Origin: a bacterium
GTDB taxonomy: Bacteria > UBA10199 > 2-02-FULL-44-16 > JAAZCA01
Assembly (NCBI GenBank): GCA_021810905.1
Contig: JAJZQH010000003.1
Location: 1,897-65,896, forward strand
Length of the DNA: 64,000 nucleotides
Direction: 5' to 3'
Part shown: one piece after another, positions 1 to 64,000 of the stretch
How positions within the stretch are numbered: the first letter of the stretch is position 1
Layout: the number at the start of each line of letters is the position of its first letter
Made by a program: the position numbers and the translations under genes
The notes under the pieces: model-generated
The model's input: only the letters and a program-made list of their open reading frames with translations
Told to the model about the DNA's origin: nothing
Database searches by the model: none

Positions 1-3000
1 AAAAGCAGGCGAAAGAGCGCCGCAAAGAGCACCATAAAGAGGCTCGAATGATTCTCCCGTGCCAGCGCCTTTAGCTTGTGCGCCACATCCTGACTGATGA
101 CAGTTCGATATTGCGCGGTTCTCCTGTCCGCGACGTCTCCTCCCTCACTATCGTGCGGCATCGAGGGGATGAAGAGTTCCGTCTTCTGTAAGGCATCCCT
201 CCAAAAGTCGATTTCAGGCTGTATCAATCTCCTGTCGCTCAGAAATCGGCGGTGCCATTCCGAATAATCACGAAACTGAAGCGAAGGAAGACCTGGCGTA
301 AAGCGCTCGCCGCCGTGTCGAGATCGCAGCATGGCCTCGATTTCGCGCTTCAGATTGTACAAGGACCACCCGTCTCCTATAATATGATTCATCGCGAAGA
401 GGAGATCCGATCCAACATCTCCGTTCTGCACCATGACCGCCCTGAAGAGCGATGGTTCCTCCAAAGCAAAAGCCGCGTCGCCTTCCTTCGCGGCGAGTGC
501 AGCAAACTCCGTCGCTACCTTCTCCCCTCTCTCGTTGGAAAGATCGACCATCCTGAAATGCAGCCGCCCGGTCTCGTGAATCCGCTGAAATACGCAGCCA
601 TCCTCCTCTTCGAACGATGTCCGCAAGCTTTCATGCCTGCGGACGATCAGGCAAAGCAACTCTTGAAGAACATCCGCCTCCACATTGTCGTCGAGATGCA
701 TGGTAAAGACCATGTTCGACGAGGCATCAGCCGGCTCCTCGCGATATCGCCGCCAGATCCTCTTCTGCGCGATGGTAGCATCATAGCGATCACAATCAGA
801 CGCAGGACGGATGATATATCGGCTTGCTCCCTCCCGCCGATTTCTCAACATTTCCGCAAGCGAGGCGATCGTCGGATGAATATAAATCGTCCTGATCCTG
901 AGATCCGCATGGAAGATGCGGTTCACGGCATTCATAACCTGCATCGCCCGCATCGAATGACCGCCGAGATCGAAGAAATCGTCATCTATACCGACTTCCT
1001 CCACACCCAGTTCGCGCTTCCAAATCTCTATCAATTGATTTTCCAATTCATCTTGCGCGCCGCGCCCGCCAGCACGCGGTCTCGTCGCCCCCTCTCGCTC
1101 TCCAGGACGGATCGGCCCTTCACATGTCAGGGCCGCATTCAATTCGCCACACTCGCCGATCCGCAGATCCGGATAATCCAGAATCTCCATGATTATCCGT
1201 TCAAAGGCCGAGACATAAGATCGGACTGTCGCCCCACTGAGTAGATTCGGGGCAAAAGCGAAGGATAAATGCAGTCCGCGCTCAACGTCATGAACGTGCA
1301 ATGCGAGCGGAAATTTCGCCGAGACGAAATCACCTTCTATTTTCTTGAATGAAGCATCCCCTATAAAGAGATGCGTAAAATCATGACTAACCTGACCGAA
1401 CATGACATCAAAGAGCTGCGCATGAGTGGATATTCCGTTCGCGTAAAGCCGGCCGACGAGATATTCAAACTGATACTCAGACCGATCATATCCTTCGAGG
1501 ATCACACCTCGCACACGGCGCATGAACTCACGCCATGTCAGATTCGAGCACATACAAAATCGCAGGGGTAACGTGTTGACGAACAGGCCGACCACTCGAT
1601 CGAACTCCGCGTTTTTACGATCCGTGAAGGGCATGCCGATGGTCACGTCCTTGCCGCCCGCAGCCCTCGAAAGGAGGACCGTCAGCGCCATCATCAATAC
1701 CATGTAGGTCGTCGCAGATTCCTCCTGTGCGAATCGCAGAAGACGCTCCGCGATACCCGAATCGAGATCGAGGGCGATGGACTCTTCTACGCAATCGAAC
1801 GATGAGAGTTGATCCCCCAGGATTGGAAGGGATTTTGTCTTCTCAATATCGCGGCATCGTTCTGACCAATATGCCTCATGCGCGTGTTTTACCGTGCTCT
1901 CGCGCAACCGCTGATGTTCCGAAAAATCTCTATATTGAAATACAGTCTCTGGGAGGATCTTTCCTCGATAGAGCGCATCCAGATCGTGAAAAAGGACGTG
2001 AGCGGACCGATCATCGAAGATGATATGATGCACGTCCATCGCGAGCACCTTCCTCCCGTCATCATATTCGACCAGGGCAAACCTCAAAAGAGGTGCCCTT
2101 TCCAGGCAAAAGGGACGGACGAACCGTTGCAGGGCACGCGTTTCACCATCGATTCGGTCGATTCGAAATGGAACAGATCGATGAATCCGCTGAAGCATGT
2201 TCCCATGCGCCACCTCGAAGGATGTCCTCAACGACTCATGGCGTTCGATCAGCGCCAGCACCGATGATTCGAGTTTCGGTACGTCGATATCGCCCAATAT
2301 CTCGTAAAAGAGAGGGATGTTATATGCGGTACTCTCCGGATGAAGTTGCTGCAGCAGGTAGAATCGGCGCTGAGACGATGACATTTCATAGCTATCGCGG
2401 GACTCGGTTCGATTGATTTCCGAAGTTGTCAAGACGCCATCGGCCGGAATTTTTCGAGCTAATTCCGCAATGCACGGATGTTCGAAGATATCGCCTATGG
2501 AAATCTCGGCGCCGAATTCGTTTCTGACGCGATCAACGATGCGAAGCGCGATCAAGGAATGCCCTCCGAGGTCGAAAAAATCATCGCGGACTCCCGCGCA
2601 TTCCATGCCGAGCTCTTGTCGCCAGATATCCGCCAGACGCAACTCAACGTCACTGCGCGGGGCCTCATATTCGTCATGAAATTCGGAGACCGCTTCCGAA
2701 AGCGCCGCACGATCCACTTTCCCGTGGATCGTGCGCGGTAACCGCGCCAATGACACAAATCTAGAGGGAACCATATAGCGCGGCAACATCTCCAGCATAT
2801 GTCGCCTAAGCTGCGTAACCCTATTATCTCCGTCAAAGACGACATAGGCCGACAGCGTTTTTTCGTCATGGACCGTTTGATTCACGACAACGACGTTTTC
2901 CTTTACCCCGCGATATGCAGCGATGCACTTCTCCACCTCTCCAAGTTCGATTCTATAACCACGCACCTTTACCTGATCATCGCGGCGGCCTATAAAATCG

Positions 3001-4178
3001 ATATCGCCCTCGGGAAGCATTCGCGCAAAATCGCCCGACCGATACATCCGCTCTCCGGGAACGAAAGGATCCGCGGAAAAGCGTTCCGCCGTCAGCCGCT
3101 CGTCATGGAGATATCCGCGTGATACCGCCGCGCCTGCAATATGGATCTCGCCCACTTGTCCGTCGGAAACTCGGAGTCCATCGTCGCCCATGAGATAGAT
3201 GCGCGTATTCGCAACAGGCTTCCCGACGGGGACATTCTCTCCGGGTTTGGGGCCGGTACGATAGCGATACGTCGTAGCGCAGATCGTCGTCTCAGTCGGA
3301 CCGTATGCATTGATGACGATCATTCGCTCATGCATGTCCTGATATCTTTTGAGGACTTCATCCCGGATCGGCTCGACGCCGACGAGAAGTTTTCGAAGTC
3401 GCAGCGTATCACGGGATCCGCTCAGAATCCTCGATACGTCGTCTATAAATCCAGGCGGAATGTACGCAAAAGTGACACCCTTCTCCCGAATCACATGGGT
3501 AAACTCCTCAACATCGTAGCATTGATCGTTCTTGAGCAGGATCAAACGCGATCCATGAAAAAGCGGGAGAAATATTTCGGCAACGCTCACGTCAAACGAG
3601 ATGCTGGCGCCGGCGAGAAAGACATCCGTTTCATCCAGGCGTCCTTCATAGACATCAGCCATGTGATGAATGAAGTTGGCGAGCTGGGCATGCTCGACCA
3701 TCACGCCCTTAGGCTTTCCCGTGGAACCGGACGTATATATGACATAAGCCAAATCGGACGGATCGGGCTGTACCTCCGGTTCCTCGATATCTCCCCGGAG
3801 GAAGAGGGAATCGTCCAGATCGATCACACGATATTCGTCGCTCCATTTCCACAAACTGCAGCTGCCGGACGTCATCACCACGCTCGATCCGCTCTCCTCC
3901 AGAATGCACTCGATACGCTTTCGCGGATTGGCGGAATCGAGCGGCAGATAGGCACCACCCGCCTTCAGGGCGGAAACCATGCCCACGATCATTTCGATCG
4001 ACCGATCGGCGACGATCCCTACGATTACATCGCGCCCGACGCCAAGCCCGCGGAGCCGATTAGCGATACGGCCCGCCCTCTTGTTCAACTCTCCATAGGT
4101 AATCCCTCGATCGCCGCACTCCACCGCTACGGCCTCGGGCCGCATCCTGCCCCACCTGCCGATAGCTTCAAACACCAT
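1..4178 (-). CDS. Non-ribosomal peptide synthetase, N-terminal part (A-T-C-T-C...), continues beyond the window start
   Basis: Absent from the ORF track because no stop lies in the window. My reverse-strand translation from ATG 4178-4176 reads MVFEAIGRWGRMRPEAVAVECGDRGITYGELN. The A3 core AYVIYTSGSTGKPKG is encoded at 3705-3749. Carrier-protein motifs DDFFDLGGHS have Ser codons at 2556-2558 and 954-956. Condensation His motifs are HHIIFDDRS (HH codons 2025-2030) and NHIIGDG (384-389). Plus-strand ORFs 252..1244 and 3141..4451 are antisense shadows. ATGA start/stop overlap with the upstream gene at 4178. Confidence 0.85.
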   Translation of the reverse strand, partial: MVFEAIGRWGRMRPEAVAVECGDRGITYGELNKRAGRIANRLRGLGVGRDVIVGIVADRSIEMIVGMVSALKAGGAYLPLDSANPRKRIECILEESGSSVVMTSGSCSLWKWSDEYRVIDLDDSLFLRGDIEEPEVQPDPSDLAYVIYTSGSTGKPKGVMVEHAQLANFIHHMADVYEGRLDETDVFLAGASISFDVSVAEIFLPLFHGSRLILLKNDQCYDVEEFTHVIREKGVTFAYIPPGFIDDVSRILSGSRDTLRLRKLLVGVEPIRDEVLKRYQDMHERMIVINAYGPTETTICATTYRYRTGPKPGENVPVGKPVANTRIYLMGDDGLRVSDGQVGEIHIAGAAVSRGYLHDERLTAERFSADPFVPGERMYRSGDFARMLPEGDIDFIGRRDDQVKVRGYRIELGEVEKCIAAYRGVKENVVVVNQTVHDEKTLSAYVVFDGDNRVTQLRRHMLEMLPRYMVPSRFVSLARLPRTIHGKVDRAALSEAVSEFHDEYEAPRSDVELRLADIWRQELGMECAGVRDDFFDLGGHSLIALRIVDRVRNEFGAEISIGDIFEHPCIAELARKIPADGVLTTSEINRTESRDSYEMSSSQRRFYLLQQLHPESTAYNIPLFYEILGDIDVPKLESSVLALIERHESLRTSFEVAHGNMLQRIHRSVPFRIDRIDGETRALQRFVRPFCLERAPLLRFALVEYDDGRKVLAMDVHHIIFDDRSAHVLFHDLDALYRGKILPETVFQYRDFSEHQRLRESTVKHAHEAYWSERCRDIEKTKSLPILGDQLSSFDCVEESIALDLDSGIAERLLRFAQEESATTYMVLMMALTVLLSRAAGGKDVTIGMPFTDRKNAEFDRVVGLFVNTLPLRFCMCSNLTWREFMRRVRGVILEGYDRSEYQFEYLVGRLYANGISTHAQLFDVMFGQVSHDFTHLFIGDASFKKIEGDFVSAKFPLALHVHDVERGLHLSFAFAPNLLSGATVRSYVSAFERIIMEILDYPDLRIGECGELNAALTCEGPIRPGEREGATRPRAGGRGAQDELENQLIEIWKRELGVEEVGIDDDFFDLGGHSMRAMQVMNAVNRIFHADLRIRTIYIHPTIASLAEMLRNRREGASRYIIRPASDCDRYDATIAQKRIWRRYREEPADASSNMVFTMHLDDNVEADVLQELLCLIVRRHESLRTSFEEEDGCVFQRIHETGRLHFRMVDLSNERGEKVATEFAALAAKEGDAAFALEEPSLFRAVMVQNGDVGSDLLFAMNHIIGDGWSLYNLKREIEAMLRSRHGGERFTPGLPSLQFRDYSEWHRRFLSDRRLIQPEIDFWRDALQKTELFIPSMPHDSEGGDVADRRTAQYRTVISQDVAHKLKALARENHSSLFMVLFAALFRLL

Positions 4179-5113
4179 CATAATGCGCCGCCCTTCGTGA
4201 CAGAAGTCTTCCCCTCACGATGCACGTTTGCAAAGATTTCGCCGATGATACCGAGGACTGAAGCGATGGTGATGTTGGAGACATCCAACGATGGGGCGAA
4301 TTCCACGATATCGAAGGCGCGCACTGAAATCGGAAGCGACTCGATCATCTTGAGGAGCACGCTTACCGGGATTCCGGCGGCCACGGGCGTTCCCGTTCCC
4401 GGAGCACAGGATGGATCGAGCACATCCACGTCGACCGACACATACAGATGATCGACACGGCGGGAGATATCTTCAACGCCTCGTCGAAATCGCTCCAGCG
4501 CACCAGTATCGAAGAGAAGTTCGTCTGAGGGCAGCTCGTGAATGCCCGTCCGCTTGATATACGGCATCTCCTCCTGTTCATACGCGCGCGTTCCCACCAG
4601 GAGGCAGTCGGTCGGCCTGATCTCCGTCGTTTCAATCGCGCGACGCAGCGCCGATCCATGTGAGAAAGAAAAACCATGATACGTATCGAGTAGATCGGGA
4701 TGCGCGTCGAACCAGATAACACCCGTCCTCCCTCGCTTCGCCACAGCCTTGAGGATAGGATGGGTAACGGAGTGATCGCCCCCTATGGACACAAGCGTTG
4801 AATCCGTCCCGTCAAGGACGGCGGAACAGCTGCATTCTATGGCGTCGAATGTCTTCATCGCATCGAAGGTGGAAACGTCAACATCTCCAATGTCGAGGAT
4901 CCGTATTGACGACAGGTCATCGCCGCGACGGGATGTCGATTTCAACCTCCCAGTCATGGATCGCACTCGCCCGGGCGCAAAAGCGGCGCCACGCTGGCCG
5001 CCGGCTCCTCCGTCGAATGGTATCCCGAGGATGAGCACGTCGGCATCGCCAGGGGAATTCGCTTTTGTCCCCACTCCGTTCCATGCGCCATATCCTTCGG
5101 ATTTTAAAAACAT
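4178..5113 (-). CDS. Arginase-fold ureohydrolase (agmatinase / guanidino-acid hydrolase-like)
   Basis: ORF 4178..5206. Arginase-family metal-binding motifs GGDHS, DAHPD and SVDVDVLDP. Start moved to ATG 5113 (MFLKSEGYGAWNG), preceded by AGGAGG. Its stop overlaps the NRPS start (ATGA). Confidence 0.8.
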   Translation of the reverse strand: MFLKSEGYGAWNGVGTKANSPGDADVLILGIPFDGGAGGQRGAAFAPGRVRSMTGRLKSTSRRGDDLSSIRILDIGDVDVSTFDAMKTFDAIECSCSAVLDGTDSTLVSIGGDHSVTHPILKAVAKRGRTGVIWFDAHPDLLDTYHGFSFSHGSALRRAIETTEIRPTDCLLVGTRAYEQEEMPYIKRTGIHELPSDELLFDTGALERFRRGVEDISRRVDHLYVSVDVDVLDPSCAPGTGTPVAAGIPVSVLLKMIESLPISVRAFDIVEFAPSLDVSNITIASVLGIIGEIFANVHREGKTSVTKGGAL

Positions 5114-5238
5114 AACATTCCTCCTATTCGAGAGCCCGTAACCCCGGACATTGCATGCAGGTCGAGTGTCCCAAAAAACAGCCCCGACAAAACGCTGGCT
5201 GGTCATGCATCATCCATGGGCACACAGTGATATTGCGC

Positions 5239-5823
5239 CTAGGGAATCGGCACAACGTTGAACTGGAACTGGGTCCCATCGACGATCTTCCGTTCAATGC
5301 TGTCAAGATCGCTCACGACTGCACAATAAGACGCCAGCCAATCAAGCGCCCTCTGTTTGTCGCTGTCACGGGTGGAGACCACTCCGTCGGACGGTACGAT
5401 CACATGATAGCCCCGGAAATAAGCATCCGCCGCCGTCGTTTGCACACATATCTGCGTCTGCATACCTGTGATGACGATGGTATCGACACCCAGCACCTTA
5501 AGACGTTCGTCGAGTTTCGTCTCGAAGAACCCGCTATCCTTATTCTTCTCAACGATGATATCACGATCATCGAGGTAGTCCTGTGCTATCATTGCGCCCT
5601 TTGTACCGCGCAGGACGGGCAACACGCCGTTATGAAGCTCCGCGTGGTTGTCGTCCTCGTCATAGATCAGCTGAAGATGGACGATTGGAATATTCATCTC
5701 GCGCATTTTTTTGAGAAAGCGGATCATCGAAGGAGCGAATCGCTCGACCTGCTTGCGGCGCTCTTCATTCTTGTTAATGAGGTCATACTGCAGATCGTTG
5801 GTTAAAATTGCATATCGCGCCAT
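5239..5823 (-). CDS. Isochorismatase-family cysteine hydrolase
   Basis: ORF 5239..5895. Start moved to ATG 5823 (MARYAILTNDLQ) behind GGGGAG. Family-typical segment DTIVITGMQTQICVQTTAADA carries the nucleophile Cys. Confidence 0.75.
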   Translation of the reverse strand: MARYAILTNDLQYDLINKNEERRKQVERFAPSMIRFLKKMREMNIPIVHLQLIYDEDDNHAELHNGVLPVLRGTKGAMIAQDYLDDRDIIVEKNKDSGFFETKLDERLKVLGVDTIVITGMQTQICVQTTAADAYFRGYHVIVPSDGVVSTRDSDKQRALDWLASYCAVVSDLDSIERKIVDGTQFQFNVVPIP

Positions 5824-5878
5824 TTTGGACTCCCCTAAATATTGAACAACAAATTCGTGCACAATAGCTTCCATTCGC

Positions 5879-7294
5879 TCAGATGGACCGACCAATATTC
5901 CTCTTCATCATTGTTGAAAATCGCGAAAGTCCATCCTTCCAGATTTCGAAAATCTCCTGCTCGTCGAGATATTCTGTTCTGGTCACGGATGGCTGATCTT
6001 CTCGCCAGCTGTCAAAGTTTTCGCCAATAATCGTCAAATGATAGCGTTCGAAATTATGGTAGAGGTCGGTCCCCGGATAAGGCGTCGTGATATAGTACTC
6101 CACGATATCCGCGAGCCCCTCTTCGAGCAGCTTTTCGGCATAGGCGATCGTCCGGTAGGCGGTATCCCTCGATTCGCCAGGCAGCCCAACCATCCAGTAA
6201 AGGAGGACATTCAGCCCGGCATCCTTGGCCATTTTACAGGATGCTCTGATCTGCTCGACTCGAATTCCCTTCCGGATGAGATCGAGTAATTCCTGGTTCG
6301 CACTCTCCGCGCCGTACTTGATGAGCCGGCAATTGCCCTCATGCATCTTTCGGAGGATTCGGGGGGTCACAAGATCGCAACGCGTCTGAGCGATCCATCG
6401 AAAACCCCGGTTCCGCATCTCCATTCCAAACTCCTCCACATAGGAGGGATTCGTCGTGAATGATTCATCGCCGACATAAAGCAGATCTATGTCAAAATAT
6501 TTTCGTAGAAGTTCCGCCTGCGTTACGGTTCGCTCCATACTCTGATACAACGGTTTTCTCCCCTTCCAGATCGTGTCCGCACAATACGCACAGTTATAGG
6601 TACAGCCCCTCGACGTATAGATCCGGGCGAAAGGAATCTGACCGCGATAGATGTCGTTCGGTATGAGATGATATGCCGGCATAGGGAGACGATCGGATAT
6701 GATCGCTTCCTTGCTGAATGGATTTACATTGATCTCACCATCACGTTTCCACGAGATTCCCGGGATACCTCTAAGATCTCCGCCATCATGGAGGCACCGT
6801 AATAGATCTGGCAGGATGAATTCGCCCTCCCCTCTCACAACGATATCGATATCCTCCTCTTCCAGGCATGAGCGATCCGTATAGGACACATGTGGTCCGC
6901 CAAGAACAACGAAGACATCTCGGCCCAGCACTTTTTTGACCAATCGGGAAACGCGAACGGCAACGCTGAAACTATTGGTAAAAGGCGACATGCCAACCAC
7001 ACGAGATGTGACCTGGCTGAGTTCCCTCGCAATGGCATCATAGTCGATGTCGCATCCGGAATAAGATGTGAGATCCAGGACATCTGCGGTCAAGCCTTCG
7101 TGCTCAAGGGTTCCCCCCAACGCGGCAATCCAAAGCGGGAGCTCCTTGATGTCGTAGATCGGGGCTTTTACGAATTTTCCACCGATTCTCCGTTCAAAGA
7201 AATCCCAGTAGACATCATAAAACGCGCTCTCCTCTTTATGAATGAACGGTTTCGCGATCAGCGGAAGCTGGATAAACGTAAAATCACTGTTCAT
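5879..7294 (-). CDS. B12-binding-domain radical SAM enzyme
   Basis: ORF 5879..7294. N-terminal Rossmann/cobalamin-binding-like part (VVGMSPFTNSF...VVLGGPHVS). Radical SAM cluster motif CTYNCAYC (CxxxCxxC). ATGA overlap with the hypF stop at 7291-7294. Confidence 0.8.
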   Translation of the reverse strand: MNSDFTFIQLPLIAKPFIHKEESAFYDVYWDFFERRIGGKFVKAPIYDIKELPLWIAALGGTLEHEGLTADVLDLTSYSGCDIDYDAIARELSQVTSRVVGMSPFTNSFSVAVRVSRLVKKVLGRDVFVVLGGPHVSYTDRSCLEEEDIDIVVRGEGEFILPDLLRCLHDGGDLRGIPGISWKRDGEINVNPFSKEAIISDRLPMPAYHLIPNDIYRGQIPFARIYTSRGCTYNCAYCADTIWKGRKPLYQSMERTVTQAELLRKYFDIDLLYVGDESFTTNPSYVEEFGMEMRNRGFRWIAQTRCDLVTPRILRKMHEGNCRLIKYGAESANQELLDLIRKGIRVEQIRASCKMAKDAGLNVLLYWMVGLPGESRDTAYRTIAYAEKLLEEGLADIVEYYITTPYPGTDLYHNFERYHLTIIGENFDSWREDQPSVTRTEYLDEQEIFEIWKDGLSRFSTMMKRNIGRSI

Positions 7295-9630
7295 GATATT
7301 TCCTCGTCTCCAATCGATGAGCGGCCAAACTGGAGACCCGCGATGATCGCCTGTCCAAGCGACACACCGCCGTCATTGCTCGGAACCCTCGAATGCCTAT
7401 AAACGGAGAACCCGTCGTGCGTGAGAGAGCGGTAACAATGCGAGAGAAGAAATTCATTCATGAAGACACCGCCGCTCAAGACGACCTTCGCAAGCCCATG
7501 CGTGAGCCGGATGCGATGACAAACGTCTCTGACAATATCTACGATCGTTTGATGAAAACGACGGCTGATAACGCCAAGCGAGATGCCACCTCGCACGAGG
7601 AGATCCACGATCTCACGAATCATCGGCCGCATATCAATCATCCCAGAGGATGTTGATTCCATGAAGTCATAAGAGAACGATGTAAATTCATCCTCTCCGT
7701 CCGCCATGATGTATTCGAGTGCCATGGCCGCATGCCCTTCATGGGAAATTGACTCGATCACGCCGATAAGCGCGGAAACAGCATCAAACAAGCGGCCCAT
7801 GCTCGACGTTTGTGGAGAATTGATCCCTTGTTTCGCCATACGCAGAAGGAGATCCAGTTCGTCGCCCTGTCGTTCTCGGATAATCGGCAGGGGGAGTTCA
7901 CGAAGCACGTGCTCATCGTAGATCTGTGAAAGAATACCTATCGCCGTTCTATAGGGATGCTGCACAGCTTTATCTCCACCCGGAAGCGGAAAAGGCCGCA
8001 GGCAGGCAAAACGCTGAAATTGTTCATAACCTCCGACAAGGAACTCACCGCCCCAGATGCTGCCATCGGCGCCGTATCCGGCTCCATCGAAGATGACGCC
8101 GATCACGTCCTCATCCAGGCCATGCTCGCACATACATGAAGCCATATGGGCATGATGATGTTGAACCCTGACCACAGGAAGATGTTCCATTTCCTCGGCA
8201 TAGGCGCTCGTCAGAAAATCCGGATGGAGATCGCATGCTACAAGCTCAGGCGCAATATCATAGCTCGCCCTGATATGATCGATGATCTCACGGAGGAACC
8301 GGTAGATATATTGATTATTGATATTTCCTATATGTTGACTGACGAACATCCTCCTGTCCTTTGTCAGGCATATCGTGTTCTTCAGATCTGCACCGAGCGC
8401 CAACACGGAAGGAAGGGTACGATGGCACATGATCGGATGGGGGGCATATCCGCGCGCTCGGCGGAGTATCTCAACATGATGGCCATCCCCATTCGAGCCC
8501 ATACATCTGACGATCGAATCGTCGATTCTGATATGGATATTGCGGTCATGCGAAAGAAAAAAATCTGCGACGTCTTCGAGCTTCGTCAAGGCATCGTCGT
8601 CATCGCTGATGATCGGCTCATCAACCGCATTGCCGCTTGTGGCCACAAGTGCCGGAAAATGACCCCGGAGCAAGAGATAATGAAGGGGTGTGGAAGCAAG
8701 CATGACTCCGTAGCGACGGTTATCCGGGGCTACAGCCTGGCAAATGAGATCGTTCTTCTTCTTTCGGAGCAAAACGATGGGACGTTGTGGGGAAGCAAGC
8801 AACTGCCGTTCATCCTCCGAAACATGCGCAAAACAACGTACCTTGTCGATTTCGTCGGACATCATCGCAAAAGGCTTGAGGCTGCGCCGCTTCCTCCTGC
8901 GCAACTCGTTGACGGCGTCTTCCTGCGACGGATCAACCATTAAATGATAGCCGCCTAGCCCCTTGACGGCGATAATTAACCCTTGCCGCAGAAAATTCAC
9001 GGTTTCAAGGATGGGATCGCGGGTATCTACCGGCTCGCCATCTCGCCGCTTGAGAAAGAGCTGCGGTCCGCACTTCCAGCACGCATTGGGCTCTGCGTGA
9101 AATCGTCGATCCGACATATCCTCATATTCATCCATGCATTCCTCGCACATCCGGAACACATGCATCGTCGTATTGCACCGATCGTAGGGAATGTCCTTGA
9201 TGATGGAGTATCGAGGCCCACAATTCGTGCAGTTGATGAAAGGGTAACGATGCCGCCGGTCGGCGGGGTCGAAGAGTTCAGACAAACACTCGGAACAGAT
9301 GCTGGCGTCGGGAGAGATGAGTGTTTCGCGTGAGGCATCTTGCCTGCTCTCCAGGATGCGAAACTCCTTATGGAGGCCAGTCGCCTTTTCGACTGAGATG
9401 AGCTTGATCTCATCAACGACGGCCATGGACGGCGCATCGAATTTGAGCTCCTGAATGAATTTCGCGCTTTCCTCCTGCGGCCCTTCAATTTCGACAACCA
9501 CGCCCCGTGAATTGTTGAGGACCCATCCGCGAAGATCGTATTTCTTGGCGACGCGATAGACAAAGGGCCTGAATCCTACTCCCTGTACGATCCCGCTGAT
9601 CAGATATCGGCGCACTTCAAACATGGCCAT
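7291..9630 (-). CDS. hypF: Carbamoyltransferase HypF (full-length architecture)
   Basis: ORF 7291..9630. Acylphosphatase-like N-terminus ISGIVQGVGFRPFVYR. Two zinc-finger pairs (CSECLSEL..CTNCGPRYSI and CEECMDEY..CWKCGPQL). YrdC-like AVKGLGGYHLMVD. Kae1-like C-terminal half with VQHHHAHMASC. GGAGG RBS upstream. Confidence 0.9.
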   Translation of the reverse strand: MAMFEVRRYLISGIVQGVGFRPFVYRVAKKYDLRGWVLNNSRGVVVEIEGPQEESAKFIQELKFDAPSMAVVDEIKLISVEKATGLHKEFRILESRQDASRETLISPDASICSECLSELFDPADRRHRYPFINCTNCGPRYSIIKDIPYDRCNTTMHVFRMCEECMDEYEDMSDRRFHAEPNACWKCGPQLFLKRRDGEPVDTRDPILETVNFLRQGLIIAVKGLGGYHLMVDPSQEDAVNELRRRKRRSLKPFAMMSDEIDKVRCFAHVSEDERQLLASPQRPIVLLRKKKNDLICQAVAPDNRRYGVMLASTPLHYLLLRGHFPALVATSGNAVDEPIISDDDDALTKLEDVADFFLSHDRNIHIRIDDSIVRCMGSNGDGHHVEILRRARGYAPHPIMCHRTLPSVLALGADLKNTICLTKDRRMFVSQHIGNINNQYIYRFLREIIDHIRASYDIAPELVACDLHPDFLTSAYAEEMEHLPVVRVQHHHAHMASCMCEHGLDEDVIGVIFDGAGYGADGSIWGGEFLVGGYEQFQRFACLRPFPLPGGDKAVQHPYRTAIGILSQIYDEHVLRELPLPIIRERQGDELDLLLRMAKQGINSPQTSSMGRLFDAVSALIGVIESISHEGHAAMALEYIMADGEDEFTSFSYDFMESTSSGMIDMRPMIREIVDLLVRGGISLGVISRRFHQTIVDIVRDVCHRIRLTHGLAKVVLSGGVFMNEFLLSHCYRSLTHDGFSVYRHSRVPSNDGGVSLGQAIIAGLQFGRSSIGDEEIS

Positions 9631-9652
9631 TTGCGCCTCCGCAATAACGTAT

Positions 9653-10675
9653 TCAGCATAGTCTCGGAAGTTCAGCCCCCTGCAGCAACTGGACGATTTT
9701 TTCCTCCCCGCCTTCGCCGCACATCACGACGTGGCAATCATCACATTCTAACACTTTACCGATGACCGATGCGTGTTCCCCATATCGATGCCGACGGAGC
9801 GTTTCGACAATCCCCTTGCTCGCTCCGGAGGAAGCGAAGATGCAGACATTCCCTTCATTGGCGAGGTAGAGAGGATTTACGCCCAGCATGTCCGCGGCCA
9901 TAACGGTCTCATGCAGGATGGGAAGCCGCACCTGTTCGATGCGCACGCCGAACCCCCCTAGCTGCGAGATCTCGTTTAAGAGCGTTCCCAACCCGCCACG
10001 CGTGATATCGCGCATGCAATGAATACGATTCCCAAACTCTTTCAGCACACCCGCAATCATATCGTTGAGTGGAGCGCAGTCGCTTTGAATCCGCCGTTCG
10101 AACCCCAACCCTTCACGAATTGAAAGTATATGGATGCTGTGATTGCCGAGCTGTCCGGAGATGATGACATCGTCGCCTGGCCGAATGGACGATATCGAAA
10201 GATGTATATCATTAGGCTGAAAAATACCGATGCCGGATGTGTTGATAAAAATCTTGTCGACCTCGCCGCGTTTGACGACCTTCGTATCCCCGGCAACGAT
10301 ATACACTTCCGCCTCCAGTGCCGCGTCACGGATGGAATGCAGGATCTGTTCGAAATCCGAAAGCGGGAAGCCCTCCTCCAGGACGAAGGCGAGCGTCAGG
10401 TACAGCGGCTTGGCGCCGCTAACAGCCAGGTCGTTCACCGTGCCGCAAACGGCGAGCTTACCAATATTCCCGCCGTGAAAAAAAATCGGATCCAGAACAA
10501 AAGAATCGGTGGTGATAGCAATGCGATCGGCCTTCCACTCGAGTACGGTGCTGTCCTCCATCTGGCCTCGGTGGGTCTCACCGAGGCATCGCACGATGAC
10601 ATCTCTGATGAGATCCCCACTCAACTTGCCACCGGTTCCGTGATCGAGCACAATGCGATCTGACAGATAATTCAT
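9653..10675 (-). CDS. hypE: HypE (carbamoyl dehydratase, PurM-like) with C-terminal PRLC
   Basis: ORF 9653..10693 (TTG-initiated in the track). Likely ATG at 10675 (MNYLSDRIVLDHGTGGK). AIR-synthase-related fold motifs. The protein ends ...GAELPRLC, matching the PR[IV]C terminal-cysteine motif of HypE. Confidence 0.88.
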   Translation of the reverse strand: MNYLSDRIVLDHGTGGKLSGDLIRDVIVRCLGETHRGQMEDSTVLEWKADRIAITTDSFVLDPIFFHGGNIGKLAVCGTVNDLAVSGAKPLYLTLAFVLEEGFPLSDFEQILHSIRDAALEAEVYIVAGDTKVVKRGEVDKIFINTSGIGIFQPNDIHLSISSIRPGDDVIISGQLGNHSIHILSIREGLGFERRIQSDCAPLNDMIAGVLKEFGNRIHCMRDITRGGLGTLLNEISQLGGFGVRIEQVRLPILHETVMAADMLGVNPLYLANEGNVCIFASSGASKGIVETLRRHRYGEHASVIGKVLECDDCHVVMCGEGGEEKIVQLLQGAELPRLC

Positions 10676-10700
10676 TTCCAAGCCGCCTATCAATAAAAGA

Positions 10701-10716
10701 GCAACGATGGTGCCAA
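10701..10716 (-). promoter_or_regulatory. Sigma-54 (-24/-12) promoter candidate for the hypE-hypF-rSAM-hydrolase-NRPS operon
   Basis: The minus strand reads TTGGCACCATCGTTGCT (TGGCAC-N5-TTGC). The -12 GC lies ~25 nt upstream of the hypE ATG at 10675. An A/T-rich tract lies further upstream (10800-10850). Confidence 0.6.
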
Positions 10717-10874
10717 ATTTCGCGAGTCACCGGCAAAGCCAGAGATTATACGGTCCGCACAAAATAAGCCCTTCGCAAACATAGTGAGCACAGTGTTACA
10801 CATGCAAAAAAAAAGCAAGGGCAATACAAATGAATTCATATCCCAAACCTTACAGGTCGAAAAGTTAACCGCGC

Positions 10875-10913
10875 TCAAAAATGAGAGAACGGGAGGGGAC
10901 GTCCCGTTCTCTC
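10875..10913 (-). terminator. Rho-independent terminator of the small gene 10935..11228
   Basis: Perfect 12-bp stem GAGAGAACGGGA (10883-10894) / TCCCGTTCTCTC (10902-10913) with a 7-nt loop. On the minus strand it is followed by ATTTTTGAG. Confidence 0.7.
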
Positions 10914-10934
10914 AGGTTGAACTGCTTCGAAAAC

Positions 10935-11228
10935 CTATGCCTCTTTAGGCGATCTGTGATAGCGATTCTTACGCTTGCCATCGCGTTGATTGAGCTCATG
11001 ATATATGAAAGTGGACAACGTCTTGATGACTCTCTCTTCCAGGGGGAGGAGATTCTCTCGCGCCAGCTCTCTCTTCCACCTCTTCGATATGCCGCGAAGA
11101 AAGAGGACGATGCGCTCCACCGTGCGGCCGTCCAGGTGTCCGATGCGGACGTCGGCCTTCTGAATCCTGTTATGGTCAAATCTCAGAGGCCTGAAATCAG
11201 CATTCAAGCGCTTCAAGAACGCCTGCAT
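10935..11228 (-). CDS. Small basic hypothetical protein (97 aa)
   Basis: ORF 10935..11228, followed by its own terminator hairpin. No family recognised. An overlapping plus-strand ORF (10881..11237) looks less coding-like. Confidence 0.4.
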   Translation of the reverse strand: MQAFLKRLNADFRPLRFDHNRIQKADVRIGHLDGRTVERIVLFLRGISKRWKRELARENLLPLEERVIKTLSTFIYHELNQRDGKRKNRYHRSPKEA

Positions 11229-11300
11229 GAGTCCTGATGCCTTATTCCTCCTGGTCTCATCTTTCGGTAGATGGAAATCGTCCAGGGGCTCGTCTTTCTT

Positions 11301-11939
11301 CTATCGGAAATAGGATGCGATCAACGAGGCTGCGATGAAGGCCATGATGCACCCGATGATGATATCCAGCCACCTCCATACGACGGCTCTCTTCAAGATG
11401 GAAGAGAGAAGGTGCGAGAAGAGCGCCAACGCGGAAAACCAGAGGAGTTCCGCCAGAAAAATGCCGAGGAGAAAGAAGGGCCTTTGAGGGAGAGATAATT
11501 GCCCGCCGACGCTGCCGATCAGGACGATGTTGTCCAACAGCGCATGCGGATTTAACCAGGAGAAGGCGAGAGTCGAGGCGACGATCTTTCCCAACGTAGG
11601 ACCGTTCGGCATGCCTCCGTTTGCGTTGAGGACTTTCGGTCTGATCGCCGACTTGAAGGAGAGGAATCCGTAATACAGGAGAAACAGGGCTCCTCCCCAA
11701 AGGGCGACGTTTTTCACCGTGGGCGAACGGGAAATGAAGAACCCCACGCCGTAGACCCCGGCCACGGCGAGGGAGACGTTCAGGATGATCGAGAGGGCGG
11801 CGATCGTCAGGACGTGTTGACGTTGCAGCCCCTGCCGCAGGACGAACGCATTCTGCGCGCCGATGGCAACGATGAGGCCGAGATTGAGGGCCAGTCCCTG
11901 GGAGAGAGGAGTGAGCGAGCAATCCATCAAGTTCATCAT
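11301..11939 (-). CDS. LysE/ArgO-family basic amino-acid exporter
   Basis: ORF 11301..11939. Aligns by eye with ArgO: GAQNAFVLRQG, WGGALFLLYYGF..FK, WLNPHALLDNIVLIGSVGGQL. Six hydrophobic segments. Confidence 0.85.
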   Translation of the reverse strand: MMNLMDCSLTPLSQGLALNLGLIVAIGAQNAFVLRQGLQRQHVLTIAALSIILNVSLAVAGVYGVGFFISRSPTVKNVALWGGALFLLYYGFLSFKSAIRPKVLNANGGMPNGPTLGKIVASTLAFSWLNPHALLDNIVLIGSVGGQLSLPQRPFFLLGIFLAELLWFSALALFSHLLSSILKRAVVWRWLDIIIGCIMAFIAASLIASYFR

Positions 11940-11996
11940 AAGCGTATTTTCGAATTTTTCAATATCCGTTCCTTATGGTTCTACTACAATGAATCC

Positions 11997-12783
11997 ATGA
12001 GATACCTCTACGTGATTCTTCTGTTCGCTTTTCTGGTGGCTCCGCTCGCGTCCTGCGGTTCGAGTACGACAACGGTTTTTGATTTGAGAATGGCGCAGAC
12101 GCTGCAGCAATCGCTGGATCGCTCGGTGAGCGAGCTCAACATCCCGGGCGCGGTCATGGCGGTACGCGCGCCCGACGGGTCGATCTGGTCCGGCGCCAGC
12201 GGCTACGCAACGCTCCCCAACTCTGCTCAACCTTCCGGCGTGCGCATGACGACCGACATGCACCTGCGCATTGCCAGCATGATCAAGTCTTTCACTGCCA
12301 CGATGATCCTCCAGCTCGTGGACGAGGGGAAGCTCACGCTCGACGAGACGCTGGATCAGGTCATGGCGCAGTGGTTCGCGCCCGGCGTCATCGACTTCGC
12401 GATACCCTACAGCGACGCCATCACGATCAGGCACCTGCTCGAGATGCGCAGCGGCATGCCGAATTATTCCAATACGCCGGCCTTCTTAGCCCTGCTCGCG
12501 CAGCAGCCGCCGCAGCCGGTGGAAGCGAAGGAGCTCATCCGCATGAGCGTGCAGAGCGCCAATCCTGCTCCATATCCGCCGGACACTCGTATGGAATACT
12601 GCAACACCAACTACATCGTGCTCGGGATGATCGTCGAACAGGTCACGGGCAACCCCTACGCCGTTGAATGGCATCGTCGTCATCACCAACGGCGAACGGG
12701 GCGCACATCCAGAAGCCGGCCGTCACCCCGCACGCTCGATCTTCTGGAACGCGGTCCGGGACGCGGGCATTTATTTGCCATGA
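11997..12783 (+). pseudogene. Serine hydrolase / beta-lactamase-family lipoprotein with internal deletion and frameshift
   Basis: ATG 11997 (MRYLYVILLFAFLVAPLASCGS, lipobox). SxxK (SMIK) and YxN-type (YCNTNY) motifs are present. Homology stops after VTGNPYA near 12660. A family-typical C-terminus (LNGIVVITNGERG...RDAGIYLP*) resumes in another frame and ends at TGA 12781-12783. The KTG-box region in between is missing. Confidence 0.55.
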
Positions 12784-13805
12784 GAGCGCATGCGCCTGCT
12801 CAGCATTTTGAGCGAGCGCTTCAATTCGTCGCTGATCTCAACCGGATGAAGACCTGCTTCATTCCCGGATAGAGCACCTTGGAGGGCGAGAGCTTCATGC
12901 GCGCGCTGCCCGCGTAATCAACGAGCTTATATGCCATGTCCAGATGCGGGGCATCCGCGGACGTTGAAAACTTCGTGCCCACTCCGAATCCGTCGATCGG
13001 CGCGCCGCGGTCGAGCAATCTTTTGATCTCATATTCGTCGAGGCTGCTGGAGGCGAAGATCTTCACGTTTCTGAGGCCAGCGGCGTCAAGCCGTTCCCTC
13101 GCCGCCTTGGAGAGCGAGAGCAGATTGCCGGAGTCGAGCCGGATGGCATTGATGCGGAAACGTCGTCCGAGCCTTCGGCTCAGTTCGACCACCTTTTCCA
13201 CGCCGCCAATTGTGTCGTAGGTATCGACCAGGATCGTAGAGCCTGGATAGAGACGCGCGAATCGCTCAAAGGCTTCCAGTTCATCGTCGTGCGCCTGGAT
13301 GTAGCTGTGAGCCATGGTCCCGAAGAGCGGAATGCCGAAGATTTTTGACGCGAGCACGTTCGATGTACCGGCGAAACCAGCGAGATAGCCGCTCCTGGCG
13401 GCAAGCAACCCCGCCTCAATTCCGTGCGCGCGCCTCGATCCGAAATCTACGACCGCTCTGCCCAAAGCCGCGCGGACGATGCGCGAGGCCTTTGTGGCGA
13501 TCGCGCTCTGAAAATGGATCTGGTTATGGTGGCGCCGAGGATGAGATGGACCTCAAATCCTTCGCGCAGGCCGTCGAGAACGGTCTCGAATACGCAGACC
13601 TCGAGCACCAGCCCGCAGACCCATAGCCGAGCGACGCCAGCCTTGCGCAGATCAGCGGCGAGAGGGCATCACGTAAAAGCGGAATATTCCTCAATATCGC
13701 TCGCAGCGGCCTTGAGGAGGATCGTGGCGTCGTCAGGGAGATCGACGATGATGAGCGCGTCCGATGTGGCGTGAGTTCTGGAATGAGCCGAGTCATAAAG
13801 TTCAA
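12771..13805 (-). pseudogene. pncB: Nicotinate phosphoribosyltransferase, decayed (frameshifts/deletions at both ends)
   Basis: ORF 12821..13465 encodes the intact core (IATKASRIVRAA-LGRAVVDFGSRRAHG...GTMAHSYIQ...LVDTYDT...GFGVGT...PGMKQVF). The upstream part is broken by a stop at ~13551 and by frame changes. A C-terminal-like peptide PVEISDELKRSLKMLSRRMRSHGK* sits in a different frame and ends at TAA 12771-12773. Confidence 0.6.
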
Positions 13806-13809
13806 TCAA

Positions 13810-14535
13810 TCACCTTGGCGTGAACTGCGAAAGATCGTAGATGCCGAGGCGCTTTTCGATCTCCACTACACGCCCCACTATCCTTTCAAAACCGTTCTCG
13901 CCAAAGAGCGCGTGTTCTTTGTCTTCGAATGCATCGCCCATCTGTTCGTATTCCTCTGCAGTTACTATCGTGCGCAGCGCTGGGAAGAGCACGGTGTCCT
14001 CGCGCGCCTCATGCGGACCATACATACGGATGAACTGATCGAGGGCCTGGGCCAAGGCGCGGCGATCTTGCGGCGCCTTCATCGCACGCGCGTCGGAAAG
14101 CTTGAGGGCAATGTCGGTAAGCTTGCGCCCGGCGCGATGCTGCGCGATCAACACGCCGACGAGATCCACGAGCTTGCCGGCCTTCAGAAATCGAGGGAAG
14201 AGGTGCTCTTCCTCTAGTCTCTCATGATAATCCTCTATGAATGAACGAATGATACCCGCGGCATCAGCGACTGCCGTGGGTTGAAGCTCCTCTCCGGCAT
14301 TGATACGGCGGATCGCCTCTCCGTAGATGAGCAGGATGCGCTTGAGCACTCCATGCTCCCTCATGAGATCCTCAGCCGGCGAGATTTCCTGCAAAGCGTT
14401 CGGACACGGCGATTGCTTCTGCTGGCCCGCCAGTTGCCGTGGCGACGCCGCGCAGACGGCCACTAGAAACGTTGCGCACATCGCCACTGCGGCCTGCACA
14501 AAGATCTTCCGACGTATTTTTTTCAGTCCGCGCAT
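13810..14535 (-). CDS. Secreted hemerythrin-like (HHE cation-binding) domain protein
   Basis: ORF 13810..14535. N-terminal signal-like segment. Repeated H/E-rich helices (LMREHGVLKRIL, EDYHERLEEEHLFP, HEAREDTVLFP). Confidence 0.7.
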   Translation of the reverse strand: MRGLKKIRRKIFVQAAVAMCATFLVAVCAASPRQLAGQQKQSPCPNALQEISPAEDLMREHGVLKRILLIYGEAIRRINAGEELQPTAVADAAGIIRSFIEDYHERLEEEHLFPRFLKAGKLVDLVGVLIAQHRAGRKLTDIALKLSDARAMKAPQDRRALAQALDQFIRMYGPHEAREDTVLFPALRTIVTAEEYEQMGDAFEDKEHALFGENGFERIVGRVVEIEKRLGIYDLSQFTPR

Positions 14536-14671
14536 GGGATCGCTCCTTGCGAATGCTGATTATGACATGGCAATAATGAAAAATACCAGCTACATTTGTG
14601 AATCAACAAAAAACGATTGCACAGCTGCGCCGCGAGCGGCTAGTGCTGAACGCTCAAGAGGAGCAACATCC

Positions 14672-15838
14672 ATGGTCAAACTCGGCATTGAGAAACTCAT
14701 CGAAGATCCATCCATTCTCAAAGGGAAACGCACGGGGCTCGTGGGCAGCGCCACCAGCGTTGATCGCAATTTTCGATCCGCGGTCGATTTGCTCCACGAC
14801 CATCCCGGCGTCCGGCTCACGACTATCTTCGGCTGTCAGCAGGGATTCTGGGGCGAGACTCAGGACAACATGATCGAGTGGGAATCGTGCAGATATCCAA
14901 TCCACGATCTGCCGCTCTACAGCCTCTACGGCAAGGAGCGCAAGCCGACCGCGAAGATGCTCAAGGACGTGGACGCGCTGGTCTTTGACATCCAGGACGT
15001 GGGCACGAGGATCTACACCTTCATTTGGACGATGGCCAATTGCATGCAGGCATGCGCAGATCTCGGCAAGGAATTCGTCGTCTGCGACAGGCCGAATCCG
15101 ATAAACGGTGTTGCCGTGGAGGGCAACGTCTCGCAGGAGGAATTCGCATCGTTCGTAGCATTATACGCGCTGCCGCTGCGGCACGGGATGACCGTGGGCG
15201 AAATAGCGGAATACGTGAATGGAGAATTCAAGCCGGGCTGCAGGCTCACTGTTATGAAGATGGAAGGATGGAGGAGGGAACAGTGGCTCGATGAGACCGA
15301 CGCGCCGTGGGTAATTCCATCCGCGAACATGCCTACGCTTGAAACCGCGGTCGTTTATCCGGGCACGGTGATCTTCGAAGGGACGAATATCTCGGAGGGC
15401 CGCGGAACGACGAGGCCGTTCGAGTTCGTGGGCGCGCCGTTCATCGACGGATTCAAGCTCGCGGCAATGCTTGAAGGATACAAACTTTCCGGCGTGTTCT
15501 TCAGGCCGTGCTTCTTTTTGCCGACGTTCAGCAAATTCGCCGGTCAAAACTGCGGCGGCGTTCAGCTCCATGTTACCGACCGCGGCGCGTTCCTGCCCGT
15601 CAAGACGGCCCTCGCAATACTCAAGACGATCATGGACCTCTATCCCGGCGAATTCGCGTGGAAGGAGCCTCCTTACGAATACACGTTCGACAAATTGCCC
15701 ATCGACATGATCTTCGGCTGCGATTGGATTAGAAAAGAACTGGAGAAAAAAGCCAGCGTTGAAACCATCCTCGACAGGGCGGAGATAGAGCTGAAAGACT
15801 TCATGCCGCGTAGAGAAAAATATCTGCTGTATCGATGA
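14672..15838 (+). CDS. namZ: DUF1343 / exo-beta-N-acetylmuramidase NamZ-like protein
   Basis: ORF 14327..15838 trimmed to ATG 14672 (MVKLGIEKL) behind AAGAGGAG. Hallmark FDIQDVGTRIYTFIWTM and NISEGRGTTRPFE. Confidence 0.8.
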   Translation: MVKLGIEKLIEDPSILKGKRTGLVGSATSVDRNFRSAVDLLHDHPGVRLTTIFGCQQGFWGETQDNMIEWESCRYPIHDLPLYSLYGKERKPTAKMLKDVDALVFDIQDVGTRIYTFIWTMANCMQACADLGKEFVVCDRPNPINGVAVEGNVSQEEFASFVALYALPLRHGMTVGEIAEYVNGEFKPGCRLTVMKMEGWRREQWLDETDAPWVIPSANMPTLETAVVYPGTVIFEGTNISEGRGTTRPFEFVGAPFIDGFKLAAMLEGYKLSGVFFRPCFFLPTFSKFAGQNCGGVQLHVTDRGAFLPVKTALAILKTIMDLYPGEFAWKEPPYEYTFDKLPIDMIFGCDWIRKELEKKASVETILDRAEIELKDFMPRREKYLLYR

Positions 15839-15874
15839 GGAACAACCTGCTCATCCCTGTTTCTAGATCAAATG

Positions 15875-15903
15875 AAAAGGGCCGCGATCTGCGGCCCTTT
15901 TCT
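15875..15903. terminator. Bidirectional rho-independent terminator between convergent namZ and FKBP genes
   Basis: AAAA-GGGCCGC (15879-15885), loop GATCT, GCGGCCC (15891-15897), then TTTT. Confidence 0.8.
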
Positions 15904-15929
15904 ATCGCGATTCAGTTCTCGCGCTGAAT

Positions 15930-16340
15930 TTATTTCACGTCCAGTAACTCCACCTCGAAGATCAGATTCGCATTCGGCGGTATGGCGGAACCTGCGCCGC
16001 GCGCGCCATAGCCGAGGTTAGCGGGTATCATGAGCGTGCGCTTTCCGCCCACCTTCATTCCGGCAACGCCCTCATCCCAGCCCTTGATCACCATGCCCGC
16101 GCCGAGTGAAAATGAAAACGGCTTGCCATGATCGAGGGAACTGTCGAACTTCTTGCCCTTCTTGCCGTTCTCGTCGAGCCAGCCGGTGTAGTTGACGAAG
16201 ACTGTCTTTCCGGCCGTGGCCACGGTACCCGTGCCCACCTTCACGTCCTCATAAGAGAGGCCGCTCTTGGTCTTCGTGACGCCCGCAAAGCAGACTGCCG
16301 AGATCGCCATCAACGCCACCGTCATCATCGCGATTTTCAT
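15930..16340 (-). CDS. FKBP-type peptidyl-prolyl cis-trans isomerase, secreted
   Basis: ORF 15930..16379. Start moved to ATG 16340 (MKIAMMTVALMAI) behind AAGGGGGA. FKBP core VNYTGWL..G..FDSS...PFSFSLG.G.VIKGWDEG..GMKVGGKR.L.IP..LGYG. Confidence 0.88.
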   Translation of the reverse strand: MKIAMMTVALMAISAVCFAGVTKTKSGLSYEDVKVGTGTVATAGKTVFVNYTGWLDENGKKGKKFDSSLDHGKPFSFSLGAGMVIKGWDEGVAGMKVGGKRTLMIPANLGYGARGAGSAIPPNANLIFEVELLDVK

Positions 16341-16385
16341 TTGTCCCCCTTTTCTCAAGTTAAAGGAATTCATCATCACAGAGAG

Positions 16386-17618
16386 TCAGCATCCGACCGG
16401 ACATCCGCATACTCCCGGCACGCTCGTGCCTGGCACACTCGTGTCGGGCGGGCATTGCGAATTCGAGGTACAGACCCCGCCAGTGTCGCAGTAGCAGGTA
16501 CAGTCTGTTCCGCCGGTGTTGCCTCCTGTATTGCCGCCGCCCGTGTTTCCGCCTCCACTGCCCGTGGATGCGGGGCATGCCCCCCAGGTGCAACCTGTAC
16601 CGCACTGTTTTGTGCCATCAGGATAGCAGGGCATGTACGAGCCCGGCGTGCACTGATAATCGTTCGGGCACGTGGGAAGTATTGCACCAGGACTGACGAC
16701 GCCGCTCTGTTGTAACGAGCCTGGTGAGATGTAAGTGTTTGCCATAGTGACGAGCCCGCTGCCGTCGTTCATGACCTGGACGGCGCTGTCGAGCGTGTTG
16801 CTGGATACATCAAGCGCCGCGCTCACGCAGGACCCCGCATCTCCGAGCGTGCATTTAAAGACGTCGACTCCCGTAAGAATGCTTCCGGCGTCCCCGAGAT
16901 TTTCGAGCCACGTCTCGTCGCCCATCACCACAGTTGCAGTCGTCACGATGACGCCGGCGCACGGAAGCGCCATTGCGCCGAGGGAGACTGTCGTGGCTAC
17001 ACCGCAGGCGCCTACGGAAATGCCCAGCCCCGCAAACTTGAGCAGCTCCGCGAGGTTTTTGACGTCGGAGTCGCAGGCCGGGAAGCAGGTCGACTTGGTT
17101 GAAGCCGAACTGCTGCTGACGGCACTGGCGCCACCGGCGCCGGTAATTAAGTTCGAGGCTTCCGCGGGAACGCTAACCCTCCTGAACACTTCTACGTAAT
17201 CTGTCGGAACGTAGATCTTCGCGATATCGACCGTCCCCGCGCTCAGGTCCCAGTTGGAGAAGAGAAGGATGAAGTCGCCCATGACCGTCCTGTAAGGCAG
17301 CCCGTCGGCGCCAAAGAAAACCGCCACATTGCCGCCCGTGGCGTTGGTCCAGAGTGCGCCCACAATCTTCTCGGTGGTTCCGCTGGAACCGGGAATCGCA
17401 TTGCTCACCAGCGGGAGGAGCATCTCGCCGTCTTTGTTCACCATAATCGCGCCGAGCGAATCTTTGCTCTGCATCACGGCCGCGACCTCGGGCGTATTTT
17501 CGTTGCTGCCGCTCGTACTCCCAGCGCTCCCGCTTCCGCTCGTTCCGCTGCCTACCGATATGCATGAAACGACAGACGGAAGAAAGCAGAGCATCATCAT
17601 AACCAGTATTTTTCTCAT
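16386..17618 (-). CDS. Cys-rich lipoprotein, unknown function (paralog of 52619..53983)
   Basis: ORF 16386..17618. Lipobox LPSVVSC and AGGAGGG RBS. Gly/Asn/Thr linker, then a Cys-dense C-terminus. It shares a near-identical 49-aa core with the 52619..53983 protein. Confidence 0.75.
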   Translation of the reverse strand: MRKILVMMMLCFLPSVVSCISVGSGTSGSGSAGSTSGSNENTPEVAAVMQSKDSLGAIMVNKDGEMLLPLVSNAIPGSSGTTEKIVGALWTNATGGNVAVFFGADGLPYRTVMGDFILLFSNWDLSAGTVDIAKIYVPTDYVEVFRRVSVPAEASNLITGAGGASAVSSSSASTKSTCFPACDSDVKNLAELLKFAGLGISVGACGVATTVSLGAMALPCAGVIVTTATVVMGDETWLENLGDAGSILTGVDVFKCTLGDAGSCVSAALDVSSNTLDSAVQVMNDGSGLVTMANTYISPGSLQQSGVVSPGAILPTCPNDYQCTPGSYMPCYPDGTKQCGTGCTWGACPASTGSGGGNTGGGNTGGNTGGTDCTCYCDTGGVCTSNSQCPPDTSVPGTSVPGVCGCPVGC

Positions 17619-17712
17619 AATCCCTCCTGCACGTTATGCGGCGCCAGATAGCTCATGTCGCAACCATTGTCTAGGTCTGCTTTCAACGGAATCGCAAAAA
17701 AAACGGCCCAAA

Positions 17713-19077
17713 CTATCTCTGCTTCGCGAACATCACCGGCACCTGTATGCCGCCGCCGCTCACGTTCACCTTGAAGCCGCGGTTGGTGGCGCGCGTGATG
17801 AATCCGCCCACGTTGAAGTTGGTGAAGCGCGCACCGTCCCAGTCGTAGTGGACGTAGACGCCGACGTCTGCAATCACGCGCCTGGGTCTGGAGAGAAAAC
17901 CTGCCACGTCAATCGTATTGAGATCGATGCGATCCTGGAGAACCCAGTACTTGTGATCTTTATGAAGTATGCGCGCGAGCCGCGCTGGAATTTTTTTCCC
18001 AACAAATACGTGCTCGCCTCCCATGCCATCAGCGTACTTGAGCACGAGCCTTGAAGGACGATGGAGCGCTTCTTCTTCGTTGCCTCTCAACAATCTCGCA
18101 GGAACGATCGTATCCGCGAGCCTCTCCGCGCGCGCCTCGCCTATGAGGCGCCTGAGAATATTTTTATCCTCGAGCACGGTGAGGATCGTCTTTGGCGCTA
18201 CGAGTCCAGTGATGAACGGACTGTAGTGAGGTGTCTCGGACCGCACGAGGTCGCGGAAGAATCCCGGGGCCTCTTTCAAATCTTTGAGTTCGAAGCTGTA
18301 CGAGAGCTGGAATGCATCCGGAGGCCTTGTATTTGCTCCGATCTGCAGCTTGCCATCCCTGAGACGGACGCATTCGCGCGAGAGGAGTTTGCAATCTTCA
18401 TCGAGCTTCACCTTGAAGGCGGATGGAGAGACGAGCCGCATGTCGAGTCCGATCGCGCGCGCCTTTTTAAGGATCACCTCCTCTTCCCAGTTGTACAGCT
18501 CGTACTGGAAGCGCACGAAACGCCTGCCGAGCCTTCGCATGTTGCGCACTTCGCTCGCGGCGGTATCGAGGCATATCACCTCGCGCCTAAGTATCGGAAA
18601 GAGCTTGAGGATCGTCTCTTGAATGAACGACGAGCGGCCGGTTCCGTCGAAGCCGATATCGTTCACCTCCATGAGCTTCGGCGGATTATCGGGACTGGGC
18701 TTTCCCACCACCGCCATATCGAATCGCAGGCTGCCGATGATGCGCCGCTTTCTGTGCTTGAGCACGCCGAGCTCGCGGATCATATACTCCGAGATAGGCG
18801 TTGGCGGCAGGAGTTCCCTGATCTCGTCGGAAGGCAGCGAGAGAATCCGCATGAGCGATTCGGTGATATCGCGACACGTGCGCCTTATGACCGGAAGATA
18901 CGACGCGGGAAGGATGCGCGGGAGCGCGGAACAATCGTGATCGTTGATGCCGATGAGCCCGGAATCCGCGAACTCGTTCCACAGCTCGGCCTTGAGAGCT
19001 CTGAGGTCGCGCTCCCTGAAGAGCCTCGCGAGCTTCGATGGAAGGGCCTCGTGAAAATGACGGTGTCTTGGAAACAT
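17713..19077 (-). CDS. Circularly permuted ATP-grasp-like (glutathionylspermidine-synthase-like) protein
   Basis: ORF 17713..19077. An E-x-N type motif (KLMEVNDIGFDG) lies in the N-terminal third. A K/G-rich nucleotide-loop-like segment (LVLKYADGMGGEHVFVG) lies near the C-terminus, the reverse of classical ATP-grasp order. Assignment is by motif order only. Confidence 0.45.
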   Translation of the reverse strand: MFPRHRHFHEALPSKLARLFRERDLRALKAELWNEFADSGLIGINDHDCSALPRILPASYLPVIRRTCRDITESLMRILSLPSDEIRELLPPTPISEYMIRELGVLKHRKRRIIGSLRFDMAVVGKPSPDNPPKLMEVNDIGFDGTGRSSFIQETILKLFPILRREVICLDTAASEVRNMRRLGRRFVRFQYELYNWEEEVILKKARAIGLDMRLVSPSAFKVKLDEDCKLLSRECVRLRDGKLQIGANTRPPDAFQLSYSFELKDLKEAPGFFRDLVRSETPHYSPFITGLVAPKTILTVLEDKNILRRLIGEARAERLADTIVPARLLRGNEEEALHRPSRLVLKYADGMGGEHVFVGKKIPARLARILHKDHKYWVLQDRIDLNTIDVAGFLSRPRRVIADVGVYVHYDWDGARFTNFNVGGFITRATNRGFKVNVSGGGIQVPVMFAKQR

Positions 19078-19174
19078 GGTGCAACGTATATCTCAACGGC
19101 GGAAATTTTTCACGGATTATCATAATATCAAAACGGGGCGAGTCACCAAGGTCATCCGCCGAGCGATTGCCTCG

Positions 19175-21808
19175 CTACAGCAACTCTCTCAACACGGAAG
19201 CATATGGACCTTTCGCTATCTTTTCGAGGGCCGAATGCGAGAGCCGCCGGATCCTTTCTTTGCTCAAGCCGAGCATGCCTCCCACTTCCTCATGCGTATG
19301 ACCTGCGAGGTGGCATTGGAGCACTATGATTTTTTCCCTGTCGCTCAATCCCGATCCCTCAATCGCCATGTCGAGTTTCGTGATGGCATCGCTTCGAAGC
19401 GCGAGATGATCCGGCCCGACCTCTCCCAAATCGGTCACCCGGCCTTCCAACGTGAAATCACCATCTTCTTCGTCCAGCGGCGCAGAGAAGGAGACTTCCC
19501 GCCTTGCTGCCGCTCCCCGCTGTATCATCATTTTAAAGAGCGTCAACGAGAGCGAACGCTTGACATAGGTCTCAAAACTCGCGATCGAGGGATCATAGCG
19601 TTGCGCCAGCTTGTGGAGCTCAATCCTTCCTGCCTGGAGAAGCGCCCCAAAGCTCATGTTCGCCCCGCCAAACCTTGTCATCACGGAAGAAGCAATGCCC
19701 GCCATCAACGGCTCATAAAAAAAGATCAGGTGATCGAGTGCCTGCCGGTCGCCGGACTTGGCCATCCAGAGGAGAAGCATCTTCTCACGCTGATCCAGAA
19801 ATATTCCGCCGCCGCTCCTTCGCTTTGTCGTTATCGTCGAATAGACGTCCATCCCATAGTGCGAAAACGCCCAATCGATCATCCGCCCTTCACTTTCTGA
19901 ACCGCGCCACAGATTGCGGAGATAACCATAGAGGCCCATCAATCCCGAGTTCCTCTCTCCAACATGCGAGCGAAAATCTCCCTGCACGATGCCAGCTGCA
20001 TCCTTTGCGCCCGCTTCGCACATCATTCCAGCGAGATAAAAAGCAATGACCGAATCAGGCACGCGGCGCCAGCCCGAGAGCTTCCCGCCTCTCCGCTCAG
20101 CCAGACGAAGCTGCAGCGCAAATGGCATTTCTTCGGCTGCGGATACACCACAATAATCCAGGATTTTATCGACTACCACTCTCGAATCGTCAGGTGTCTT
20201 CCTCAGACTAAAATGCGTGTAGAGACCTTTCAGCGATTGACCGATCTCCGGGACGACCGTACTCTCCATCTCGCGACAGGAAACAAACCTAACGTGAGGC
20301 AGGCCATTGAGTTCCTGCACCCTCTCCATAAGGCGCAGAATCGTCGCGAGGGGAACCTTCTCCCACGGCCAATTCCTGTTATATCGCAAACAGAGGCACT
20401 GTTGTTCGTAGGAAAGATCTTCAAACCTCTCAACTCCGAGTTGATCGAGCATGAAATCCAGCGCAGAACCTCCGTAGCCTTCCGGAACCCTGAGCCAATA
20501 ATGTTCAAGCAAGCCTGAGAGCGTCGCGCCGAGCTCATCGAGCACGATCTCATTCAGTTTCTTACCTGGCATCGCCCTCAGATGCGGACATTTCAAACCG
20601 TTCTGCTCGGGTAAGAGTCCTCTGGCTATCTCCAGCAGTTTCACCTGCGTGGAAGCAGGCATTCTTTCCCATTTTATGAGTTCGCACTCTAGAAGACCCT
20701 TCAGCTGCACATCCCAGGGAAGGATCTCAAATGACGGAACGCCCACATCATCAAGCAGTGCATCGATTATTCTGCGGGCCTCTTTTCCCCGGTTGAGATA
20801 ATTATTATACAGTCCAATCAGTGTAGAACTGAGTTCTGGCATTTCGATGTCCCTGAAGTGGTCGAAAGTCAAAAACCTCGGATGCACAACGCCAGCCTCA
20901 TTCGCCAAGCGAAAAAGCAGATGTCGCTTAAGCTCCACGCTAATTTTATCCCAGTGGATACGCTGATAACGCAGCCCGATGAATCTCGCCTGTTCCGCCA
21001 GAGACAATTCCTCAAACCTCTGCACTCCTAAATGATCGAGCATGAAATCCACGATCCCGCCTGCACCGTGTTCGTCCGTCCACATCCGAGAATAATGTTT
21101 GTAAAGCCCTTGGCACTGCGCTTTCCATCCCGGCAACCTCATTTTGAAATGATCGAATCCCAGCAGGCGAGGATGTGGCAGGTTTTGAACCAGCGCCATC
21201 TGCTCGAGTATTCTGACCTGTGCACTGAGAGAGAGATGAGAGACATTCTTAAAGGGAGCGGAATCAACCCGCAACCGGTCGATCTCTGCCTGAATGCGCA
21301 ACTCCTCCATGGGATGATACGTGTATCGAAAGGAGCCGAGTCCGCGGGTCCCGAATTTCAGGCAGATATCAGCTATGGAGACGCTTGCCCCCTCGATCAG
21401 CGCGAGCGCCGATGCGACGAGCATCTTTGCGGGTTCGAAAGAGAGTATTCCCAGGATATGGGCGTCATGCGCGATAATGATCGCGTGAGAGGGAGAGTCA
21501 AAGCCGTGGAGTTTGAGCGCATCGCGCGTCATCGGGCTGCTCTCGTCGACAAAACGCATTGCTTGCCGATCGAGCGCCCTCCGGATCTCGGCCGGCGTCT
21601 GCCGGTGTGATCCATCTCGCTCCCCGTATTCATCCGCGGACGACGGCGTTGCAGAGTGCTCTTCGGTGTCAACGCCGCAGGATTCAAGCTCCTGGGATTC
21701 GGCGCAGGGCGGTATCTCGTCGAGGGCAGCTGTCTCTTCAGCAAGGACTAAGCTCCCCAACAGCTCCAGCTGCGAAGCGAGGTCTCCTGTAGATTGCAGC
21801 GCGGCCAT
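19175..21808 (-). CDS. Giant sigma-70-family protein: ~690-aa N-terminal extension with five ~98-aa tandem repeats plus C-terminal sigma2/sigma4 domains
   Basis: ORF 19175..21808 with AAGGGGAGG RBS. The C-terminal ~185 aa carry region 2-like (YDPSIASFETYVKRSL) and region 4 HTH-like (LSDREKIIVLQCHLAGHTHEEVGGMLGLSKERIRRLSHSALEKI) sequence. Repeat anchors GLYKHY, GLYNNY, GLLEHY, GLYTHF and GLYGYL sit at residues 234, 332, 432, 528 and 625. Confidence 0.75.
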   Translation of the reverse strand: MAALQSTGDLASQLELLGSLVLAEETAALDEIPPCAESQELESCGVDTEEHSATPSSADEYGERDGSHRQTPAEIRRALDRQAMRFVDESSPMTRDALKLHGFDSPSHAIIIAHDAHILGILSFEPAKMLVASALALIEGASVSIADICLKFGTRGLGSFRYTYHPMEELRIQAEIDRLRVDSAPFKNVSHLSLSAQVRILEQMALVQNLPHPRLLGFDHFKMRLPGWKAQCQGLYKHYSRMWTDEHGAGGIVDFMLDHLGVQRFEELSLAEQARFIGLRYQRIHWDKISVELKRHLLFRLANEAGVVHPRFLTFDHFRDIEMPELSSTLIGLYNNYLNRGKEARRIIDALLDDVGVPSFEILPWDVQLKGLLECELIKWERMPASTQVKLLEIARGLLPEQNGLKCPHLRAMPGKKLNEIVLDELGATLSGLLEHYWLRVPEGYGGSALDFMLDQLGVERFEDLSYEQQCLCLRYNRNWPWEKVPLATILRLMERVQELNGLPHVRFVSCREMESTVVPEIGQSLKGLYTHFSLRKTPDDSRVVVDKILDYCGVSAAEEMPFALQLRLAERRGGKLSGWRRVPDSVIAFYLAGMMCEAGAKDAAGIVQGDFRSHVGERNSGLMGLYGYLRNLWRGSESEGRMIDWAFSHYGMDVYSTITTKRRSGGGIFLDQREKMLLLWMAKSGDRQALDHLIFFYEPLMAGIASSVMTRFGGANMSFGALLQAGRIELHKLAQRYDPSIASFETYVKRSLSLTLFKMMIQRGAAARREVSFSAPLDEEDGDFTLEGRVTDLGEVGPDHLALRSDAITKLDMAIEGSGLSDREKIIVLQCHLAGHTHEEVGGMLGLSKERIRRLSHSALEKIAKGPYASVLRELL

Positions 21809-21882
21809 GCCTCCCCTTATACGACGCCGCGGAGATATTCAACTACCCATTAAAAATTTCCCGTGCGACCGGTAGGAATTTT

Positions 21883-23403
21883 TCACGGATTATCGGAGCG
21901 CCGTCGTCGGAAATCCTCGAGAAATTCCGCTAGAGGCATTTTGAATTCGCCTGATCCGCCGTTCGCCATCGAGTTCCGCCACATCAATCCAGCAAGGCGC
22001 TGCTGAACGCCCTCGTCCTCTATGACGAGCGCTTCCAGGAGCAGGTTGCGACCGCCTTGCGCGCAGTTCGAGAGAATGAATAAGAGCGGGGCATCATTGC
22101 GCATTTCAAGACGTTCCCGCATCTTTCGCAGATTTGCGAGCAGCGAATTGAAAACCTTCACCGCATTCTTGTTGCCGATGAAGACAATATCGCGGTTCAT
22201 CAAACCGCCCAATCCAGGGGTTTCGCCGGTTTTCAGCCAAAGCTCAAGAGAGCAGCGAAAGCCGTGCTCCCCATAGACCGTCGCAAATCCGGGTCGCAGC
22301 TCAAAGCCCGCGTACCTCATCATCTCGAAGAGCGCTACGTGGAACCCTGGTCTCCACGTATCGTCATCAAAGACGATGAGCATGGAACCGCCTTCCGAGA
22401 TCCGCCTTTCGCATCCGCACAGGAGCTCATGCATCCTGGTGAGGTACATACGATCGAATGTGTGCAGGGGATCCATCTCCCAGTCCATCGCCTCAGGGTG
22501 TACCCACGTCACCAGATCAAAGGTCTCAAGAGAGTCGCCATCATCCGCAAGGCCCTCAATAAATCCGGATTGCACCATCCCACATCCGTCTCCGGCACGG
22601 ACCTGATGAATCTTTCCCTCAGGATCGTCCCCAAGAGCGCACTGAAACTCTTTGAGATTGATCCTGGCGCCCTCCAATTTCCAACTCAAGACATCAAATC
22701 CGATAGTCTTCACGAGACCCGGAAGCGCCAGTCTCATCCCCAAATTCTCGTACCATTTCCCCGCGCCGACCGAAAGTACGGTGCGCGCCTCACACTTCTT
22801 TCCGACTTCCTGATAGAGGAGTATTTGCGCGGTATCGTAATACAATCTTGGGACGAGTTCGTCGGCGCCTCCGCCATTATAGAAATGTTGATAGAGCCTC
22901 AGCAGATCATACCGCTGCGCAGCGACAAGCTGTTCGACCGAGAAGTGATCTCTGCTTGCAGACAGTGCCCGCGGCACTGAGTCCCTCAACTCGATATTTT
23001 TTTGAATCCATTGCGGGAGTTCAATGAGATGGTTCCCCGCAGCTTGCTGCGGGGTTTCCGCCACCATCTCCCTTGAGGGGAGAGGGAAGGGTGAGGGTGA
23101 TCGTCGATGTTGCCGGTGATACCCCGCGGCTTGCCGCGGGGAGCATTCATTTTCCGGAGCCGACTGTTCGCGATCGCGCGTGACTGGCAGTCGCGGAGTA
23201 ACCGGCCCAGGCGCGCCACGATATTGATCGCCAACCGCCACATATTCCGACGCCACGTCATTCAGGCATATACCCTGACGGGAATCGGGCAGCGGTATAA
23301 TATCATCGTCGCAGACCACGAACACTTCCTCTGCACCGGATTCCTCTGCAGGCAGCCCGTCTGCCGCGGCCATTACATCGAGATTTAACGGTTTTACGGT
23401 CAT
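21883..23403 (-). CDS. Hypothetical protein with class-I SAM-methyltransferase-like core; the ORF reads through a MITE copy
   Basis: ORF 21883..23403. Good RBS (AGGAGA) before ATG 23403. Rossmann MTase-like motif series VLSVGAGKW / IGFDV / FDLVTWVHP / ISEGGSMLIVF. Residues ENECSPRQAAGYHRQH...AAGNHLIEL are encoded by the repeat at 23021-23151. Confidence 0.5.
   Translation of the reverse strand: MTVKPLNLDVMAAADGLPAEESGAEEVFVVCDDDIIPLPDSRQGICLNDVASEYVAVGDQYRGAPGPVTPRLPVTRDREQSAPENECSPRQAAGYHRQHRRSPSPFPLPSREMVAETPQQAAGNHLIELPQWIQKNIELRDSVPRALSASRDHFSVEQLVAAQRYDLLRLYQHFYNGGGADELVPRLYYDTAQILLYQEVGKKCEARTVLSVGAGKWYENLGMRLALPGLVKTIGFDVLSWKLEGARINLKEFQCALGDDPEGKIHQVRAGDGCGMVQSGFIEGLADDGDSLETFDLVTWVHPEAMDWEMDPLHTFDRMYLTRMHELLCGCERRISEGGSMLIVFDDDTWRPGFHVALFEMMRYAGFELRPGFATVYGEHGFRCSLELWLKTGETPGLGGLMNRDIVFIGNKNAVKVFNSLLANLRKMRERLEMRNDAPLLFILSNCAQGGRNLLLEALVIEDEGVQQRLAGLMWRNSMANGGSGEFKMPLAEFLEDFRRRRSDNP
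23021..23151 (-). mobile_element. MITE/REP-like three-hairpin element, copy a (inverted, inside ORF 21883..23403)
   Basis: The reverse complement aligns end to end with copies at 46752, 52424 and 55828 (aatgaatgctccccgcggcaagccgcgggg...ccccgcagcaagctgcgggg..catctcattga). Confidence 0.8.
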
Positions 23404-23471
23404 ATATCTCCTGCCCTGACGACATGGACGTTATCGCAGAATTCCTGAAAAAGTTGCTCGATATTCGCACC

Positions 23472-23631
23472 CAAATCCGACACTTGAATTATCACTCAAA
23501 TCCTCCCTCCCTTGATGGGAGGGAGTTTGAGGGAGGGTGACCATGAAGACTTTCGTCACCCAAGGAATGAGTACCACCCTCTCCCTAACCCTCTCCCATC
23601 AAGGGAGAGGGAATTTTTTGTGTCGGATTTC
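23472..23631. repeat. Palindromic hairpin-cluster element bounded by an 11-bp inverted repeat
   Basis: AAATCCGACAC (23472-23482) pairs with GTGTCGGATTT (23621-23631). Internal hairpins are CTCCCTCCC-ttgat-GGGAGGGAG, GGGTGAC..GTCACCC and CCCTCTCCC-atcaa-GGGAGAGGG. It lies between divergent genes. Confidence 0.6.
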
Positions 23632-23695
23632 AGCGCAAAAAAACCCGCAACTTCTTCCCGGCTGCAGCCGATACACGCCGTAATCGAGGAATTCA

Positions 23696-25210
23696 ATGAG
23701 CACTACATTCACTCCAGGTATCGGCGGTTTTCCCGGCGTGATTTCGCCGCAGGAAGGCGTGGATAGCGTCATCCTAACCTCTACGGGCGATTATGACTTC
23801 GCCTGCGAACGCCCGGCGGAGGATGCTGCCGGCGGAAATCTCGGACTCATCGCCATCGACCACGCGCTCGAAGATGCCGGATTTGATCCGGAAAAGATCA
23901 GCACCATCTATCGCGGGAAAAAACGCAGGCCTCATCTCGATACTGAACGTACGCGGATCGTGGAAGGAATGCGCGCATTGGGCGCCGGAGAAAAAGGCGC
24001 GGTCATAGGCATCTCCACCACGACCGACGAATATTTCAGATTTGCCCCGCTCGCAAAACTCCTCAGAATGGCGTTTCCGGACGCCACCCTCATCGCGGGC
24101 GGGGCGCACTTCGTGCGCGAGCGCATCGGCGGATTCGCGGACCCGGTAGAGACTGCGCTCATGATGGGGCTGGTTGACGCCGTTGTGGTGGGACACGCGC
24201 AGCCGTTCGTAGACCTGGTCGTCAAGCACGGAGGCAGAATCGAAGAGGTCGATGCGCCTGGCTTCTATCGGCTCGATCCTGTTTCAAAGCGCGTCACGGG
24301 TCGCGGCAAGGGGAAATTTCCCGACCTGAACAAACTCACTCTTCTCTACGATCCGGTGTCGATGGGCATCCGCACGATGCTCGCCGACGGCTGCAGAAAC
24401 GGCTGCAATTTCTGCACGGTGGCGGGCAGGCCGGTCGCGCTCTTCGATCCCGAGATCGTCGTCAGGGACTTAAGCGCCGCACTACTTGAGCATCAGGACT
24501 TTCGCATCTCGCTCTATGATTCCAATCCGCTCGAACCCGCGCTTCGGAATTTCTATCGCAGCGTCTTTCTGGCGCTTGATGAAACAAACCAGTCCCGAAA
24601 ATTCGCCTATATCGATCCTGCCACGCTGGCCCACGATTTTCTGGAATCTCTGAACACCATATCGTTCGGCACGATCTGGTCCTTCAACGCGGGCCGCGAC
24701 GCGGTAACCGAGAAGCAGGCACGCGCGATCGGCACGAGGTATAAAGGAAAATATAAGGACCAGCGGATGCTCGACGCGGAGAAGAAGGCGCTGATCGAAT
24801 TCATCGATGCCATGAAGATGCTGAAAAAGCTCTATCCCGAAGAGCCGCCGTTCGGCCTGATGCTCTCCTATATCGTGACGCCGTTTGAAACCAGGCAGTC
24901 GGCGATGGCGATGTACGAAGAGATGCGCGAGTTCCTGGCGCTGGCCGACAAATCGATCGTGTTCCGCTTCGCCGTGCATGCCCTCAGGCCCTATCCGGGA
25001 ACGACCCTCAGAAATAAATATTCGAGTGTCATCGACATGGAAGAATTCAATTTCCGCCTCGACCTGGGCGACAGGATCTCGCCGTGGAAGAAGGGCGCGG
25101 CCCCAGCCCTCGCCTTTCATCGTGCAGTGACGATGATTCCCCCGGTCAACGATCAGACAGACTACCTCAAGGCCTTCAAGCGCGCCATTAACACTCATCT
25201 TCCCCGGTGA
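23696..25210 (+). CDS. Radical SAM protein with N-terminal Rossmann/B12-binding-like domain (paralog 1)
   Basis: ORF 23696..25210 with GAGGAA RBS. CRNGCNFC (CxxxCxxC). Long blocks are shared with 31766..33244 (GGAHFVRERIGGFADPVE, GHAQPFVDLVVKH, AGRDAVTE, LSYIVTPF, PYPGT, ISPWK, C-terminal LPR). Confidence 0.7.
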   Translation: MSTTFTPGIGGFPGVISPQEGVDSVILTSTGDYDFACERPAEDAAGGNLGLIAIDHALEDAGFDPEKISTIYRGKKRRPHLDTERTRIVEGMRALGAGEKGAVIGISTTTDEYFRFAPLAKLLRMAFPDATLIAGGAHFVRERIGGFADPVETALMMGLVDAVVVGHAQPFVDLVVKHGGRIEEVDAPGFYRLDPVSKRVTGRGKGKFPDLNKLTLLYDPVSMGIRTMLADGCRNGCNFCTVAGRPVALFDPEIVVRDLSAALLEHQDFRISLYDSNPLEPALRNFYRSVFLALDETNQSRKFAYIDPATLAHDFLESLNTISFGTIWSFNAGRDAVTEKQARAIGTRYKGKYKDQRMLDAEKKALIEFIDAMKMLKKLYPEEPPFGLMLSYIVTPFETRQSAMAMYEEMREFLALADKSIVFRFAVHALRPYPGTTLRNKYSSVIDMEEFNFRLDLGDRISPWKKGAAPALAFHRAVTMIPPVNDQTDYLKAFKRAINTHLPR

Positions 25211-25408
25211 TCGGAAGATCGCTTTCTTCGATAAAGACGCACTCGCAGAGCTCCTTAAATAATTCGACTTGAATTCATTATCAGGGAGTCTAGAATCCGC
25301 CCCATTCATAACCTTTCCCGATTGTTCTCAGCTTAAACGGTTGAACTATGTATGGGCATTCAGGCGTCCAATTGTACGGGTACATGTGGCGAGAGGAGTT
25401 AACGAATC

Positions 25409-27145
25409 ATGCAGAATGCGGGCATATTCTTTGACGTCGCAGAGATCGCATCGTTTCTTGTCATCCTCACCTTACTTGTGAAGCCGCTGGGCGTCTACAT
25501 GGCGCGGGTCTTTGAGGGCGAGAAGGTCCTGCTGAGCCCCGTGATTTCCCCGATAGAGCGGCTCATCTGCCGCATCGCCGGCATCCGACGCGACGACGAG
25601 ATGGACTGGAAGCAATACGCGCTCTCCATGCTCGTCTTCAATGCATTGGGAATCGCCGTGTTACTTGCGATCCTTCTCCTGCAGGGGATGTTACCGCTGA
25701 ACCCGCAGCACCTCCCCGCGTTTTCCTGGGACCTTGCGATCAACACGGCCGTGAGCTTTGTCTCCAATACGAACTGGCAGGCCTACGGCGGCGAATCCGC
25801 CGCGAGTTACGCCACGCAGATGGCGGGCCTCACCGTGCAGAACTTCCTCTCCGCCTCAACCGGCATCGCGGTCGCAATCGCGCTCATCCGCGGGTTCGCG
25901 CGGAGATCGGCGCAGACGATCGGCAACTTCTGGCTCGATATCACAAGATGCGCGCTCTACGTCCTCCTTCCGCTGGCATTCGTATTTTCTATATTTCTCG
26001 TATCGCAAGGCGTGATCCAGAACTTCAGTCAGCCCGTGAAGGCGTCGCTCGTGGAGCAGTATCACTCATCGGAGGAAAAGGTAGTTTCCGAACAGATCAT
26101 CCCGATGGGACCCGTGGCGTCTCAGGAAGCGATCAAGATGCTTGGCACAAACGGCGGCGGTTACTTCAACGCCAACTCCGCGCACCCGTTCGAGAATCCC
26201 ACCCCGCTGACGAATTTTTTTGAAATCCTCATGATGGCGCTCATCGCCGCATCCCTCACCGCTACGTTCGGATACATGGTGGGCGACTCAAAGCAGGGCT
26301 GGGCCATCTATACTGCGATGATGATCATCTTCATCGCCGCGATCGGCATACTCTACTGGGCCGAGGCGAGCGGCAATCCCATACTGCACGGTCTTGGCGC
26401 CTACGGACCGTCGATGGAGGGAAAAGAGGTGCGCATGGGCCTCGGAGGCACAACCCTCTTCAGCGCGACGACCACCGCGGAATCTTGCGGCGCTGTAAAC
26501 GCCATGCACGATTCGCTCACGCCCGTCGGCGGCATGGTCTCGATGACGCTCATGCTCCTGGGAGAGGTGGTGCTGGGCGGCGTCGGCTCCGGCCTCTATA
26601 CCATGCTCGCATTTGCGATCACCGCGGTATTCATAGCAGGTCTCATGATCGGCAGGACGCCGGAGTATCTGGGCAAGAAGATCGAGGTCTTTGAGATCTG
26701 GTCGTCCATGACCACGATCCTCTCCGCGGGAATAGTTGTACTCGTCACCGTGGCTATTGCGCTGAGCACCGAGGCAGGGCTCTCCTCTATCATGAATCCC
26801 GGCGCGCACGGGCTCTCCGAAATCCTCTATGCTTACGCGTCGGCTGCGAATAACAACGGGAGCGCATTCGCCGGGCTCAACGCCAACACAGTCTTCTACA
26901 ATCTGACGACCGCCGCGGCTATGCTCGTGGGGAGGTTCGTACCGGCGGTTGCGGTGCTTGCGCTGTCCGGGTCGCTCGTGAAGAAGAAATACATCCCTCC
27001 GAGCGCCGGCACGCTGCCCACGCACCAGACGGCCTTCGTACTCTGGCTCGTGATCGTGGTGATGATCGTGGGCGCGCTCACGTACTTTCCCGCGTTGTCG
27101 CTGGGTCCGATCATCGAACATATAATAATGAATGGAGTCCGGTGA
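25409..27145 (+). CDS. kdpA: Potassium-transporting ATPase subunit KdpA
   Basis: ORF 25409..27145. Typical KdpA sequence ([39 protein letters not shown]). Confidence 0.93.
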
Positions 27146-27146
27146 C

Positions 27147-29213
27147 ATGGATATTATTCAGAAAAAATCCCATAAATTTTTTCAAAAGGCGCTCCTCTGG
27201 TCCGCGTTCCTCGATTCGCTCAGGAAGCTCTCGCCCAGGCACCTATTGAGAAATCCGGTCATGCTCGCGGTGGAGCTTGGCAGCGTCGTCACGACCGTGA
27301 ATTTCGTCGTCGGATTTTTTTCCAGACCTGCCGATCCGGCATGGTTCACCGGCCTAGTCTCCGTCTGGCTCTGGCTCACGGTCCTGTTTTCGACTTTCGC
27401 GGAATCGCTCGCCGAGGGCAGAGGCAAGGCCCAGGCCGACTCGCTGCGAAAGACGCGTACGGAGGTAATGGCCAAGAAGTTGAAAAGACCGGAACCCGGC
27501 GCCGAATATTCCCTCGTTCCTTCGGACAAACTCATGAAGGGCGACTTCGTCCTCGTAGAGGCGAACGACCCGATTCCCAGCGACGGCGAAGTGATCGAAG
27601 GCGCCGCGCTCGTGGACGAGTCGGCCGTCACCGGGGAATCGGCGCCGGTCGTGCGCGAATCGGGCGGGGACCGGAGCGCCGTCACAGGCGGCACCAAGGT
27701 CATCTCCAACCACATCATCGTGCGCATAACGGTGGACCCCGGTGAGACGTTCCTCGACAGGATGATATGCATGGTCGAGGGCGCGAAAAGGCGCAAGACG
27801 CCGAACGAAGTCGCGCTCGAAGCGCTCCTCCTCGCAATCACCGTGGTCTTTCTGCTCGTCGTGGTGAATCTCAATCCGCTCTCCGCGTACAGCGCGCACG
27901 TGGCCGGCCGCGGTAGCGCGGTCTCGCTCACGGTGCTCGTCGCGCTCTTCGTCTGTCTCGCGCCGACTACCATCGCTGCGCTGCTGCCGGCTATCGGCAT
28001 CGCCGGAATGGATCGCCTCTTTCAGCGCAACGTGATAGCGCTCTCAGGCAAGGCGATCGAGGCCGCGGGAGACGTGAACGTGCTTCTGCTCGACAAAACC
28101 GGCACGATCACGCTCGGCAACCGGCAGGCGGTGGAATTCACGCCGCTCGGCGAGCACACCGATCACGAAGTCGCGGAGGCGTCGCTCATGGCGTCTCTCA
28201 CGGACGAGACGCCCGAGGGCCGAAGCATCGTCGTGCTCGCAAAGCAGAAGTACAATCTGCGCATGCACGAGATGCCTGCTGGAGCCCGCTCCATCCCGTT
28301 CACCGCGCAGAATCGGATGAGCGGCATCGACGTCGACGGGCAGTCTTATCGCAAGGGTGCGCCCGACTCTATCGCAAAGAGCATCGCGAGTCAGGGAAAG
28401 TCCGTACCCGATGGGCTGGATCGCTGCCTCGCGGATATAGAGGGCACCGGTGGCACACCGCTGGTCGTGATGAAAAATGACGAAGTCATCGGCGTGATCC
28501 ACTTGAAGGACATCGTCAAGGGTGGAATCCAGGAGAGATTCGCGGCGCTGCGCAAGATGGGGATCATGACGACGATGATCACCGGCGACAGCTACCTCAC
28601 CGCAGCCACTATCGCTGCCGAGGCCGGCGTGGACGATTTCCAGGCGCAGGCTAAGCCGGAGCAGAAGCTGCACTGGATACGCGGCTATCAGGCCAACGGA
28701 TACATGGTCGCCATGACAGGCGACGGAACGAACGACGCGCCGGCGCTCGCGCAGGCGGACGTCGCCGTTGCGATGAACACGGGCACGCAGGCCGCACGCG
28801 AGGCCGCCAACATCATCGACCTCGATTCCAATCCCACCAAGCTCATGGATATCGTGGAGATCGGAAAGCAGCTGCTCATGACGAGGGGCTCGCTCACCAC
28901 GTTCAGCATCGCCAACGACATTGCAAAATACTTCGCCATCATCCCCGCGGCGCTCTTCACCATCTATCCGCAACTGGGCGTGCTTGGACTGATGCGCCTG
29001 GCTAACCCGCATACGGCGATACTCTCCGCGGTCATTTTCAACGCGATCGTTATACCGCTGCTCATACCGCTGGCGCTCAAGGGCGTGAAATACCGGCCGA
29101 TGCCCGCGGAGAAGCTTTTGATCTACAACCTGCTCGTCTTCGGTGCGGGCGGCATAATCGCGCCGTTCATAGGCATAAAGCTTATCGACATGGCGATATC
29201 GCTGTTCGTTTGA
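27147..29213 (+). CDS. kdpB: Potassium-transporting P-type ATPase subunit KdpB
   Basis: ORF 27132..29213. ATG 27147 is preferred (GGAG 9 nt upstream). P-type motifs DKTGTIT, TGDS and [17 protein letters not shown]. Confidence 0.93.
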
Positions 29214-29223
29214 GGTGAATGAA

Positions 29224-29811
29224 ATGCGAAGAATAAAAACCGCACTGATCCTCTTTGCGCTGCTGGCGATAATAACCGGCGGAATCTATCCGGCGATCGT
29301 TACGCTCGTCGCGCGAACGGCGTTTCCCGCTGCGGCACGCGGCAGCCTGATCTTTGATGCCGGCGGCAACGTGCTCGGTTCCTCGCTCATCGGTCAGCAA
29401 TTCTCGGATGCGAAATACTTCTGGCCGCGGCCATCGTCCACGGCGGATCATCCGTACAACGCGATGGCCTCCGGCGGCTCGCAGCTCGGGCCCACCAATC
29501 CCGAACTCGCCCGCGAAGTATCGGAGAGGATTGACGCGCTGAAGGCCGCCGGCGTCTCCGCGCCCTTTCCTTCGGATCTCGTGACTTCGTCCGCAAGCGG
29601 TCTCGATCCGCACATCTCGCCTGAAGCGGCGCTGGTACAGATACCCCGCGTAGCAAAGGCGCGCGGAATGAACGAAGATGATATTCGCTCGATCGTCTTT
29701 AGAATGATCGAGGATCGGGCGCTGGGATTTATCGGAGCGCCGCGCGTCAACGTGCTTCAGCTCAATATCAAGCTGGGCGACATGGAAGGCAAAGCTTATG
29801 GGAAACGATGA
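29224..29811 (+). CDS. kdpC: Potassium-transporting ATPase subunit KdpC
   Basis: ORF 29215..29811 (GTG in the track). ATG 29224 lies behind GAGGTGA. KdpC motifs GSSLIGQ.F, SGGSQLGPTNP and SASGLDPHISP. Confidence 0.9.
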   Translation: MRRIKTALILFALLAIITGGIYPAIVTLVARTAFPAAARGSLIFDAGGNVLGSSLIGQQFSDAKYFWPRPSSTADHPYNAMASGGSQLGPTNPELAREVSERIDALKAAGVSAPFPSDLVTSSASGLDPHISPEAALVQIPRVAKARGMNEDDIRSIVFRMIEDRALGFIGAPRVNVLQLNIKLGDMEGKAYGKR

Positions 29812-31729
29812 AGAGAGAAGGCCTGAACCCGAATCGCTATTGGAGCTATCTCGCGAGGAAGAGGGAAAGGATCGCGGCAAGCTCACGATTTATTTCGGCG
29901 CCGCGCCCGGCGTGGGAAAGACCTACTCCATGCTCTCCGACGCCAGGTTGAAGAAGAGGGACGGCGTGGACGTGTTGGTCGGCTACTACGAAGCCCACGC
30001 GCGCCCCGAAACTGAGGCGCTGCTTGAAGGCCAGGAAATAATACCGCCGAGGAAGATTGAATATCGCGGCATGGCTCTCAAGGAGATGGACCTGGAGGCC
30101 ATACTCAAGCGCAAACCCGCGCTCGTGCTCGTGGACGAGCTCGCGCACACTAACGCGCCGGAGTCGCGGCACGTCAAGCGCTACCAGGACGTGGAGGAGC
30201 TTTTGGACGCGGGCATCGACGTCTATGCCACGCTCAACGTCCAACACCTGGAGAGTGTCAGCGACCTCATCTTCCAGATCGCGGGCATCCGCGTGCAGGA
30301 AAAAATTCCGGATACGATCTTTCAGTCCGCCGACGAGGTGAAGCTAGTCGATCTCCCCTACGAGGAGCTGCTCCAGCGGCTCAACGAAGGGAAGGTCTAC
30401 GTGAAAGGGATGGCCGAAGAGGCGCTCCGCCGCTTCTTCCAGCCGAGCAATCTCCTCGCGCTCAGACAGATGGCCATGCGCCTCTCGGCGGGACGCGTTG
30501 ACGAGCGCATGCGCATCTACATGCGCGCTCACGCGATCGCGGGGCCCTGGCCCATCTCCGAACGAATACTCGTGAGCGTCTATGCGAGCCCGTATGCGGA
30601 GCGGCTCGTGCGCTCCACGTTCAGGCTCGCATCCGAAATGAACGCGGAATGGGCGGCTATCTACGTGGAAGGCCCGGAGCACGCCCGCCTCTCGGACGAA
30701 GAAAAACGCTGGCTCGAAAACGCGATGGACATCGCGCGCAAGCTGGGCGCGCAGATCGTCTGGACAAAAGGCGACGATCCGGCCGACGAGATCTCCCGCT
30801 ACGCGCAGAACAACAACGTCACCAAGATCGTCATGGGAAAACCCGGGAGGCTCTGGTTCTTCCCCACCATCGTGCGCAAGATCATGTACCGCACCCGCAA
30901 CATCGACATCTTTCTCTTTGCGAGCGAAGGGAAGGACGAGGTCCGTCCGATTCGCGCGAAGCGGCGGCGCGGTTTCAAACTCCGCAATTATCTTTTGGGC
31001 CTTCTCTCCGTTGCTATCGTATCGGGCATCGGCTTTATGCTGAGGGATGTGATCGGTGAGATGAACATCCTCTTCATGATGCTGCTTCCGGTAATCTGGA
31101 CCGCCATCTACCTCGGGAGGGGCGCTTCGATCATAACGGCTCTGGCAAGCATTGTGGCGTTCGATTTCCTCTTCGTCCACCCCTACTACACCTTTACGGT
31201 CCACGAGATCGGAGACATGATTTCATTTTCAGTGTACCTGATCGTCGCCGTTGTCATCAGCAACCTCGCTTCCAAGCTGCGCTACAGGGTTGGTCTGCTC
31301 GCGCAGAGCGAATCGCGCAGCGTAGCGCTATGCGACGCGAGCAGACATCTCGTCACCGCGCGAAACGTGGATCAGGTACTCTCCCTTCTCATCAACCGCG
31401 TGAAGGCGATCCTTCCGTGCGAGGTCGCGATACTGCTTCCCAGCGGCGCACAGCTCTCGGTGGAGGCGGCGACGCCCGAATTCAAGATCGATCAGAAGGA
31501 GCTCTCCGTCGCAACGTGGGTATGGCTGAACGGCAAGAACGCGGGACAGGCCACCGAGACCCTGCCGCAAGCATGGGCCCACTACCTGCCGATGAGGACG
31601 TCCGACGGGATCAAGGGCGTGCTGGGCGTGCACCTCGACGATCCAAAGGAATTCCTGACGCCCGAGAACGACGCAGTGCTCGACGCGCTAGCGGGCCTCG
31701 GAGCGACGGCGATAGAGAGGATAGGGTAA
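29798..31729 (+). CDS. kdpD: KdpD sensor N-terminal portion only (KdpD/Usp domains, 4 TM, GAF-like); no HisKA/HATPase
   Basis: ORF 29798..31729. KLTIYFGAAPGVGKTYSML, a Usp-like middle part and four hydrophobic helices. The GAF-like end ...ALAGLGATAIERIG* terminates where the DHp helix normally starts. Confidence 0.8.
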   Translation: MGNDEERRPEPESLLELSREEEGKDRGKLTIYFGAAPGVGKTYSMLSDARLKKRDGVDVLVGYYEAHARPETEALLEGQEIIPPRKIEYRGMALKEMDLEAILKRKPALVLVDELAHTNAPESRHVKRYQDVEELLDAGIDVYATLNVQHLESVSDLIFQIAGIRVQEKIPDTIFQSADEVKLVDLPYEELLQRLNEGKVYVKGMAEEALRRFFQPSNLLALRQMAMRLSAGRVDERMRIYMRAHAIAGPWPISERILVSVYASPYAERLVRSTFRLASEMNAEWAAIYVEGPEHARLSDEEKRWLENAMDIARKLGAQIVWTKGDDPADEISRYAQNNNVTKIVMGKPGRLWFFPTIVRKIMYRTRNIDIFLFASEGKDEVRPIRAKRRRGFKLRNYLLGLLSVAIVSGIGFMLRDVIGEMNILFMMLLPVIWTAIYLGRGASIITALASIVAFDFLFVHPYYTFTVHEIGDMISFSVYLIVAVVISNLASKLRYRVGLLAQSESRSVALCDASRHLVTARNVDQVLSLLINRVKAILPCEVAILLPSGAQLSVEAATPEFKIDQKELSVATWVWLNGKNAGQATETLPQAWAHYLPMRTSDGIKGVLGVHLDDPKEFLTPENDAVLDALAGLGATAIERIG

Positions 31730-31765
31730 TGAAGAGTGTCGTTTCCTGCTTTCCCCGTAGGTCCG

Positions 31766-33244
31766 TCATCGCGGCAGGTAGCGGAGGATCGCGTCCTCAA
31801 AGTGCGGCAGATAGTCGTCGAGCCTCATCGGCGCGTCGCGATGTGTGACCTCGCGCATGAACCTGAGCGAAGGGCAGGCGTCTCTCTTCCAGGGCGAGAT
31901 GCCGACGCCATCGTCGCGGTCAAAGTCAAAATCCTCCAAGTCGATCGCGTCCGCGAGCCGCGCGCGCAGCGCCGTTCCCGGATAGGGCATGAGCGCCTGC
32001 ACCGAGAGGCCCACCTCCATTTCCGGCGTCGAGAGATCGAGAAACTCCCGCATATCGTCCAGCATCGCCAACGCGGAATCGCGCGTCATAAAGGGCGTTG
32101 TGATATAGGAGAGCGTGAGTTTCCGGGGGACGGCGGCGCTCGCCTTCCGTCGGCGCAGAAGCATGGCTCCGATGAAATTGCGCAACGCGGTTTTCTCCTC
32201 GTCGAGCGTGTGCTGATCCTTGATCTTTCCAAGGTATTTCGTCCCGATCACCCGCGCGTCCTCTTCCAACACGGCGTCACGGCCGGCGTAGAAATACCAG
32301 CAGCCGTACCTCTCAGCTCTCTCGACGACGCGATAAAAATTCTTCAGGAGCGCCGACGGATCGAGATAGACCGCCTTGAGCGAGCGATCCTCGCCTTCAA
32401 TCCTGTCGAAAATTTCGCGATAGAAGTCGTCGAGGTGCGGTAAGAACGGATTGGAATCCGTGAGAGAGAACGTGTGCACGCCCTCCCGGAGCATGGCCCC
32501 GAGCCCACACGCCACGATGTCAACCGTCAGATTCGGAGGCCGTCTCCCCGTGATGAAGCAGAAGTCGCACCCGTTACGGCACTGATCTGCAAGCATCGTG
32601 ATCACCTCTCCTTCGCCCGCGTCACCGCTGGAGGGGAGCCTCCCGACGCGAGGATAGAACCCTGTGCCGCGGCCCACGACCTTGTGATATACAGGATCGA
32701 GCTGATAAAAGCCGGGTGTCGTGACATCCTCTCTCCTGCCCCGGTGCTTGACGACGAGATCCACGAATCCCTGTGCATGTCCGCACACTGCCGCATCGGC
32801 CAACCCCATGCCGAGCGCCGCCTCGACCGGATCCGCGAATCCGGCGATCCGTTCGCGCACGACGTGCGCTCCGCCGAGGACGATCTGGACGCCGGGAAAG
32901 GCCCGCCTGAGCAGCGGCGAAAGCACGGCAAGGACGTGGTAACGGCTCGATGTCGTGGAGATGCCCATGACCGCGCCCGACTCCGCGGCGCCCGCGCTCC
33001 GGAACGCATCGACGACGGCGCTGCTGCCGCCGGAGAGGTCATAGGGCCGGGATGCGTGGGGCTTCAGGATCACGGCGTCTTTGAACCCCTCAGTGATCAG
33101 GGCCTCTTTTATGGTTTCGAGCCCGAGGTGTTCGGAGGCGGCATCCGCGGGCCTCGCAGGGTCCAGCTCAAAATCGCCGGTCGAGGCGAGGATCACCGAA
33201 CTCACATCCGGCTGCGGCATGATGATGGCAGGGGCCATGGGCAT
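31766..33244 (-). CDS. Radical SAM protein with N-terminal Rossmann/B12-binding-like domain (paralog 2)
   Basis: ORF 31766..33244. CRNGCDFC. Collinear similarity to 23696..25210 along the whole length. Same C-terminal LPR. Confidence 0.7.
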   Translation of the reverse strand: MPMAPAIIMPQPDVSSVILASTGDFELDPARPADAASEHLGLETIKEALITEGFKDAVILKPHASRPYDLSGGSSAVVDAFRSAGAAESGAVMGISTTSSRYHVLAVLSPLLRRAFPGVQIVLGGAHVVRERIAGFADPVEAALGMGLADAAVCGHAQGFVDLVVKHRGRREDVTTPGFYQLDPVYHKVVGRGTGFYPRVGRLPSSGDAGEGEVITMLADQCRNGCDFCFITGRRPPNLTVDIVACGLGAMLREGVHTFSLTDSNPFLPHLDDFYREIFDRIEGEDRSLKAVYLDPSALLKNFYRVVERAERYGCWYFYAGRDAVLEEDARVIGTKYLGKIKDQHTLDEEKTALRNFIGAMLLRRRKASAAVPRKLTLSYITTPFMTRDSALAMLDDMREFLDLSTPEMEVGLSVQALMPYPGTALRARLADAIDLEDFDFDRDDGVGISPWKRDACPSLRFMREVTHRDAPMRLDDYLPHFEDAILRYLPR

Positions 33245-33341
33245 ACGGCATTGTTATCGACCGAACCGCAAAATGGTTGCGATGTTTTTTAATGTCCTCT
33301 AGGAAAGATGCTTCTCGAAACCAGTCGAAGGAGAGACTCAC

Positions 33342-33770
33342 ATGACAAGCACATCTGGAAGGATCATCGCCGTCATCACCATCGCCCTCATCGGGCTCTG
33401 CATCTCGCTGGAGCTCTCTGCCAAGGCCCCGGCCGCGGCGGCAGCCGCGCCCAAGGCGCTCTCCATCAAACGCAACATGAAGATCGACGACTGCGCCGCG
33501 CGAGGCATAGTGCAGGATCAAATCCTCTTTATCTACTCTCACTCCTGCCCTTACTGCAAAGAGGCGCTGCCGATCGTCGAACGGGTCGTGAAGAATCACT
33601 CGCTTGAATCGCGATACGTGCCCGTCGACACCCTGACGGACGAGGGGCAGGACAAACTCGCCGGATGGGGCATAGAGGCCTCATACGTCCCGCTCTTGAT
33701 CAAGGATTGCCGCGCCTACGTAGGCTCAAGGGATGAAAAGGAATACGAGCGCATCCTCACGGGCAAATAG
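33342..33770 (+). CDS. Membrane-anchored/secreted thioredoxin-fold protein (CPYC)
   Basis: ORF 33342..33770 with AAGGAGAG RBS. N-terminal hydrophobic helix. Redox motif SHSCPYCKEA. Confidence 0.7.
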   Translation: MTSTSGRIIAVITIALIGLCISLELSAKAPAAAAAAPKALSIKRNMKIDDCAARGIVQDQILFIYSHSCPYCKEALPIVERVVKNHSLESRYVPVDTLTDEGQDKLAGWGIEASYVPLLIKDCRAYVGSRDEKEYERILTGK

Positions 33771-33806
33771 CGTGAGGATGGTTCGTATTCAAAAGCTTGC
33801 AGTCCC

Positions 33807-35480
33807 TCACTGCACGTCGTCGATCGTCTGGATCGGGATCGGGGTGAATGATATCGGCGGCGATGTCAGTTTGTAATCGCTCAGGCAGCTCCAGACCTCC
33901 GGCCGATCGGGAAGTACGTTCGCCGGCGGCAATATATATGGGGAGTTCAGATTGAGAGCCGGTTCCTGTCCCTGCATCTTGACTATCGGCAGGTTCTTCT
34001 GAAGCAATAATTTATATGCCCAATTCGGAACGGAATTAATTTTTTTGGCTGCCGGCTCGAGTGCCACGTTCTGGTTCAGGAGTTGCACCCTCTCTAACAG
34101 TTTTAAAAGTAAATATTTGTGCGGCAGGCAGCCATAGTGAACGAGGTCACTGCCATCCACGAAGATGTCGTGAGGCTGAGGCACATAAACAGCGTAATTC
34201 TTAGCACCTGAATAGACCACGATTGCGGGAATATTGATGCTGCGCAACATATGCGCGAGGAAATGGCTGGACGTTGCGTCGTCTCCTGCTCGCATGGCGA
34301 AAACGAGCTCAAGAGGGGCGTTCAGCGCTCGATCATCCGGACTTGCATACTTATTACTCTGATCAGCGCTATAGTTGCCGCTCTTCTGCACTTGCGAGCA
34401 GTAACTCCTGCCAGGATTGAACTGCTTATATTCCGGCGATATACCCACATAATAGCCGGAATCGGTCATCGTAATATCACCGCCTTGCCCGTGAAGAGCT
34501 ACCTGCGGGTCCACCCATGTGACCTCTTTTTCGATGATGCCCCTTGCGGTCGCGATCACCGGATCTTGCTGATTCAACGCACTGAGCGTCACGGGGAATA
34601 TCTTGTAGGTGTTGAAACCAGCGCCGCGGCAGACCCAGGAACCTTCATCGCTGGTGAATTTCGTATACAGTAGATCAGGCAGTCCAATCACCTTCTTTGA
34701 AGGAATCTGCTTGTTCCACTGATATCCATCGGGGATATTGTTGAAGAAGAAATCGACGAGAGTTGGGTCCCACGTCTTGATAGACCATGGCAATATGACC
34801 GCAGCCTCGACCCAGAACGCGTGTACGATAGAGACGATCCGCTGCCTGCACATCATGTCCTCGGTTCCGCACTTGGCGTCCAATGCCGCGTCGAATGCCG
34901 CTTGTTTGTCACTCGCCTTGTCGAATGGGTTGTACGTGAGGAACAGATCGCGAACGAGATCCAGCGTGCCTTCGGAAGTCAGTTGGGCCTTGAGATTGCT
35001 GAGATTGGAATAAGCGATGATTTCATCAAATTTGCCGTTCATCCACGCATCGTGATCCGCGGCAACTGCCTCAGGTCTGATAAACGCATTCCCCTGATTT
35101 TGCTGGATGAACTGGGCATAACCAAGATTGATTTTGTTGAACGAATGTATTGACGGCGGAGTGACGTTCACCTGCTGATCCACGCAGTGGTTATTCGCAT
35201 CGCATACCTGAGGAGCCGTGCACGTTCCGCACGAGGCGATCGTGCCGCCGCATTCGTCGGGAATATTGTCGCCGCACGTATAGCCCAGGTCCGCGCAGGT
35301 CTTTGGCACGCAACTCTCTGTGGGCGCCGGAGTGGCTTCAGGCAGTTCGCTCACGGTCGGCTCGTTACCAGCGCCGGCAGGCGTTCCCTCCCCGCCGCCG
35401 CTGCAGCCGATCACACCGGCTACGACGAGCGCGATGCAGATGATGAGTGAACCAGCGTATATTGAATATAGTTTCTTCAT
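33807..35480 (-). CDS. Lipoprotein with N-terminal Cys-rich repeat, otherwise unknown
   Basis: ORF 33807..35507. Start moved to ATG 35480 (MKKLYSIYAG...VIGCSGG lipobox) behind AGGAGG. Cys-rich module CVPKTCADLGYTCGDNIPDECGGTIASCGTCTAPQVCDANNHC. Confidence 0.7.
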   Translation of the reverse strand: MKKLYSIYAGSLIICIALVVAGVIGCSGGGEGTPAGAGNEPTVSELPEATPAPTESCVPKTCADLGYTCGDNIPDECGGTIASCGTCTAPQVCDANNHCVDQQVNVTPPSIHSFNKINLGYAQFIQQNQGNAFIRPEAVAADHDAWMNGKFDEIIAYSNLSNLKAQLTSEGTLDLVRDLFLTYNPFDKASDKQAAFDAALDAKCGTEDMMCRQRIVSIVHAFWVEAAVILPWSIKTWDPTLVDFFFNNIPDGYQWNKQIPSKKVIGLPDLLYTKFTSDEGSWVCRGAGFNTYKIFPVTLSALNQQDPVIATARGIIEKEVTWVDPQVALHGQGGDITMTDSGYYVGISPEYKQFNPGRSYCSQVQKSGNYSADQSNKYASPDDRALNAPLELVFAMRAGDDATSSHFLAHMLRSINIPAIVVYSGAKNYAVYVPQPHDIFVDGSDLVHYGCLPHKYLLLKLLERVQLLNQNVALEPAAKKINSVPNWAYKLLLQKNLPIVKMQGQEPALNLNSPYILPPANVLPDRPEVWSCLSDYKLTSPPISFTPIPIQTIDDVQ

Positions 35481-35671
35481 GGCAATCCTCCTGGGCAAAA
35501 ACTTCACAATGCTTATAATACAGCAAAGGACGTGCCATTGCGGCAGAAAAAAAAGACAACTGTAATATCAGCAGGTTGTAGAACTCTCGACCCTGGCGGG
35601 ATCACCATCAAATTGAGAATCAGGGCTGCCGGCATTGGATTTTTGACTGATAAATCGGACCGCTCTTCGCC

Positions 35672-37516
<1,845 letters not shown>

Positions 37517-37553
37517 GGATTAAAGTACGGGCAAACTTCGCTCTTCGTCTCCA

Positions 37554-39203
37554 TCACTTTGCGGATGCCACGGCATGGTTGACTATGGCCTGCGCCTCCT
37601 GCTGGATGCGGCGCAGGTGTTCCTCTCCGCGGAAGCTCTCGGCGTAGATCTTGTAGATATTTTCAGTGCCCGACGGACGAGCCGCGAACCACCCGCTCTC
37701 GGCTATCACCTTGAGCCCGCCTATCGGCGCATCGTTGCCCGGCGCGTTCGTGAGGATCTTCTCTATCTTCTCGCCAGCCAGTTCGCCGAGCTTCACCTCA
37801 CGCGGAGAAAGCTTCTTGAGCAGGGCCTTCTGCGCGGGCGTGGCGGGTGCGTCGATGCGGTCGTAGAGCGGTTCGCCGAACTCGCGCGTGAGCTCGCGAT
37901 AGAGCTCGCCGGGGTCGCGCCCCTCTTTCGCCGTCATCTCAGCAGCGAGCAGCGCGGGGATCATTCCGTCCTTGTCAGTGCTCCACGCCCCGCCGTCCAT
38001 TCTCAAAAACGACGCGCCGGCGCTCTCCTCGCCGCCGAAGCCGAGCGAGCCGCCCTGCAGCCCGTCCACGAACCACTTGAAGCCGACCGGAGTCTCGTAG
38101 AGTTTGCGGCCGACCTTTGCAGTCACGCGGTCGATCATGCTGCTCGACACCACGGTCTTGCCCACTGCGGCGTCCTTTCGCCAATTGGGTCTGTTCCTGA
38201 AGAGGTATGAGACCATCACCGCGAGGTATTGGTTCGGCTGCATGAGGCCCGCGCTGCGCGTGACTATGCCGTGCCTGTCGTGATCGGTGTCGCATGCGAA
38301 TGCGATGGCGAAGCGATCCTTGAGTCCGATGAGCCTCTGCATCGTATAGGGAGACGAGGGATCCATGCGGATCTTGCCGTCCCAGTCGACTGTCATGAAA
38401 CCGAACGTCGGGTCCACCACTTCGCTTACGACCGTGAGATCGATCTTGTATCGCTCCGCGATCTGCGCCCAGTAGTGCACGCCCGCGCCGCCAAGCGGGT
38501 CCACTCCCATCTTGATGCCTGCAGCGCGAATTGCCTCCATGTCGATTACGTTTGCGAGGTCATTAGTATATGCGTCTATGTAATCGTACCTGTGCGTGGT
38601 TGCCGCGTGAAGGGACTTCTCGAACGTAATTCTCTTCACTTCCGCAAGCCCGTTTCCAAGAATCTCGTTCGCCTTTGCCTCGATCCACCCGGTAATTGTC
38701 GGATCCGCTGGTCCACCATTCGGCGGATTGTACTTGAAGCCGCCATCAGAGGGAGGATTGTGCGATGGAGTGATCACAATGCCGTCCGCAAGTCCCGTAG
38801 TGCGGCCGCGGTTGTATGTCAGTATGGCGTGGGAGATGGCGGGCGTCGGCGTGTATTCGTCCTTGTCGGAGACCATCGTCTCCACGCCGTTTGCCGCCAG
38901 CACCTCCAGCGCGGTTGCAAACGCGGGCGCCGAGAGAGCGTGCGTATCGACTCCGATGTAGAGCGGGCCGCCGATGTCGTTTTTCCTGCGATACATGCAG
39001 ATCGCCTGCGTGACCGCGAGGATGTGAGACTCGTTGAAGGATCTCTCGAACGACGATCCGCGATGACCGGAGGTCCCGAACAAAACCCTCTGCGCCGCAA
39101 TCTGCGGGTCGGGCTTCTCGGTGTAATATGCAGTGATGAGCTTCGGGATATCCACGAGCATCGACTGCGAAACCGGTTTTCCTGCGAGAGGGCTGACGTT
39201 CAT
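37554..39203 (-). CDS. pgm: Phosphoglucomutase (alpha-D-glucose phosphate-specific)
   Basis: ORF 37554..39215. ATG 39203 is preferred (GGAG upstream). Active-site TPSHNPP, GVDPLGGA, ACDTDHDRHG and GGEESAG. Confidence 0.92.
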   Translation of the reverse strand: MNVSPLAGKPVSQSMLVDIPKLITAYYTEKPDPQIAAQRVLFGTSGHRGSSFERSFNESHILAVTQAICMYRRKNDIGGPLYIGVDTHALSAPAFATALEVLAANGVETMVSDKDEYTPTPAISHAILTYNRGRTTGLADGIVITPSHNPPSDGGFKYNPPNGGPADPTITGWIEAKANEILGNGLAEVKRITFEKSLHAATTHRYDYIDAYTNDLANVIDMEAIRAAGIKMGVDPLGGAGVHYWAQIAERYKIDLTVVSEVVDPTFGFMTVDWDGKIRMDPSSPYTMQRLIGLKDRFAIAFACDTDHDRHGIVTRSAGLMQPNQYLAVMVSYLFRNRPNWRKDAAVGKTVVSSSMIDRVTAKVGRKLYETPVGFKWFVDGLQGGSLGFGGEESAGASFLRMDGGAWSTDKDGMIPALLAAEMTAKEGRDPGELYRELTREFGEPLYDRIDAPATPAQKALLKKLSPREVKLGELAGEKIEKILTNAPGNDAPIGGLKVIAESGWFAARPSGTENIYKIYAESFRGEEHLRRIQQEAQAIVNHAVASAK

Positions 39204-39287
39204 TTTTGGCTCCATTATGTACGGGGACCTCTAAGAACCGTCCAGATGCAAGGCGCCCGACTGAGGCCGGCCGAGTCAGACAAGGCG

Positions 39288-39313
39288 GGAAAACTTCTGC
39301 CAGATGGCAGAAG
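39288..39313 (-). terminator. Rho-independent terminator after the thaumatin-like gene
   Basis: Stem CTTCTGCCA (39294-39302) / TGGCAGAAG (39305-39313). The minus strand continues with TTTT. Confidence 0.6.
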
Positions 39314-39402
39314 GCAAACCGCCGCGTCAGTTATCAATCGCCCGCCGCAGGCCGTGCCGATGGAGGGCAACGCAGCAGATGGGCGGTTATTAGAGGTTCC
39401 CC

Positions 39403-40374
39403 TTAAGGACAGAAGGTCATGAGGAACTGCGTATTGCCGGCGCAATTGTGCAGCCCCACGACATCATCATATGAATACGCATACACGCCGCCGGTGCACA
39501 TGCTGTGTATGGCTGCCACGTATTTTGTCGCAGCCACGGGACCCGCGCGGCAGGCGCCCGGGTCGATTGGAGGAGTCGGGCAGCAGTACATCACGGCAGC
39601 GTCGCCCTGCTCGGAGAGGCCCTCGCCGTTGTATCCTGTGTTGTTGGGCCAGTTGAGTTTCTTGCACGGAGAATAGCACCCAAGCGCGGTGTCGGGACTT
39701 GCCGCGTCGAGGACCCTCAGATCCTCGTTGTTATACTCGGGATGCACATCTACCTGTCCCTGGCTTAAGTTCTCGTCGGTCGGGCAGCCGCTTAGATTGA
39801 GGTTTGTGCAGTCGATGGTATTGCAGGAAGAGCAATCCGCGTTGATGCAGGTTGAACCTCCTCCGCCGACGATGGTGACTTTGTAAGGCAAGGAATAACC
39901 GTCGACAGCGCTCGTGTCCCAAGAGGTGATCGGCGGGAGCTTCTGTGCCGGCGCAGAGGGATTCACCGCGCACTGCGTGGGATCGGCATTGGTGCAACCC
40001 CACGTGGCCTCAAATTTGGAATCAATGGGCGGGGCACAGCCTGCTGCCGGGCACGGGTCCGAGCTCTGACCCAACGAGCAGTTCTGGCTGTTGGCATCGC
40101 AACCTGTCTTGGGCCAGAAGCGCGTCGACGCAAGCCCTATATCAGGAATGTTGTAATCCACGTATCCGCCCTTGGCCAATTGAGTGACGGCGGCAGTTCC
40201 GGTGGGCATGTTCGATTGCTGGATCCAGATCGTATAAGAGCAGTTGTTGACGATTCGGAAGAGCGCGGTCTGCGTGGGAAGTCCGCCGCCGCCCCCGCCG
40301 CTGCCGCTTCCTCCTCCACAGCCGAAGCAGAACGCCAATGCGATTATAAGAGACAATGGGCGAAAAATTCTCAT
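39403..40374 (-). CDS. Thaumatin-like (PR-5 family) lipoprotein
   Basis: ORF 39403..40374. Lipobox AFCFGCGGG. Collinear with plant thaumatin by eye: FRIVNNCSYTIW, RFWPKTGC, PPIDSKFEATW, DTSAVDGYSLPYKV, MYCCP, AYSYDD...FLMTFCP*. Confidence 0.8.
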   Translation of the reverse strand: MRIFRPLSLIIALAFCFGCGGGSGSGGGGGGLPTQTALFRIVNNCSYTIWIQQSNMPTGTAAVTQLAKGGYVDYNIPDIGLASTRFWPKTGCDANSQNCSLGQSSDPCPAAGCAPPIDSKFEATWGCTNADPTQCAVNPSAPAQKLPPITSWDTSAVDGYSLPYKVTIVGGGGSTCINADCSSCNTIDCTNLNLSGCPTDENLSQGQVDVHPEYNNEDLRVLDAASPDTALGCYSPCKKLNWPNNTGYNGEGLSEQGDAAVMYCCPTPPIDPGACRAGPVAATKYVAAIHSMCTGGVYAYSYDDVVGLHNCAGNTQFLMTFCP

Positions 40375-40481
40375 GGTAATATCCCCCTGAGCGGTTCGAC
40401 ACTGTAGAATATGATCGGGGACTATAGACTAATAATTATAGAAATCATCAGGAAAATGACTGGCGAAGTTACACAGGTTCT

Positions 40482-41147
40482 TCAACTCGGCTTGCTGTGG
40501 CGCACATCCCTCCCCTTTGCCGTGAATATCGCGAGTTCCGCGATATTGGTGGAGTGATCCGCCATTCGTTCGAGATAGCGGACGATCGAAGTCGCCGGAA
40601 ACAGCCGGTTCAGATTTTCAGGCTCCTTTTCTGCGCGCTCCAGCAATTCCTTCACGTAATACTCGGTGAGATCGTCCACCACGTCGTCGTTATTGAGCAC
40701 TCCCTCGGCCTTTGCCGCGTTGGAGTTGACGAACGCGTCGATGCTGTCCTTGAGCATCATCTGCACATTGTTCGACATCTGAGTGAGATCGATAGGTGAG
40801 TCCCCGTGCTTCACGATATCTATCACGCGGCTCGCCGTGTTGACGGCTAGGTCCCCCACGCGCTCCAGATCCGTCACTATCTTTAGGCCGCGTGTGATAA
40901 AGCGCAGGTCCCACGCCGCGGGCTGGTAGCGCGCAAGCAGCTCTATGCACTGTTCGTCGATGGATACCTCCAGCGCGTTGACCGCATGATCGCTCTCGAT
41001 TATCTGCTGCGCGAGGGCCGTATCGCGCGAGGCCAGGGCCTTCATGCAATCCGCAACCATCGCCTCAACTTTGGATCCCATGAGCAGGATCTGCTGCTTG
41101 AGCGCCTCGATTGCCTCGTCAAAGTGACGATCGATGTGGTGTTCCAT
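40482..41147 (-). CDS. phoU: Phosphate signalling regulator PhoU
   Basis: ORF 40482..41147. Two PhoU repeats (ESDHAVNALEVSIDEQC.., DLERVGDLAVN; DDVVDDL.., YLERMADHSTNIAE). Confidence 0.92.
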   Translation of the reverse strand: MEHHIDRHFDEAIEALKQQILLMGSKVEAMVADCMKALASRDTALAQQIIESDHAVNALEVSIDEQCIELLARYQPAAWDLRFITRGLKIVTDLERVGDLAVNTASRVIDIVKHGDSPIDLTQMSNNVQMMLKDSIDAFVNSNAAKAEGVLNNDDVVDDLTEYYVKELLERAEKEPENLNRLFPATSIVRYLERMADHSTNIAELAIFTAKGRDVRHSKPS

Positions 41148-41155
41148 GATTCCTC

Positions 41156-41908
41156 CTATCCATAGCGTCCGGATATATAGTCTTCAGTGCGTTCGTCGCG
41201 CGGCGCGGTGAAGAGCTGCGTGGTCTTTCCGAATTCTATGAGTTCGCCGAGCAGCATAAAACCGCAGTCCTCGGAGACGCGCGCGGCCTGCTGCATGTTG
41301 TGCGTAACGATGACGATCGTGTATTCGCTCCTGAGGTCCTGCATCAGCTCTTCGATGTGCGCGGTGGCTATAGGGTCGAGCGCCGAGCACGGCTCGTCCA
41401 TGAGCAGGATCTCGGGCTTTGTGGCGAGCGCCCTCGCGATGCAGAGGCGCTGCTGCTGCTCGCCCGAGAGGGAGAGCGCGCCCGTCTTGAGCTTGTCCTT
41501 GAGATCCTCCCACAGCCCCACTCCCGTGAGGCATTTCTCGACTGTCTCCTCCACCTGCGACCTGTTGCCGATACCGTGGATTCTCATCCCGTAAGCGATG
41601 TTCTCGAAAATGTTCAGCGGAAACGGATTCGGGCGCTGGAAGACCATGCCTACGGTCCTGCGCAACTTGAGGATATCCTCATCGAGCAGCGGGCGACCCA
41701 GCACGCTCACGTCTCCCGTGATGCGCACGCCGGGGATGAGGTCGTTCATGCGGTTGAATACGCGAAGCAAAGTGGACTTGCCGCAACCCGAAGGTCCGAT
41801 GATCGAGGTGATGCGTTTGGGCGCAATGGAGACGGACACGGACTTCAGCGCATGGAAGTCGCCATAGAACAAGTTCAGGTCTGTGCAGGTTATGGAATCC
41901 ATCCTCAT
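41156..41908 (-). CDS. pstB: Phosphate ABC transporter ATP-binding protein PstB (canonical)
   Basis: ORF 41156..41908. [10 protein letters not shown]-loop [33 protein letters not shown] and H-loop [10 protein letters not shown]. Confidence 0.93.
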
Positions 41909-42669
41909 CCAAACTTTCCAGTTACGTAATCCTCGGTGCGTTTGTCGCCCGGGGCGGTGAAGATCTTATTTGTATCGTCTACCTCTATCAGTTTTCCCAT
42001 GAGCAGAAAGGCCGTGCGGTCGCCCACTCGCGCTGCCTGCTTCGTGTTATTCGTGACGAGGATCAGCGTGTGCCTCGCCTTGAGTTCCTTCATCGCCTCT
42101 TCCACCTTTGCGGTGGAGATCGGGTCGAGGCCAGAGCACGGCTCGTCGAACATTATCACTTCGGGGCCCACCGCGAGCGTGCGCGCGATGCAGAGCCTCT
42201 GCTGCTGCCCGCCGGAGAGCTTCACCGCCGAACTGTCGAGCCTGTCCTTGACCTCGTCCCAGAGATAGGAGGCTACGAGCGTCTGCTCCACGAGATCGTC
42301 GGATGCCGATTTTCGAAGCCTGCGCACGAGTCTGGGTCCGAAGAGGATATTGTCGCGTATGCTCATGGGAAGCGGTATCGGCATCGCATAGACCATTCCG
42401 ATGCGCCGCCGCAACTCCTGGACGTCCCTGATTGCAGCCACGTCCTGCCCGCCCAGAAGAACGCTCCCTTCCACCGTGGCGTTGGTGACGCGCTCTATCA
42501 TACGGTTGATCGCCATGAGCAGCGTCGACTTGCCTGAGTTGGCCGGACCGATAATAGAGAGGATTTCGTTCTCCGCGATGTTGAGGGTCACCCCTTGCAA
42601 GGCAACTGCATCGCCGAATCTCACGCTGAGATCCAAAATTTCTATCTTGTTCTTCATGCGCGCCGTCAT
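41905..42669 (-). CDS. PstB paralog with degenerate Q-loop and H-loop
   Basis: ORF 41905..42669. [18 protein letters not shown] and [12 protein letters not shown] are retained. The Q-loop reads [12 protein letters not shown] (Q to A) and the H-loop reads [11 protein letters not shown] (H to N). Confidence 0.85.
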
Positions 42670-43508
42670 GCCGCCCTCCGGCCGCGCATCAAGCGATGCA
42701 TCATCGTGTACGCCGTTATGTTGATGACGAGTATCGTGCAGATAAGGACGGCGGCCGTTGCGTACGCGTTGTCGTTCGATATCCCCTCACGCGCCAGGAT
42801 GTAAAAATGCACGGACATCGTGCGCGCGGAATCGAAGAGCGAGCGCGGCATCTGCACGGCGGAGCCCGCGGTGAATATGACGACTGCGGTCTCTTCTATC
42901 GAGCGGCCGATACCGAGGATTACGCCGGTGAGTACGCCTGGCAGCGCGTACGGAAGCACGGCGCGCGTCACTACCTGCCAGCGCGTAGCGCCGAGCGATG
43001 CGGCCACGTCGCGATAGTTGCGAGGCACCGCGCGCATTGCCTCTTCCGCCGTGCGGATGATGGTGGGCAGCACCATCGCGGCGAGCGAGAGGCCGCCGGA
43101 GATTATCGACCACCCGAAACCCAGCATAACCACGAATAGGATGAAGCCGAAGAGTCCGAATATTATCGATGGAACGCCCGCAAGGCAATTGATGCCGAAG
43201 CGGATCGTCTGCGTGACCTTGCCCTCCTGCGTGTATTCAGCGAGATAGATCGCTGAGGCGATGCCGAGCGGAGCCGCGATACCTATCGCCACGAACACCA
43301 TGAGGATCGTGCCCACGATGGCGGGCAGGATGCCGCCCGCGCGGCCCATATCCAGAATCGGCTCTGTGAGGAATGCCCACGTCACGTGCTTGAGGCCGCC
43401 TACCAGCACGAAGCCTATAACGAAGACGAGCGCCGCAACTGCCGACGCGCACGCGAGCGTGAGTGAAATCTTCGCGATCTTCTGCGTTATGGACGGCGGA
43501 ATGCGCAT
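42666..43508 (-). CDS. pstA: Phosphate ABC transporter permease PstA
   Basis: ORF 42666..43508. Position and typical permease EAA-loop region (EAMRAVPRNYRDVAASLGATRWQ). Confidence 0.9.
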   Translation of the reverse strand: MRIPPSITQKIAKISLTLACASAVAALVFVIGFVLVGGLKHVTWAFLTEPILDMGRAGGILPAIVGTILMVFVAIGIAAPLGIASAIYLAEYTQEGKVTQTIRFGINCLAGVPSIIFGLFGFILFVVMLGFGWSIISGGLSLAAMVLPTIIRTAEEAMRAVPRNYRDVAASLGATRWQVVTRAVLPYALPGVLTGVILGIGRSIEETAVVIFTAGSAVQMPRSLFDSARTMSVHFYILAREGISNDNAYATAAVLICTILVINITAYTMMHRLMRGRRAA

Positions 43509-44390
43509 CTAGAATCGCCTCCTCGCCACGCGCAGCGCCACGGTGTTGAGCGCCATGATGAAGAAGAAGAGGACTATGCCCGTCGCGAAGAGCGCCTCGC
43601 GGTGATCGCCCACCGCGTAACCCATCTCGATGGCGATGTTGGCGGTGAGCGTTCGCACGGAATCGAGTATGGAATGCGGAATCTGCGTGGCGTTGCCGGA
43701 GATCATGATCACGGCCATGGTCTCGCCGACCGCGCGCCCCATGCCGAGGATCACGCCCGCGAGAATGCCGGAACGTGCTGCCGGAAGAATCACTCGCCAC
43801 GCGGTCTGCCACTCCGTCGCCCCGAGCGCGAGCGAGCCTTCCTTGTAGCTCCTGGGCACCGCATGGATCGCGTCGATCGATACGCCCACTATCGTGGGCA
43901 GGATCATGATGGCCAGCACGCAGGAAGCCGCGAGTATCGAAAGCCCCGGCCCACCCAGATGTACTCTAATGATAGGGGCCAGCCACATGACTCCGAGAAA
44001 TCCGTAAACCACCGAAGGGATGCCGGCGAGAAGCTCGATGGCGGGCTTGAGCACTGCGGCGAGCCTGGCCGGAGCAAACTCCGCGAGAAAGACCGCGCAT
44101 GCGACACCAAGCGGCACGCCGAGTATCAACGCCCCTGCGGTAACCCACAGCGATCCTATTATAAAAGGAAGTATGCCGAACTGCCCTTCGAGCGGAGACC
44201 ATATCCTGCCAAAGAGAAAATGGCCGAGCCCGCTCCTGATAATGATCGGCACGCCCTCCTTGAATATAAAGAGGGCAATGAGCGCCAGGATCGCAATCGA
44301 GGAGCACGCGGCGATAAAGAGCAGCTTTGAAATAAATCGATCCATAAGAAAGCTTGTGAGGCAAGCGACGGGATGGAGTATTCTCGGCAC
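43509..44390 (-). CDS. pstC: Phosphate ABC transporter permease PstC
   Basis: ORF 43509..44390 (the start could be ATG 44345, MDRFISKLLF). EAA-loop-like DAIHAVPRSYKEGSLALGATEWQ. Confidence 0.88.
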   Translation of the reverse strand: MPRILHPVACLTSFLMDRFISKLLFIAACSSIAILALIALFIFKEGVPIIIRSGLGHFLFGRIWSPLEGQFGILPFIIGSLWVTAGALILGVPLGVACAVFLAEFAPARLAAVLKPAIELLAGIPSVVYGFLGVMWLAPIIRVHLGGPGLSILAASCVLAIMILPTIVGVSIDAIHAVPRSYKEGSLALGATEWQTAWRVILPAARSGILAGVILGMGRAVGETMAVIMISGNATQIPHSILDSVRTLTANIAIEMGYAVGDHREALFATGIVLFFFIMALNTVALRVARRRF

Positions 44391-44430
44391 GCCTTCGTCG
44401 CCTCAGACGCCGGCTCCTCGTCTGCCCTCC

Positions 44431-44467
44431 GGACGCCGCGTTATTAGAGGCTTAGAAAGCGGCGTCC
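44431..44467 (-). other. Intercistronic hairpin between pstS and pstC
   Basis: 9-bp GC-rich stem GGACGCCGC (44431-44439) / GCGGCGTCC (44459-44467) with a 19-nt loop. No T-run, so a possible processing or attenuation element. Confidence 0.35.
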
Positions 44468-44510
44468 TCCGAGCGCCGAGAAAACTCCATCCCGTCGCTC
44501 GCCTCCAGAG

Positions 44511-45329
44511 TTATTTTGCTGCTATGAGTCCTTCCTTTTCGAGCGTCTTCTGCGCCTCGTCCGAGAGCATGTAATCGAGGAACGCCTTTGTCTGCGGAGA
44601 CGGTTCGCCCTTGGTGAGCAGGAAGATCGGCCGTGCGAGCGGGTACGATCCATTCTTCACGTTGGTGTCGTTTGCCGGAACTCCGTTATAGGTGAGCGCC
44701 TTGACCTTGTCGTTCACCAACCCGATGGAGACATAGCCGATCGCTGTCGGATCGGAGGCAACTGCCTGACGAACGGTGCCCGTTGAGTTTTGGAAGAGCG
44801 CTGAAGGCGCGAGCTTCGCGCCGACCAGCACCAGCTTGTCAAATGAGCGCCGCGTGCCGCTCCCCTCCTCGCGCGAGATCACGTGGATCGGCGAATCGCT
44901 GCCGCCCAGATCCTTCCAGTTTGCAACTTTGCCGGAGAATACGTCTCGCGCCTGATCGATGGTGAGCGCCTTGATGGAATTCACCGGGTTCACGACGATT
45001 GCTATGCCATCGCGGGCAACGACCGTTGATTTGAGCGCCGCTGCCTCAGGCGGGAGTTCGAGCAGATCCGCCATGCCGATCTGCGCCGCGCCCGAAAGCG
45101 CCGACTGTATGCCCACTGCGGAGCCGCCGCCTTGCACGTTGATCTGCACGTCCTTGTGCGTCTCGCCGTAGCGCTCCGCGAGCTTCTCGGCGAACGGCTG
45201 GAACGCGGTCGAACCGGCCAGGGTAATCGAATTTGCTGATGCGCGCGAGCATCCATTGCTTGCCAACGCGGCGAAGACGAAACCGCAACTCACAAATACA
45301 GCCAGGGCCTTCATTGATATCCTGTTCAT
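44511..45329 (-). CDS. pstS: Phosphate-binding lipoprotein PstS
   Basis: ORF 44511..45383 trimmed to ATG 45329 (MNRISMKALAVFVSCGF..SNGCS) behind GGAGG. PBP motifs GSTAFQP and SREEGSGTR. Confidence 0.9.
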   Translation of the reverse strand: MNRISMKALAVFVSCGFVFAALASNGCSRASANSITLAGSTAFQPFAEKLAERYGETHKDVQINVQGGGSAVGIQSALSGAAQIGMADLLELPPEAAALKSTVVARDGIAIVVNPVNSIKALTIDQARDVFSGKVANWKDLGGSDSPIHVISREEGSGTRRSFDKLVLVGAKLAPSALFQNSTGTVRQAVASDPTAIGYVSIGLVNDKVKALTYNGVPANDTNVKNGSYPLARPIFLLTKGEPSPQTKAFLDYMLSDEAQKTLEKEGLIAAK

Positions 45330-45384
45330 GTGATGCCTCCGTTTTGTTATCAAGCAATTGAGTAATGAACCAACATGAGTCACA

Positions 45385-45412
45385 TGTTCGAAATTTGTTA
45401 AAAAAATGTTAA
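45385..45412 (-). promoter_or_regulatory. Pho-box-like triple direct repeat upstream of pstS
   Basis: The minus strand reads TTAACA-ttttt-TTAACA-aattt-CGAACA (hexamers every 11 bp), 56-83 nt upstream of ATG 45329. Confidence 0.6.
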
Positions 45413-45442
45413 GGCGGCTTTATCGTCATAAAGCAAGGCATT

Positions 45443-46591
45443 TCATAGATATAACTGCAGCTGGACCCTCGCACGGTGGTCGATCTCTCCCTGAATGAAC
45501 CCCGGCGCTCCACCGGTCGTGACGATATTGGCTGGCCCGTTCACTCCGGCAGTTCCTCCAGCGCCTTTAACGAGTGCTCCGTTGATGAGGGCGCTGTAAT
45601 CCGCCTGAATTTTCAGATTGTGGCCGAAGAAGTAATAGTTGAAACATGCACCGGCTTCATAACCTTTAGTCACGCCTCCGGTGGGAACAACCCCCGCGAA
45701 TCTCCCCGCGACCTCAAAACGCTTTGGAATCAGAAAATAGCCGGCCTCGCCAAGGAAGCCGAACGTGTTTGTCTTTGCAGTGTGGTTCCTCAGGTAGTTG
45801 CCCTCACCATATAGGGAGAATCCCCGATACTGCAGGATGACATCGCTGGTCGTTGCTATTGTCGTGGCCTCGGGAACGGTTCCGCCGAGACGATTGTAGT
45901 TGCCGGCAATACCCACTGCCAGTTTAGGCGTCTCGGAAAAATCCAGATCGCTTATCGTGTAACCGGGCTCACCCAGGATGTTGAAGACAAGTCGGCCGCC
46001 CACAAGAAACATGAGATTGCGATTTGCAGCGTTAATATTGTTTCCGTCGTTAACCGCGAACACCGAATATTCCAGCCACCTGTCAACCGGCTTTCCGTGC
46101 ATCTCAATTCCCAGACCGCGGCCGAACGAGAAGGCCTCGTTGTTTACCGAGCGATCCACGAACTGCAGCTTCGTACTAGAAGTCAGCTCTTCCCTGTTAT
46201 AGGGCGCCTTAAACTGCCCGGCTTTCACTTGAATCCCATGACCGAAGTCATAATTGATGTATGCATCGCGCAGGTTCGGCCCGGTGTAAGCGACTCCAGG
46301 CGAAGCATTGGTCGTTCTGCCGCCCACCGCTTCAAACTGAACTTTGTAAGTAAGCTCTTTTGTGAAGGCATGCCCTGAAAAGATGAGCCGGCCGCGCCTG
46401 ATCTGAAACGAATTCGTCTTGCCGTGTCCTTCGATTGATACGAATTGATACTGCGGTTGCAGTTGGATTCCGAATTTCAATTCAAACTTTCCGTCGTCGG
46501 ATTCGAGCGTCAAGGGCTTATCGGCCCATGCCGCACGCCCTCCGCCGATGATGAACAGCACACCGATCAGCATTATGATAATCTTCCGCAT
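45443..46591 (-). CDS. Phosphate-selective porin O/P family outer-membrane protein
   Basis: ORF 45443..46591. Signal peptide, then alternating beta-strand pattern ending ...RARVQLQLYL. Sits in the Pho cluster. Confidence 0.75.
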   Translation of the reverse strand: MRKIIIMLIGVLFIIGGGRAAWADKPLTLESDDGKFELKFGIQLQPQYQFVSIEGHGKTNSFQIRRGRLIFSGHAFTKELTYKVQFEAVGGRTTNASPGVAYTGPNLRDAYINYDFGHGIQVKAGQFKAPYNREELTSSTKLQFVDRSVNNEAFSFGRGLGIEMHGKPVDRWLEYSVFAVNDGNNINAANRNLMFLVGGRLVFNILGEPGYTISDLDFSETPKLAVGIAGNYNRLGGTVPEATTIATTSDVILQYRGFSLYGEGNYLRNHTAKTNTFGFLGEAGYFLIPKRFEVAGRFAGVVPTGGVTKGYEAGACFNYYFFGHNLKIQADYSALINGALVKGAGGTAGVNGPANIVTTGGAPGFIQGEIDHRARVQLQLYL

Positions 46592-46698
46592 CTAACGCTC
46601 CTTTCCTCACATTGAAAGTGCTCGTGATTGACGACGAGGATGACCTGCAGGACTGCGCCACGACCTGGACAATATAGATCAAATCGTTACGAACGCCT

Positions 46699-46726
46699 TG
46701 TTCGGAAATCGTTAGAAAATTGTTAA
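46699..46726 (-). promoter_or_regulatory. Pho-box-like triple direct repeat upstream of the porin gene
   Basis: The minus strand reads TTAACA-atttt-CTAACG-atttc-CGAACA, nearly superimposable on the pstS site. Confidence 0.55.
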
Positions 46727-46751
46727 TGCGTGAACTTGTAGCTCATCAAGA

Positions 46752-46901
46752 CAATGAATGCTCCCCGCGGCAAGCCGCGGGGTATCACCGGCAACATCTC
46801 CGATCACCCTCACCCCTGCCTACCGGCAGGCAGGCTTCCCTCTCCCCTCAAGGGAGAGTGGCGGAACCCCCGCAACAAGCTGCGGGGAATCATCTCATTG
46901 A
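46752..46901 (+). mobile_element. MITE/REP-like three-hairpin element, copy b (with ~20-bp internal insertion)
   Basis: caatgaatgctccccgcggcaagccgcgggg...ccctctcccctcaagggagag...cccgcaacaagctgcggggaatcatctcattga. It ends directly against the stop codon (46902-46904) of the phosphatase gene. Confidence 0.8.
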
Positions 46902-48059
46902 CTATCTTTCAAAGAGTGCGGTTGAAATGAGGCGATGTATATCGGTATTTTCGATCGTCCCTGACTTGAAGTGGTCCTTCATGCCAATCGCGAAGAGAGG
47001 GACGTCGACTGCGGTGTGCGCGGCCTCAAGTGAAGCGGGATCGTTCGGATCGAGGACGCGCGGATACGCAGAGTGCGGACCCGTCGCCCACGTGATGATC
47101 GGGTAAAGCCTTCCGTCTGCATCCTCGCCGGCATTTGCGAGGACGCTGCTGCCTGCCTTCGCATAGCCGTTTATCGCAAGTCCGCCGGTTTCGTGATCCG
47201 CCGTCACCAGTATCAGCGCCTTCTCCGGATCCGTCATCGAGGCACCGGCGCGGACAGCGGCGTCGAACTCGATGGTTTCTTCAAACGCGTCGTGCGCCCG
47301 GTTATCATGTTCTGCCTGGTCGATTCGACCGCCCTCGACCATGAGGAAAAATCCTTTTGGATTTTTTGAGAGCCGTTCGATGGCGATCTTCGTCATCTCG
47401 GGGAGCGAGGGCCCTGAATATCCGGACTGCTTTCTCTCGAGCACAAATGGGATATGGCTGTCCGCGAAGCAGCCGACAACCTTTTGATCGATCGGCGCCA
47501 TCTTTATATCCCGCAGATTGTATGCCAGCGTGAAGCCCTTCCTGGTCACTTCATCCTTTGAGAAATATTTACAGCCACCTCCCATTGTCACATCGATCTC
47601 CGAGTCCAGCAGCTGGCCCGCGATTTTTTGCTCCTCGTTGCGATCAGCAACGTGTGCATAAAAACCCGCCGGCGTTGCATGGGTGATGCGAGTAGTGGTG
47701 ACGAGACCCACGGAGAGCCCCATTTTTTTTGCCTCTTCGGCTATCGTTACGAGCCTGTGATTCAGATCGCACCTGGGTCCCAGACCTAGACAACCGTTAT
47801 CGGCCTTGCTTCCGGTAGCCATAGCTGTAATTGCAGCCGCTGAGTCGGTCACCATCTTGTTGTGAGATCCTGTGCGCACGTGAGCGATGAGCGGGAGCTC
47901 ATCAATGAAGAGACCGCCGCGCCGCTCATTCTTATAAAGCCGAGTTGCAGTGATATCCGCGACGCCCATCCCGTCTCCGATGAAGAGGATGACATCTCTC
48001 GCATGAGCGGTTTGCGAGATGAGGCATGCTGCCAGCGCTATTGCAATTTTGAATTTCAT
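46902..48059 (-). CDS. phoA: Alkaline phosphatase (PhoA family), secreted
   Basis: ORF 46902..48059. Signal peptide, ILFIGDGMG, active-site VTDSAAAITAMATG and ADHETGG. Confidence 0.88.
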   Translation of the reverse strand: MKFKIAIALAACLISQTAHARDVILFIGDGMGVADITATRLYKNERRGGLFIDELPLIAHVRTGSHNKMVTDSAAAITAMATGSKADNGCLGLGPRCDLNHRLVTIAEEAKKMGLSVGLVTTTRITHATPAGFYAHVADRNEEQKIAGQLLDSEIDVTMGGGCKYFSKDEVTRKGFTLAYNLRDIKMAPIDQKVVGCFADSHIPFVLERKQSGYSGPSLPEMTKIAIERLSKNPKGFFLMVEGGRIDQAEHDNRAHDAFEETIEFDAAVRAGASMTDPEKALILVTADHETGGLAINGYAKAGSSVLANAGEDADGRLYPIITWATGPHSAYPRVLDPNDPASLEAAHTAVDVPLFAIGMKDHFKSGTIENTDIHRLISTALFER

Positions 48060-48103
48060 GGTTGTCTCCTTATCCAGTTATTATGAAATAAATATTTTGA
48101 ACG

Positions 48104-48126
48104 TGTAAAAAATTTGTAAGCGTTAA
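48104..48126 (-). promoter_or_regulatory. Pho-box-like repeats upstream of the alkaline phosphatase gene
   Basis: The minus strand reads TTAACG-CTTACA-aattt-TTTACA, 45-65 nt upstream of ATG 48059. Confidence 0.45.
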
Positions 48127-48161
48127 CTCATTGTCGCTGCCCGATCTGGCTCAATGCCGAT

Positions 48162-50009
48162 TCATTTGGCCGCGCTCAACCCGCGCTCCATATCGGGCAG
48201 CATTTTCTTCATCCTGTTCGCCATGAAAAAGGCCTTAAAGAACATCCCCCAGCTGACCAATGAATTCGCAAACAGATTCCACTGCCTCACGATTCTCTCC
48301 GCAACGTTCAAGCCCTCCGTCTCCATCTCTTCGGCGGCCCTGGTATTCTTGGCTATGGCATGCCCGATCTTGATGCTCTCCCACAACTTGCCCATGAATC
48401 CCCTGGAGTCCTTTGACTCAGCCCTTTTTTTACGGGTCGATCTGATCGCCTGCCAAATTTGTCCCATGTTGCGGCCTGCCAGGAATCTCCTTATCGCAGG
48501 GCCTTCTTTCACCATATACTGCAGGAAGAGCAATCCGCCGTACGTTGAAGTGAACAACAGCGCGTGGGGTTCTGTGGCTGGATAGACTGAAACTGCAGTG
48601 CCGATGAGAGATGCGGCTGCGCCTATGCCCAGCGCGTTGACTATATGTTCGGTCGAAAGCTGTCTTGTCCTCTCCGCCACGGTCATTCTGTGCGTTTTTC
48701 CATTCTTCACTTCTACGGTCCCGTTCGGATCGAGACCGCGCAGCCCCCAGTGCTCTTTTAAGTTTCTGATCGTCTTGCCGGCAATCACTCCAAAGCCAAT
48801 GCTCGGAGGGAGCAATGCGAGGAGAAGACCGCCTATGACCAGCGTCTTTGGGACAACAAACGCGTAGTTGGCCCACCGATAAAGCGCCTCTGCGTTCGTG
48901 GATAAGGCGGCAGCGTTGTGTGCCGTCGGCTGAAGTTTTTCCATGGCATCGCTTACATAGGCAGAGTTCTCACGCAGAAAGGAGAAGCGTTCGGGCGCAA
49001 ACAGTGCGGCCCCGAGTATGGCGCTCGAGGCGATGGCCACGGCAAACTTCGGCACACGGGCAATCGCGTTGCCGAGCGAAAAGAGCGCGGCGTTGACGTC
49101 AGGGGTGTTGATCTGTCTGTCCTCTCCCTTTTCCACGGCTGACACGTATTTCTGTTGCTCTGCCTCGAGCATGGATAACCCGCTCTTCGCCTTTGCCCAC
49201 CATCCCAGGATCGACAGCGCAAATGCCCCATTTACCGCAATCGTTCCCGCAATATAACCCGCTTCCCACATGGTTGTGCCCCTGCCGAACAATTGCGCTG
49301 CGCCTATAGCCAGAAGCGTCGCACCTGAACAGACCTTGTCGGCCGTAAACGCCACGTTTCCGAGCAGGTCATAATAGTTTCGGAGATGGAGCTTCGTCCG
49401 CTCATCTTCGCTCAACCTTGTATCTCTGGCGAATGCAGCGGTCGCTGCAATATTGCCTCCGATAGCAAGCAGGTATCGTGCAAGCTTGCCTCCCATATAA
49501 ACATTCGAGTATCCGGCTGATTCGATGTCGATCTGAACCCTCTCAGAAGGGCTGAGGGCATGCCCCATGTGATCGCCGACGAGAAAACGCATCGGGATCG
49601 ACATGACATTTCCGGTATCCTGAGTATGGAGCGGTTCATCCGTGTAGGTGCCGGCCGCAACAAGCGCGCCGCTTATTGCCTCAGCCCTTGCATAATCGCC
49701 GACTGCCGCGGCGGCGCTGGGGACTCCCTGCGTCGACAATCTCCACAATGCCTTTCCGTCGATTCCGCCGTCATGCTGAGATCCTTCCGCAACTGTGGAT
49801 ACAGGGCCAGAGACACCCGACGGAGCAAAGGTTGATGACTGATTTGAAATCGCAGCAGCATCTACTGAGGAAGCGGCCGCAGGGGAAAGGCGGTCATCAA
49901 CGATATCGTCCGCAGTCAGCTCTTCCGTTTCATCAAAAAGAGGCTCCGCAGAAATTGCCGAGCCAAACTGCTCTGCTGAAGCCGTAAGGGAAGCCTGCAC
50001 GCTTACCAT
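48162..50009 (-). CDS. 615-aa hypothetical multi-pass membrane protein with acidic disordered N-terminus
   Basis: ORF 48162..50009 with AAAGGA RBS. No signal peptide and no recognisable family. Several long hydrophobic segments (e.g. GATLLAIGAAQLF, GYIAGTIAVNGAFALSILGWW, TLVIGGLLLALLPPSIGFGVIAG). Confidence 0.6.
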   Translation of the reverse strand: MVSVQASLTASAEQFGSAISAEPLFDETEELTADDIVDDRLSPAAASSVDAAAISNQSSTFAPSGVSGPVSTVAEGSQHDGGIDGKALWRLSTQGVPSAAAAVGDYARAEAISGALVAAGTYTDEPLHTQDTGNVMSIPMRFLVGDHMGHALSPSERVQIDIESAGYSNVYMGGKLARYLLAIGGNIAATAAFARDTRLSEDERTKLHLRNYYDLLGNVAFTADKVCSGATLLAIGAAQLFGRGTTMWEAGYIAGTIAVNGAFALSILGWWAKAKSGLSMLEAEQQKYVSAVEKGEDRQINTPDVNAALFSLGNAIARVPKFAVAIASSAILGAALFAPERFSFLRENSAYVSDAMEKLQPTAHNAAALSTNAEALYRWANYAFVVPKTLVIGGLLLALLPPSIGFGVIAGKTIRNLKEHWGLRGLDPNGTVEVKNGKTHRMTVAERTRQLSTEHIVNALGIGAAASLIGTAVSVYPATEPHALLFTSTYGGLLFLQYMVKEGPAIRRFLAGRNMGQIWQAIRSTRKKRAESKDSRGFMGKLWESIKIGHAIAKNTRAAEEMETEGLNVAERIVRQWNLFANSLVSWGMFFKAFFMANRMKKMLPDMERGLSAAK

Positions 50010-50153
50010 CGCTGCGTCCTTTCGAAAAACAAGTTGCGCTCGTGACCATGCTTTCTGTAATAATGCTCATGACCTCTCTCACCTGGCGCATTAAGCGCAG
50101 ACGTGCTTTAGGAAGTGATTCGCAATCTGTTAATTATTGGTTAGGAGCGCCGC

Positions 50154-50843
50154 ATGGCTAAACTGAAAGTGCTCGTGGTCGACGACGAGGAAGACCTGCA
50201 GGAACTGCTGCGCTACAATCTCGAAAAAGAGGGCTATTCCGTATCGTGCGTCTCATCGGGTGAAGAGGCTCTCGCCTCTGTCAGAAAAAGCGTGCCGGAC
50301 ATCATCGTTCTGGACCTCATGCTTCCGGGCATGGACGGCTTCGACGTCTGCAGGGCGCTGAAGAAAGAGCAGAAGAGTGCGCGCATTCCTATAGTGATGC
50401 TCACTGCAAAAGGTGAGGACACGGACATCGTAGCCGGGCTCGAACTGGGCGCTGACGACTACGTGACCAAGCCCTTCAGTCCCAGGGTTCTGATAGCGCG
50501 GCTGAGAATGGTGCTGCGCCGCAAGCGCAAGGACGATGCGCCGTCTGCTGCAGAAACGATTGAGATACGAAATCTGACGATAGACCCGCAGCGGCACAGG
50601 GTCTCCATCAAGGGCAGGTCCGTCGAGCTCACCGCGACTGAGTTCGCCCTGCTGCATCACCTGGCCGGCAAACCCGGCTGGGTCTTCACGCGCGGCCAGC
50701 TCATCGATTCGATCAAGGGGAGCGACTACGCCGTGACCGAACGCTCGATAGACGTACAGATCGCCGGCCTCAGAAAAAAACTCGGCGCGGCCGGAGAAAA
50801 TATCGAGACGGTGCACGGCGTCGGCTACAGGTTCAAGGAGTGA
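50154..50843 (+). CDS. phoB: OmpR-family response regulator PhoB
   Basis: ORF 50154..50843. Receiver domain (VVDDEEDL, DLMLPGMDG, LTAKG) plus winged-helix C-terminus (LTATEFALLHHLA..VHGVGYRF). Adjacent to phoR and the pst genes. Confidence 0.88.
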   Translation: MAKLKVLVVDDEEDLQELLRYNLEKEGYSVSCVSSGEEALASVRKSVPDIIVLDLMLPGMDGFDVCRALKKEQKSARIPIVMLTAKGEDTDIVAGLELGADDYVTKPFSPRVLIARLRMVLRRKRKDDAPSAAETIEIRNLTIDPQRHRVSIKGRSVELTATEFALLHHLAGKPGWVFTRGQLIDSIKGSDYAVTERSIDVQIAGLRKKLGAAGENIETVHGVGYRFKE

Positions 50844-50846
50844 GAG

Positions 50847-52274
50847 ATGTCGAGAAAGCGGCTCTTGTGGCAGCTCTATCCTTCGTATCTCGCGATCACG
50901 CTGCTGGCGCTCGTGGCGATCGCGATATACTCGTCCAATGCGTTCAAGCAGCTCTTCTACGAACAGACTCTCTCGGAGCTCACGCATTCGGCCAGGCTCG
51001 TCTCGCAGATCATACTTGGATCCAACGCATGGAGCGAGAAGACCATAGACGCAATATGCAAACAGGCGGCCCAGAACTCATCCAAGAGGATAACCGTAAT
51101 CCTTCCCGACGGCGTCGTCATCGGGGATTCAGAGGAAGATCCGGGTTTGATGGAAAATCACGCTGAGCGGCCAGAGGTGAGCGAGGCGCTCGAGGGCTCC
51201 GTGGGAATAGCCACGCGCCACAGCCGTACGCTGGGCAAGGACATGACCTACGCCGCGATACCGCTCTACAAAAACGACAAGGTGGCGGCAGTCGTGCGCA
51301 CGTCGATGCCAACGCGTTCGCTGTCGGAAGTTATGAGCTCTCTGTATGCGGGCATCGCACTCGAAGCCGTGCTCCTCGCCATCCTCGTTGCGGCGATGCT
51401 CCTCGTCATCTCCAGAAAAATAATCAAGCCGCTGGAGAAGATCCGGATCGGGGCACGCAAATTCCTTGAGGGAGATCTCTCATACCGTTTGAGGGTTCAC
51501 GGTTCCGATGAGGTAAAGGCGCTGGCGACGACGATGAACCAGATGGCGGCCGAGCTGCAGGAACGGATCGAGCGCCTCAAGCAGATGGAGAACACGCGCC
51601 GCGAATTCGTAGCCAACGTCTCTCACGAACTCAAGACGCCGATCACCTCCATCAAGGGGTTTGCGGAGACGCTGCGCGACGGTGCGCTGGACGACCCTTC
51701 GCGCGCGAAGCAGTTCCTGGAGATCATAGCTTCGCATGCCGAGAGGATATCCAATATCATCGAGGACCTTCTGCACCTCTCCCGGATCGAGCAGGTGCAT
51801 GAGGTGCAGCAGATACCGCTGGAGCGCAGCGCGATCAGGGAGATGCTCGAGTCCGCGATCCTCATGTGCGAGACCAAGGCTTCGGAGAAAAAAATTACGC
51901 TGGAGCTATCCTGCGACGCCGGGCTCACGGCCCTCATAAATCCTGCGCTGCTCGAGCAGGCGGTCGTGAACCTCATCGACAACGCGATCAAGTACAGCGC
52001 CGAAGGCGGAAAGGTTTTCATCGAAGCGAAGGACGACGCCTCGGGCATGCGCATCTCCGTGCGCGATTCGGGAGTCGGAATACCGCAGGAACACCTGTCG
52101 CGGATTTTCGAGCGATTCTATCGTGTGGACAAGGGTCGGAGCCGCAAGCTGGGCGGCACCGGCCTGGGGCTCGCGATCGTGAAGCACATCGTGGCTGTGC
52201 ACAACGGACACGTCTCCGTCGAAAGCACCGTGGGTCAAGGGAGCAAATTTACGATCCGCCTGCCGGCCGAATAA
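50847..52274 (+). CDS. phoR: Sensor histidine kinase PhoR-like
   Basis: ORF 50847..52274. Two TM segments flank a periplasmic domain, then HAMP. H-box FVANVSHELKTPITSIKG, N-box NLIDNAIKYS, G-boxes DSGVGIP and GGTGLGLAIVK. Confidence 0.85.
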   Translation: MSRKRLLWQLYPSYLAITLLALVAIAIYSSNAFKQLFYEQTLSELTHSARLVSQIILGSNAWSEKTIDAICKQAAQNSSKRITVILPDGVVIGDSEEDPGLMENHAERPEVSEALEGSVGIATRHSRTLGKDMTYAAIPLYKNDKVAAVVRTSMPTRSLSEVMSSLYAGIALEAVLLAILVAAMLLVISRKIIKPLEKIRIGARKFLEGDLSYRLRVHGSDEVKALATTMNQMAAELQERIERLKQMENTRREFVANVSHELKTPITSIKGFAETLRDGALDDPSRAKQFLEIIASHAERISNIIEDLLHLSRIEQVHEVQQIPLERSAIREMLESAILMCETKASEKKITLELSCDAGLTALINPALLEQAVVNLIDNAIKYSAEGGKVFIEAKDDASGMRISVRDSGVGIPQEHLSRIFERFYRVDKGRSRKLGGTGLGLAIVKHIVAVHNGHVSVESTVGQGSKFTIRLPAE

Positions 52275-52423
52275 ACACTTTCGTCAGACGGCGAAGCCGG
52301 AAAACACTCATAATATCAGGATTGGACGGGAGCGATCCGGGGTCTGCGGTCTCCATATCAGGTGAATATTTTCGCTGGCTTTCGATACGAGAGATAGAAT
52401 ATAGACCTGCTTTCAAATGCCGC

Positions 52424-52557
52424 TAATGAATGCTCCCCGCGGCAAGCTGCGGGGTATCATCGGCAACATCTCCGATCACCCTCACCCTTCCCTCTCCCCT
52501 CAAGGGAGAGGGTGGTGGAAACCCCGCAGCAAGCTGCGGGGAATTATCTCATTGATG
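52424..52557 (+). mobile_element. MITE/REP-like three-hairpin element, copy c
   Basis: taatgaatgctCCCCGCGGcaagCTGCGGGGtatcatcggcaacatctccgatcaccctcacccttCCCTCTCCCctcaaGGGAGAGGGtggtggaaaCCCCGCAGCaaGCTGCGGGGaattatctcattgatg. Confidence 0.85.
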
Positions 52558-52618
52558 CATCAACCGTTGATGCATTGAGGCATTTAACCACCAAGCTGCA
52601 GATAGATGGAGGTGTACT

Positions 52619-53983
52619 ATGAAAAGGGTCATATGCTTGCCGATAGTGCTTCTCGCCTTTGTCCTCGTTTCATGTGTCAGCACTTCAAGCGGCACCAGCA
52701 GCGACAGCGGCACCACCAGCGGAACCTCGTCCACGACGATTCCCGCCAAGGCAGCAGTACTGCACAGCACGCCTCCATTCGGCGGGATCATGGTGGCCGA
52801 CAGTGGAGAGGTGATCCTCCCATTGGTCAGCTCCGACGGCAAGACGATCACCGGCGCCATCTGGAACAGCGAGACCGGCGGCACAGTCACGGTCTATCTC
52901 GATCCTTTGACCCACCTGCCCACCAAGACCATCCTTGGAGATTTCATCTTCCTCTTCTCCAACTGGAACGCGAACGCAGGAACCGTGGACATCGCTGAGA
53001 TCTACGGGCCAGGCAACTTCGTACAGTTGTTCAGGGGTGTGAGCGTCTCCTCGCTCGCGATCGCTAACGCCAATCTGAGTTCCAAAGACATGGCCTCCAA
53101 GTCGACGTGTTTCCCGGCCTGCGACTCCGACGCCAAGAATCTCGCGGAGCTCCTCAAGTTCGCGGGGCTGGGCATATCTGTCGGCGCATGCGGCGTGGCG
53201 ACGACCGTCTCGCTTGGAGCGATGGCGCTCCCGTGCGCCGGCGTTCTCGTGAGCACGGCCATCGCCGTTGTGGATACTGATACGTGGCTGCAGAATCTCG
53301 ACGATGCGGAGAGCATTCTTTCGGTGATCGACGCAGCGCAGTGCGCAACGCTCGATGTGGAGAGCTGCATCAGCACGATCCTCGGAGGTCTGAGCGCCCT
53401 CTTCGACAACGCGAGCAAGGTCGAGACCGCATATGCAGATTTTGAAACGAACGCAGATGCGGCGCTGGCAGATCCTGCCCAGCCGAGCGGCGTCATGCCC
53501 GGAAGTGGAGCTTTGCCGATAGCGGCGACAGGCACCTATGAATGCGATCCGAACGGCTCCATGCTCTATGAACCCTGCCTCACGGGCGGGACGAAGACAT
53601 GCCAGGCCGACTTCACCTATTCCGAATGTCCGAATGCGCCTTCCAGCAGCAGCTCAGGCAGCACCGGAGGAAGTGGAGGTTCCGGCGGAAGCGGCGGCAG
53701 TGGTGGAAGCGGAGGCAGCGGTGGAGGCAGCGGCGGGGCGTGTTCCTACAGCTACGATATTCCCAGCATGAAGTGCCCTGGCGAAACCTGCGTTACGTTT
53801 GCGGCTTGTTGCTCCTCATGTTCCATCAGCTCCTGCGTATCTACTTCTGACGAGCACTGCAACGGGGCGTCCTATTATTACAAGGTGTCAGGCGACCCAA
53901 CGCATTACTCGACCAGCTCGGCGTGTCAGTTGGCAGCTAACTGTGTTTACCAGTGTTTTGGCCAGACGGCCACGTGCAACTGA
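52619..53983 (+). CDS. Cys-rich lipoprotein, unknown function (paralog of 16386..17618)
   Basis: ORF 52619..53983. Lipobox FVLVSC. (GGS)n linker. Cys-dense C-terminus. Conserved core at 53098-53245. Confidence 0.75.
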   Translation: MKRVICLPIVLLAFVLVSCVSTSSGTSSDSGTTSGTSSTTIPAKAAVLHSTPPFGGIMVADSGEVILPLVSSDGKTITGAIWNSETGGTVTVYLDPLTHLPTKTILGDFIFLFSNWNANAGTVDIAEIYGPGNFVQLFRGVSVSSLAIANANLSSKDMASKSTCFPACDSDAKNLAELLKFAGLGISVGACGVATTVSLGAMALPCAGVLVSTAIAVVDTDTWLQNLDDAESILSVIDAAQCATLDVESCISTILGGLSALFDNASKVETAYADFETNADAALADPAQPSGVMPGSGALPIAATGTYECDPNGSMLYEPCLTGGTKTCQADFTYSECPNAPSSSSSGSTGGSGGSGGSGGSGGSGGSGGGSGGACSYSYDIPSMKCPGETCVTFAACCSSCSISSCVSTSDEHCNGASYYYKVSGDPTHYSTSSACQLAANCVYQCFGQTATCN

Positions 53984-54002
53984 CCCACCAGGAAATGATT
54001 TG

Positions 54003-54035
54003 AAAAAGGCCACCCTCTGTCCGGGTGGCCTTTTT
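54003..54035. terminator. Bidirectional rho-independent terminator
   Basis: AAAAA-GGCCACCC (54008-54015), 7-nt loop, GGGTGGCC (54023-54030), then TTTTT, between convergent genes. Confidence 0.8.
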
Positions 54036-54059
54036 GCGAATGCAAAGAAATCGATTGTT

Positions 54060-54260
54060 TCACTTGTCGGTAATTGACCAGGTTCCGGACGCGGGCTTGT
54101 GCTTGCCGCAGTGCGGGCATTCGTCCGCGCCGTTCCAGAATGGCTTTCCGCAGTAGGGGCACGGCTTGCGCGCGGCCTTGCAATGAGGGCAGCTCGCTGC
54201 AAGGGGATCCAGAAGTTCTCCGCAGAGGTCGCATGAAATCATGGGATCAGCGATCTTCAT
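54060..54260 (-). CDS. Small double zinc-ribbon protein
   Basis: ORF 54060..54299 trimmed to ATG 54260 (MKIADPMISCDLCGE) behind GGAGGG. Four CxxC pairs (CDLC, CPHC, CPYC, CPHC). Confidence 0.65.
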   Translation of the reverse strand: MKIADPMISCDLCGELLDPLAASCPHCKAARKPCPYCGKPFWNGADECPHCGKHKPASGTWSITDK

Positions 54261-54300
54261 ATGCCCTCCGGATGGAATATTCAGAATATCGTATCGCATT

Positions 54301-55677
54301 TTATCGCTCCGAAACCATGGGCAAAGCCAGCGCGTTCGCGCCGCTCACCAGGTCTTCATAAGAATCGTCGTCCTGTGTCACACGATCTTCCTCTTCTGGG
54401 AACGAAGACTGACCGGTCCCCGCATCGAAGAGGAGATTTTTTTCATCTTCTCCACCCGCATTTCTCACATCCACTACAGAGTGGCCTGCGTGAAATTTCA
54501 CCTGTTCCACACCTGAATCGAGAGCTGCGATCACGCGCCTGGTTACGCTGTGCAATCTGGCCGGGTCATCGTCCATAATGCGGATGTGCATCGAGCCGAG
54601 AATCGCGAAATTGAGGACAGCGATCGGCGTGAAGAATGGAGCCGCGCCTCCGAAGACGCGATCTGCGTGACGCTGCAGATCGTGATGGCGCGCCTCTTTG
54701 CTCCGGGCGGCAATCAGATACGAATTTTCCATATCGAGCAGCCCCGCCATGCCGTTAAAACCTGTGAACCACGGTTTATCGTAAAGAGATTGAAAGAGCC
54801 GCTGCGGCAGCAGCTCATCAACGGGAAAGATATTGAACGTTTCACTGCGCGCCGCTTCATCCGCCATGAGCATGTAGCCCGCGGCAGCCCGATCGTCAGC
54901 TGCGATCCCCTCCTGGAATTCCAGCTCCGTTCGATCATCGGCAATACCGATTCGAGGCGCTGCGACGCCGAACGCATCGAGAACCGAGTGAACCGCGCGC
55001 GACCATTCGGCTTGAGATAACTCGCCCATCGAGTGCGCGCGCATGAGCTCCATCCTGATCTTCGAATCGCCTGCGGCGCTGGAGATCGTGAGCGGCAGTA
55101 GCAGCGGCCTCTGCACAGGAAAAGCCAGATTCACCGCCTCCATGATATGCTCGTGTCTCACTGCGCCATCAGCAGCCATGAGCAGGATATTATTTCCATA
55201 GTCGAACAGTGCGGTGCGCACTGCAGGCCCGCCAGCTTTCCCGCGCAGAATTTCCGCGAGCTCATGCACCCTCTCACCAGCGTTCCTCAACACGCGCACG
55301 TAGTTGTCGCGGAAAAAAACGTACCTGGAAAGCGCTGCGTATCCGGCAAATACCGATTCCAGACTCATCTCCGCGTTACGATCGCGCAAAAGATATCCGC
55401 GCGCGTCTTCTCGGAACCTGCGCACGGTTGAAATGAGCGCTCCATACTCCCGCGCCTTTGGATCCGCGCTCCTGGAAAGCACGGCATGAAAACGAACGCC
55501 CAACGCCGCGTACGTTTGAAACCGCCTCGGATCTTCCACGGCGCTCAAGAGCACAGCGCGGCTCTGTCCGACCAGAGTCGGATCGTCCTCGACGATGGAC
55601 CTCGCCAGCCCCCTGCCGTGCTCCGTCCTGAGGATGGAAAAATCGTAGCCTGATACCGCGCCGCTGGAATCGTACAT
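54301..55677 (-). CDS. 458-aa hypothetical protein with acidic C-terminal tail
   Basis: ORF 54301..55677 with AGGTGA RBS. No family recognised. Its stop lies 40 nt upstream of the zinc-ribbon start. Confidence 0.6.
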   Translation of the reverse strand: MYDSSGAVSGYDFSILRTEHGRGLARSIVEDDPTLVGQSRAVLLSAVEDPRRFQTYAALGVRFHAVLSRSADPKAREYGALISTVRRFREDARGYLLRDRNAEMSLESVFAGYAALSRYVFFRDNYVRVLRNAGERVHELAEILRGKAGGPAVRTALFDYGNNILLMAADGAVRHEHIMEAVNLAFPVQRPLLLPLTISSAAGDSKIRMELMRAHSMGELSQAEWSRAVHSVLDAFGVAAPRIGIADDRTELEFQEGIAADDRAAAGYMLMADEAARSETFNIFPVDELLPQRLFQSLYDKPWFTGFNGMAGLLDMENSYLIAARSKEARHHDLQRHADRVFGGAAPFFTPIAVLNFAILGSMHIRIMDDDPARLHSVTRRVIAALDSGVEQVKFHAGHSVVDVRNAGGEDEKNLLFDAGTGQSSFPEEEDRVTQDDDSYEDLVSGANALALPMVSER

Positions 55678-55827
55678 TCAGATCACCTGTTCGAAAGCCC
55701 TCAGGAAGGCGTATAACGTCAACCCTTACCTCAGAGATAGCAATTTAATAATTTGAATATACACTGTTTTTTGAGATGCTCCAAGTCGCAAATGAATTGA
55801 TGGGCAGAAATAATGCTATCTGTGCGC

Positions 55828-55961
55828 TAATGAATGCTCCCCGCGGCAAGCCGCGGGGTATCACCGGCAACATCGACGATCACCCTCACCCTTCCCTCTC
55901 CCCTCAAGGGAGAGGGTGGCGGAAACCCCGCAGCAAGCTGCGGGGAATCATCTCATTGATG
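55828..55961 (+). mobile_element. MITE/REP-like three-hairpin element, copy d
   Basis: Near-identical to copy c. Lies 41 bp downstream of the cusA stop. Confidence 0.85.
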
Positions 55962-56002
55962 GGCCATCTTGACACACGCGGCAGGATGTTTGCTCGAGAA
56001 GA

Positions 56003-59000
56003 TCAGCCTCTGAATTCCCTCTTCTTCCAGAGGAGATAAATTGCGGGGTACACCAGGAGTTCCATCGCGAATGACGTGACGAGTCCGCCTACCATCGGAG
56101 CTGCGATGCGCTTCATCATGTCCGCGCCCGTGCCGATGGACCACATGATCGGGATGAGTCCCATGAATGCGGCCATGACAGTCATCATCTTCGGCCGGAT
56201 TCTTTTCACAGCGCCGTGCACGATCGATTCCTTGAGATCTGAGATATCCTTGAGCATCCCGTTCTTGCGCGCGTCCTCGTGCGCGATGTCGAGATACAGG
56301 AGCATGAAAATGCCGGTCTCCGCATCGAGACCCATGAGCGCGATGAGCCCCACCCATACCGCGATCGACATGTGATAACCCAGGATGTACAGGAGCCAGA
56401 TCGCGCCGATCGCGGAGAACGGAACCGCGAGGAGCACGATCGCGGCCTTGATGCCGGACTTCGTGTTCAGGTAGAGCAGCACGATGATGATGAAGAGCGC
56501 GAGCGGCAACACCACCTTGAGCTTCTCGCGCACGTGCAGCATGTTCTCGTATTGTCCGCTCCACGCGAGCGCGTAACCTGACGGCAGCTCAAGGTTCGCA
56601 TTCACCGCTTTTTTTGCGTCAGATACAAAGCTGCCCACGTCGCGTCCGGCCAGATCTACGTACACATAGCCCGACAGCATTCCGTTCTCGTTTCGAAGCA
56701 TGCTCGGGCCCTGCACCAGGCGAATATCGGCCAGCGCAGCGATGGGCACCTGCGCGCCGTCGGGCGCCGCGACCAGCACGCGCGAGAGCGCGCTCATGTC
56801 GTCGCGAAGTTCCCTGCTGTAGCGCACGTTGATCGGATAGCGCTCTCGCCCTTCCACCGTCGTCGAGACGTTCTCTCCTCCGATGGCCGAGAGGATCGTC
56901 TCTTCCGCGTCGGCAACCGAAATTCCAAGCCGCGCGAGTTCATCACGCTTGAGGTCGAAATCCAGGAAGTATCCGCCTGCGGCGCGCTCCGCGAATACGC
57001 TCCTCGTACCCGGCACGCCCTTGAGTATAGTTTCAAGGCGGCTGCCGATCTTCTCGATTTCCTTTGTATCGTTTCCGAGGATCTTGATTCCTATCGGCGT
57101 GCGTATGCCGGTGGAGAGCATGTCGATGCGCGCCCTGATCGGCATGGTCCACGCGTTGGAGACGCCCGGGAACTGCATGGCCTTGTCCATCTCTGCAACG
57201 AGTTCGTCCCAGCTCAACCTGTCGTTCCAGATATGCCTCAATGGAGCCTTCATTATATCCGGCATCCATGAGTACCATCGTTTTTTTCCACGCCACTCAT
57301 CCATCGGTTTGAGCACGACCGTCGTCTCCATCATCGAAAACGGCGCAGGATCCGTGGAAGTCTCGGCGCGGCCCGCCTTGCCGAAGACCCGCTCTACTTC
57401 TGGAAACGATTTCAATATGCGGTCCTGCTGCTGAAGGAGATTCTGCGCCTCAGTCACCGATATGCCCGGCAGCGTCGTGGGCATGTAGAGGATAGTGCCC
57501 TCGTTCAAAGGCGGCATGAATTCGCTGCCCATCATGACGAACGGCGGGATCGCGGTAAGGAGTAAAACCCCCGCGATCACGATGGTCCTCTTCGGATGTT
57601 TTAATACGAGCCTGCATGCGGGTTCGTAAACTCGGAAGAGCCTCTTGCTCACCGGATGTTTTTCCTCGGCGTAATAGCTGCCGACGAAGACGCGGTTGTA
57701 GATCCAGGAGAGCCAGGCGGGCTTGAAGTTGCGAAAATCCATGCGCGTGAAGAGCATGCGCATCACCGGATCGAGCGTCACCGCGAGGAGCGCGGCGATC
57801 GCCATGGCGAACGTCTTCGAATACGCCAGGGGCTTGAAGAGCCGCCCTTCCTGATCCACGAGCGTGAAGATCGGCAGAAATGCGACTGCGATGACCAGCA
57901 GCGAAAAGAACACGGAGGGCCCGACCTGCTTGAGCGCGTCGAGGCGCACCTGATGGAAGTCTCCCTTGCGGCCGCCGTCCTTCCATTGCTGCAGCTTCTT
58001 GTAGGCGTTCTCCACCTCCACGATCGCGCCGTCCACGAGCACGCCGATGGATATGGCGATTCCCGCGAGCGACATGATGTTCGCGGTGAGCCCCATGAAG
58101 TAGAAGGGTATGAACGCGAGGAGCACCGACAATGGGATCGTGAATATCGGCACAACGGCCGAGGGGATATGCCAGAGAAAGATCAGGATCACTATCGATA
58201 CGATGATCATTTCCTCTATCAGCGTGTCGGTGAGCGTGGAGATCGAACGCAGTATGAGATCCGATCTGTCATATGTGGTGACGAGCGTAACGCCTTTGGG
58301 TAAAGACGGTTCGATCTCCTTGAGCTTCTCCTTCACGCGATCGATCACTCGAAGCGCGTTTTCTCCCTGCCGCATGATCACGATGCCGCCCACCGCGTCG
58401 CCTCTTCCGTCGAGGTCTGCCACGCCGCGCCTGATATCCGGCCCAAGCTCCACGTTGCCGATCTGCCCGATGGTAACCGGCGTGCCGGCTATCGGGTCGG
58501 CGCCGACCGCTATATTCCGGATATCCTCCACGCTCTTTGCGTACCCGCGGCCTCGCACCATGTATTCGCGTCCGGAAAATTCCACGAGGCGGCCGCCGAC
58601 GTCGTTGTTGTTGCGCCTGATCGCCTCCACGACCTGTCCGATCGGGATCTTGTAGGCCGCGAGTTTATTGGGATCCACGCCCACCTGATACTGGCGCACG
58701 AACCCGCCGACGGTCGCAACCTCCGCGACCCCGGGGACCGACTGGAGATAATAACGCAGATACCAGTCCTGATAGCTGCGCAGCCCAGCGAGATCGTTCT
58801 GTCCGGATTCATCCACCAGCGCATACTGAAAAACCCATCCCAGGCTCGTTGCGTCTGGACCGAGTTCCGTGGTCACTCCCTCGGGCAGTCGCGGAGTGAT
58901 CTTGCTCAGATATTCGAGCGCGCGGCTTCGCGCCCAGTATATGTCCGTCCCGTCCTCGAAGATGATGTAGACGTAGGAGAAACCGAAGTCGGAGAAACCG

Positions 59001-59245
59001 CGTATCGCGCGCACCTTCGGCGTGCCGAGCATTGCGGTGACGATCGGATAAGTGACCTGATCTTCGATGATGTCTGGGCTTCGATCCCACCGCGAATAGA
59101 TGATGACCTGCGTATCTGAGAGATCCGGGATCGCATCGAGCGGCACGTTCTTGAGACACCATACCGCGGCAGCTATGGCAGCCGCGGCAAGCATCAGCAC
59201 GACGACCTTGTTCTTCGTCGACGCCTCTATGATGCGTTCAATCAT
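56003..59245 (-). CDS. cusA: Heavy-metal (Cu/Ag-type) RND efflux pump CusA
   Basis: ORF 56003..59245. Collinear with CusA by eye, including EFMPPLNEGTILYMPTTLPGIS and APFSMMETT (methionine-cluster positions). Confidence 0.9.
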   Translation of the reverse strand: MIERIIEASTKNKVVVLMLAAAAIAAAVWCLKNVPLDAIPDLSDTQVIIYSRWDRSPDIIEDQVTYPIVTAMLGTPKVRAIRGFSDFGFSYVYIIFEDGTDIYWARSRALEYLSKITPRLPEGVTTELGPDATSLGWVFQYALVDESGQNDLAGLRSYQDWYLRYYLQSVPGVAEVATVGGFVRQYQVGVDPNKLAAYKIPIGQVVEAIRRNNNDVGGRLVEFSGREYMVRGRGYAKSVEDIRNIAVGADPIAGTPVTIGQIGNVELGPDIRRGVADLDGRGDAVGGIVIMRQGENALRVIDRVKEKLKEIEPSLPKGVTLVTTYDRSDLILRSISTLTDTLIEEMIIVSIVILIFLWHIPSAVVPIFTIPLSVLLAFIPFYFMGLTANIMSLAGIAISIGVLVDGAIVEVENAYKKLQQWKDGGRKGDFHQVRLDALKQVGPSVFFSLLVIAVAFLPIFTLVDQEGRLFKPLAYSKTFAMAIAALLAVTLDPVMRMLFTRMDFRNFKPAWLSWIYNRVFVGSYYAEEKHPVSKRLFRVYEPACRLVLKHPKRTIVIAGVLLLTAIPPFVMMGSEFMPPLNEGTILYMPTTLPGISVTEAQNLLQQQDRILKSFPEVERVFGKAGRAETSTDPAPFSMMETTVVLKPMDEWRGKKRWYSWMPDIMKAPLRHIWNDRLSWDELVAEMDKAMQFPGVSNAWTMPIRARIDMLSTGIRTPIGIKILGNDTKEIEKIGSRLETILKGVPGTRSVFAERAAGGYFLDFDLKRDELARLGISVADAEETILSAIGGENVSTTVEGRERYPINVRYSRELRDDMSALSRVLVAAPDGAQVPIAALADIRLVQGPSMLRNENGMLSGYVYVDLAGRDVGSFVSDAKKAVNANLELPSGYALAWSGQYENMLHVREKLKVVLPLALFIIIVLLYLNTKSGIKAAIVLLAVPFSAIGAIWLLYILGYHMSIAVWVGLIALMGLDAETGIFMLLYLDIAHEDARKNGMLKDISDLKESIVHGAVKRIRPKMMTVMAAFMGLIPIMWSIGTGADMMKRIAAPMVGGLVTSFAMELLVYPAIYLLWKKREFRG

Positions 59246-60368
59246 GCTTGTGTCCGCCCGTCGTTGCGCCAGCGGCCGCGGATAGCTTTGATTCCGAATC
59301 TATGAGAAACAGCGCCGAGGTGGCGACTGTCTCTCCATCTTTCAGTCCTGACTTCACGACAAAGCTCTCCTTGAGTTCCGGACCCAACTGCACGTCGCGC
59401 GGCACAAAATGCAGCCCCTCGTGCACGACGAAGACCAGTTTTCTTGTCCCGGAATCGATGACCGCTGATTTGGGCACGAGCAACTGCTGACCCAGGTCGT
59501 CATTCAGAAAAGCGGTGACGAACATGTTGGGCTTGAGCATCGCATTCGAATTATCGATTTCGATCCTCGCGCGAACCGTGCGAGTCGCGGGATCCAGCAC
59601 CGGATCGATCGCGCGGATTGTGCCGGTTCCGACGGGCTTGCCGTCCGGCAGCTCTATCGCCGCGCTCTGCCCTGCCTTGACATACGGCAGTTCGCGTTCG
59701 TAGATCGACGCGTAGATCCACGCCTTCTTTCCAGGCAGCACGAGGTTTTCGTCCGGCTTGCCGCGCGCGGAAAGAGCGCCGATCGCATCCGCGCTCATGC
59801 CCATGAGCGCGAGCCTGCGTTTTGCGGCCTGCACGAGGTCTTTGTCGCCGAGACGGCGCGCCTCGATGAGCTCGCGCTGGGCAACTTCCAGATCCGGATC
59901 AAACGCCACGCGGCCCACCGCGCGGATCGCGGCCACTGCAGGGCCCGTGACAACAGGCTCCGTCTTCACTCCGATGAGCTGCTGCCGCGCGCTGTCGATC
60001 ATCACGGTAGCGCGCGCATCCCCGCCCTTTTCAGGGTGAGGCGCCTGCTCCGGCATCTGCATGCCGGGCATCTGCATCGACGTCGGACCACCCGCCCCCG
60101 CGCCCTGCGGGGATTCCTGCTTCGGTTTCTCTTTCACGGGAACGAGGTCCATGCCGCAGATCGGGCACTTGCCCGGCCTGTCGGATATGTATGAGGGATG
60201 CATGGGACAAGTATAAAGTTGCTTCGCCTCCTGCCCTCCGCCTGCGCCGCCGTGACCGTGGCAGGAAGACATGCAGAGAGCAGCAGAGCCGGCCGCCGCG
60301 GCCATGAATGCGATGACTGCAACCGCCGTGACGAAACCTCGCAATGGCGAAGCGTTTGTATTGTTCAT
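59238..60368 (-). CDS. cusB: RND efflux periplasmic adaptor CusB-like with N-terminal metal-binding YTCPMHP..CPICGM domain
   Basis: ORF 59238..60368. LYTCPMHPSYISDRPGKCPICGMDLVPV followed by a membrane-fusion-protein fold. Overlaps both cusA and cusC. Confidence 0.85.
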   Translation of the reverse strand: MNNTNASPLRGFVTAVAVIAFMAAAAGSAALCMSSCHGHGGAGGGQEAKQLYTCPMHPSYISDRPGKCPICGMDLVPVKEKPKQESPQGAGAGGPTSMQMPGMQMPEQAPHPEKGGDARATVMIDSARQQLIGVKTEPVVTGPAVAAIRAVGRVAFDPDLEVAQRELIEARRLGDKDLVQAAKRRLALMGMSADAIGALSARGKPDENLVLPGKKAWIYASIYERELPYVKAGQSAAIELPDGKPVGTGTIRAIDPVLDPATRTVRARIEIDNSNAMLKPNMFVTAFLNDDLGQQLLVPKSAVIDSGTRKLVFVVHEGLHFVPRDVQLGPELKESFVVKSGLKDGETVATSALFLIDSESKLSAAAGATTGGHKHD

Positions 60369-61657
60369 TTTTCATCCTCCTTCAGAGGCGCGCCGACCGC
60401 GCGTTCGAGGTCGGCAAACGCCTGGGCCGCATCCACTCTAGCCCTTACGTACATGAGCTGCGCGTTGGAGAGGCTGCGGATCGCGTCGACGACGCCCAGA
60501 AAATCGCCGTTGCCGGACGCGTACGCCTCGCGCGAAGAGGCGAGCAACACCCGCGCGCGCGGCAGCACGGTGGCGCCGTAGATCCTCGCCGTCTTCTGCG
60601 CTGCGTTGATGCGCGCATACGCGATCTTCACGTCCGATTCAGCCTTTAACACCGCCGAATCCTTGAGCGACTGCGCGCGTTCCAGCATCGCCTTTGATTC
60701 CTTCACTCCAAATCGCTGTTTGGAGAACGACCATAGAGGCACGGTGATGCCGGCTCGGCCATACCATGCATTCAGCACGCCGGCCGGATTGTCCATGTAA
60801 CCGAGCCGCAGCGTGAGGTCAGGGCCGTACTGGGATTTGGCGAAAGAGAGCTTCGCCCGCTGGGAAAGTATCTCGCTATCCGCTTCAGCGACCTCGGGCC
60901 TCTGCTCCCTCGCCTTTGCGACGAGCTTCTCCACGCCCGCCACATCAGGCGGAGGTGGAGGCTCCGCGAGCTTCACTGAAGGATCGAGAGGTTTTGCCAT
61001 GAGCTTCGAGAGCTCCGCGATAGCGGCGAGGCGATCCTGTTCGATGATCGCGATCTTTCCTTCGATGTCGCCCAGCTCCACGGATGCGCGGACTGGCTCC
61101 GAGACAGGGCCCTTCAAATTTGCATAGGATTCTTCAGCCGAGCCCTTGCCCTGATGGAAGATCGCAAAGGCCTCGTGCTCGATCCTCTCCTCCTCGGAGA
61201 GGCGCCACAGATCCAGGTATGCGCGCTTTACCTGGCGCACGAGTTCCTGCGCCGCGGTCTCCTTGCGCGAGAACGCCGCGTCGGCCGCGCGCTTCTCAGC
61301 CTTGTAGCCGTAGACGAGCTTGGCTGGGAACGGGATCTGTTGCTCACCCATGTACTGTATGGTGCCCTGGGTCACGTCCGCCGTGTTGATCGGCACGCCG
61401 ATGAAATCGACCATGAACTCCGGGTCAGGCGGGCTCGCAGCCTGCGGCGGGCGCGCGCGCGCGGCATCCAGCTCATGCCCCGCGGAGGCGAGGTCCGGAT
61501 TCTCCGCAAGCGCCGCGGCGATAGCGCTGTCCATCGTGAGCGTCTCATCGACGCGGGCCGCACCGCCAGAGGCGGCAGCAAAAGCGAGCGCCATCAACAC
61601 GGCCACGGCTGATGAAACGAGTCTCATCGACAAAAGAGCCTTTCGCGAGGGTGACAA
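60365..61657 (-). CDS. cusC: TolC-family outer-membrane efflux protein (CusC-like)
   Basis: ORF 60365..61657. Signal peptide and two-repeat coiled-coil/beta-barrel pattern. First gene of the cus operon. Confidence 0.8.
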   Translation of the reverse strand: MSPSRKALLSMRLVSSAVAVLMALAFAAASGGAARVDETLTMDSAIAAALAENPDLASAGHELDAARARPPQAASPPDPEFMVDFIGVPINTADVTQGTIQYMGEQQIPFPAKLVYGYKAEKRAADAAFSRKETAAQELVRQVKRAYLDLWRLSEEERIEHEAFAIFHQGKGSAEESYANLKGPVSEPVRASVELGDIEGKIAIIEQDRLAAIAELSKLMAKPLDPSVKLAEPPPPPDVAGVEKLVAKAREQRPEVAEADSEILSQRAKLSFAKSQYGPDLTLRLGYMDNPAGVLNAWYGRAGITVPLWSFSKQRFGVKESKAMLERAQSLKDSAVLKAESDVKIAYARINAAQKTARIYGATVLPRARVLLASSREAYASGNGDFLGVVDAIRSLSNAQLMYVRARVDAAQAFADLERAVGAPLKEDEK

Positions 61658-61833
61658 TAAGTGAATTTATAATTTTTTTTGACCGAAATGTCATTATCGA
61701 ACAATTAAACAGCCCCAATCCCGCAAGACTCGTTCCATCGCTCCTTACGAGGCTACGGCAATAGATTGTAGCTGGTGAATGGTGCTGCGAAACGCAGCAG
61801 CGGTGCATGTGCTTGAGCGTACTCTCATATTCG

Positions 61834-62270
61834 TCACCAGAATTCTGGCTTATGAAACGGGCCGTGACGGTCCTCCAAGTTTGGTGAAAACTGAGAGACC
61901 TGAAGAACGCCTTGTCTGATCTTTTTATAAAACGTCGCATACGCGAGAAGTGTTCGGCTCGGGTGTCTATGAGGATTCAGTACGCCGACTCGTTTTCCGA
62001 GCTCCTTTGTCGTGATCCTTATGACCTCGGCAAGATCGGAATCGTTTGAGACGATGACAGCCGTATCGAATCTGTCCTTGTACGCATCGTTGAGCATGTG
62101 AACGGCAAGATTTACATCCGAACCTTTTTCCTCGGTTCGGATGACGCGGACGTATTTCGTTTTACCGCACTCCTTTTCCGCCAGCGGCATCATAACGGGA
62201 TGCGAAAGAAAGTGACCCAATATGATGGAAAGTTGAACCCGTCGATATAGACGCTTGTCCTGCACGGGGA
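61834..62270 (-). pseudogene. NYN/LabA-like (PIN-fold) domain gene, decayed
   Basis: ORF 61834..62283 carries EKGSDVNLAVHMLNDAYKDRFDTAVIVSNDSDLAEVIR. The expected N-terminal motif SVYIDGFNF is encoded at 62229-62252 in a different frame (ORF 62190..62420). About 50 aa between the two motifs are missing. Confidence 0.6.
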
Positions 62271-62824
62271 TTTGATAAAGCAAAGGCCGCTTGGAGCGGC
62301 CTCGCGCCCTGCGCCGAAGCGACAGGGGTGGTATCTGAAATTATGATAGCCTTGAGTCCTTCCATTGTCCATGCGGAATTTCTTTTGCATCGAATCTCTC
62401 TCGGCTGTCTGTCGATTCAATTAACAGCAAGGCGCGTGCCAGATACGCGCTGATTGCAACTCCTTGAAAGTCAGCTGATTTATTTTTCGATATTCGGATC
62501 GACTGCAGTGAAACGCAGCAGCACTGCACGAAAACTGGGCAGTTGATCAAACTGGTCGCAATTTGCGACCGGTAGGTTCCCCGCCCTATACAAGCCCCCC
62601 CCCCGCTTGCCTATGGAGTCATTTTTATCCATATTTTTCAATCATATAGCCCGGATTTTCCCTTGTCGCGCTCCTTATAATTATGCTACTTTACCGCAAC
62701 TTGTTCATCCTATCATTATAATGGGGGCACGCAGCATCATTCTCCCCCTTTATAAGGGGGAGTTAGAGGGGGTAGATCCGAGTGAATACAGGGTGCACAG
62801 CGGTGCTCCTCGCGCGAAGCTGGG

Positions 62825-63090
62825 TGCGGCGGACTCCGTGCTCCGGCAAGTTGCTGCGGAAACGATTTCAGCTCTTCCCTCGTCGCTGGCGCACTTCGCT
62901 CGCTACTCGTCGCCAAAAAGCCGTTGGCGTCATTCGCGACTTGGAGATCCTCCTCTGTCGGCTTCCAAGTCGCGACGCCAATCGGCTTTTTAGCTCCTCA
63001 TACGCTCGTCTCGTAAACGCGCCTTTTACGCTCCTCCGGGAAGAGCTGAAATCGTCCCCGCAGCACATGAACTTCGCACACGGGCCGCAC
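62825..63090. repeat. ~266-bp imperfect palindrome (long hairpin / MITE-like)
   Basis: Nested inverted repeats: 62853-62879 (gctgcggaaacgatttcagctcttccc) with 63038-63064; 62915-62944 (aaaaagccgttggcgtcattcgcgacttgg) with 62965-62991; and gtgcggc at 62825 with gccgcac at ~63084-63090. Mirrored ORFs on both strands are artefacts of it. Confidence 0.7.
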
Positions 63091-63179
63091 GAACGTAGCG
63101 TTCCGAGTAGAGGCACGCGGCGTGTTGTGCAAGGTTGTTCGCCTTGTAGGTATAAAGAAAGACTTGCCTTGGAGGCAAT

Positions 63180-63572
63180 ATGTCTGAATGGCAACAACAA
63201 TTAATCGCAGACACATTTCAAAATTATCAAAATATGCTAATGCAAATATCACTCTTGCTTGTAACTGGCGGTGTCATCTTACTTTTGACTAAAGAATATA
63301 CAAAAAACTGGAAAATTTTAGGCGTCCTTGGAGTTGCGGTTGCCGTCTTCGGTATCGTCATCAATCATCATATTTATTCACTAATAATTGAGAGGTTAAA
63401 GGTCATCGCGGATAACAAAGGCAGCATTCTATTAGAAACACAACCAAACCAATGTCTGAGCCTTGGCGGCTGGTACGTTTTTCAAATTATTTGTAATAGC
63501 ATTGCCGCAATTATTTTATTCATCATTTTGTTAACGGCAAAGATTGATAGAATCGCCGCCCAAAAGAGGTAA
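63180..63572 (+). CDS. Small membrane protein (130 aa) in the AT-rich island
   Basis: ORF 63180..63572. Three or four hydrophobic helices. AT-rich codon usage unlike the rest of the window. Confidence 0.55.
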   Translation: MSEWQQQLIADTFQNYQNMLMQISLLLVTGGVILLLTKEYTKNWKILGVLGVAVAVFGIVINHHIYSLIIERLKVIADNKGSILLETQPNQCLSLGGWYVFQIICNSIAAIILFIILLTAKIDRIAAQKR

Positions 63573-63574
63573 GT

Positions 63575-64000
63575 ATGGTCAGCCGGATTATTTATATCTG
63601 TGCATTCATTTCATTGGTGGCGCTTACTCTCCAAGCTAGTGAGAAGAATTTTTCAAGTAATTCATTTTTATCTGGAGGCTGGACGCAGCTAGACGGTGCC
63701 AGGGTTGGATTTGATGACATCGTTTCGTTAAAAGACATGCAATTCATTCATTCTGACCGAGAGAGTGTCTCATTGGCGAGTACAAATGCAGGCGCGAAAA
63801 TGAAAAAAGTTGAGATAAAAAATAATTTTGACGGAATATTGACATTCTTCAATTTTTTTATACCTGATGATAGCAAAACGGTGAGAATCTTATTTAGCGA
63901 TACTTGGCCCCTCGCAGATATTTATGTGGATGACCACGGCCCTTTTGGAGGTACTAGTAAAAGCGGTATTGGTTTTATTCACGAGCAGTTTGAGTTAGGA
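63575..64000 (+). CDS. Secreted hypothetical protein, partial (runs off the window end)
   Basis: Not in the ORF track (no stop in the window). ATG 63575 lies 2 nt after the previous stop. My translation is MVSRIIYICAFISLVALTLQASEKNFSS... with a signal peptide. The frame stays open to 64000. Confidence 0.5.
   Translation, partial: MVSRIIYICAFISLVALTLQASEKNFSSNSFLSGGWTQLDGARVGFDDIVSLKDMQFIHSDRESVSLASTNAGAKMKKVEIKNNFDGILTFFNFFIPDDSKTVRILFSDTWPLADIYVDDHGPFGGTSKSGIGFIHEQFELG

Follow-up and report, generated by a model that had tools for sequence, protein, structure and literature searches.

Isochorismatase-family hydrolase, HypE and HypF as the core of a candidate hydrogenase-independent biosynthetic cassette

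HypE and HypF normally make the cyanide ligands of [NiFe]-hydrogenases, which raises the question of what such a pair does in a locus of the natural-product type, next to a nonribosomal peptide synthetase (NRPS). In the window (the whole stretch of DNA analysed, 64 kb), hypE and hypF are the first of six co-directional genes on the minus strand, followed by genes for a B12 radical SAM enzyme, a cysteine hydrolase (hereafter iso2), a ureohydrolase and the NRPS. The features of the locus are the following:

9653..10675, minus strand: hypE, assigned to the cassette clade, 340 aa, C-terminal PRLC (TIGR02124, 421 bits vs cutoff 252)
7291..9630, minus strand: hypF, assigned to the cassette clade, 779 aa, full architecture (TIGR00143, 798 bits vs cutoff 466)
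5879..7294, minus strand: class B (B12-binding) radical SAM enzyme (Pfam B12-binding and Radical_SAM)
5239..5823, minus strand: iso2, isochorismatase-family cysteine hydrolase (Pfam PF00857)
4178..5113, minus strand: arginase-fold ureohydrolase (Pfam Arginase, 217 bits)
1..4181, minus strand: NRPS, A-T-C-T-C, running off the window start, with 1393 of 1560 aa inside the window
10700..10715, minus strand: sigma-54 type -24/-12 promoter element TGGCACCATCGTTGCT, exact consensus match
10882..10914, minus strand: intrinsic-terminator-like hairpin, 13-bp stem and T run, ending the upstream unit
11301..11939, minus strand: LysE-family exporter (Pfam LysE), membership in the system uncertain

The first-pass annotation, made from the sequence alone, had described a one-direction six-gene set behind a sigma-54-type promoter, and both the profile matches and the promoter element agree with it. 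The element (TGGCAC-N5-TTGCT, exact) lies 25 nt upstream of the hypE ATG and is predicted to drive transcription of the operon; the pattern with at most one mismatch has 3 matches, all of them exact, against 1.8 expected, so that the count alone is not significant and the promoter argument rests on position. The 4-nt overlap between the hypF stop and the radical SAM start at 7291-7294 is as originally read, and the ureohydrolase stop does overlap the NRPS start, but at 4178-4181, the earlier placement at 4176-4180 being off by one. The start of the ureohydrolase was taken at 5113; the longest ORF begins at 5206. Just upstream of the promoter, the terminator hairpin (10914-10882) would insulate the operon from a 97-aa ORF and the LysE gene. 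A LysE/ArgO exporter had been pointed out as adjacent and is indeed near, but its tie to the operon is weak because it belongs to a separate transcription unit, with the 97-aa ORF, the terminator and the promoter in between; in other cassette loci, the transporters are of the EamA/DMT, MFS or ABC type instead of LysE, and the sigma-54 promoter is particular to the window locus. Profile and diverse-query searches detect no hypABCD or hydrogenase subunit gene anywhere in the 64 kb window, in agreement with the original remark that a hydrogenase context is missing.

HypF matches five Pfam domains and has the acylphosphatase domain, two zf-HYPF fingers, YrdC/Sua5 and both Kae1-like domains, so that the architecture is complete, as had been claimed, and the C-terminal PRLC cysteine attributed to HypE is present as well. 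In HypE, 63 columns are conserved between the cassette and canonical proteins, including P337, R338 and C340 of the PRxC tail; in HypF, 100 columns are universally conserved, among them the zinc-finger cysteines and H491, H492 and H495 of the Kae1 histidine site. By these alignments, the cassette HypE and HypF keep all catalytic residues. The window HypE shares 64-65% identity with its cassette counterparts in two other loci (L011 and L012), compared to 38-45% with hydrogenase-linked HypE (E. coli, C. necator and others), and in trees with a canonical outgroup of six sequences only, the cassette/canonical split has bootstrap support of 100/100 for HypE and 96/100 for HypF. Both proteins are thus placed in a clade of their own, apart from the hydrogenase-linked copies, and the term "canonical" that was initially applied to them fits their domains and catalytic residues but not their phylogeny.

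The constant partner of this pair is iso2. A search with iso2 as the query against 185,579 species genomes identified 192 relatives, and the locus contents were examined for the best 80 of these. Among these best 80 of 192 loci, HypE or HypF adjoins iso2 in 76 and all three genes occur together in 73; the order iso2-HypE-HypF on one strand is found in 69 of the 76 fetched loci that hold all three. No hypA-D gene lies within 10 kb of iso2 in any of the best 80 of 192 loci, and diverse HypA/B/C/D and large/small-subunit queries, which matched 6/6 control loci, found nothing in the regions flanking the cassettes apart from hupSL in four loci from Paraburkholderia. Members of the Bacillota, Actinomycetota, Pseudomonadota and Myxococcota share this gene set, which is put at about 190 bacterial species besides that of the window. 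What is conserved is the iso2-HypE-HypF trio rather than a HypEF-NRPS pairing: of the hypEF-radical SAM-NRPS synteny whose recurrence in relatives was proposed as a check, the HypEF linkage does recur across phyla, but the NRPS is not the constant element. The iso2 proteins are 51-70% identical across phyla and form a discrete family, with only 11 representatives (50% clusters) at E<=1e-30 among 1.84 billion entries; D10, K93, K95 and C126, which contain the Asp-Lys-Cys triad, are invariant in 85 loci. The closest solved relatives are uncharacterised or loosely related amidases.

Could this be an ordinary hypEF pair of a hydrogenase encoded elsewhere, accidentally located beside an NRPS cluster? 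There is a precedent for such proximity in the cylindrospermopsin cluster, which encodes NRPS/PKS enzymes. In C. raciborskii, this cluster lies within the hyp/hup region, with hyp genes adjoining the toxin cluster, because it was inserted among hydrogenase genes whose cluster is uninterrupted in non-toxic strains; hyp and toxin genes are neighbors there, but without a functional link (PMC2821919). Against an accident of this kind stand the recurrence of the cassette in four phyla, the separate clade, the 4-nt overlap of hypF with the radical SAM gene and Paraburkholderia, where symbiotic plasmids bear the cassette in addition to a full hup/hyp cluster. For example, pSYM of P. phenoliruptrix carries a complete hupSL...hypABFCDE cluster and, beside it, ectB-GNAT-iso2-hypE-hypF; the window HypE is 52% identical to the cassette copy and 44% to the hydrogenase-linked one, and the corresponding values for HypF are 45% and 32%. 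From the window and the related loci, chance adjacency is largely refuted, and we assign it hardly any probability. Bphy_7271 and Bphy_7272, genes of the cassette in P. phymatum, are strongly NifA-dependent in nodules, and so are ectB (Bphy_7266) and the GNAT gene (Bphy_7268) (PMC8305402). Recurrent synteny, a clade of its own and coexistence with a full hyp set all uphold the central proposal of the first-pass annotation, a HypEF pair outside hydrogenase maturation in a natural-product-type locus.

The other partners vary. The radical SAM protein, with a CTYNCAYC motif read in the translation, reaches the cutoff of no NCBIfam equivalog. Its orthologues with at least 57% identity and retrievable context (n=7) adjoin HypF and at least one isochorismatase-fold gene in 7/7 cases, and HypE was called in 6/7; further partners are NRPS in two loci, an ATP-grasp ligase in one and glycosyltransferases in one, 3/7 contigs ending too soon to tell. 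A radical SAM gene is found in 0/80 of the genome loci identified with iso2 (best 80 of 192). These distributions bear on the possibility that the pair furnishes an unrecognised metal centre, e.g. on iso2 or the radical SAM protein, with CN ligands. To our knowledge, ligand delivery to iron is the only proven role of HypEF, and at the window locus hypF shows translational coupling to the gene of the radical SAM/B12 protein; the absence of a radical SAM gene from those 80 loci, the lack of any conserved metalloprotein partner other than iso2 and the retention in iso2 of a hydrolase triad, with no cysteine-rich metal-binding motif seen among its conserved positions, nevertheless render this role very improbable.

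The ureohydrolase has intact metal motifs GGDHS, DAHxD and SxDxDxxDP (read in the translation) and scores 162 bits with the agmatinase profile TIGR01230, under the cutoff of 174. Among solved structures, the closest to it is that of proclavaminate amidinohydrolase (1gq6, 9e-36), with guanidinopropionase and guanidinobutyrase next. The full NRPS (1560 aa, A-T-C-T-C) ends about 500 nt past the window, with no thioesterase (TE) domain along its entire length; the motif-anchored A-domain code, DVAGLGAICK, a low-confidence assignment, contains no acidic pocket residue and nothing that would mark the substrate as basic or guanidino. Diaminobutyrate transaminase (TIGR00709, 520 and 426 bits vs cutoff 402) is present in 51 of the 80 loci (best 80 of 192), and other recurrent partners are DdaF-related ATP-grasp ligases, NRPS modules, glycosyltransferases and EamA/MFS/ABC transporters. 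Among the partners are thus enzymes able to uncover a primary amine, either a diaminobutyrate transaminase or a ureohydrolase together with a radical SAM enzyme.

On balance, we consider it somewhat probable that the window locus is a variant of a widespread, horizontally mobile, hydrogenase-independent biosynthetic cassette with a core of iso2 and dedicated HypE/HypF, acting by the following mechanism. HypF would convert carbamoyl phosphate to carbamoyl-AMP and carbamoylate the C-terminal Cys340 of HypE, and HypE with ATP would dehydrate the S-carboxamide to S-cyano (thiocyanate), both steps being predicted because the catalytic residues are fully conserved. As no HypCD iron scaffold is present to take the group, the active-site cysteine of iso2 might assist in passing it to a small building block that bears a primary amine, a role of iso2 that we purely infer; the transfer could yield a cyanamide and then a guanidine (through an isothiourea-type intermediate) or a ureido group. 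Co-occurrence suggests that, at the window locus, the ureohydrolase probably unmasks the amine from a guanidino (arginine- or agmatine-type) precursor and the B12 radical SAM enzyme probably modifies the amine unit, most likely by C-methylation, and that in most other loci the amine is supplied by diaminobutyrate transaminase. The NRPS would couple a hydrophobic amino acid to this unit, with the free amine compound as the nucleophile at the terminal C domain. Overall, HypE-S-CN or its carbamoyl precursor would modify an amine building block prior to ligation, and the cassette suggests an undescribed route by which small molecules acquire a carbon-nitrogen group.

A rival scheme in which the carbamoyl rather than the cyano group is transferred, with HypE as an S-carbamoyl carrier and iso2 moving or editing the carbamoyl to give a ureido or carbamate product, draws on the fact that HypF is a carbamoyltransferase, on weak family matches of iso2 to RutB, biuret hydrolase and an N-carbamoylsarcosine-amidase-related protein, and on the S-carbamoyl-cysteine intermediates formed by this family in N-carbamoylsarcosine amidase. 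It appears unlikely, given that the cassette HypE retains all residues common to dehydrating HypE proteins and that one-protein carbamoyltransferases of the TobZ/NodU and OTCase types suffice in many clusters, which leaves the two-ATP HypE step unexplained. Still less probable is cyanogenesis, with iso2 discharging HypE-S-CN so that free cyanide or thiocyanate serves as a toxin or enzyme substrate: the tight, recurrent linkage to amine-forming enzymes and ligases speaks against it, and no cyanide-detoxifying or cyanoalanine-synthase genes are seen in the annotated loci. Cyanogenesis would provide an oxygen-independent route to cyanide, by contrast with what is established for HcnABC, and some hosts are from anaerobic groups, e.g. 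Heliomicrobium gestii; it would also suit minimal loci that hold little besides iso2, HypE, HypF and transporters. In such a locus on pRLG203 of R. leguminosarum, the 9 kb flanks examined around the cassette hold only transporters, short-chain (SDR) dehydrogenases and a GntR regulator, and neither a ligase nor an amine-forming enzyme; therefore, the acceptor may be a common metabolite, or the function of the cassette may be simpler.

The first-pass annotation knew of no natural-product pathway that uses HypEF, and the literature indeed yielded no functional description of the cassette, but one genome-mining paper of 2020 had flagged the oddity. Its decRiPPter candidate cluster from Streptomyces contains hypE, hypF and an ATP-grasp ligase, with the other hyp genes absent, an observation of the same kind as ours for which the authors proposed a novel function; the passage is one paragraph in a RiPP-mining study, and that paragraph includes no hydrolase partner, phylogeny, distribution or chemistry (PMC7794033). 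The ectoine pathway (EctB-EctA-EctC) shares the EctB-family diaminobutyrate transaminase with most cassette loci, and the Paraburkholderia loci add a GNAT beside EctB, which suggests a diaminobutyrate-derived product; however, no EctC is seen in the annotated Paraburkholderia locus, and the window locus has the ureohydrolase and radical SAM enzyme instead of EctB, so that the resemblance suggests a lead rather than membership. In clavulanate biosynthesis, proclavaminate amidinohydrolase clears the guanidino group off an arginine-derived intermediate, exposing an amine; the window ureohydrolase shares its arginase fold, but the homology is distant (9e-36) and no other clavulanate gene is present at the window locus. 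Carbamoyltransferases of the TobZ, NodU and GdmN type, which work inside natural-product clusters, have carbamoyl-AMP chemistry and YrdC-like and Kae1-like modules in common with HypF, and in one locus (L009) a relative adjoins a 40%-identical radical SAM gene. In the TobZ, NodU and GdmN type, the carbamoyl group goes straight to a hydroxyl or amine, and the acylphosphatase domain, the zinc fingers and a HypE partner are lacking, whereas the cassette keeps the full HypF and the dehydrating HypE. Compared with [NiFe]-hydrogenase maturation (E. coli, C. necator, T. kodakarensis), the differences are the separate clade, the obligatory cysteine-hydrolase partner, absent from canonical hyp operons, and the lack of a HypC/HypD acceptor, HypA/B or hydrogenase nearby in the window and about 90 related loci. 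The cassette HypE and HypF nevertheless pass both NCBIfam equivalog cutoffs, as [NiFe]-hydrogenase maturation pairs do, and given the common families, domain architecture and catalytic residues, their chemistry is expected to be the same up to HypE-S-CN.

The first-pass annotation described six co-directional genes at the start of the window, and both the gene calls and the family profile matches bear this out, with all six genes located on the minus strand:

10675-9653 (-): hypE; TIGR02124, 421 bits (cutoff 252); C-terminal PRLC
9630-7291 (-): hypF; TIGR00143, 798 bits (cutoff 466); five Pfam domains
7294-5879 (-): B12-binding radical SAM gene; PF02310 and PF04055; 4-nt overlap with the hypF stop
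5823-5239 (-): iso2, isochorismatase-family cysteine hydrolase gene; PF00857, 118 bits
5113-4178 (-): arginase-fold ureohydrolase gene; PF00491, 217 bits
from an ATG that overlaps the ureohydrolase stop at 4181-4178 (-): NRPS gene; adenylation, thiolation and condensation domains

HypE belongs to TIGR02124, as it exceeds the equivalog cutoff and has PurM-like AIRS N- and C-terminal domains and the PRxC cysteine, and HypF, with acylphosphatase, two zf-HYPF, YrdC/Sua5 and both Kae1-like domains, belongs to TIGR00143. The radical SAM protein is of class B (cobalamin-dependent), with the motif CTYNCAYC (CxxxCxxC core) legible in the translation; none of the named subfamilies compared (ApyD, HpnJ, BchE and others) matches it at cutoff. 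The ureohydrolase is a member of the arginase superfamily in which the binuclear-metal motifs GGDHS, DAHxD and SxDxDxxDP are present, and it falls below the agmatinase cutoff (TIGR01230, 162 bits vs 174). Its best solved relative is proclavaminate amidinohydrolase, an enzyme that frees an amine from a guanidino intermediate. The full NRPS, read on a contig of GCA_027327785.1 that matches the window, comprises 1560 aa with the domain order A-T-C-T-C and no thioesterase or reductase release domain over that length; the cluster ends about 1.7 kb short of the end of this contig. The specificity codes of the adenylation domains gave no assignable match and carry low weight. The GC content of the cluster (0.52-0.545) is below that of most of the remaining window and, beyond the window start, the extended locus (L001, 20366-21850) contains HTH_17 (excisionase-like) and 23S_rRNA_IVP-family genes downstream of the NRPS gene, followed by the contig end; together, these features hint at a mobile island.

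The lack of hydrogenase context that had been noticed at first sight holds for the entire 64 kb: HypC/HypD, HypA/HypB and the hydrogenase subunits, including the large one, are all absent. In the remaining 53 kb, there are genes for LysE, a beta-lactamase-fold protein, hemerythrin, NamZ, FKBP, KdpABC, KdpD, an ABC-F protein (the best named relatives, with 53-60% identity, come from uncultured "Deltaproteobacteria bacterium" MAGs), phosphoglucomutase, PstSCAB-PhoU, a phosphate porin, alkaline phosphatase, a two-component system and a CusCBA-type efflux pump. A 323-aa protein with a Thaumatin-family Pfam match (39403-40374, minus strand; 6e-15) is encoded in the interval that separates the phosphoglucomutase gene from the pst-phoU operon. 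In an 877-aa protein (19175-21808, minus strand), the sole recognisable domain is a C-terminal Sigma70 region 4 helix-turn-helix, and two ORFs on the minus-strand downstream side of its gene (454 and 410 aa) have no Pfam match. The segment 62000-64000 has a GC content of 0.47, compared to 0.52-0.63 elsewhere in the window, and contains only short ORFs and no tRNA gene.

Comparison of related loci shows that the conserved partner of HypE and HypF is a dedicated cysteine hydrolase, iso2. The window iso2 is 51-70% identical to its counterparts in the loci that also carry the B12 radical SAM gene (hereinafter radical SAM-type clusters) and to the copies in the two loci with the best HypE matches (L011 and L012), where iso2, HypE and HypF are followed by a class-III aminotransferase and there is no radical SAM or arginase gene. 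When the iso2 alignment was run against 185,579 species, each represented by a single genome, 192 relatives were identified. Among the best 80 of these 192, dozens belong to Solirubrobacterales and many to Streptomyces and other actinomycetes; the others are from Cohnella, four Paraburkholderia species, Hafnia, Kalamiella, Photobacterium, Psychromonas, Saccharibacteria-labelled MAGs and one Nannocystaceae MAG. HypE or HypF adjoins iso2 in 76 of these 80 best loci, and all three genes are present in 73; the four exceptions are two loci cut by contig ends (L024 and L060), one with iso2 and an aminotransferase but no HypE/HypF match at 50% coverage (L041), and one in which iso2 is found among NRPS genes (L066). 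The three genes follow the order iso2-HypE-HypF on one strand in 69 of the 76 fetched loci that hold all of them. The iso2-HypE-HypF cassette occurs in roughly 190 species and in clusters of several architectures, and the window, with its radical SAM, ureohydrolase and NRPS genes under a sigma-54 promoter, is a rare variant.

The iso2 proteins form a discrete family, with only 11 representatives of 50% clusters at E<=1e-30 among 1.84 billion proteins. Asp10, Lys93/95 and Cys126, the Asp-Lys-Cys triad of PF00857, are invariant in 85 loci, and the scores against the RutB, biuret hydrolase and nicotinamidase equivalogs (51, 50 and 33 bits) are far below the respective cutoffs (378, 370 and 174). 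Apparent iso2-HypE fusions in high-GC loci were discarded: of six inspected, five are ORFs extended out of frame, and the one in L081 resembles a frameshift in a nanopore MAG.

Orthologs of the B12 radical SAM protein with 57-60% identity are few. In all seven orthologs with readable contigs, genes for HypF and isochorismatase-fold proteins are located beside the radical SAM gene, with HypE called in six of the seven and an arginase-fold gene also in six, so that the recurrence in relatives of the synteny between hypEF and the radical SAM gene is confirmed. The downstream enzymes of these clusters are as follows:

window (uncultured MAG): NRPS
L002 (Heliomicrobium gestii): ATP-grasp ligase
L004 (Clostridia-like contig): NRPS and MFS transporter
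L100 (metagenome contig): two glycosyltransferases and a methyltransferase
L102, L103, L104 (metagenome contigs): contigs too short to show such enzymes

Because the downstream enzyme differs between loci, the NRPS itself is not a conserved partner; of the originally suggested link between HypEF and natural-product synthesis, the recurrent HypEF association stands, but not the constancy of the NRPS, which is replaced elsewhere by an ATP-grasp protein or glycosyltransferases. The tie of the radical SAM protein to the cassette is limited to the clade with at least 57% identity. Two relatives with about 40% identity (P0009 and P0012) were rejected as cassette members, since they occur in other contexts, both devoid of HypEF, one with a polyamine synthase, an arginase and a GNAT protein, and the other with a NodU-type carbamoyltransferase and SPASM enzymes. 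A locus with a 40%-identical radical SAM protein (L007, 10001-17551) also encodes a second radical SAM protein, a fused AdoMet-decarboxylase/spermine-synthase, an arginase-fold protein and a GNAT protein, and is possibly a polyamine-modifying cluster without HypEF. In radical SAM-type clusters, a second isochorismatase-fold paralog, iso1, is found between the arginase-fold gene and hypE (L002, 6088-6552; L004, 2051-2548; also L100, L102 and L103) but is missing in the window cluster. The catalytic cysteine is lost in both aligned copies (L002 and L004), and iso1 may be a pseudo-enzyme or a scaffold.

Several observations separate the cassette proteins from hydrogenase maturation. Searches with queries from five organisms, covering HypA, HypB, HypC, HypD and both the large and the small subunit, detected all six control hyp loci; across approximately 90 cassette loci, the only match was to hupSL in four Paraburkholderia loci. 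The symbiotic plasmid of P. phenoliruptrix, a close relative of these four, carries a complete hupSL-cybH-...-hypA-hypB-hypF-hypC-hypD-hypE cluster, followed by ectB, a GNAT gene, iso2, a second hypE and a second hypF. The window HypE is 52% identical to the second copy vs 44% to the canonical (hydrogenase-linked) one, and the respective values for HypF are 45% and 32%. The identities to plasmid records are bimodal, with 50-58% for those that are of the cassette type where checked (pRLG203 and pSYMBR3459) and 36-45% for HypE genes that adjoin hypC and hypD. In neighbor-joining trees that include only six canonical sequences, cassette and canonical proteins are split with bootstrap support of 100/100 for HypE (30 taxa) and 96/100 for HypF (29 taxa), and in neither tree are the cassette proteins placed within the hydrogenase-linked clade. 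Thus, comparative genomics strongly supports the core of the initial interpretation, namely that this HypEF pair works outside hydrogenase maturation: the cassette proteins form their own clade, with no hypA-D nearby, and both pairs coexist on one plasmid. Within the cassette clade, the branching departs from the organismal phylogeny, and the window copies group with those of Bacillota and Solirubrobacterales, apart from the other radical SAM-type clusters, which indicates that the cassette moves horizontally and that accessory genes are exchanged around it.

Canonical HypE and HypF carry out the ATP-dependent carbamoylation of the HypE cysteine, from carbamoyl phosphate to HypE-S-carboxamide, and its subsequent dehydration to HypE-S-CN. 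Cassette and canonical proteins share 63 alignment columns in HypE, including the P-R-x-C tail, and 100 in HypF, including the zinc-finger cysteines, the Kae1-site residues H491, H492 and H495, and acylphosphatase residues; cassette-specific positions number only seven in HypE and four in HypF. Given these conserved residues and the known mechanism of both families, the cassette pair probably still converts carbamoyl phosphate to HypE-S-CN. The PRLC vs PRIC tail was considered as a discriminator of the cassette and holds against the six canonical sequences, too thin a basis for its use.

An exact TGGCAC-N5-TTGCT sequence of the sigma-54 type is located 25 nt 5' of the hypE ATG, with a strong terminator immediately upstream of it, so that the operon is insulated from the LysE gene, and the suggested link of this exporter to the operon is weak. 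This promoter is not a feature of the cassette family: in 102 loci, exact matches occur only in the window locus, in L043 and at the E. coli hypA promoter, and among the cassette loci, including those of Paraburkholderia, none apart from that of the window has the exact consensus beside the cassette. The E. coli site (20602-20617 of the E. coli hyp locus, L093), about 30 nt 5' of hypA, is an incidental positive control of the pattern. Two more exact sites are found on the minus strand of the window (62426-62441 and one within 33807-35537), one of them directly 5' of a 566-aa ORF (35507-33807) without a Pfam match. A search for riboswitches placed no Rfam family at its gathering score, either in the window or in the four related loci included. 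In Paraburkholderia phymatum, the nodule transcriptome lists two hypF genes, Bphy_7254 in the hup/hyp cluster and Bphy_7272, which adjoins hypE (Bphy_7271), along with ectB (Bphy_7266), a GNAT gene (Bphy_7268) and a second DABA transaminase gene (Bphy_7273) (PMC8305402). In the nifA mutant, the listed genes with values are down by 5-8 log2 units, Bphy_7273 having no value (PMC8305402), and the gene order agrees with that in L067 and L095. These transcripts indicate that the cassette is expressed and, in P. phymatum, depends on a sigma-54 activator.

The genes around the cassette point to the possible fate of the HypE-bound group. An aminotransferase is encoded in 51 of the 80 best iso2 loci and belongs to the diaminobutyrate-2-oxoglutarate transaminase family (TIGR00709, 520 and 426 bits vs the cutoff of 402), the Paraburkholderia copy also passing the EctB equivalog. 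The compact operon of Hafnia, Kalamiella and Photobacterium encodes an AraC-type regulator, an ATP-grasp ligase (a distant relative of DdaF), iso2, HypE and HypF, after which all three have an EamA exporter and two of them (Hafnia and Photobacterium) a DABA transaminase. In Streptomyces, the cassette lies within NRPS clusters together with a stand-alone condensation domain, a transaldolase/SHMT-like PLP enzyme, a 2OG dioxygenase and a LuxR regulator; the minimal locus on Rhizobium leguminosarum pRLG203 has only transporters and SDRs around the cassette, and window-type clusters have arginase-fold and radical SAM enzymes in place of the transaminase. Additionally, 42 Solirubrobacterales loci (L013-L058; e.g., L013, 2232-4766) contain a divergent class-I aminoacyl-tRNA synthetase gene 5' of iso2, with a weak match to the LeuRS editing domain, and 11 contain a convergent PurM homolog 3' of the aminotransferase; this linkage may be either housekeeping synteny or a resistance copy.

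We read the shared logic of these variants as an enzyme that forms a primary amine, the iso2-HypE-HypF core, a ligase or glycosyltransferase, and an exporter, from which we propose that the HypE-bound C-N unit is handed to an amine. The transfer would be catalyzed or mediated by iso2, with ligation of the modified building block as the next step. If the amine attacks the S-cyano group, the product would be a cyanamide or, via an isothiourea, a guanidine; hydrolysis would yield a ureido group. The rivals to this proposal are carbamoyl transfer only, production of free cyanide, an unknown metal cofactor, and chance adjacency. Tentatively, and with somewhat less than even confidence, we suggest that in many bacteria HypE-S-C≡N serves as an electrophilic cyanating reagent, such that iso2-HypE-HypF moves the C-N unit of carbamoyl phosphate onto primary amines (diaminobutyrate or deguanidinated arginine-type units), giving cyanamide, cyclic or N,N'-disubstituted guanidine, or nitrile/thiocyanate residues that end up in dipeptide antimetabolites, non-ribosomal peptides and glycosides.

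HypE and HypF are textbook single-job enzymes that make the cyanide ligands of [NiFe]-hydrogenase. If the interpretation is true, there is a second widespread lineage of both, in which the same chemistry was recruited for small-molecule biosynthesis, providing a further biosynthetic access to groups of the nitrile, cyanamide or guanidine type. The cyanating reagent, if real, would be enzymology not described for any natural product, spread over at least about 190 species, some of them cultivable (Hafnia, Streptomyces, Paraburkholderia and Rhizobium), and the question can be tested directly in cultivable Enterobacterales, whose loci are compact, with seven genes. The same interpretation would account for many "orphan" hypEF annotations, draw attention to a type of gene cluster that current mining tools may miss, and correct metagenomic inference of hydrogenase potential that uses hypE or hypF as markers.

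No functional study of a HypEF natural-product pathway was found in the full-text literature, subscription-only papers being outside the search. A paragraph of the decRiPPter paper describes Streptomyces hypE and hypF together with an ATP-grasp ligase, with the other hyp genes absent, and suggests a novel function (PMC7794033); this is the closest published observation found, the only other yield being a transcriptome table. The cylindrospermopsin cluster also lies within a hyp/hup region but, unlike the cassette, represents an insertion with no functional link (PMC2821919).

Follow-up and report, generated by a model that had tools for sequence, protein, structure and literature searches.

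The window, a 64-kb stretch of bacterial DNA, encodes a nonribosomal peptide synthetase (NRPS) of architecture A-T1-C1-T2-C2, a complete, free-standing two-module enzyme that is the last gene of its operon and has no adenylation domain in its second module. In the favored reading, to which we assign a probability of roughly 0.4, the one A domain would load both T1 and T2, C1 would make a dipeptide, and C2 would release it, probably onto an amine made by a gene cassette encoded upstream.

Architecture of the synthetase

The NRPS gene (positions 1..4181, minus strand) begins at an ATG at position 4181 that overlaps the stop of the upstream gene, and the window covers residues 1-1393 of 1,560, with the 3' end outside. 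An identical full-length protein (P0001, 1,560 aa) is encoded on the public contig DAHVYM010000026.1, and on it the full-length annotation called for in the preliminary description gives A-T1-C1-T2-C2, with the C-terminus only 5 aa past C2. No thioesterase (TE) or R domain was found in P0001 or beside the NRPS gene, and the genes 3' of the NRPS are small HTH or unknown ORFs. Since P0001 ends directly past C2, C2 is the apparent release domain.

The adenylation domain (2691..4157, minus strand, aa 9-497) matches Pfam AMP-binding (E=7e-81, aa 10-358), AMP-binding_C (aa 415-488) and TIGR01733 (402 bits versus a cut-off of 317), and its core motifs SGSTG and YGPTE and the A10 Lys are all visible. 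Its specificity code, which the preliminary description had proposed to extract, is DVAYLGAICK, read from an HMM alignment that also recovers canonical codes; Asp235 and Lys517 are in place, and the pocket is large and non-acidic. Pfam PP-binding finds two stretches (E=2.7e-32, aa 515-576 and 1049-1112), corresponding to T1 (2442..2645, minus strand, aa 513-580) and T2 (840..1043, minus strand, aa 1047-1114), each with a GGHS phosphopantetheine attachment motif (Ser542, codon 2556-2558; Ser1076, codon 954-956). T2, which has no cognate A domain, is a normal PP-binding domain (Pfam, 56 bits on a sub-segment). Pfam Condensation likewise finds two full-length stretches (E=8.6e-118, aa 595-1011 and 1132-1555). 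C1 (1149..2399, minus strand, aa 595-1011) has an ordinary C5 motif (GLFVNTLPLR), and among solved structures it is closest to the C domain in tyrocidine synthetase 3 PCP-C (2jgp, E=8.5e-63). C2 (1..794, minus strand, aa 1130 onward; complete to aa 1555-1559 in P0001) has the motif NHIIGDGWS and a divergent C5 motif, GYFVDPVIVR.

Between C1 (ending at aa 1011) and T2 (starting at aa 1047-1049), the usual site of an A domain, the continuous reading frame encodes just some 35 aa of Pro/Gly/Arg-rich linker (1044..1148, minus strand, aa 1012-1046), so that no A domain fits, and neither a full A domain nor an A remnant was detected there; in the domain survey the C1-to-T2 gap measures 36 aa. Module 2 is thus C-T only and departs from canonical C-A-T colinearity, with one A domain per elongation module. 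The Pfam domains, with A preceding T1-C1-T2-C2, bear out the A-T-C-T-C order and the A-less second module of the preliminary description. Its four motif coordinates also stand, all on the minus strand (GGHS, 2567-2556; HHIIFD, 2030-2013; GGHS, 965-954; NHIIGDG, 389-369), as do its spacings of ~177, ~357 and ~189 aa, which match the 176 residues from Ser542 to His718, 358 from His718 to Ser1076 and 189 from Ser1076 to Asn1265.

The unusual motifs that it pointed out in C1 (HHIIFDDRS) and C2 (NHIIGDG) are real and rare: of 1,130 C-family domains, 8 have HHxxxDD, the C1 type, and five have NHxxxD, two of the latter being C2 and its relative at another locus, L004. Both domains retain the catalytic second His and the Asp. 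C1 might be impaired by the rare G-to-D and W-to-R change that its sequence has beside the catalytic motif; the HHxxxDDWS variant is also found within otherwise regular multimodular NRPSs.

In a sample of 302 NRPS proteins, a T domain directly follows a C domain in 21 of 1,097 cases (1.9%), and the A-T-C-T-C arrangement has 13 instances. The A-less second module is an uncommon but known design. In HMWP2 of yersiniabactin synthetase (A-PCP1-Cy2-PCP2), a single A domain loads both carriers in cis as well as a third one in trans (PMC9547227). SidD (A-T-C-dA-T-C) uses its A domain to load the monomer iteratively, and the upstream A domain was inferred to serve the T domains of A-less modules; modules 4 and 5 of SidC are wholly without A domains and read T-C-T-C (PMC8162485). 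A partner NRPS can also do the loading, as AmbB does in trans for T2 of AmbE (PMC4357302), and WS9326A and thalassospiramide are further documented cases of A-less modules loaded in trans (review PMC10510592, section 5.4.2).

The hypE/hypF cassette and its other contexts

The operon, all on the minus strand, runs in the order hypE, hypF, B12-radical-SAM, isochorismatase-like hydrolase, agmatinase-like ureohydrolase, NRPS. HypE (9653..10675; TIGR02124, 421 bits versus a cut-off of 252) has the canonical C-terminus ...PRLC, and HypF (7291..9630; TIGR00143, 798 bits versus a cut-off of 466, in agreement with Pfam) is a full-length carbamoyltransferase with acylphosphatase, Zn-finger, YrdC and Kae1-like domains. 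The start of the B12-binding radical SAM gene (5879..7294, encoding CxxxCxxC) overlaps the hypF stop. It is followed by an isochorismatase-family cysteine hydrolase (5239..5823) with weak RutB/biuret-hydrolase similarity, of a type that comes after the radical SAM gene in all cassettes, and by an arginase-family, agmatinase-like ureohydrolase (4178..5113) whose stop overlaps the NRPS start (Pfam Arginase, E=4e-64; TIGR01230, 162 bits versus a cut-off of 174) and which carries the Mn-ligand motifs GGDH, DAHPD and DVDVLDP. A terminator-like hairpin upstream of hypE (10882..10914, minus strand, 13-bp stem plus T run; 3268-3300 of L001, where the window coordinate is 14182 minus the L001 coordinate) is the probable upstream boundary of the operon. 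It divides the operon from a LysE/ArgO-type basic amino acid exporter gene (11301..11939, minus strand; Pfam LysE; TIGR00948, 172 bits, below cut-off), which may also belong to the cluster. The GC content of the cluster is 53.2%, versus at least 55.9% in every same-sized segment of the remaining sequence.

The cassette was found in five other, unrelated contexts (L002, L004, L007, L117 and L119), where its partners are an A-T-C-A-T-C NRPS, an ATP-grasp ligase or glycosyltransferases. At L004 it accompanies an NRPS whose second module carries its own A domain, and at L002, L007 and L117 it occurs without any NRPS. The presence of an ATP-grasp ligase or glycosyltransferases in the place of the NRPS suggests that the cassette makes the unit to be ligated. 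A gene distantly related to that of the radical SAM enzyme is accompanied by an AdoMetDC/spermidine-synthase fusion and an agmatinase-type gene, neighbors that point to amine or polyamine chemistry.

HypE and HypF score as equivalogs of the [NiFe]-hydrogenase maturation proteins, and the PRxC cysteine, which in hydrogenase HypE carries a carbamoyl and then a cyano group, is kept here; ...ELPRLC ends all four cassette HypE proteins checked. Unlike in hydrogenase maturation, the six cassette loci have no hypC, hypD, hypA/B or hydrogenase genes nearby: none of these is among the main ORFs examined in the window, nor is hypC, hypD or a hydrogenase gene among the genes called at the other five loci. 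Instead, hypE and hypF are fixed beside genes for a B12 radical SAM enzyme, a ureohydrolase, isochorismatase-like hydrolases and variable ligases. In the literature, just one comparable remark was found, on a hypE/hypF plus ATP-grasp cluster in Streptomyces (PMC7794033).

Loading of the second carrier domain

The preliminary description left T2 only two routes of loading, in trans or by non-canonical chemistry. This is too narrow, because published A domains, those of HMWP2 and SidD, load two T domains of the same protein, and self-loading of T2 by the A domain of the NRPS itself would be at least as likely. In the favored reading, the single A domain would activate one alpha-amino acid, X, and load it onto T1 and T2, either within one polypeptide, as in HMWP2 and SidD, or between two copies, with AmbB and AmbE T2 as the precedent for loading between proteins. 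C1, as an ordinary elongation-type domain, would then join T1-bound X to T2-bound X, giving X-X-S-T2. Two comparisons lend this little: T1 and T2 are 44-46% similar, nothing unusual against a background median of 51.5% and no support for shared loading, and the A domain ranks 11th of 1,006 against A2 of the L004 NRPS and is not specifically orthologous to it, so that the argument for the same residue on T2 is weak.

That T2 is instead loaded by an A domain encoded elsewhere, with C2 releasing a heterodipeptide X-Y, is possible but somewhat unlikely. A stand-alone A or A-T protein would be a candidate loader, perhaps working together with a type II thioesterase-like shuttle. Trans loading has the documented examples cited above, and the related L004 NRPS has two different A codes (DLFILGCVFK and DAMFIGAICK), so that the ancestral product may have been a heterodipeptide; moreover, the visible sequence is part of a genome, and the contig ends 1.7 kb past the NRPS gene. 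Against this, a search for nearby stand-alone loaders, as the preliminary description had advised, found none over some 60 kb of upstream and 1.7 kb of downstream sequence: there are no other AMP-binding or NRPS genes among the main ORFs examined in the window or the genes called downstream to the contig end, and no A, A-T didomain, MbtH or thioesterase gene among the same upstream ORFs or those 1.7 kb. The cluster is also compositionally distinct and looks like a self-contained acquired island. It is improbable that C1-T2 is vestigial or skipped, with C1 inactivated by its HHxxxDD-R change and the enzyme acting as a single module that passes carrier-bound X to C2. The substitutions at the conserved Gly and Trp that follow the catalytic Asp, in a motif type found in so few C-family domains, and the restriction of family-specific features to C2 would agree with such a loss, but C1 and T2 are full-length with their other core motifs, catalytic His and Asp and carrier Ser intact, regular multimodular NRPSs contain HHxxxDDWS as well, and 1.6 kb of dead coding DNA without a frameshift or stop is unlikely.

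Still a little less probable is the loading of T2 with a non-amino-acid unit from the cassette, for example by HypF carbamoylating the T2 phosphopantetheine thiol. HypF does move carbamoyl to a thiol, and HypE dehydrates it (PMC12130793, PMC4506123), and the genes are translationally coupled in one operon; yet HypF has its normal target, since all cassette HypE proteins keep their own PRLC acceptor cysteine, and C1 has the look of a normal elongation domain, which would require T2 to present an amine as nucleophile, whereas a thiocarbamate nitrogen is a poor nucleophile. The preliminary description's broader suggestion that upstream enzymes supply a tailored T2 substrate is unsupported, as Pfam and TIGRFAM identify no ANL-type adenylating enzyme or carrier-loading transferase among the operon enzymes, and the cassette also occurs without an NRPS (L002, L007, L117) and with an A-containing module 2 (L004). 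Least probable is an assembly artefact in which a true A-T-C-A-T-C gene lost its second A domain by collapse or chimeric joining. The source is a metagenome-assembled genome and NRPS genes are rich in repeats, but the reading frame runs through the junction, the linker there looks normal, and there are no DNA repeats around the junction or between the T1 and T2 regions; the one repeat of note (59 nt, 73%) is a motif, RHExLRTSF, that is conserved in C1 and C2. If A-T-C-A-T-C had collapsed by homology, a complete module would have been lost, leaving A-T-C rather than A-T-C-T-C; the same arrangement occurs in 11 other sampled proteins, and the identical 1,560-aa protein is recorded from three sources (NCBI, ENA and Logan assemblies). 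A collapsed region at the second module, the error that the preliminary description had considered, is unlikely.

Proposed release by the terminal condensation domain

Among 1,098 C domains, the best match of C2 is the terminal C domain of the L004 NRPS, associated with the same cassette, and the two have in common the rare motifs NHxxxDGWS and GYFVDPVIVR. Because C2 is the only domain specifically common to the two cassette-linked NRPSs, the cassette appears more plausibly linked to the terminal C2 than to T2. Under the single-A reading, and with neither a TE nor an R domain present, C2 would release the dipeptide, most likely by forming an amide with a free amine that the HypE/HypF/radical-SAM/ureohydrolase cassette supplies, or alternatively by cyclization to a diketopiperazine or iterative oligomerization. 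C-domain release onto putrescine is documented for the glidonins, where the end-of-line C domain of module 13 condenses the peptide with a free amine, and an amine-releasing C domain has also been proposed for malleobactin and bicornutin (PMC10587159). The NRPS resembles the glidonin case in having its terminal C2 beside an agmatinase-like gene; the glidonin module, which reads C-A*-T-TE, differs in that its C domain does not stand bare at the terminus, and the two are likened by role. GYFVDPVIVR and the adjoining agmatinase-like gene are indirect hints that C2 may use a free amine or an internal nucleophile for release.

The closest overall match to the architecture is SidD/SidC (fusarinine C and ferricrocin); SidD has one working A domain and a C-terminal C domain instead of a TE (PMC8162485). 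These proteins are fungal and are likened to the NRPS by architecture alone; SidD retains a degenerate A remnant, in contrast to the short linker here, and the siderophore tailoring genes (N-hydroxylase, acyltransferase) are absent from this locus. SidD iterates, which for the NRPS is a possibility only. HMWP2 is bacterial and also has one A domain upstream of two carriers (PMC9547227), but its intervening domain is a heterocyclization domain (Cy, DxxxxD, versus HHxxxD in C1), and it forms part of a larger NRPS-PKS line without a terminal C domain, whereas the NRPS ends in C2. AmbE of Pseudomonas aeruginosa (AMB) has an A-less T2, in T1-C*-T2, the AmbB A domain loads two carrier domains, and the AMB cluster has a LysE-type exporter (PMC4357302), as is found near the NRPS; the AmbB and AmbE C domains are among its weaker PDB matches. 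Unlike the NRPS, AmbE ends in a TE and its C* is an atypical modifying domain, AMB loading runs between two proteins, and the AMB cluster includes Fe/alpha-ketoglutarate oxygenases but lacks HypE/HypF, a radical SAM enzyme and a ureohydrolase.

The novel part of this locus is the hypE/hypF cassette and not the architecture of the NRPS; the more unusual feature is that an NRPS closes an operon with the hydrogenase-type cyanide-making enzymes HypE and HypF.

Domain organization of the synthetase

The reading frame of the nonribosomal peptide synthetase (NRPS) is uninterrupted on the minus strand from an ATG at position 4181, overlapping the stop of the agmatinase-like ureohydrolase gene upstream, to position 1, where the left end of the window cuts the gene. 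A homologue search identified the full-length protein (P0001, 1,560 aa, 100% identical), encoded on DAHVYM010000026.1 (assembly GCA_027327785.1) and on contigs from two other sources. Pfam domains comprise AMP-binding (aa 10-358) and its C-terminal subdomain (aa 415-488), a PP-binding carrier (T1, aa 515-576), a condensation domain (C1, aa 595-1011), a second PP-binding carrier (T2, aa 1049-1112) and a second condensation domain (C2, aa 1132-1555). The protein ends five residues past C2, with neither a thioesterase nor a reductase, and thus A-T1-C1-T2-C2 is the whole synthetase. Small HTH-encoding or unknown ORFs lie downstream of the NRPS gene, and DAHVYM010000026.1 ends 1.7 kb further on. 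The next-best homologues are generic multimodular NRPSs (approximately 35% identity) that match only the A-T-C portion.

Between C1 and T2 there is a linker of approximately 35 residues, rich in proline, glycine and arginine, and nothing more. These domain assignments bear out the A-T-C-T-C order, with a second module devoid of an adenylation domain, that the preliminary description had read from motif distances. The T1 serine (2556-2558), C1 HH (2025-2030), T2 serine (954-956) and C2 NH (384-389) motifs are all where that description placed them, and their spacings of 176, 358 and 189 residues agree with its estimates of ~177, ~357 and ~189; the variant C1 and C2 motifs that it reported, HHIIFDDRS and NHIIGDG, are also present.

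Among solved structures, C1 is closest to the C domain in the PCP-C structure of tyrocidine synthetase 3 (2jgp, E = 8.5e-63), by far its best PDB match, and assignment of C1 as an E domain or an X domain was rejected. At the threshold applied, the TycA E domain (2xhg) does not match C1, and its match to C2 is weak (E = 3.5e-7). HHIIFDDRS retains the catalytic histidine and aspartate, with the following Gly-Trp replaced, and 8 of 1,130 C-family domains carry HHxxxDD, in some cases within regular assembly lines; the C5 motif of C1 (GLFVNTLPLR) is ordinary. C2 combines NHIIGDGWS, with an asparagine in the first position as in 5 of the 1,130 C-family domains, and a divergent C5 motif (GYFVDPVIVR). 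The specificity code of the A domain, DVAYLGAICK, was extracted with an HMM alignment, which likewise yields the canonical codes for Thr, Val, Cys, Orn, Gly and Asp; the nearest sampled code, DVAYLGGICK (9 of 10 positions), occurs in three unrelated NRPSs. The pocket contains Asp235 and Lys517, which indicate that the substrate is probably an alpha-amino acid, and has no acidic residue.

The arrangement is uncommon but recurrent. Profile HMMs for A, T and C domains were built and 302 NRPS proteins were annotated; in this sample, which is skewed to large NRPSs, a T domain directly follows a C-family domain with no space for an A domain in 21 of 1,097 cases (1.9%), and 12 proteins, the NRPS of the window among them, contain 13 A-T-C-T-C instances. 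Modules lacking an A domain are also known in WS9326A and thalassospiramide biosynthesis (PMC10510592), and SidC has two (PMC8162485). The T2 domain of AmbE is loaded by AmbB (PMC4357302), both carriers of HMWP2 (A-PCP1-Cy2-PCP2) are loaded in cis by one A domain (PMC9547227), and the A domain of SidD (A-T-C-dA-T-C) loads its monomer iteratively, the SidD study inferring that upstream A domains serve T domains that lack their own (PMC8162485). The architecture thus belongs to the known class of non-colinear NRPSs, which it extends by a compact bacterial case of 1,560 aa with putative terminal C release and no degenerate A remnant. Its small size would suit biochemistry of one A domain serving two carriers.

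Loading of the second carrier and release

The reading given most weight (probability about 0.4) is that the single A domain would place the same amino acid on both T1 and T2, C1 would then build a dipeptide on T2, and the terminal C2 would free it. Release by C2 would most plausibly consist of amide bond formation with an amine made by the enzymes of the adjoining gene cassette, a parallel to the addition of putrescine by C-domain catalysis in glidonins (PMC10587159); diketopiperazine formation and SidD-like iterative oligomerisation would be alternative modes. At the cassette loci the NRPS, an ATP-grasp enzyme and glycosyltransferases might be alternative decorators of one cassette product. 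The two carriers are 44-46% similar, versus a median of 51.5% for consecutive T pairs in 742 normal modules; being no higher than this background, their similarity was discarded as a sign of a shared A domain.

The preliminary description was right that the second module has no A domain, but in concluding that T2 must be loaded in trans or non-canonically it overlooked self-loading. Loading by an unlinked A domain, somewhat less probable than self-loading, would fit a genome of which just a part can be seen; examination of the main ORFs of the 64-kb window revealed no other A domain. That the C1-T2 unit is merely vestigial is improbable. Non-canonical loading of T2 by the cassette is less probable still, because the cassette also accompanies an NRPS in which T2 is served by an A domain of its own, and also occurs where there is no NRPS; the upstream enzymes, put forward earlier as makers of a tailored substrate, are unlikely loaders. 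Loss of a second A domain through misassembly, the collapsed region that had been named as a possible objection, is scarcely credible: reading continues in frame across the junction, three sources record the same protein, comparison of the NRPS DNA revealed no repeat that joins the two T regions or borders the C1-T2 junction, and homologous collapse would take out a full module, not the A domain alone. The lack of a DNA-level repeat shared by the T regions also rules out recent internal duplication.

The HypE/HypF cassette and its surroundings

The NRPS gene is the last in a tightly packed same-strand series (cassette 4178-10675) that begins with hypE. HypE (TIGR02124, 421 bits) has the canonical C-terminus PRLC (cysteine 340), and HypF (TIGR00143, 798 bits) possesses all five of its five domains; they are followed by a B12-binding radical SAM enzyme, the gene start of which overlaps the hypF stop, a hydrolase of the isochorismatase family that is weakly RutB/biuret-hydrolase-like, and the agmatinase-like ureohydrolase, with the complete set of Mn-ligand motifs, whose gene stop overlaps the NRPS start. 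Immediately upstream of hypE is a strong terminator-like hairpin, with a LysE/ArgO-type exporter gene on its far side. Between exporter and hairpin is a 97-aa ORF (10935-11228) with no Pfam or NCBIfam match, which is annotated as a gene in the public entry. Neither hypC, hypD nor a hydrogenase gene was seen when the main ORFs of the 64-kb window were examined.

The cluster (1-10882) has a GC content of 53.2%, versus 55.9-59.8% in every interval of the same size within 12000-64000, and is followed, near the contig end, by an HTH_17 (excisionase-like) gene and small ORFs (14917-16401 of L001, the public locus matching the window). These features are consistent with a horizontally acquired island. 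Elsewhere the window encodes housekeeping functions (25409-31729 and 45443-48059), among them kdpA, kdpB, a kdpD sensor and a phosphate-selective porin adjoining an alkaline phosphatase; from the porin and an encoded AcrB pump, the host looks diderm. An 877-aa protein (19175-21808) has a sigma-70 region 4 at its extreme C-terminus (aa 820-864) as its sole recognizable feature, a 323-aa protein (39403-40374) matches the thaumatin family (Pfam E = 6e-15), which is mostly eukaryotic, and nine large ORFs (410-615 aa; within 16386-19077, 21883-25210, 31766-35507, 48162-50009 and 52619-55677) match no Pfam family at E <= 1e-5; the host genome is poorly characterized.

Orthologues of the radical SAM enzyme (57-60% identity) are encoded on contigs that bear the same cassette, comprising arginase-family, isochorismatase-like, HypE, HypF, radical SAM and second isochorismatase-like genes. 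The cassette occurs in at least six unrelated contexts with varying partner enzymes (NRPS, ATP-grasp ligase or glycosyltransferases): besides the window with its A-T-C-T-C NRPS, it adjoins an ATP-grasp ligase in Heliomicrobium gestii (L002, 5197-13288), a 2,102-aa A-T-C-A-T-C NRPS and an MFS transporter in SRA assemblies (L004-L006; L004 1-12029), and glycosyltransferases and a methyltransferase in another SRA assembly (L007, 1836-9933), and it stands by itself on two short contigs (L117, 1911-8571; L119, 635-7236). At L007 an inserted Transposase_20 gene (3322-4290) separates the radical SAM gene from the remaining cassette. HypE ends in ELPRLC in all four copies checked (window, L002, L004 and L007), and no further hyp genes (hypC, hypD) or hydrogenase genes were found at L002, L004-L007, L117 or L119.

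A scan of genome contigs added one partial cassette, in an uncultured Ruminococcus MAG (L010, 10001-13679), with radical SAM and isochorismatase-like genes and an arginase-family gene divided between two frames; HypE and HypF are not encoded within 18 kb, and this may be a decayed or rearranged copy. Genes for a phage-type integrase and a YhcG nuclease lie in its surroundings. When JGI metagenome contigs were scanned with the radical SAM alignment, none of the relatives detected was close (<=36% identity). Radical SAM enzymes of more distant kinship (33-41% identity) retain the arginase-family neighbour (L120, L121, L011, L037, L039 and L042), and at L120 (10001-17551) and L121 the neighbours include a second radical SAM enzyme, an AdoMet-decarboxylase/spermidine-synthase fusion and a GNAT protein. 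The arginase-family and AdoMet-decarboxylase/spermidine-synthase neighbours suggest agmatine- or polyamine-type substrates for the radical SAM-ureohydrolase pair.

Possible recruitment of HypE and HypF

Pairwise, the A domain of the window NRPS resembles A2 of the L004 NRPS, C1 resembles its C1, and C2 its C2. Each domain was also scored against approximately 1,000 instances of its type: the top match of C2 among 1,098 C domains is the terminal C domain of L004 (291 bits), A2 of L004 ranks 11th of 1,006 for the A domain, C1 of L004 ranks 373rd for C1, and T1 and T2 have no specific kinship to the L004 T domains. By these rankings C2 is the sole domain specifically related to the L004 NRPS, and the window NRPS is a mosaic of a generic A-T-C unit and a cassette-specific T-C2 end. 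Orthology of the A domain with A2, which would place the same residue on T2, is weakened by the rank of A2 despite the pairwise likeness. With C2 alone as query, a word-index search yielded only weak, unrelated C domains and missed even the query's own protein, and in an exhaustive HMMER search of cluster representatives the top 150 were filled by the summed scores of giant multi-C NRPSs. The cassette-specific terminal C2, as judged from domain similarity, ties the cassette to the window NRPS.

The greater novelty is in the cassette, which lies outside the claim of the preliminary description, rather than in the architecture lacking an A domain. No description of it was found in the literature searched on HypE/HypF with NRPSs or natural products, although a genome-mining study remarked on hypE/hypF beside an ATP-grasp gene in Streptomyces (PMC7794033). 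The HypE/HypF-radical SAM-ureohydrolase cassette appears to be mobile and recruited to secondary metabolism. To our knowledge, bona fide HypE and HypF have so far been tied to the cyanide ligands of [NiFe]-hydrogenases; here, in contrast, they are fixed beside a B12 radical SAM enzyme and urea/guanidine-type hydrolases. It is tentatively proposed, as a possibility of rather low probability, that the cassette recruits them to small-molecule synthesis, in which a cyano or carbamoyl group derived from carbamoyl phosphate on the HypE cysteine would be passed to a metabolite of the amine or guanidine type (yielding, for instance, a cyanamide, a nitrile or a guanidino product), which C2 would attach to the dipeptide, the NRPSs, ATP-grasp ligase and glycosyltransferases being interchangeable ligases. 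The cassette moves between unrelated bacteria, coupled to differing ligating enzymes, and if its HypE and HypF do act on a small molecule, the pair would have a role apart from hydrogenases and would provide a new enzymatic route to cyano-, carbamoyl- and guanidino-type natural products.

Follow-up and report, generated by a model that had tools for sequence, protein, structure and literature searches.

A cysteine-flanked, strictly apolar hairpin in a rare, undescribed superfamily of exported cell-envelope proteins

Introduction

How can two bacterial lipoproteins that have diverged over most of their length share 49 consecutive residues almost without change? This question is raised by a stretch of bacterial DNA of 64,000 nucleotides (GCA_021810905.1, JAJZQH010000003.1:1897-65896; referred to below as the window). 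Two of its genes (A and B) encode the lipoproteins. The original prediction, made from the sequence alone, held that strong purifying selection, not recent gene conversion, had preserved the shared block, and described it as containing a membrane-helix-like stretch. In this study, the selection acting on the block, the protein family to which A and B belong and the part that the block may play in it are considered in turn.

Results and discussion

Two paralogous lipoproteins with a near-identical block

The genes and their parts, with coordinates counted from the first letter of the window, are as follows.

16386..17618, minus strand: gene A, an ORF encoding a 410-aa lipoprotein of an undescribed family
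17562..17618, minus strand: signal peptide and lipobox of A (aa 1-19, ..PSVVSC), read from the sequence
17169..17486, minus strand: antiparallel beta-domain of A (aa ~45-150), with P108, N122, V130 and D131
16950..17096, minus strand: 49-aa block of A (aa 175-223), comprising the TCFPAC pair, an amphipathic-to-apolar helix (helix 1), Cys205, an apolar loop and Pro-Cys220
16920..17036, minus strand: uncharged stretch of A, 39 residues (aa 195-233; KD 1.6-1.9), set between K194 and D234/E235 and forming the full hairpin
16728..16898, minus strand: helical region of A (aa 241-297), which includes C256 and C264 as the second conserved Cys pair
16575..16670, minus strand: four-Cys knot of A (aa 317-348; C323, C331, C339 and C348)
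16389..16505, minus strand: C-terminal 8-Cys tail of A (aa 372-410), a separately shuffled module
52619..53983, plus strand: gene B, an ORF encoding a 454-aa paralog
53099..53245, plus strand: 49-aa block of B (aa 161-209)
53159..53272, plus strand: uncharged stretch of B, 38 residues (aa 181-218)
53741..53980, plus strand: Cys-rich C-terminal tail of B (aa ~375-454), unlike that of A and aligned with the tails of P0013, P0011 and P0017

Both ORFs are as originally described, that is, collinear paralogs of moderate similarity: the proteins can be aligned across ~350 aa with an identity of ~45-48%. A tblastn search of the whole 64,000-nt window found no further paralog of either. Protein A is also called, in exactly the same form, on the NCBI MAG GCA_027327785.1 (contig DAHVYM010000026.1). 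Both ORFs open with a lipobox signal and are Cys-rich (22 Cys in total in A and 24 in B). The lipobox pattern [LVI][ASTVI][GAS]C is present in A (..PSVVSC19) as well as in B (..FVLVSC19), and lipidation is predicted for both.

The block has the sequence KSTCFPACDSD[V/A]KNLAELLKFAGLGISVGACGVATTVSLGAMALPCAGV, and the only residue at which the two proteins differ within it is V186 of A (A172 of B), as had been claimed. An identity of 48/49 in one such segment, given ~48% overall, has a binomial estimate of ~1e-14 per segment, well outside what chance would give. The roughly 20 nucleotide differences originally noted, mostly at third positions, proved to be 21, of which 20 fall in third codon positions. 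Two details of the original prediction needed correction: the coordinates of the block were right for A (16950-17096), but the start in B is 53099 and not 53098, and the block contains four cysteines (C178, C182, C205 and C220) instead of five. The label "membrane-helix-like" seems a reasonable one for its apolar stretch.

Selection on the block

Comparison of A with B (Nei-Gojobori) gave dN 0.009, dS 0.84 and omega ~0.011 for the block, dN 0.49, dS 1.68 and omega ~0.29 for the N-terminal flank, and dN 0.63, dS 1.5 and omega ~0.41 for the C-terminal flank. The dN/dS of the core, which the original prediction expected to be lower than that of the flanks, is thus lower by ~30-fold. Non-synonymous and synonymous differences stand at 1:20 in the block versus 321:170 in the flanks (Fisher p = 1.8e-8). 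The block is also kept in genes from at least four other samples (P0017, P0005, P0013 and P0002), with an identity of 84-98%. In these cross-sample pairs, pN is 0.009-0.079 in the block versus 0.13-0.41 in the flanks, while pS is 0.41-0.72 in the block versus 0.48-0.80 in the flanks (for B and P0005, 0.72 versus 0.65). Since the block is conserved between samples with its synonymous sites scrambled like those of the flanks, this pattern argues for purifying selection and not for recent gene conversion, as originally proposed. Very strong purifying selection acts on the block in the clade that holds this genome.

One observation points towards gene conversion, or concerted evolution between the paralogs, as the process that keeps the block identical: pS between A and B is 0.52 in the block, which is below both the 0.72 found at flank codons for identical residues and the simulated saturation value of 0.87 +/- 0.11. 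However, GC3 is higher in the block (0.83) than in the flanks (0.71), which can explain the lower pS. Moreover, the block dS values (0.84 for A and B, 0.93 for A and P0017, 0.59 for B and P0017) fit a gene tree in which P0017 is the ortholog of B, with no conversion after speciation. With 20 synonymous differences against one replacement since the last shared ancestor, and with a block that is equally conserved between organisms, where pS can match that of the flanks, recent conversion was rejected, and conversion in general is a very improbable explanation. Ancient conversion or a codon-level constraint may nevertheless have touched the block of A and B, but neither would create a 20:1 ratio of silent to replacement changes.

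Both blocks also lie inside long antisense ORFs, the third codon positions of which coincide with those of the sense frame.

16735-17199, plus strand: long antisense ORF opposite the block of A
53002-53535, minus strand: long antisense ORF opposite the block of B

A constraint imposed by these ORFs, or by a nucleic-acid element, would be another way of preserving the block, but it is hardly credible. Between A and B, the sense frame shows a single amino-acid change, the co-phased antisense frame shows 6 and each of the other four frames 18-21, and pN/pS is 0.14 in the antisense frame versus 0.018 in the sense frame. ORFs of this kind are found opposite the family gene at 12 loci, as expected in GC-rich genes; they were thus regarded as shadow ORFs and the antisense constraint was rejected. 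As 14% of the block nucleotides differ between A and B, no DNA or RNA element is conserved there, and no Rfam match was found in the window.

Family membership and distribution

A and B belong to a rare, undescribed superfamily of exported cell-envelope proteins. For A, B and distant relatives, no match covering the block was obtained with Pfam-A 2025, NCBIfam r20, PADLOC 2.0 or PDB sequences, and PHROGs v4 gave weak, non-specific matches only. A fold search for the block returned no significant match to a solved structure, so that the question whether it represents a well-characterised domain, as raised by the original prediction, is answered in the negative for these collections. Literature searches with motif strings returned nothing. 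The source databases label the family proteins "hypothetical protein", and curated families recognise only the partner domains of superfamily members.

A word-indexed search yielded 27 full-length relatives. An exhaustive HMMER search of 1.84 billion cluster representatives extended this to 381 superfamily clusters (counted at 50% identity) with E <= 1e-3, of which 181 reached <= 1e-10 and 42 reached <= 1e-30. Most of the distant matches span profile positions ~5-290 only, i.e. the beta-domain, the hairpin and the first helices. The close subfamily is represented by 2 loci in 185,579 species genomes, both of them in Myxococcota MAGs, and by 10 loci in 241 million metagenome records; no family member was found in viral contigs.

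A profile of the block alone missed known relatives, and its result was not read as showing that the block occurs nowhere else; its only return, P0034 (GlmS joined to the block on an 834-bp contig), is probably an assembly chimera. Six proteins with Kelch/Big_2 domains (P0028-P0033) were first taken to carry the block, but the match is to the C-terminal Cys tail of A. This 8-Cys tail recurs in these otherwise unrelated proteins with 62-78% identity, and the C-terminal Cys-rich tails are interchangeable.

Architecture and location

Each protein of the superfamily has an N-terminal anchor, the beta-domain, the hairpin, a short helical region with the second Cys pair and variable Cys-rich C-terminal modules. 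Its defining features, namely (i) the conserved residues of the beta-domain, (ii) the arrangement K/R-arm-Cys-loop-Cys-arm-D/E and (iii) a C-x7-C pair, are all present in A and B. In A and B the anchor is a lipobox; relatives have three SLH domains or other extracellular domains instead. Among 122 aligned superfamily members, 91 are compact, and 58 of these 91 carry a PROSITE-like lipobox. In the long members the core is placed before or after SLH, Big_2, DUF4214, CarboxypepD_reg, VWA+PPC, RCC1, PD40/TolB-like, BACON, Calx-beta or InlB-B-repeat domains, all of which are extracytoplasmic modules. The number of cysteines downstream of the hairpin is even in 86% of the members, which fits the formation of disulfides.

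The window also encodes a TolC-type OEP (60365-61657) that adjoins an RND pump, and the presence of such an outer-membrane factor indicates that the host is diderm. No conserved gene neighbour or operon partner of the family gene was found across 20 loci. Apparent tandem family arrays at three loci (L023, L025 and L026) were rejected as arrays of the core, since what the adjacent genes have in common is limited to the triple-SLH region at the N-terminus.

Conserved cysteines and the apolar hairpin

The alignment of 122 superfamily members was used to estimate conservation. P108, N122, V130 and D131 of the beta-domain are conserved in 93-100% of the sequences, and Cys205, Cys220, Cys256 and Cys264 in 98-99%. 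The single sequence without Cys205 also lacks Cys220, and this joint loss suggests that the two residues pair. Only the close family (~20-25% of the 122) carries the TCFPAC pair and the four-Cys knot, and in it C323, C331, C339 and C348 of the knot are invariant.

Charged residues are nearly missing from positions 195-233, which lie between K/R194 (83%) and D/E235 (95%); in the superfamily as a whole the uncharged run has a median length of 38 residues. The arms of this segment have fixed lengths (11 residues from K/R to Cys205 and ~14 from Cys220 to D/E), while the loop between the two cysteines varies from 8 to 43 residues, with modes at 13-14 and 21. The loop is ~98% apolar, with 1.2% charged residues and 0.5% N/Q/H, and consists mostly of A (28%), G (13%), V (11%), L (11%) and T (9%). 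In none of the 122 sequences does the apolar part of helix 1 show a polar face, and another strongly hydrophobic segment occurs in only 6 of them. The block is part of a conserved, Cys-flanked and strictly apolar hairpin in a family of exported proteins. The segment before Cys205 (K-FAGLGISVGA-C) fits a permissive lipobox pattern, which was treated as a coincidence because this segment is internal and, in the long relatives, far from the N-terminus.

With 28 sequences, AF2 modelling gave a pLDDT of 33-45 over the block; with 122 sequences the pLDDT was 74.8 and the pTM 0.73. In the predicted structure (residue numbers equal the full-length numbering minus 1) the beta-domain has nine antiparallel strands, with block-mean pLDDT values of 88-94 except for one block at 66. 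It is followed by a helix of 25 residues (184-208), amphipathic at first and then fully apolar (pLDDT ~91 falling to 76), an uncertain turn (209-221; pLDDT ~56), a short helix (222-228) and the helices 240-249, 260-284 and 286-296 (pLDDT 89-97 for residues ~261-310).

We tentatively propose, with a probability of about 0.4, that the block forms the first two-thirds of a disulfide-stapled apolar hairpin which projects into a hydrophobic environment and is the hallmark of the superfamily. A disulfide between Cys205 and Cys220 would staple the two arms. The hairpin would project from the domain, most likely into a membrane of the diderm envelope; candidates are the outer membrane of the cell itself and perhaps that of a target. 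Both of its charged ends would stay on the same side, which is in line with the extracytoplasmic nature of both flanking regions. The main argument for such a hairpin comes from its loop: a packed core should not allow lengths to vary so widely, and a loop exposed to solvent should not stay so strictly apolar.

Several findings speak against insertion. The hydrophobicity of the hairpin in A and B (KD 1.6-2.0) is borderline for a transmembrane segment, glycine zippers are not enriched (see below) and there is no conserved neighbourhood that would point to a pathway. The two 19-mers gave about +0.8 and -0.4 kcal/mol (hand calculation with the Wimley-White octanol scale). Borderline hydrophobicity would, however, help such a segment to escape retention in the inner membrane during export.

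The AF2 model, a compact single unit (pTM 0.73), would agree just as well with burial of the hairpin, the beta-sheet lying on one side of it and the amphipathic helices on the other. The apolar helix-loop-helix would then form the hydrophobic core of a soluble domain in the periplasm or at the cell surface, wrapped by the curved sheet and these helices, conserved by packing alone and with no role for a membrane, and the superfamily would be an ordinary new domain of unknown function. This is possible but somewhat unlikely. An inter-Cys loop of such variable length and of ~98% apolar residues is hard to fit into a fixed core, and the lack of a polar face on the apolar part of helix 1 also stands against burial. 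In addition, an ordinary core tolerates exchanges between V, I, L and A, and none of these is seen when A, B, P0013 and P0017 are compared, although their synonymous distances are long. A domain for binding lipid or lipoprotein, in which the curved beta-sheet and the hairpin would line a cavity that carries an acyl chain or lipid, as in LolA, LolB, START and YceI, is quite improbable.

Comparison with known membrane-active proteins

Toxins of the colicin and ClyA types are classically marked by an "inside-out" signature, an uncharged hairpin of ~40 residues with amphipathic helices on its flanks. An uncharged central hairpin of this length is present in A (aa 195-233) and B (aa 181-218). Like the corresponding segments of colicins and the "beta-tongue" of ClyA/Hbl/Nhe, it is rich in Ala, Gly and Val, is bracketed by charged residues and has amphipathic neighbours. 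A and B might therefore be membrane-attacking proteins resembling alpha-pore-forming toxins, in which a hairpin shielded in a soluble or tethered form would insert into a foreign membrane and the Cys-rich C-terminal modules would act as targeting heads. The junction of a conserved core with highly variable Cys-rich tails is consistent with such a role, and the hairpin of one relative (P0066) weakly matches a phage tape-measure family (E = 0.005), a similarity that is probably compositional. On the other hand, no similarity in sequence or fold to colicins or ClyA was found, nor any fold or HMM similarity to any pore-forming family. In contrast to these toxins, the present family has a beta-domain, conserved predicted disulfides and a lipid or SLH anchor, and no immunity-like gene is conserved next to it. 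The family is also absent from viral contigs and from PADLOC, and an N-terminus anchored by lipid or SLH domains suggests that the protein resides in the envelope. A toxin-like function is consequently regarded as improbable.

The glycine-zipper lipoproteins, such as SlyB, YfgH, OsmB and YiaD, carry Pfam domains of the "glycine zipper 2TM" type. By analogy, the SlyB/YfgH class of outer-membrane glycine-zipper lipoproteins may be the nearest functional counterpart of A and B. In both cases, lipobox lipoproteins of a diderm envelope join a beta-rich domain to a helical hairpin that is short, uncharged and composed largely of small residues. SlyB forms oligomeric rings in the outer membrane, and the glycine-zipper class is defined by GXXXG or [GAS]xxxGxxx[GST] repeats in membrane-embedded 2TM helices (bioRxiv 10.64898/2025.12.22.696046). 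However, the Pfam glycine-zipper models gave no match to A or B, even at E <= 1. A zipper motif was found in 27 of the 122 superfamily members versus 41 +/- 4.6 after shuffling, and GxxxG occurs 0.53 times per member versus 0.49 expected; GxxxG is present once in each of A and B, and the strict motif in neither. Given that the defining motif is not enriched and that no HMM matches, identity with the glycine-zipper class was rejected. The hairpin described here further differs from the SlyB type in being Ala-rich (21%) and in having two conserved Cys that flank an apolar loop of variable length; moreover, the beta-domain precedes the hairpin, and the proteins are ~3 times larger. If the proposed projecting hairpin is confirmed, it would constitute a second, non-homologous way of placing a helical hairpin in the outer membrane, beside the glycine zippers of the SlyB type.

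The disulfide-braced fusion loops and Gly/Ala-rich fusion peptides of viral fusion proteins offer another comparison. There, as in the present family, conservation in an otherwise variable surface protein is highest in a short apolar segment with much Gly, Ala, Val and Thr, which in the present family is braced by Cys. The string FAG...GVAT of the block was presumed, as a lead only, to resemble the fusion peptides of paramyxovirus F proteins. Searches of viral protein models gave no structural match (best BFVD hit, E = 6.8e-3, TM 0.16), and the resemblance is compositional only.

Lineage-specific conservation of the block

The near-invariance of the block is clade-specific and not family-wide. 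In the alignment of 28 family sequences no stretch is better conserved than the block (majority-residue fraction 0.72-0.76), with a segment of the beta-domain (GDFILLFSNW..TVDIAKIY; 0.73) barely behind it. For pairs of proteins with 40-45% identity in their remaining sequence, block identity has a median of 55%, and A and B, with 98%, are the extreme. A, B, P0005, P0013 and P0017 share 92-98% of the block despite an identity of 41-53% elsewhere. By contrast, the block of A is only 55-61% identical to those of P0023 and of the loci L008 and L009 (both from Myxococcota MAGs), the flanks of which are as diverged from A as are those of B.

The freeze of all faces of the hairpin in two co-resident paralogs suggests a common, tight interface. 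In the clade of A and B, every face would be held by tight packing on something that both paralogs share, either a common partner or an oligomer containing both proteins; oligomerisation as in SlyB would also explain why no face is free to vary. A more far-reaching, doubtful reading is that the superfamily represents a new class of envelope proteins, in which an Ala-rich stapled hairpin, unrelated to glycine zippers, would embed in, or attack, a membrane. A and B would then keep an identical hairpin because both enter one hetero-oligomeric ring within the membrane or bind a partner in common, and helix 1 would be the specificity surface.

Should the proposed stapled hairpin prove correct, it would give a name to an unannotated superfamily of at least 381 clusters (at 50% identity), together with an experimental handle in the form of four invariant Cys, the geometry of fixed arms and a variable loop, and the frozen block that A and B have in common. 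What sets this superfamily apart from an ordinary DUF is its apolar loop, presumably stapled and of variable length, together with the difference in block evolution from one lineage to another.

The contrasting lineage is a sub-clade anchored by SLH domains (L023c, L024, L025c and L026b), in which the pattern is reversed and block identity is 67-92% versus 91-97% for the rest of the core. Omega in the block of these proteins is 0.45-1.0 versus 0.19-0.53 in the flanks, values that are based on small numbers (for L025c and L026b, Nd = 20 and Sd = 7 in the block). The dS values within the sub-clade are mosaic, which suggests recombination among these strains. An omega of 0.45-1.0 for helix 1 in one sub-clade indicates that the precise sequence of the block is not universally essential. 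If helix 1 were a specificity surface, it would be expected to be frozen in one lineage and to diversify (omega ~1) in another, and a hairpin that is frozen or evolves at omega ~1 depending on the lineage could mark the surface that determines specificity. The changes in the SLH-anchored sub-clade cluster in helix 1, and its second arm (TLTPLIIPCTG...) is invariant.

Domain architecture of the family

The family to which the 410-aa lipoprotein gene A and its 454-aa paralog B belong consists of one conserved core (a beta-domain and an apolar, Cys-flanked hairpin, of which the near-invariant 49-aa module is a part) and interchangeable Cys-rich tails. The regions concerned are:

17169-17486, minus strand: beta-domain of A (aa 45-150), with residues near-invariant throughout the superfamily
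16389-16505, minus strand: C-terminal 8-Cys tail of A (aa 372-410; DCTCYC..CPPDTSVPGTSVPGVCGCPVGC)
53741-53980, plus strand: Cys-rich C-terminal module of B (aa ~375-454), different from that of A

The 8-Cys tail of A is an unannotated C-terminal Cys-knot module, shuffled separately, and it is always preceded by a Gly/Ser/Thr linker. Unrelated Kelch+Big_2 proteins (P0028 and P0030-P0033; 62-78% identity) and the 286-aa protein P0029 (within the same identity range) end in this same tail, which is also found in family members P0002, P0003 and P0015. P0013 has almost the same C-terminal module as B, and P0011 and P0017, the latter being the ortholog of B, share it in part.

Within the beta-domain, P108 is present in all 122 members of the superfamily alignment (122/122), while N122, V130 and D131 are retained in 114/122, 115/122 and 117/122, respectively. 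This Asn and Asp, being polar as well as conserved, could mark a functional or metal-binding site distinct from the hairpin.

Variation of the module in the SLH-anchored sub-clade

In one sub-clade, three N-terminal SLH domains replace the lipobox. Its family genes are:

L023, 5971-7962
L024, 340-2322
L025, 6056-8017
L026, 7338-9296

Here, helix 1 of the module is a hotspot of amino-acid change, with a dN/dS of 0.45-1.0 versus 0.19-0.53 in the flanks, and the module copies of L025c and L026b differ by 20 replacement and 7 silent differences (Nd = 20, Sd = 7); the second arm of the hairpin is unchanged throughout the sub-clade. Along the gene, dS varies in a mosaic fashion, suggestive of recombination.

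The family gene of L025 lies within a run of SLH-domain genes (316-8017), and the same is true of L023 and L026. The adjacent upstream gene encodes the same N-terminal triple-SLH region (80% identity), followed by an unrelated C-terminal part, and the run looks like a cassette in which cell-wall-anchored proteins have had their payloads exchanged.

Antisense reading frames and a module fragment

Both module copies are covered by long antisense ORFs:

16735-17199, plus strand: antisense ORF over the module of A
53002-53535, minus strand: antisense ORF over the module of B

Each has its third codon positions in register with those of the sense gene, and between A and B the module shows 6 amino-acid changes in the antisense frame versus 1 in the sense frame. 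These ORFs thus behave as shadow ORFs. The predicted 134-aa protein P0034, from an 834-bp ENA contig, joins a GlmS-like N-terminus to a module fragment (KIAGLGISVGLCGVATTVSLGAMAIPCAGVIV) and is most likely the product of a chimeric metagenome assembly.

Genomic neighbourhoods

A belongs to a same-strand run of genes separated by short gaps (15930-23403, minus strand), an arrangement not kept in the loci of relatives. All its genes are on the minus strand, in the order:

1: 506-aa protein, no Pfam match
2: 877-aa protein, sole match a C-terminal Sigma70_r4 HTH
3: 454-aa protein, weak ATP-grasp (GSH_synth_ATP) match
4: gene A
5: 136-aa FKBP-type PPIase, 45 bp downstream of A

A response-regulator and HAMP/HisKA-kinase pair is located 345 bp upstream of B on the same strand, preceded by a gene for an alkaline phosphatase and an unannotated gene of 615 aa (46902-52274). 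The same two-component pair occurs near P0017 in L007, and its proximity to B could reflect Pho-like regulation or merely synteny. Other genes of the window and of related loci are:

54060-55677, minus strand: 79-aa zinc-ribbon protein and 458-aa protein without Pfam match, convergent on the 3' end of B
56003-61657, minus strand: RND efflux operon (pump, membrane-fusion protein and OEP)
L007 12319-13224, L009 1220-5667 and L021 3221-7667: RND efflux operon (pump and membrane-fusion protein) near the family gene
7291-9630, minus strand: HypF carbamoyltransferase (hydrogenase maturation)
5879-7294, minus strand: B12-binding radical-SAM protein, adjoining the HypF gene

The zinc-ribbon/458-aa pair also follows B in the independent Logan contig L003. 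Two independent lineages, window/L007 and the Myxococcota-type L009/L021, have an RND operon no more than a few kb from the family gene, with an orientation that is not the same in both; since RND operons are common, this proximity may be due to chance. No Rfam match was obtained at the gathering threshold across the whole window, the GC content of which is 53-61%.

Follow-up and report, generated by a model that had tools for sequence, protein, structure and literature searches.

Within the 64-kb stretch of DNA that was analysed (the window), a gene encoding a sigma-70-family protein of 877 aa was identified together with a number of flanking elements (Table 1). The gene starts with ATG behind a Shine-Dalgarno sequence (AAGGGGAGG), and an identical copy of the protein (P0001) is encoded in MAG GCA_027327785.1. 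The co-oriented ORFan upstream has no Pfam, NCBIfam or PADLOC family, is not conserved beside any homolog of the sigma gene, and in the present genome only is likely to open the transcription unit that includes sigma. Both genes lie behind one bipartite sigma28-like motif, a candidate promoter. Neither an anti-sigma gene nor any other conserved neighbour was found in 10 loci, the closest relatives included. No Rfam RNAs or tRNAs were detected in the window, and a scan for generic sigma70 promoters and terminators near the sigma gene gave results at chance level. Antisense ORFs in the sigma gene that match homolog loci were rejected as genes; they are shadows of sense-strand conservation.

The sigma gene is flanked by a 25-nt direct repeat, which may hint at insertion between its neighbours; synteny is poorly conserved in the sister genomes. 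Copy B overlaps the ORFan's stop codon and copy A lies 26 nt upstream of a gene for a 454-aa ATP-grasp-like protein. The intergenic RNA with the direct repeat showed no unusual fold (z 0.02).

Table 1. Coordinates of the sigma gene, its domains and flanking elements in the window.
Feature	Residues	Position (nt)	Strand	Remarks
Promoter-like bipartite motif, GCAACTTTTT-N10-GCGATAA		23431..23457	-	27 nt upstream of ATG of 506-aa gene
ORFan, 506 aa		21883..23403	-	74 nt upstream of sigma gene
Direct repeat copy B		21870..21894	.	18-nt exact core GATAATCCGTGAAAAATT; 68 nt upstream of sigma ATG
Whole ORF, sigma-70-family protein	1-877	19175..21808	-	Stop codon 19175-19177
Acidic variable leader, predicted disordered	1-70	21599..21808	-	Net charge -14, pI 4.1
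Helical accessory domain, near-neutral, conserved	71-157	21338..21598	-	pLDDT 70-84
Capping helix motif, RYTYHPxEExRIQxEIDRL, before repeat 1	158-188	21245..21337	-	Ortholog alignment; predicted helix 166-181
Repeat 1	189-284	20957..21244	-	Family mean net charge +2.4
Repeat 2	285-378	20675..20956	-	Unit absent from P0012
Repeat 3	379-480	20369..20674	-	Most conserved unit, 57% identity
Repeat 4	481-578	20075..20368	-	Unit modelled alone
Repeat 5, divergent, basic	579-672	19793..20074	-	Family mean net charge +4.7; adjoins sigma2
Sigma domain 2, regions 1.2-like to 2.4	673-765	19514..19792	-	LLQAGRIEL...FETYVKRSL
Acidic linker, predicted disordered, homologous to region 3.2	766-804	19397..19513	-	Alignment, model
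Sigma domain 4, region 4.1/4.2 HTH and C-terminal tail	805-877	19178..19396	-	PF04545, alignments
Direct repeat copy A		19097..19121	.	54 nt downstream of sigma stop

The first-pass annotation had taken the C-terminal part for a sigma factor, and profile searches bear this out. TIGR02937 matched aa 690-866 with 56.6 bits (cutoff 42.9) and Pfam Sigma70_r4 (PF04545) scored 48 bits (GA 24.1); Sigma70_r2 stayed below its threshold (15.7 bits, GA 24). The same part was recognised as sigma-70 in fold tests, and it contains a sigma2 domain, in which region 2.2 has the core-binding LxQxG motif and region 2.3 its aromatic residues, as well as the helix-turn-helix domain of region 4 (sigma4). By these profile and fold tests the 877-aa protein is a genuine sigma-70-family factor; it is of the alternative type and very rare. 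The short linker between the two domains is acidic, as previously stated, with pLDDT <50 at residues 765-804; it is, however, the counterpart of SigA region 3.2 (aligning with residues 235-260 of T. aquaticus SigA), and it is regions 3.0/3.1 that have been deleted.

This deleted block of about 50 aa, the sigma3 domain (PF04539), is present in five of the 12 orthologs. Since these members have kept it, the family derives from group-3 (FliA/WhiG/SigB-like) stock, with sigma3 lost in the present member. FliA/WhiG (TIGR02479) was the top-scoring subfamily model among those matching both halves of the sigma module, FliA occurs among its PDB sequence matches, and the protein shares with FliA/WhiG factors the sigma2 and sigma4 folds, a FETY-type region 2.3 and a sigma28-like bipartite promoter motif before the gene. 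It is nevertheless not a member of that group: sigma3 is absent between sigma2 and sigma4, and the scores for TIGR02479 (33.2 bits, cutoff 189.6) and TIGR02980 SigBFG (26.6 bits, cutoff 234) were far too low. Moreover, the N-terminal extension of about 670 aa is known from no FliA, no FlgM-like anti-sigma lies near the gene, and the genes preceded by the motif are not flagellar. The only resemblance to ECF sigma factors is the possession of sigma2 and sigma4 without sigma3, and Sigma70_r4_2 scored 16.1 bits (GA 25.7) as against 48 for r4. Similarity to primary sigma factors such as E. coli sigma70 and M. tuberculosis SigA was seen in alignments of the C-terminal tail after sigma4 and in the acidic, disordered N-terminal tail; however, Sigma70_r1_1 and r1_2 (group 1 regions 1.1/1.2) gave no Pfam match at E <= 0.1.

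An acidic leader of about 190 aa had been proposed upstream of the repeats. The acidity holds for aa 1-70, whereas the remainder consists of a near-neutral helical domain and a capping helix. The acidic segment is variable (29% pairwise identity between orthologs) and is missing from 4/12 of them, which sets it apart from region 1.1 of primary sigmas. The accessory domain (47.5% identity) was found in eight of the 12 orthologs, the closer ones only, and hhalign detected no relation to either the repeat or the sigma domains. The capping motif is 53% identical among orthologs, and T163, E169, R171, I172, E175 and I176 are invariant across the family.

The five repeats had been located at nt ~19829-21241, in good agreement with the units delimited here (nt 19793-21244), and the GLY-type anchors at residues 234, 332, 432, 528 and 625 proved exact (GL[YL]). 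The family repeat HMM identified exactly five units in the protein (each E 1e-23 to 1e-32) and no further unit hidden elsewhere, whether in the leader or in the sigma region. Pairwise Smith-Waterman comparisons of r1-r4 against shuffles gave z-scores of 12-19, while similarity of r5 was detectable only to r1 and r2 (z ~6; z <1 against r3 and r4). No tandem repeat was found at the DNA level in the sigma gene, and the duplication is therefore ancient. Among orthologs, r1-r4 show 48-57% identity, compared with 43% for sigma2 and 45% for sigma4; each repeat position is 42-57% identical to its own ortholog and 14-35% identical to the paralogous units. The family charge of r2-r4 is neutral to acidic.

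Repeat 4 modelled alone gave five helices and a short hairpin (pLDDT 92.9, pTM 0.82). In the prediction, r1-r4 make up a single unbroken rigid body, with high model confidence over the unit boundaries; a low-confidence hinge follows between r4 and r5 (aa 575-577), and the full-length model has a pTM of 0.51. Repeat 3 carries an invariant signature in the ortholog alignment, C407-P-H409-x-R and Q470-C471-x-C473. This Cys3-His cluster could be a site of metal binding or redox chemistry; C471 and C473 lie within a predicted helix, where i/i+2 residues diverge, so that they are not ideally placed to share a metal. The C-P-H ... C-x-C arrangement differs from the HxxxCxxC (zf-HC2) motif of zinc-binding anti-sigma (ZAS) proteins, and no Pfam match to the latter was obtained.

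The first-pass annotation did not recognise the repeat, and neither did any library searched. No match to Pfam or NCBIfam was found for aa 1-672, nor for the repeat in the other proteins that bear it, and PHROGs and PADLOC gave none for the repeat. The repeat profile found nothing better than E > 1 among PDB sequences, and the fold of the unit has no significant similarity to PDB folds or viral predicted folds (BFVD). Derivation of the repeat by degeneration of a sigma domain, or of aa 71-188, was rejected (hhalign probabilities 0.4% and 1.4%). The repeat of about 95 residues and five helices thus belongs to no described family in the libraries searched. It resembles TPR, HEAT, Sel1, TALE, PUF and PPR repeats in forming a tandem, all-alpha, rigid array fused to diverse effectors, but its unit is self-contained rather than a hairpin of 30-40 aa, and it matches none of them in sequence or fold. 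Cyanobacterial sigma factors that carry NB-ARC, TPR_MalT or DUF6596 as accessory domains (PMC11119718) are likewise rare and lineage-restricted and combine a sigma core with a terminal accessory or repeat domain; their domains, however, belong to known families, while the repeat described here is shared by several sigma lineages and by helicases.

The full architecture of sigma factor and array was found in 12 clusters among 5.8 billion proteins, in keeping with the earlier remark that so large a repetitive N-terminal domain is unusual. All of the family sequences come from MAGs (Margulisbacteria/WOR-1/Saganbacteria and Bdellovibrionota-like lineages), with no isolate carrier, and a metagenome scan added one further locus only. 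The repeat profile itself matched 88 representatives, about 40 of them sigma-linked (three sigma types) and six SF1 helicases, which are Upf1-like; repeat-only proteins were also found. In repeat proteins P0054 and P0079 ECF-type r4_2 tails scored over gathering. The tail of a 21-member repeat family aligned over the full extent of the sigma2-sigma4 module (hhalign 89%, E 2e-6), with RpoS as its top PDB match (E 0.002). The repeat occurs as well within giant proteins of 2,000-6,500 aa, in two of which an ECF-like sigma segment is followed by hydrophobic, membrane-like stretches. No other gene in the window carries the repeat. A phage origin was rejected, since viral contigs yielded no relatives and neither PHROGs nor BFVD gave a match, as was a defence system: the sigma factor has no PADLOC match and the helicase fusions match the generic MkoA helicase core only.

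The motif upstream of the 506-aa gene belongs to a class, GCAACTTT-N13-CGATAA, which in three distant genomes is conserved ahead of the sigma gene or of the operon that holds it; in two MAGs, both very distant, it stands directly before the sigma ortholog. The window site has the same blocks and spacing as one that lies 7 nt ahead of the sigma gene at locus L005. Nine sites of this class were observed (0.04 expected), and the present one scored 25.5 bits with a weight matrix trained without it, compared with a shuffled maximum of 18.9. The simplest reading of this distribution is positive autoregulation, the motif being the sigma family's own promoter.

Of the functions considered for the N-terminal array, a module built into the sigma factor is the most likely, since no neighbour gene is conserved, the array is more conserved than sigma2 and sigma4, and it has been joined to at least three sigma lineages. 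We tentatively propose, with confidence somewhat short of even, that it serves for control or docking. A partner or ligand would bind to the array, in which every repeat would offer a conserved surface of its own. Such binding would decide whether, or where, sigma2 and sigma4 engage core RNA polymerase and promoters, and the array would act like the regulatory extensions which replace anti-sigma factors in some ECF groups. Regulation by the factor's own extension is C-terminal in ECF41/42 and N-terminal in ECF121 BldN and ECF36 SigC (PMC7826278). The 877-aa sigma shares with these factors the sigma2-linker-sigma4 layout, the lack of a dedicated anti-sigma gene and a presumed cis regulator, but it stems from sigma3-containing stock, and N-terminal extensions of ECFs are rare and short (PMC7826278) and non-repetitive, whereas here about 670 aa hold five copies of a new domain. 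The N-terminal location, shared with region 1.1 of primary sigmas, is compatible with autoinhibition; the conserved part is, however, a folded five-domain array far oversized for the RNAP channel. Helicases and repeat-only proteins have no sigma to gate, so autoinhibition is not the generic function of the domain, for which a docking or adaptor role fits better.

It is rather unlikely that the array is a DNA- or RNA-binding module which extends or redirects promoter recognition by sigma and targets the helicases, as TALE, PUF and PPR arrays do. The repeat is fused almost solely to nucleic-acid machines, and r1 and r5 are basic; however, r2-r4 are not, no conserved block apart from the -35 and -10 elements is common to the nine promoter sites in the 90 nt upstream, and the orthologous conservation of repeat positions leaves no hypervariable specificity residues of the kind found in programmable arrays. 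The first-pass annotation had suggested a built-in anti-sigma, a sensor or a DNA-scanning module, all of them hypothetical; the evidence rather favours control or docking in cis and speaks slightly against a scanner that reads DNA sequence, but settles neither. A scaffold that tethers sigma factors and helicases to RNA polymerase, the membrane or a cell-pole structure, and senses no signal, would agree with the predicted rigidity of r1-r4 and with the giant proteins that have membrane-like stretches. Association with RNAP, known for such SF1 helicases as UvrD and HelD, would suit the same role. These points are circumstantial; sigma already contacts RNAP via sigma2 and sigma4, no partner gene co-occurs nearby, and we consider a mere scaffold unlikely.

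The promoter motif could also be read by canonical FliA (sigma28) instead of the array-bearing sigma; the gene would then be a late member of a motility regulon, not autoregulated, and the array irrelevant to promoter choice. Bdellovibrionota are typically flagellated, and the site at locus L006 agrees in 13/16 with the sigma28 consensus, TAAAGTTT-N11-GCCGATAA. A scan with the canonical FliA consensus showed no enrichment, however, and the label 'sigma28-like' therefore denotes resemblance only. None of the seven other genes led by the motif is flagellar or falls in any Pfam family, and the rank of FliA/WhiG as top subfamily model makes a similar specificity of the sigma's own plausible; recognition by FliA thus seems improbable. 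That the ORF is chimeric or mis-assembled, or that the gene is decaying and its N-terminal part without function, is hardly credible in spite of the exclusive MAG origin of the sequences, given the same full-length architecture in more than 12 independent assemblies from differing studies and phyla, stronger constraint on the repeats than on the sigma core, reading frames that are intact and folds predicted with confidence.

Few bacterial regulators have been catalogued as well as sigma factors, and alternative sigmas with a large folded addition at the N-terminus are, to our knowledge, essentially undescribed; no account of a sigma factor with such a repeat array was found in the literature. 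As a more speculative possibility, and a doubtful one, the unit may represent a new class of modular targeting repeat that reads a nucleic-acid feature or docks on RNA polymerase, joined independently to at least three sigma lineages and to Upf1-like helicases. It would give sigma a second specificity determinant beyond -35/-10, switchable by the Cys3-His cluster of repeat 3. The system is open to experiment: the protein is defined, it can be truncated cleanly at aa 672/673, and there is a candidate for the cognate promoter. The array constitutes a new domain family which lies outside all searched libraries, is more conserved than the attached sigma core, and occurs on several unrelated sigma lineages and helicases. 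This pattern implies a general mode of control or targeting for nucleic-acid machines in uncultivated groundwater phyla (Margulisbacteria, Bdellovibrionota-like lineages).

The C-terminal part of the protein, which the first-pass annotation had read as a minimal sigma factor, is an ordinary sigma core in which the sigma2 and sigma4 folds are both intact. The NCBIfam sigma-70 superfamily model TIGR02937 matched aa 690-866 (model positions 2-163 of 165) with 56.6 bits against a cutoff of 42.9, and Pfam Sigma70_r4 scored 48 bits against a threshold of 24.1; Sigma70_r2 taken alone was sub-threshold (15.7 bits). Residue-level alignment to SigA revealed the region 2.1-2.3 motifs LLQAGRIEL and FETY and the region 4.2 helix-turn-helix, including the C-terminal tail typical of primary sigmas. 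The same alignment identifies the short linker between sigma2 and sigma4 as homologous to region 3.2. No sigma subfamily cutoff was reached (FliA/WhiG model, 33 bits versus 189.6). The Pfam Sigma70_r3 domain, absent from the window protein, is carried as a ~50-residue block by five of the 12 orthologs, which argues that the family descends from sigma3-containing (group 3) stock and that the window member has lost sigma3. Three long antisense ORFs within the sigma gene have tblastn matches in homolog loci; they were rejected as separate genes, being shadows of sense-strand conservation.

Positions of the features discussed (window positions unless a locus is named; L, locus outside the window; P, homologous or repeat-bearing protein; aa, residues of the window sigma protein unless a P protein is named)
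Feature	Position	Strand	Remark
Sigma ORF, 877 codons	19175-21808	minus	ATG start, ribosome-binding site AAGGGGAGG
Acidic tail	aa 1-70	minus	disordered, poorly conserved; net charge -14
Helical accessory domain	aa 71-157	minus	in 8 of 12 orthologs
Invariant helix motif RYTYHPxEExRIQxEIDRL	aa 158-188	minus	before repeat 1 in every family member
Repeat units 1-5	aa 189-284, 285-378, 379-480, 481-578, 579-672	minus	repeat 3 at 20369-20674
Promoter motif, window	23431-23457	minus	27 nt before 506-aa ORFan, which precedes sigma by 74 nt
Promoter motif, L005	9940-9966		7 nt before sigma; 10+8-nt blocks and spacing identical to window site
Promoter motif, L006	3255-3281		9 nt before sigma
Promoter motif, L013	10622-10648
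Promoter motif, L003	3284-3310, 4726-4752
Promoter motif, L004	6608-6634
Tandem sigma paralogs P0007, P0002	L003 7254-10001, 9998-12766		stop and start codons overlap
Short family variant P0021	L019 3995-5254		226-kb contig
Helicase fusion locus	L010 6001-9426
Sigma-like segment, P0079 (5714 aa)	aa 5118-5290		r4_2 40 bits, above GA
Sigma-like segment, P0045 (6142 aa)	aa 2465-2641
Antisense ORFs in sigma gene	19964-20518, 21032-21610, 19076-19900	plus	rejected
25-nt direct repeat	19097-19121, 21870-21894
GGGAGGG/CCCTCCC-rich palindromes	23498-23616		42-nt arms, 81% complementary
Related palindrome copy	23063-23088		inside 506-aa gene
Pfam-less ORFs	3141-4451, 21883-23403, 31766-33244, 33807-35507, 48162-50009, 52619-53983, 54301-55677		second, 506-aa ORFan; third, 492-aa ORFan
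410-aa secreted protein or lipoprotein (predicted)	16386-17618	minus
B12-binding/radical-SAM-type protein	5879-7294	minus
B12-binding/radical-SAM-type protein	23696-25210	plus	divergent; B12-binding match only 19.6 bits
ORF6N (KilA-N-like) gene	L012 3896-4426		3.5 kb from sigma
ORF6N (KilA-N-like) gene	L013 7611-7823		immediately upstream of sigma

The N-terminal part had been described as a five-fold repeat of unrecognised type, and both statements hold. The GL[YL] anchors fall at residues 234, 332, 432, 528, and 625, as annotated. Five units result when boundaries are set at the conserved Trp opening each of them, and a profile built from all family units finds exactly five matches in the protein and none in the leader or sigma part. 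Relatedness among units 1-4 is clear, with local alignments scoring 12-19 standard deviations above shuffles; unit 5 is related to units 1 and 2 only (z ~6). A tandem repeat at the DNA level was looked for in the sigma gene and not found, so the duplication of units is old. No match to the repeat was obtained in Pfam or NCBIfam (for the window protein or other repeat-bearing proteins), PHROG, PADLOC, PDB sequences (profile search, E > 1), or viral predicted structures. A relationship to the sigma domains themselves was also considered and rejected on comparison. By structure prediction the array folds with confidence into five domains of a new family: the model of a single unit, from a 47-unit alignment, reached pLDDT 92.9 and pTM 0.82 and has five predicted helices, the second and third separated by a short hairpin. 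In the full-protein model, confidence stays high over the r1/r2, r2/r3, and r3/r4 boundaries and falls at aa 575-577, the r4-r5 junction, which suggests that r1-r4 form a rigid body and that r5 is hinged, abutting sigma2. The leader, annotated as ~190 acidic residues, consists of the acidic tail, the accessory domain and the invariant helix.

Constraint on the array is strong and position-specific. Compared pairwise, the 12 orthologs are 48-57% identical in r1-r4 and 40% in r5, against 43% in sigma2, 45% in sigma4, and 32% in the linker. Each repeat shares 42-57% identity with its own ortholog and 14-35% with paralogous units, which argues for a distinct, conserved role of every array position. 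Net charge differs along the array, r1 and r5 being basic and r2-r4 neutral to acidic. Repeat 3 alone has the invariant residues C407-P-H409 and Q470-C471-x-C473 (in full, C-P-H-x-R ... Q-C-x-C) and contains 3.2 Cys per unit versus ~0.5 in the others. Of 20 wider family members, about 17-18 retain this signature; in one member the CxC pair provides the sole cysteines of the entire protein. The signature could represent a metal or redox site, or no more than core packing.

The architecture had been called unusual, and a survey of 5.8 billion proteins recovered the full form in only 12 clusters at 90% identity, all from MAGs. Species-representative genomes of the carriers are labelled Margulisiibacteriota, WOR-1, Saganbacteria, 'Bdellovibrio sp.', and unclassified 'bacterium'. 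The window organism (MAG GCA_027327785.1) is deep-branching: the only named relatives of its ABC-F protein, at no more than 60% identity, are 'Deltaproteobacteria' groundwater MAGs, and the ATP-grasp neighbour of sigma matches Bdellovibrionota-type MAGs. Taken together, labels and relatives indicate that the family spans at least two distant phylum-level groups. The 'Bdellovibrio sp.' MAG (L003) carries two full-length sigma paralogs in tandem. A complete short variant (P0021, 419 aa) has the cap motif and three repeats fused straight to sigma4, without sigma2; 12 nt upstream of it is a copy of the promoter motif with three mismatches.

Outside the full architecture the repeat is recurrently linked to sigma modules. 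The repeat-unit profile found 88 proteins among 1.84 billion representatives, 14 of them the core family. Five more have a detectable sigma-like region (two with ECF-type r4_2 tails above the Pfam gathering score), and a second family (21 of the 88) has a ~200-aa tail whose alignment extends over the entire sigma2-sigma4 module (hhalign 89%, E 2e-6), with RpoS as best PDB match. Another six are Upf1-like SF1 helicases (AAA_11/AAA_12) with N-terminal repeats; the remainder are repeat-only proteins, fragments, and giants of up to 6,478 aa. In the helicase fusions (P0023-P0026, P0037, P0053) the repeat forms the N-terminal half and the core of the helicase is similar to Mokosh MkoA; the context of the single locus inspected appears to be ordinary chromosome. 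Two giants, P0079 and P0045, carry, besides several repeat copies, an internal ECF-like sigma segment, after which come hydrophobic stretches of membrane-like character. The large repeat proteins P0036, P0040, P0042, and P0048 have no significant Pfam domain. In the window, the sigma ORF alone carries the repeat.

A conserved promoter motif precedes the sigma gene. The bipartite, sigma28-like sequence G[AC]AA[CT]TTT-N13-[CT]GA[TA]AA, found in intergenic regions, occurs nine times in 579 kb (window plus loci) versus 0.04 in shuffles, and an ORF starts 6-50 nt downstream of every site. The sigma gene or its unit lies directly behind three of the sites (window, L005, L006), and in L007 a copy with two mismatches occupies the corresponding position. 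Two non-circular tests were applied. Defined from L006 and L008 alone, with one mismatch allowed, the motif had four matches in 519 kb of other sequence, two of which are at the start of sigma in L005 and at the window unit (0.002 expected). A weight matrix trained without the window site ranked that site first in the whole window (25.5 bits versus a shuffled maximum of 18.9). The motif is probably the cognate, autoregulated promoter of the sigma family; its use by canonical FliA is the rival, less likely reading. The motif resembles the sigma28 consensus; however, a scan with that consensus showed no enrichment. The seven other genes behind the motif are ORFans that have no Pfam family, and none is flagellar. 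No further conserved DNA block was found upstream of the -35 element. The second-best matrix match in the window, 9 nt ahead of the 492-aa ORFan, does not rise above noise (16.5 bits).

Several features of the surrounding DNA were recorded. The sigma gene is bracketed exactly by a 25-nt direct repeat of which 18 nt are exact (GATAATCCGTGAAAAATT on the minus strand): one copy overlaps the stop codon of the upstream gene, and the other follows the sigma stop, ahead of the next gene. None of the other loci has this repeat, and a special RNA fold was looked for and not found; the repeat may be the scar of an insertion or a regulatory element common to the two intergenic regions. Upstream of the promoter motif, the intergenic region between the divergent genes contains palindromic elements that look like REP sequences. 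One of two B12-binding/radical-SAM-type proteins is transcribed divergently from the 506-aa/sigma unit. Downstream of sigma and the ATP-grasp-like gene, and co-oriented with them, is a gene for a protein, predicted to be secreted or a lipoprotein, that has low-complexity stretches rich in Gly/Ser/Thr, a Cys-rich C-terminus, and no family match. The window has an unusual density of 430-615-aa ORFs without a Pfam family. An ORF6N gene, absent from the window, is found upstream of sigma in the two closest relatives.

Conservation of a neighbouring gene was seen in none of the 10 loci, closest relatives included, and thus there is no dedicated anti-sigma partner in the neighbourhood. We tentatively regard the array as a cis-acting control or docking module in place of a separate anti-sigma factor, which is the likeliest single reading. 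ECF groups without anti-sigma genes are regulated by their own extensions and provide a precedent (PMC7826278); they share with the window sigma the lack of a neighbouring anti-sigma gene, and regulation by its own extension is what we infer for the latter. Because the repeat is also found on helicases and repeat-only proteins, its generic activity is more likely to be binding of a partner than inhibition of sigma, and gating would follow from binding in the sigma context. Binding of nucleic acid by the array is less likely, its docking to RNAP or another machine slightly less so again, and some of the probability falls on none of the three. The original observation, with its cautious interpretation, stands with small corrections. 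The N-terminal array is new, rare, and strongly constrained, and belongs to a wider family of domains, so far undescribed, that is associated with transcription and helicase proteins.
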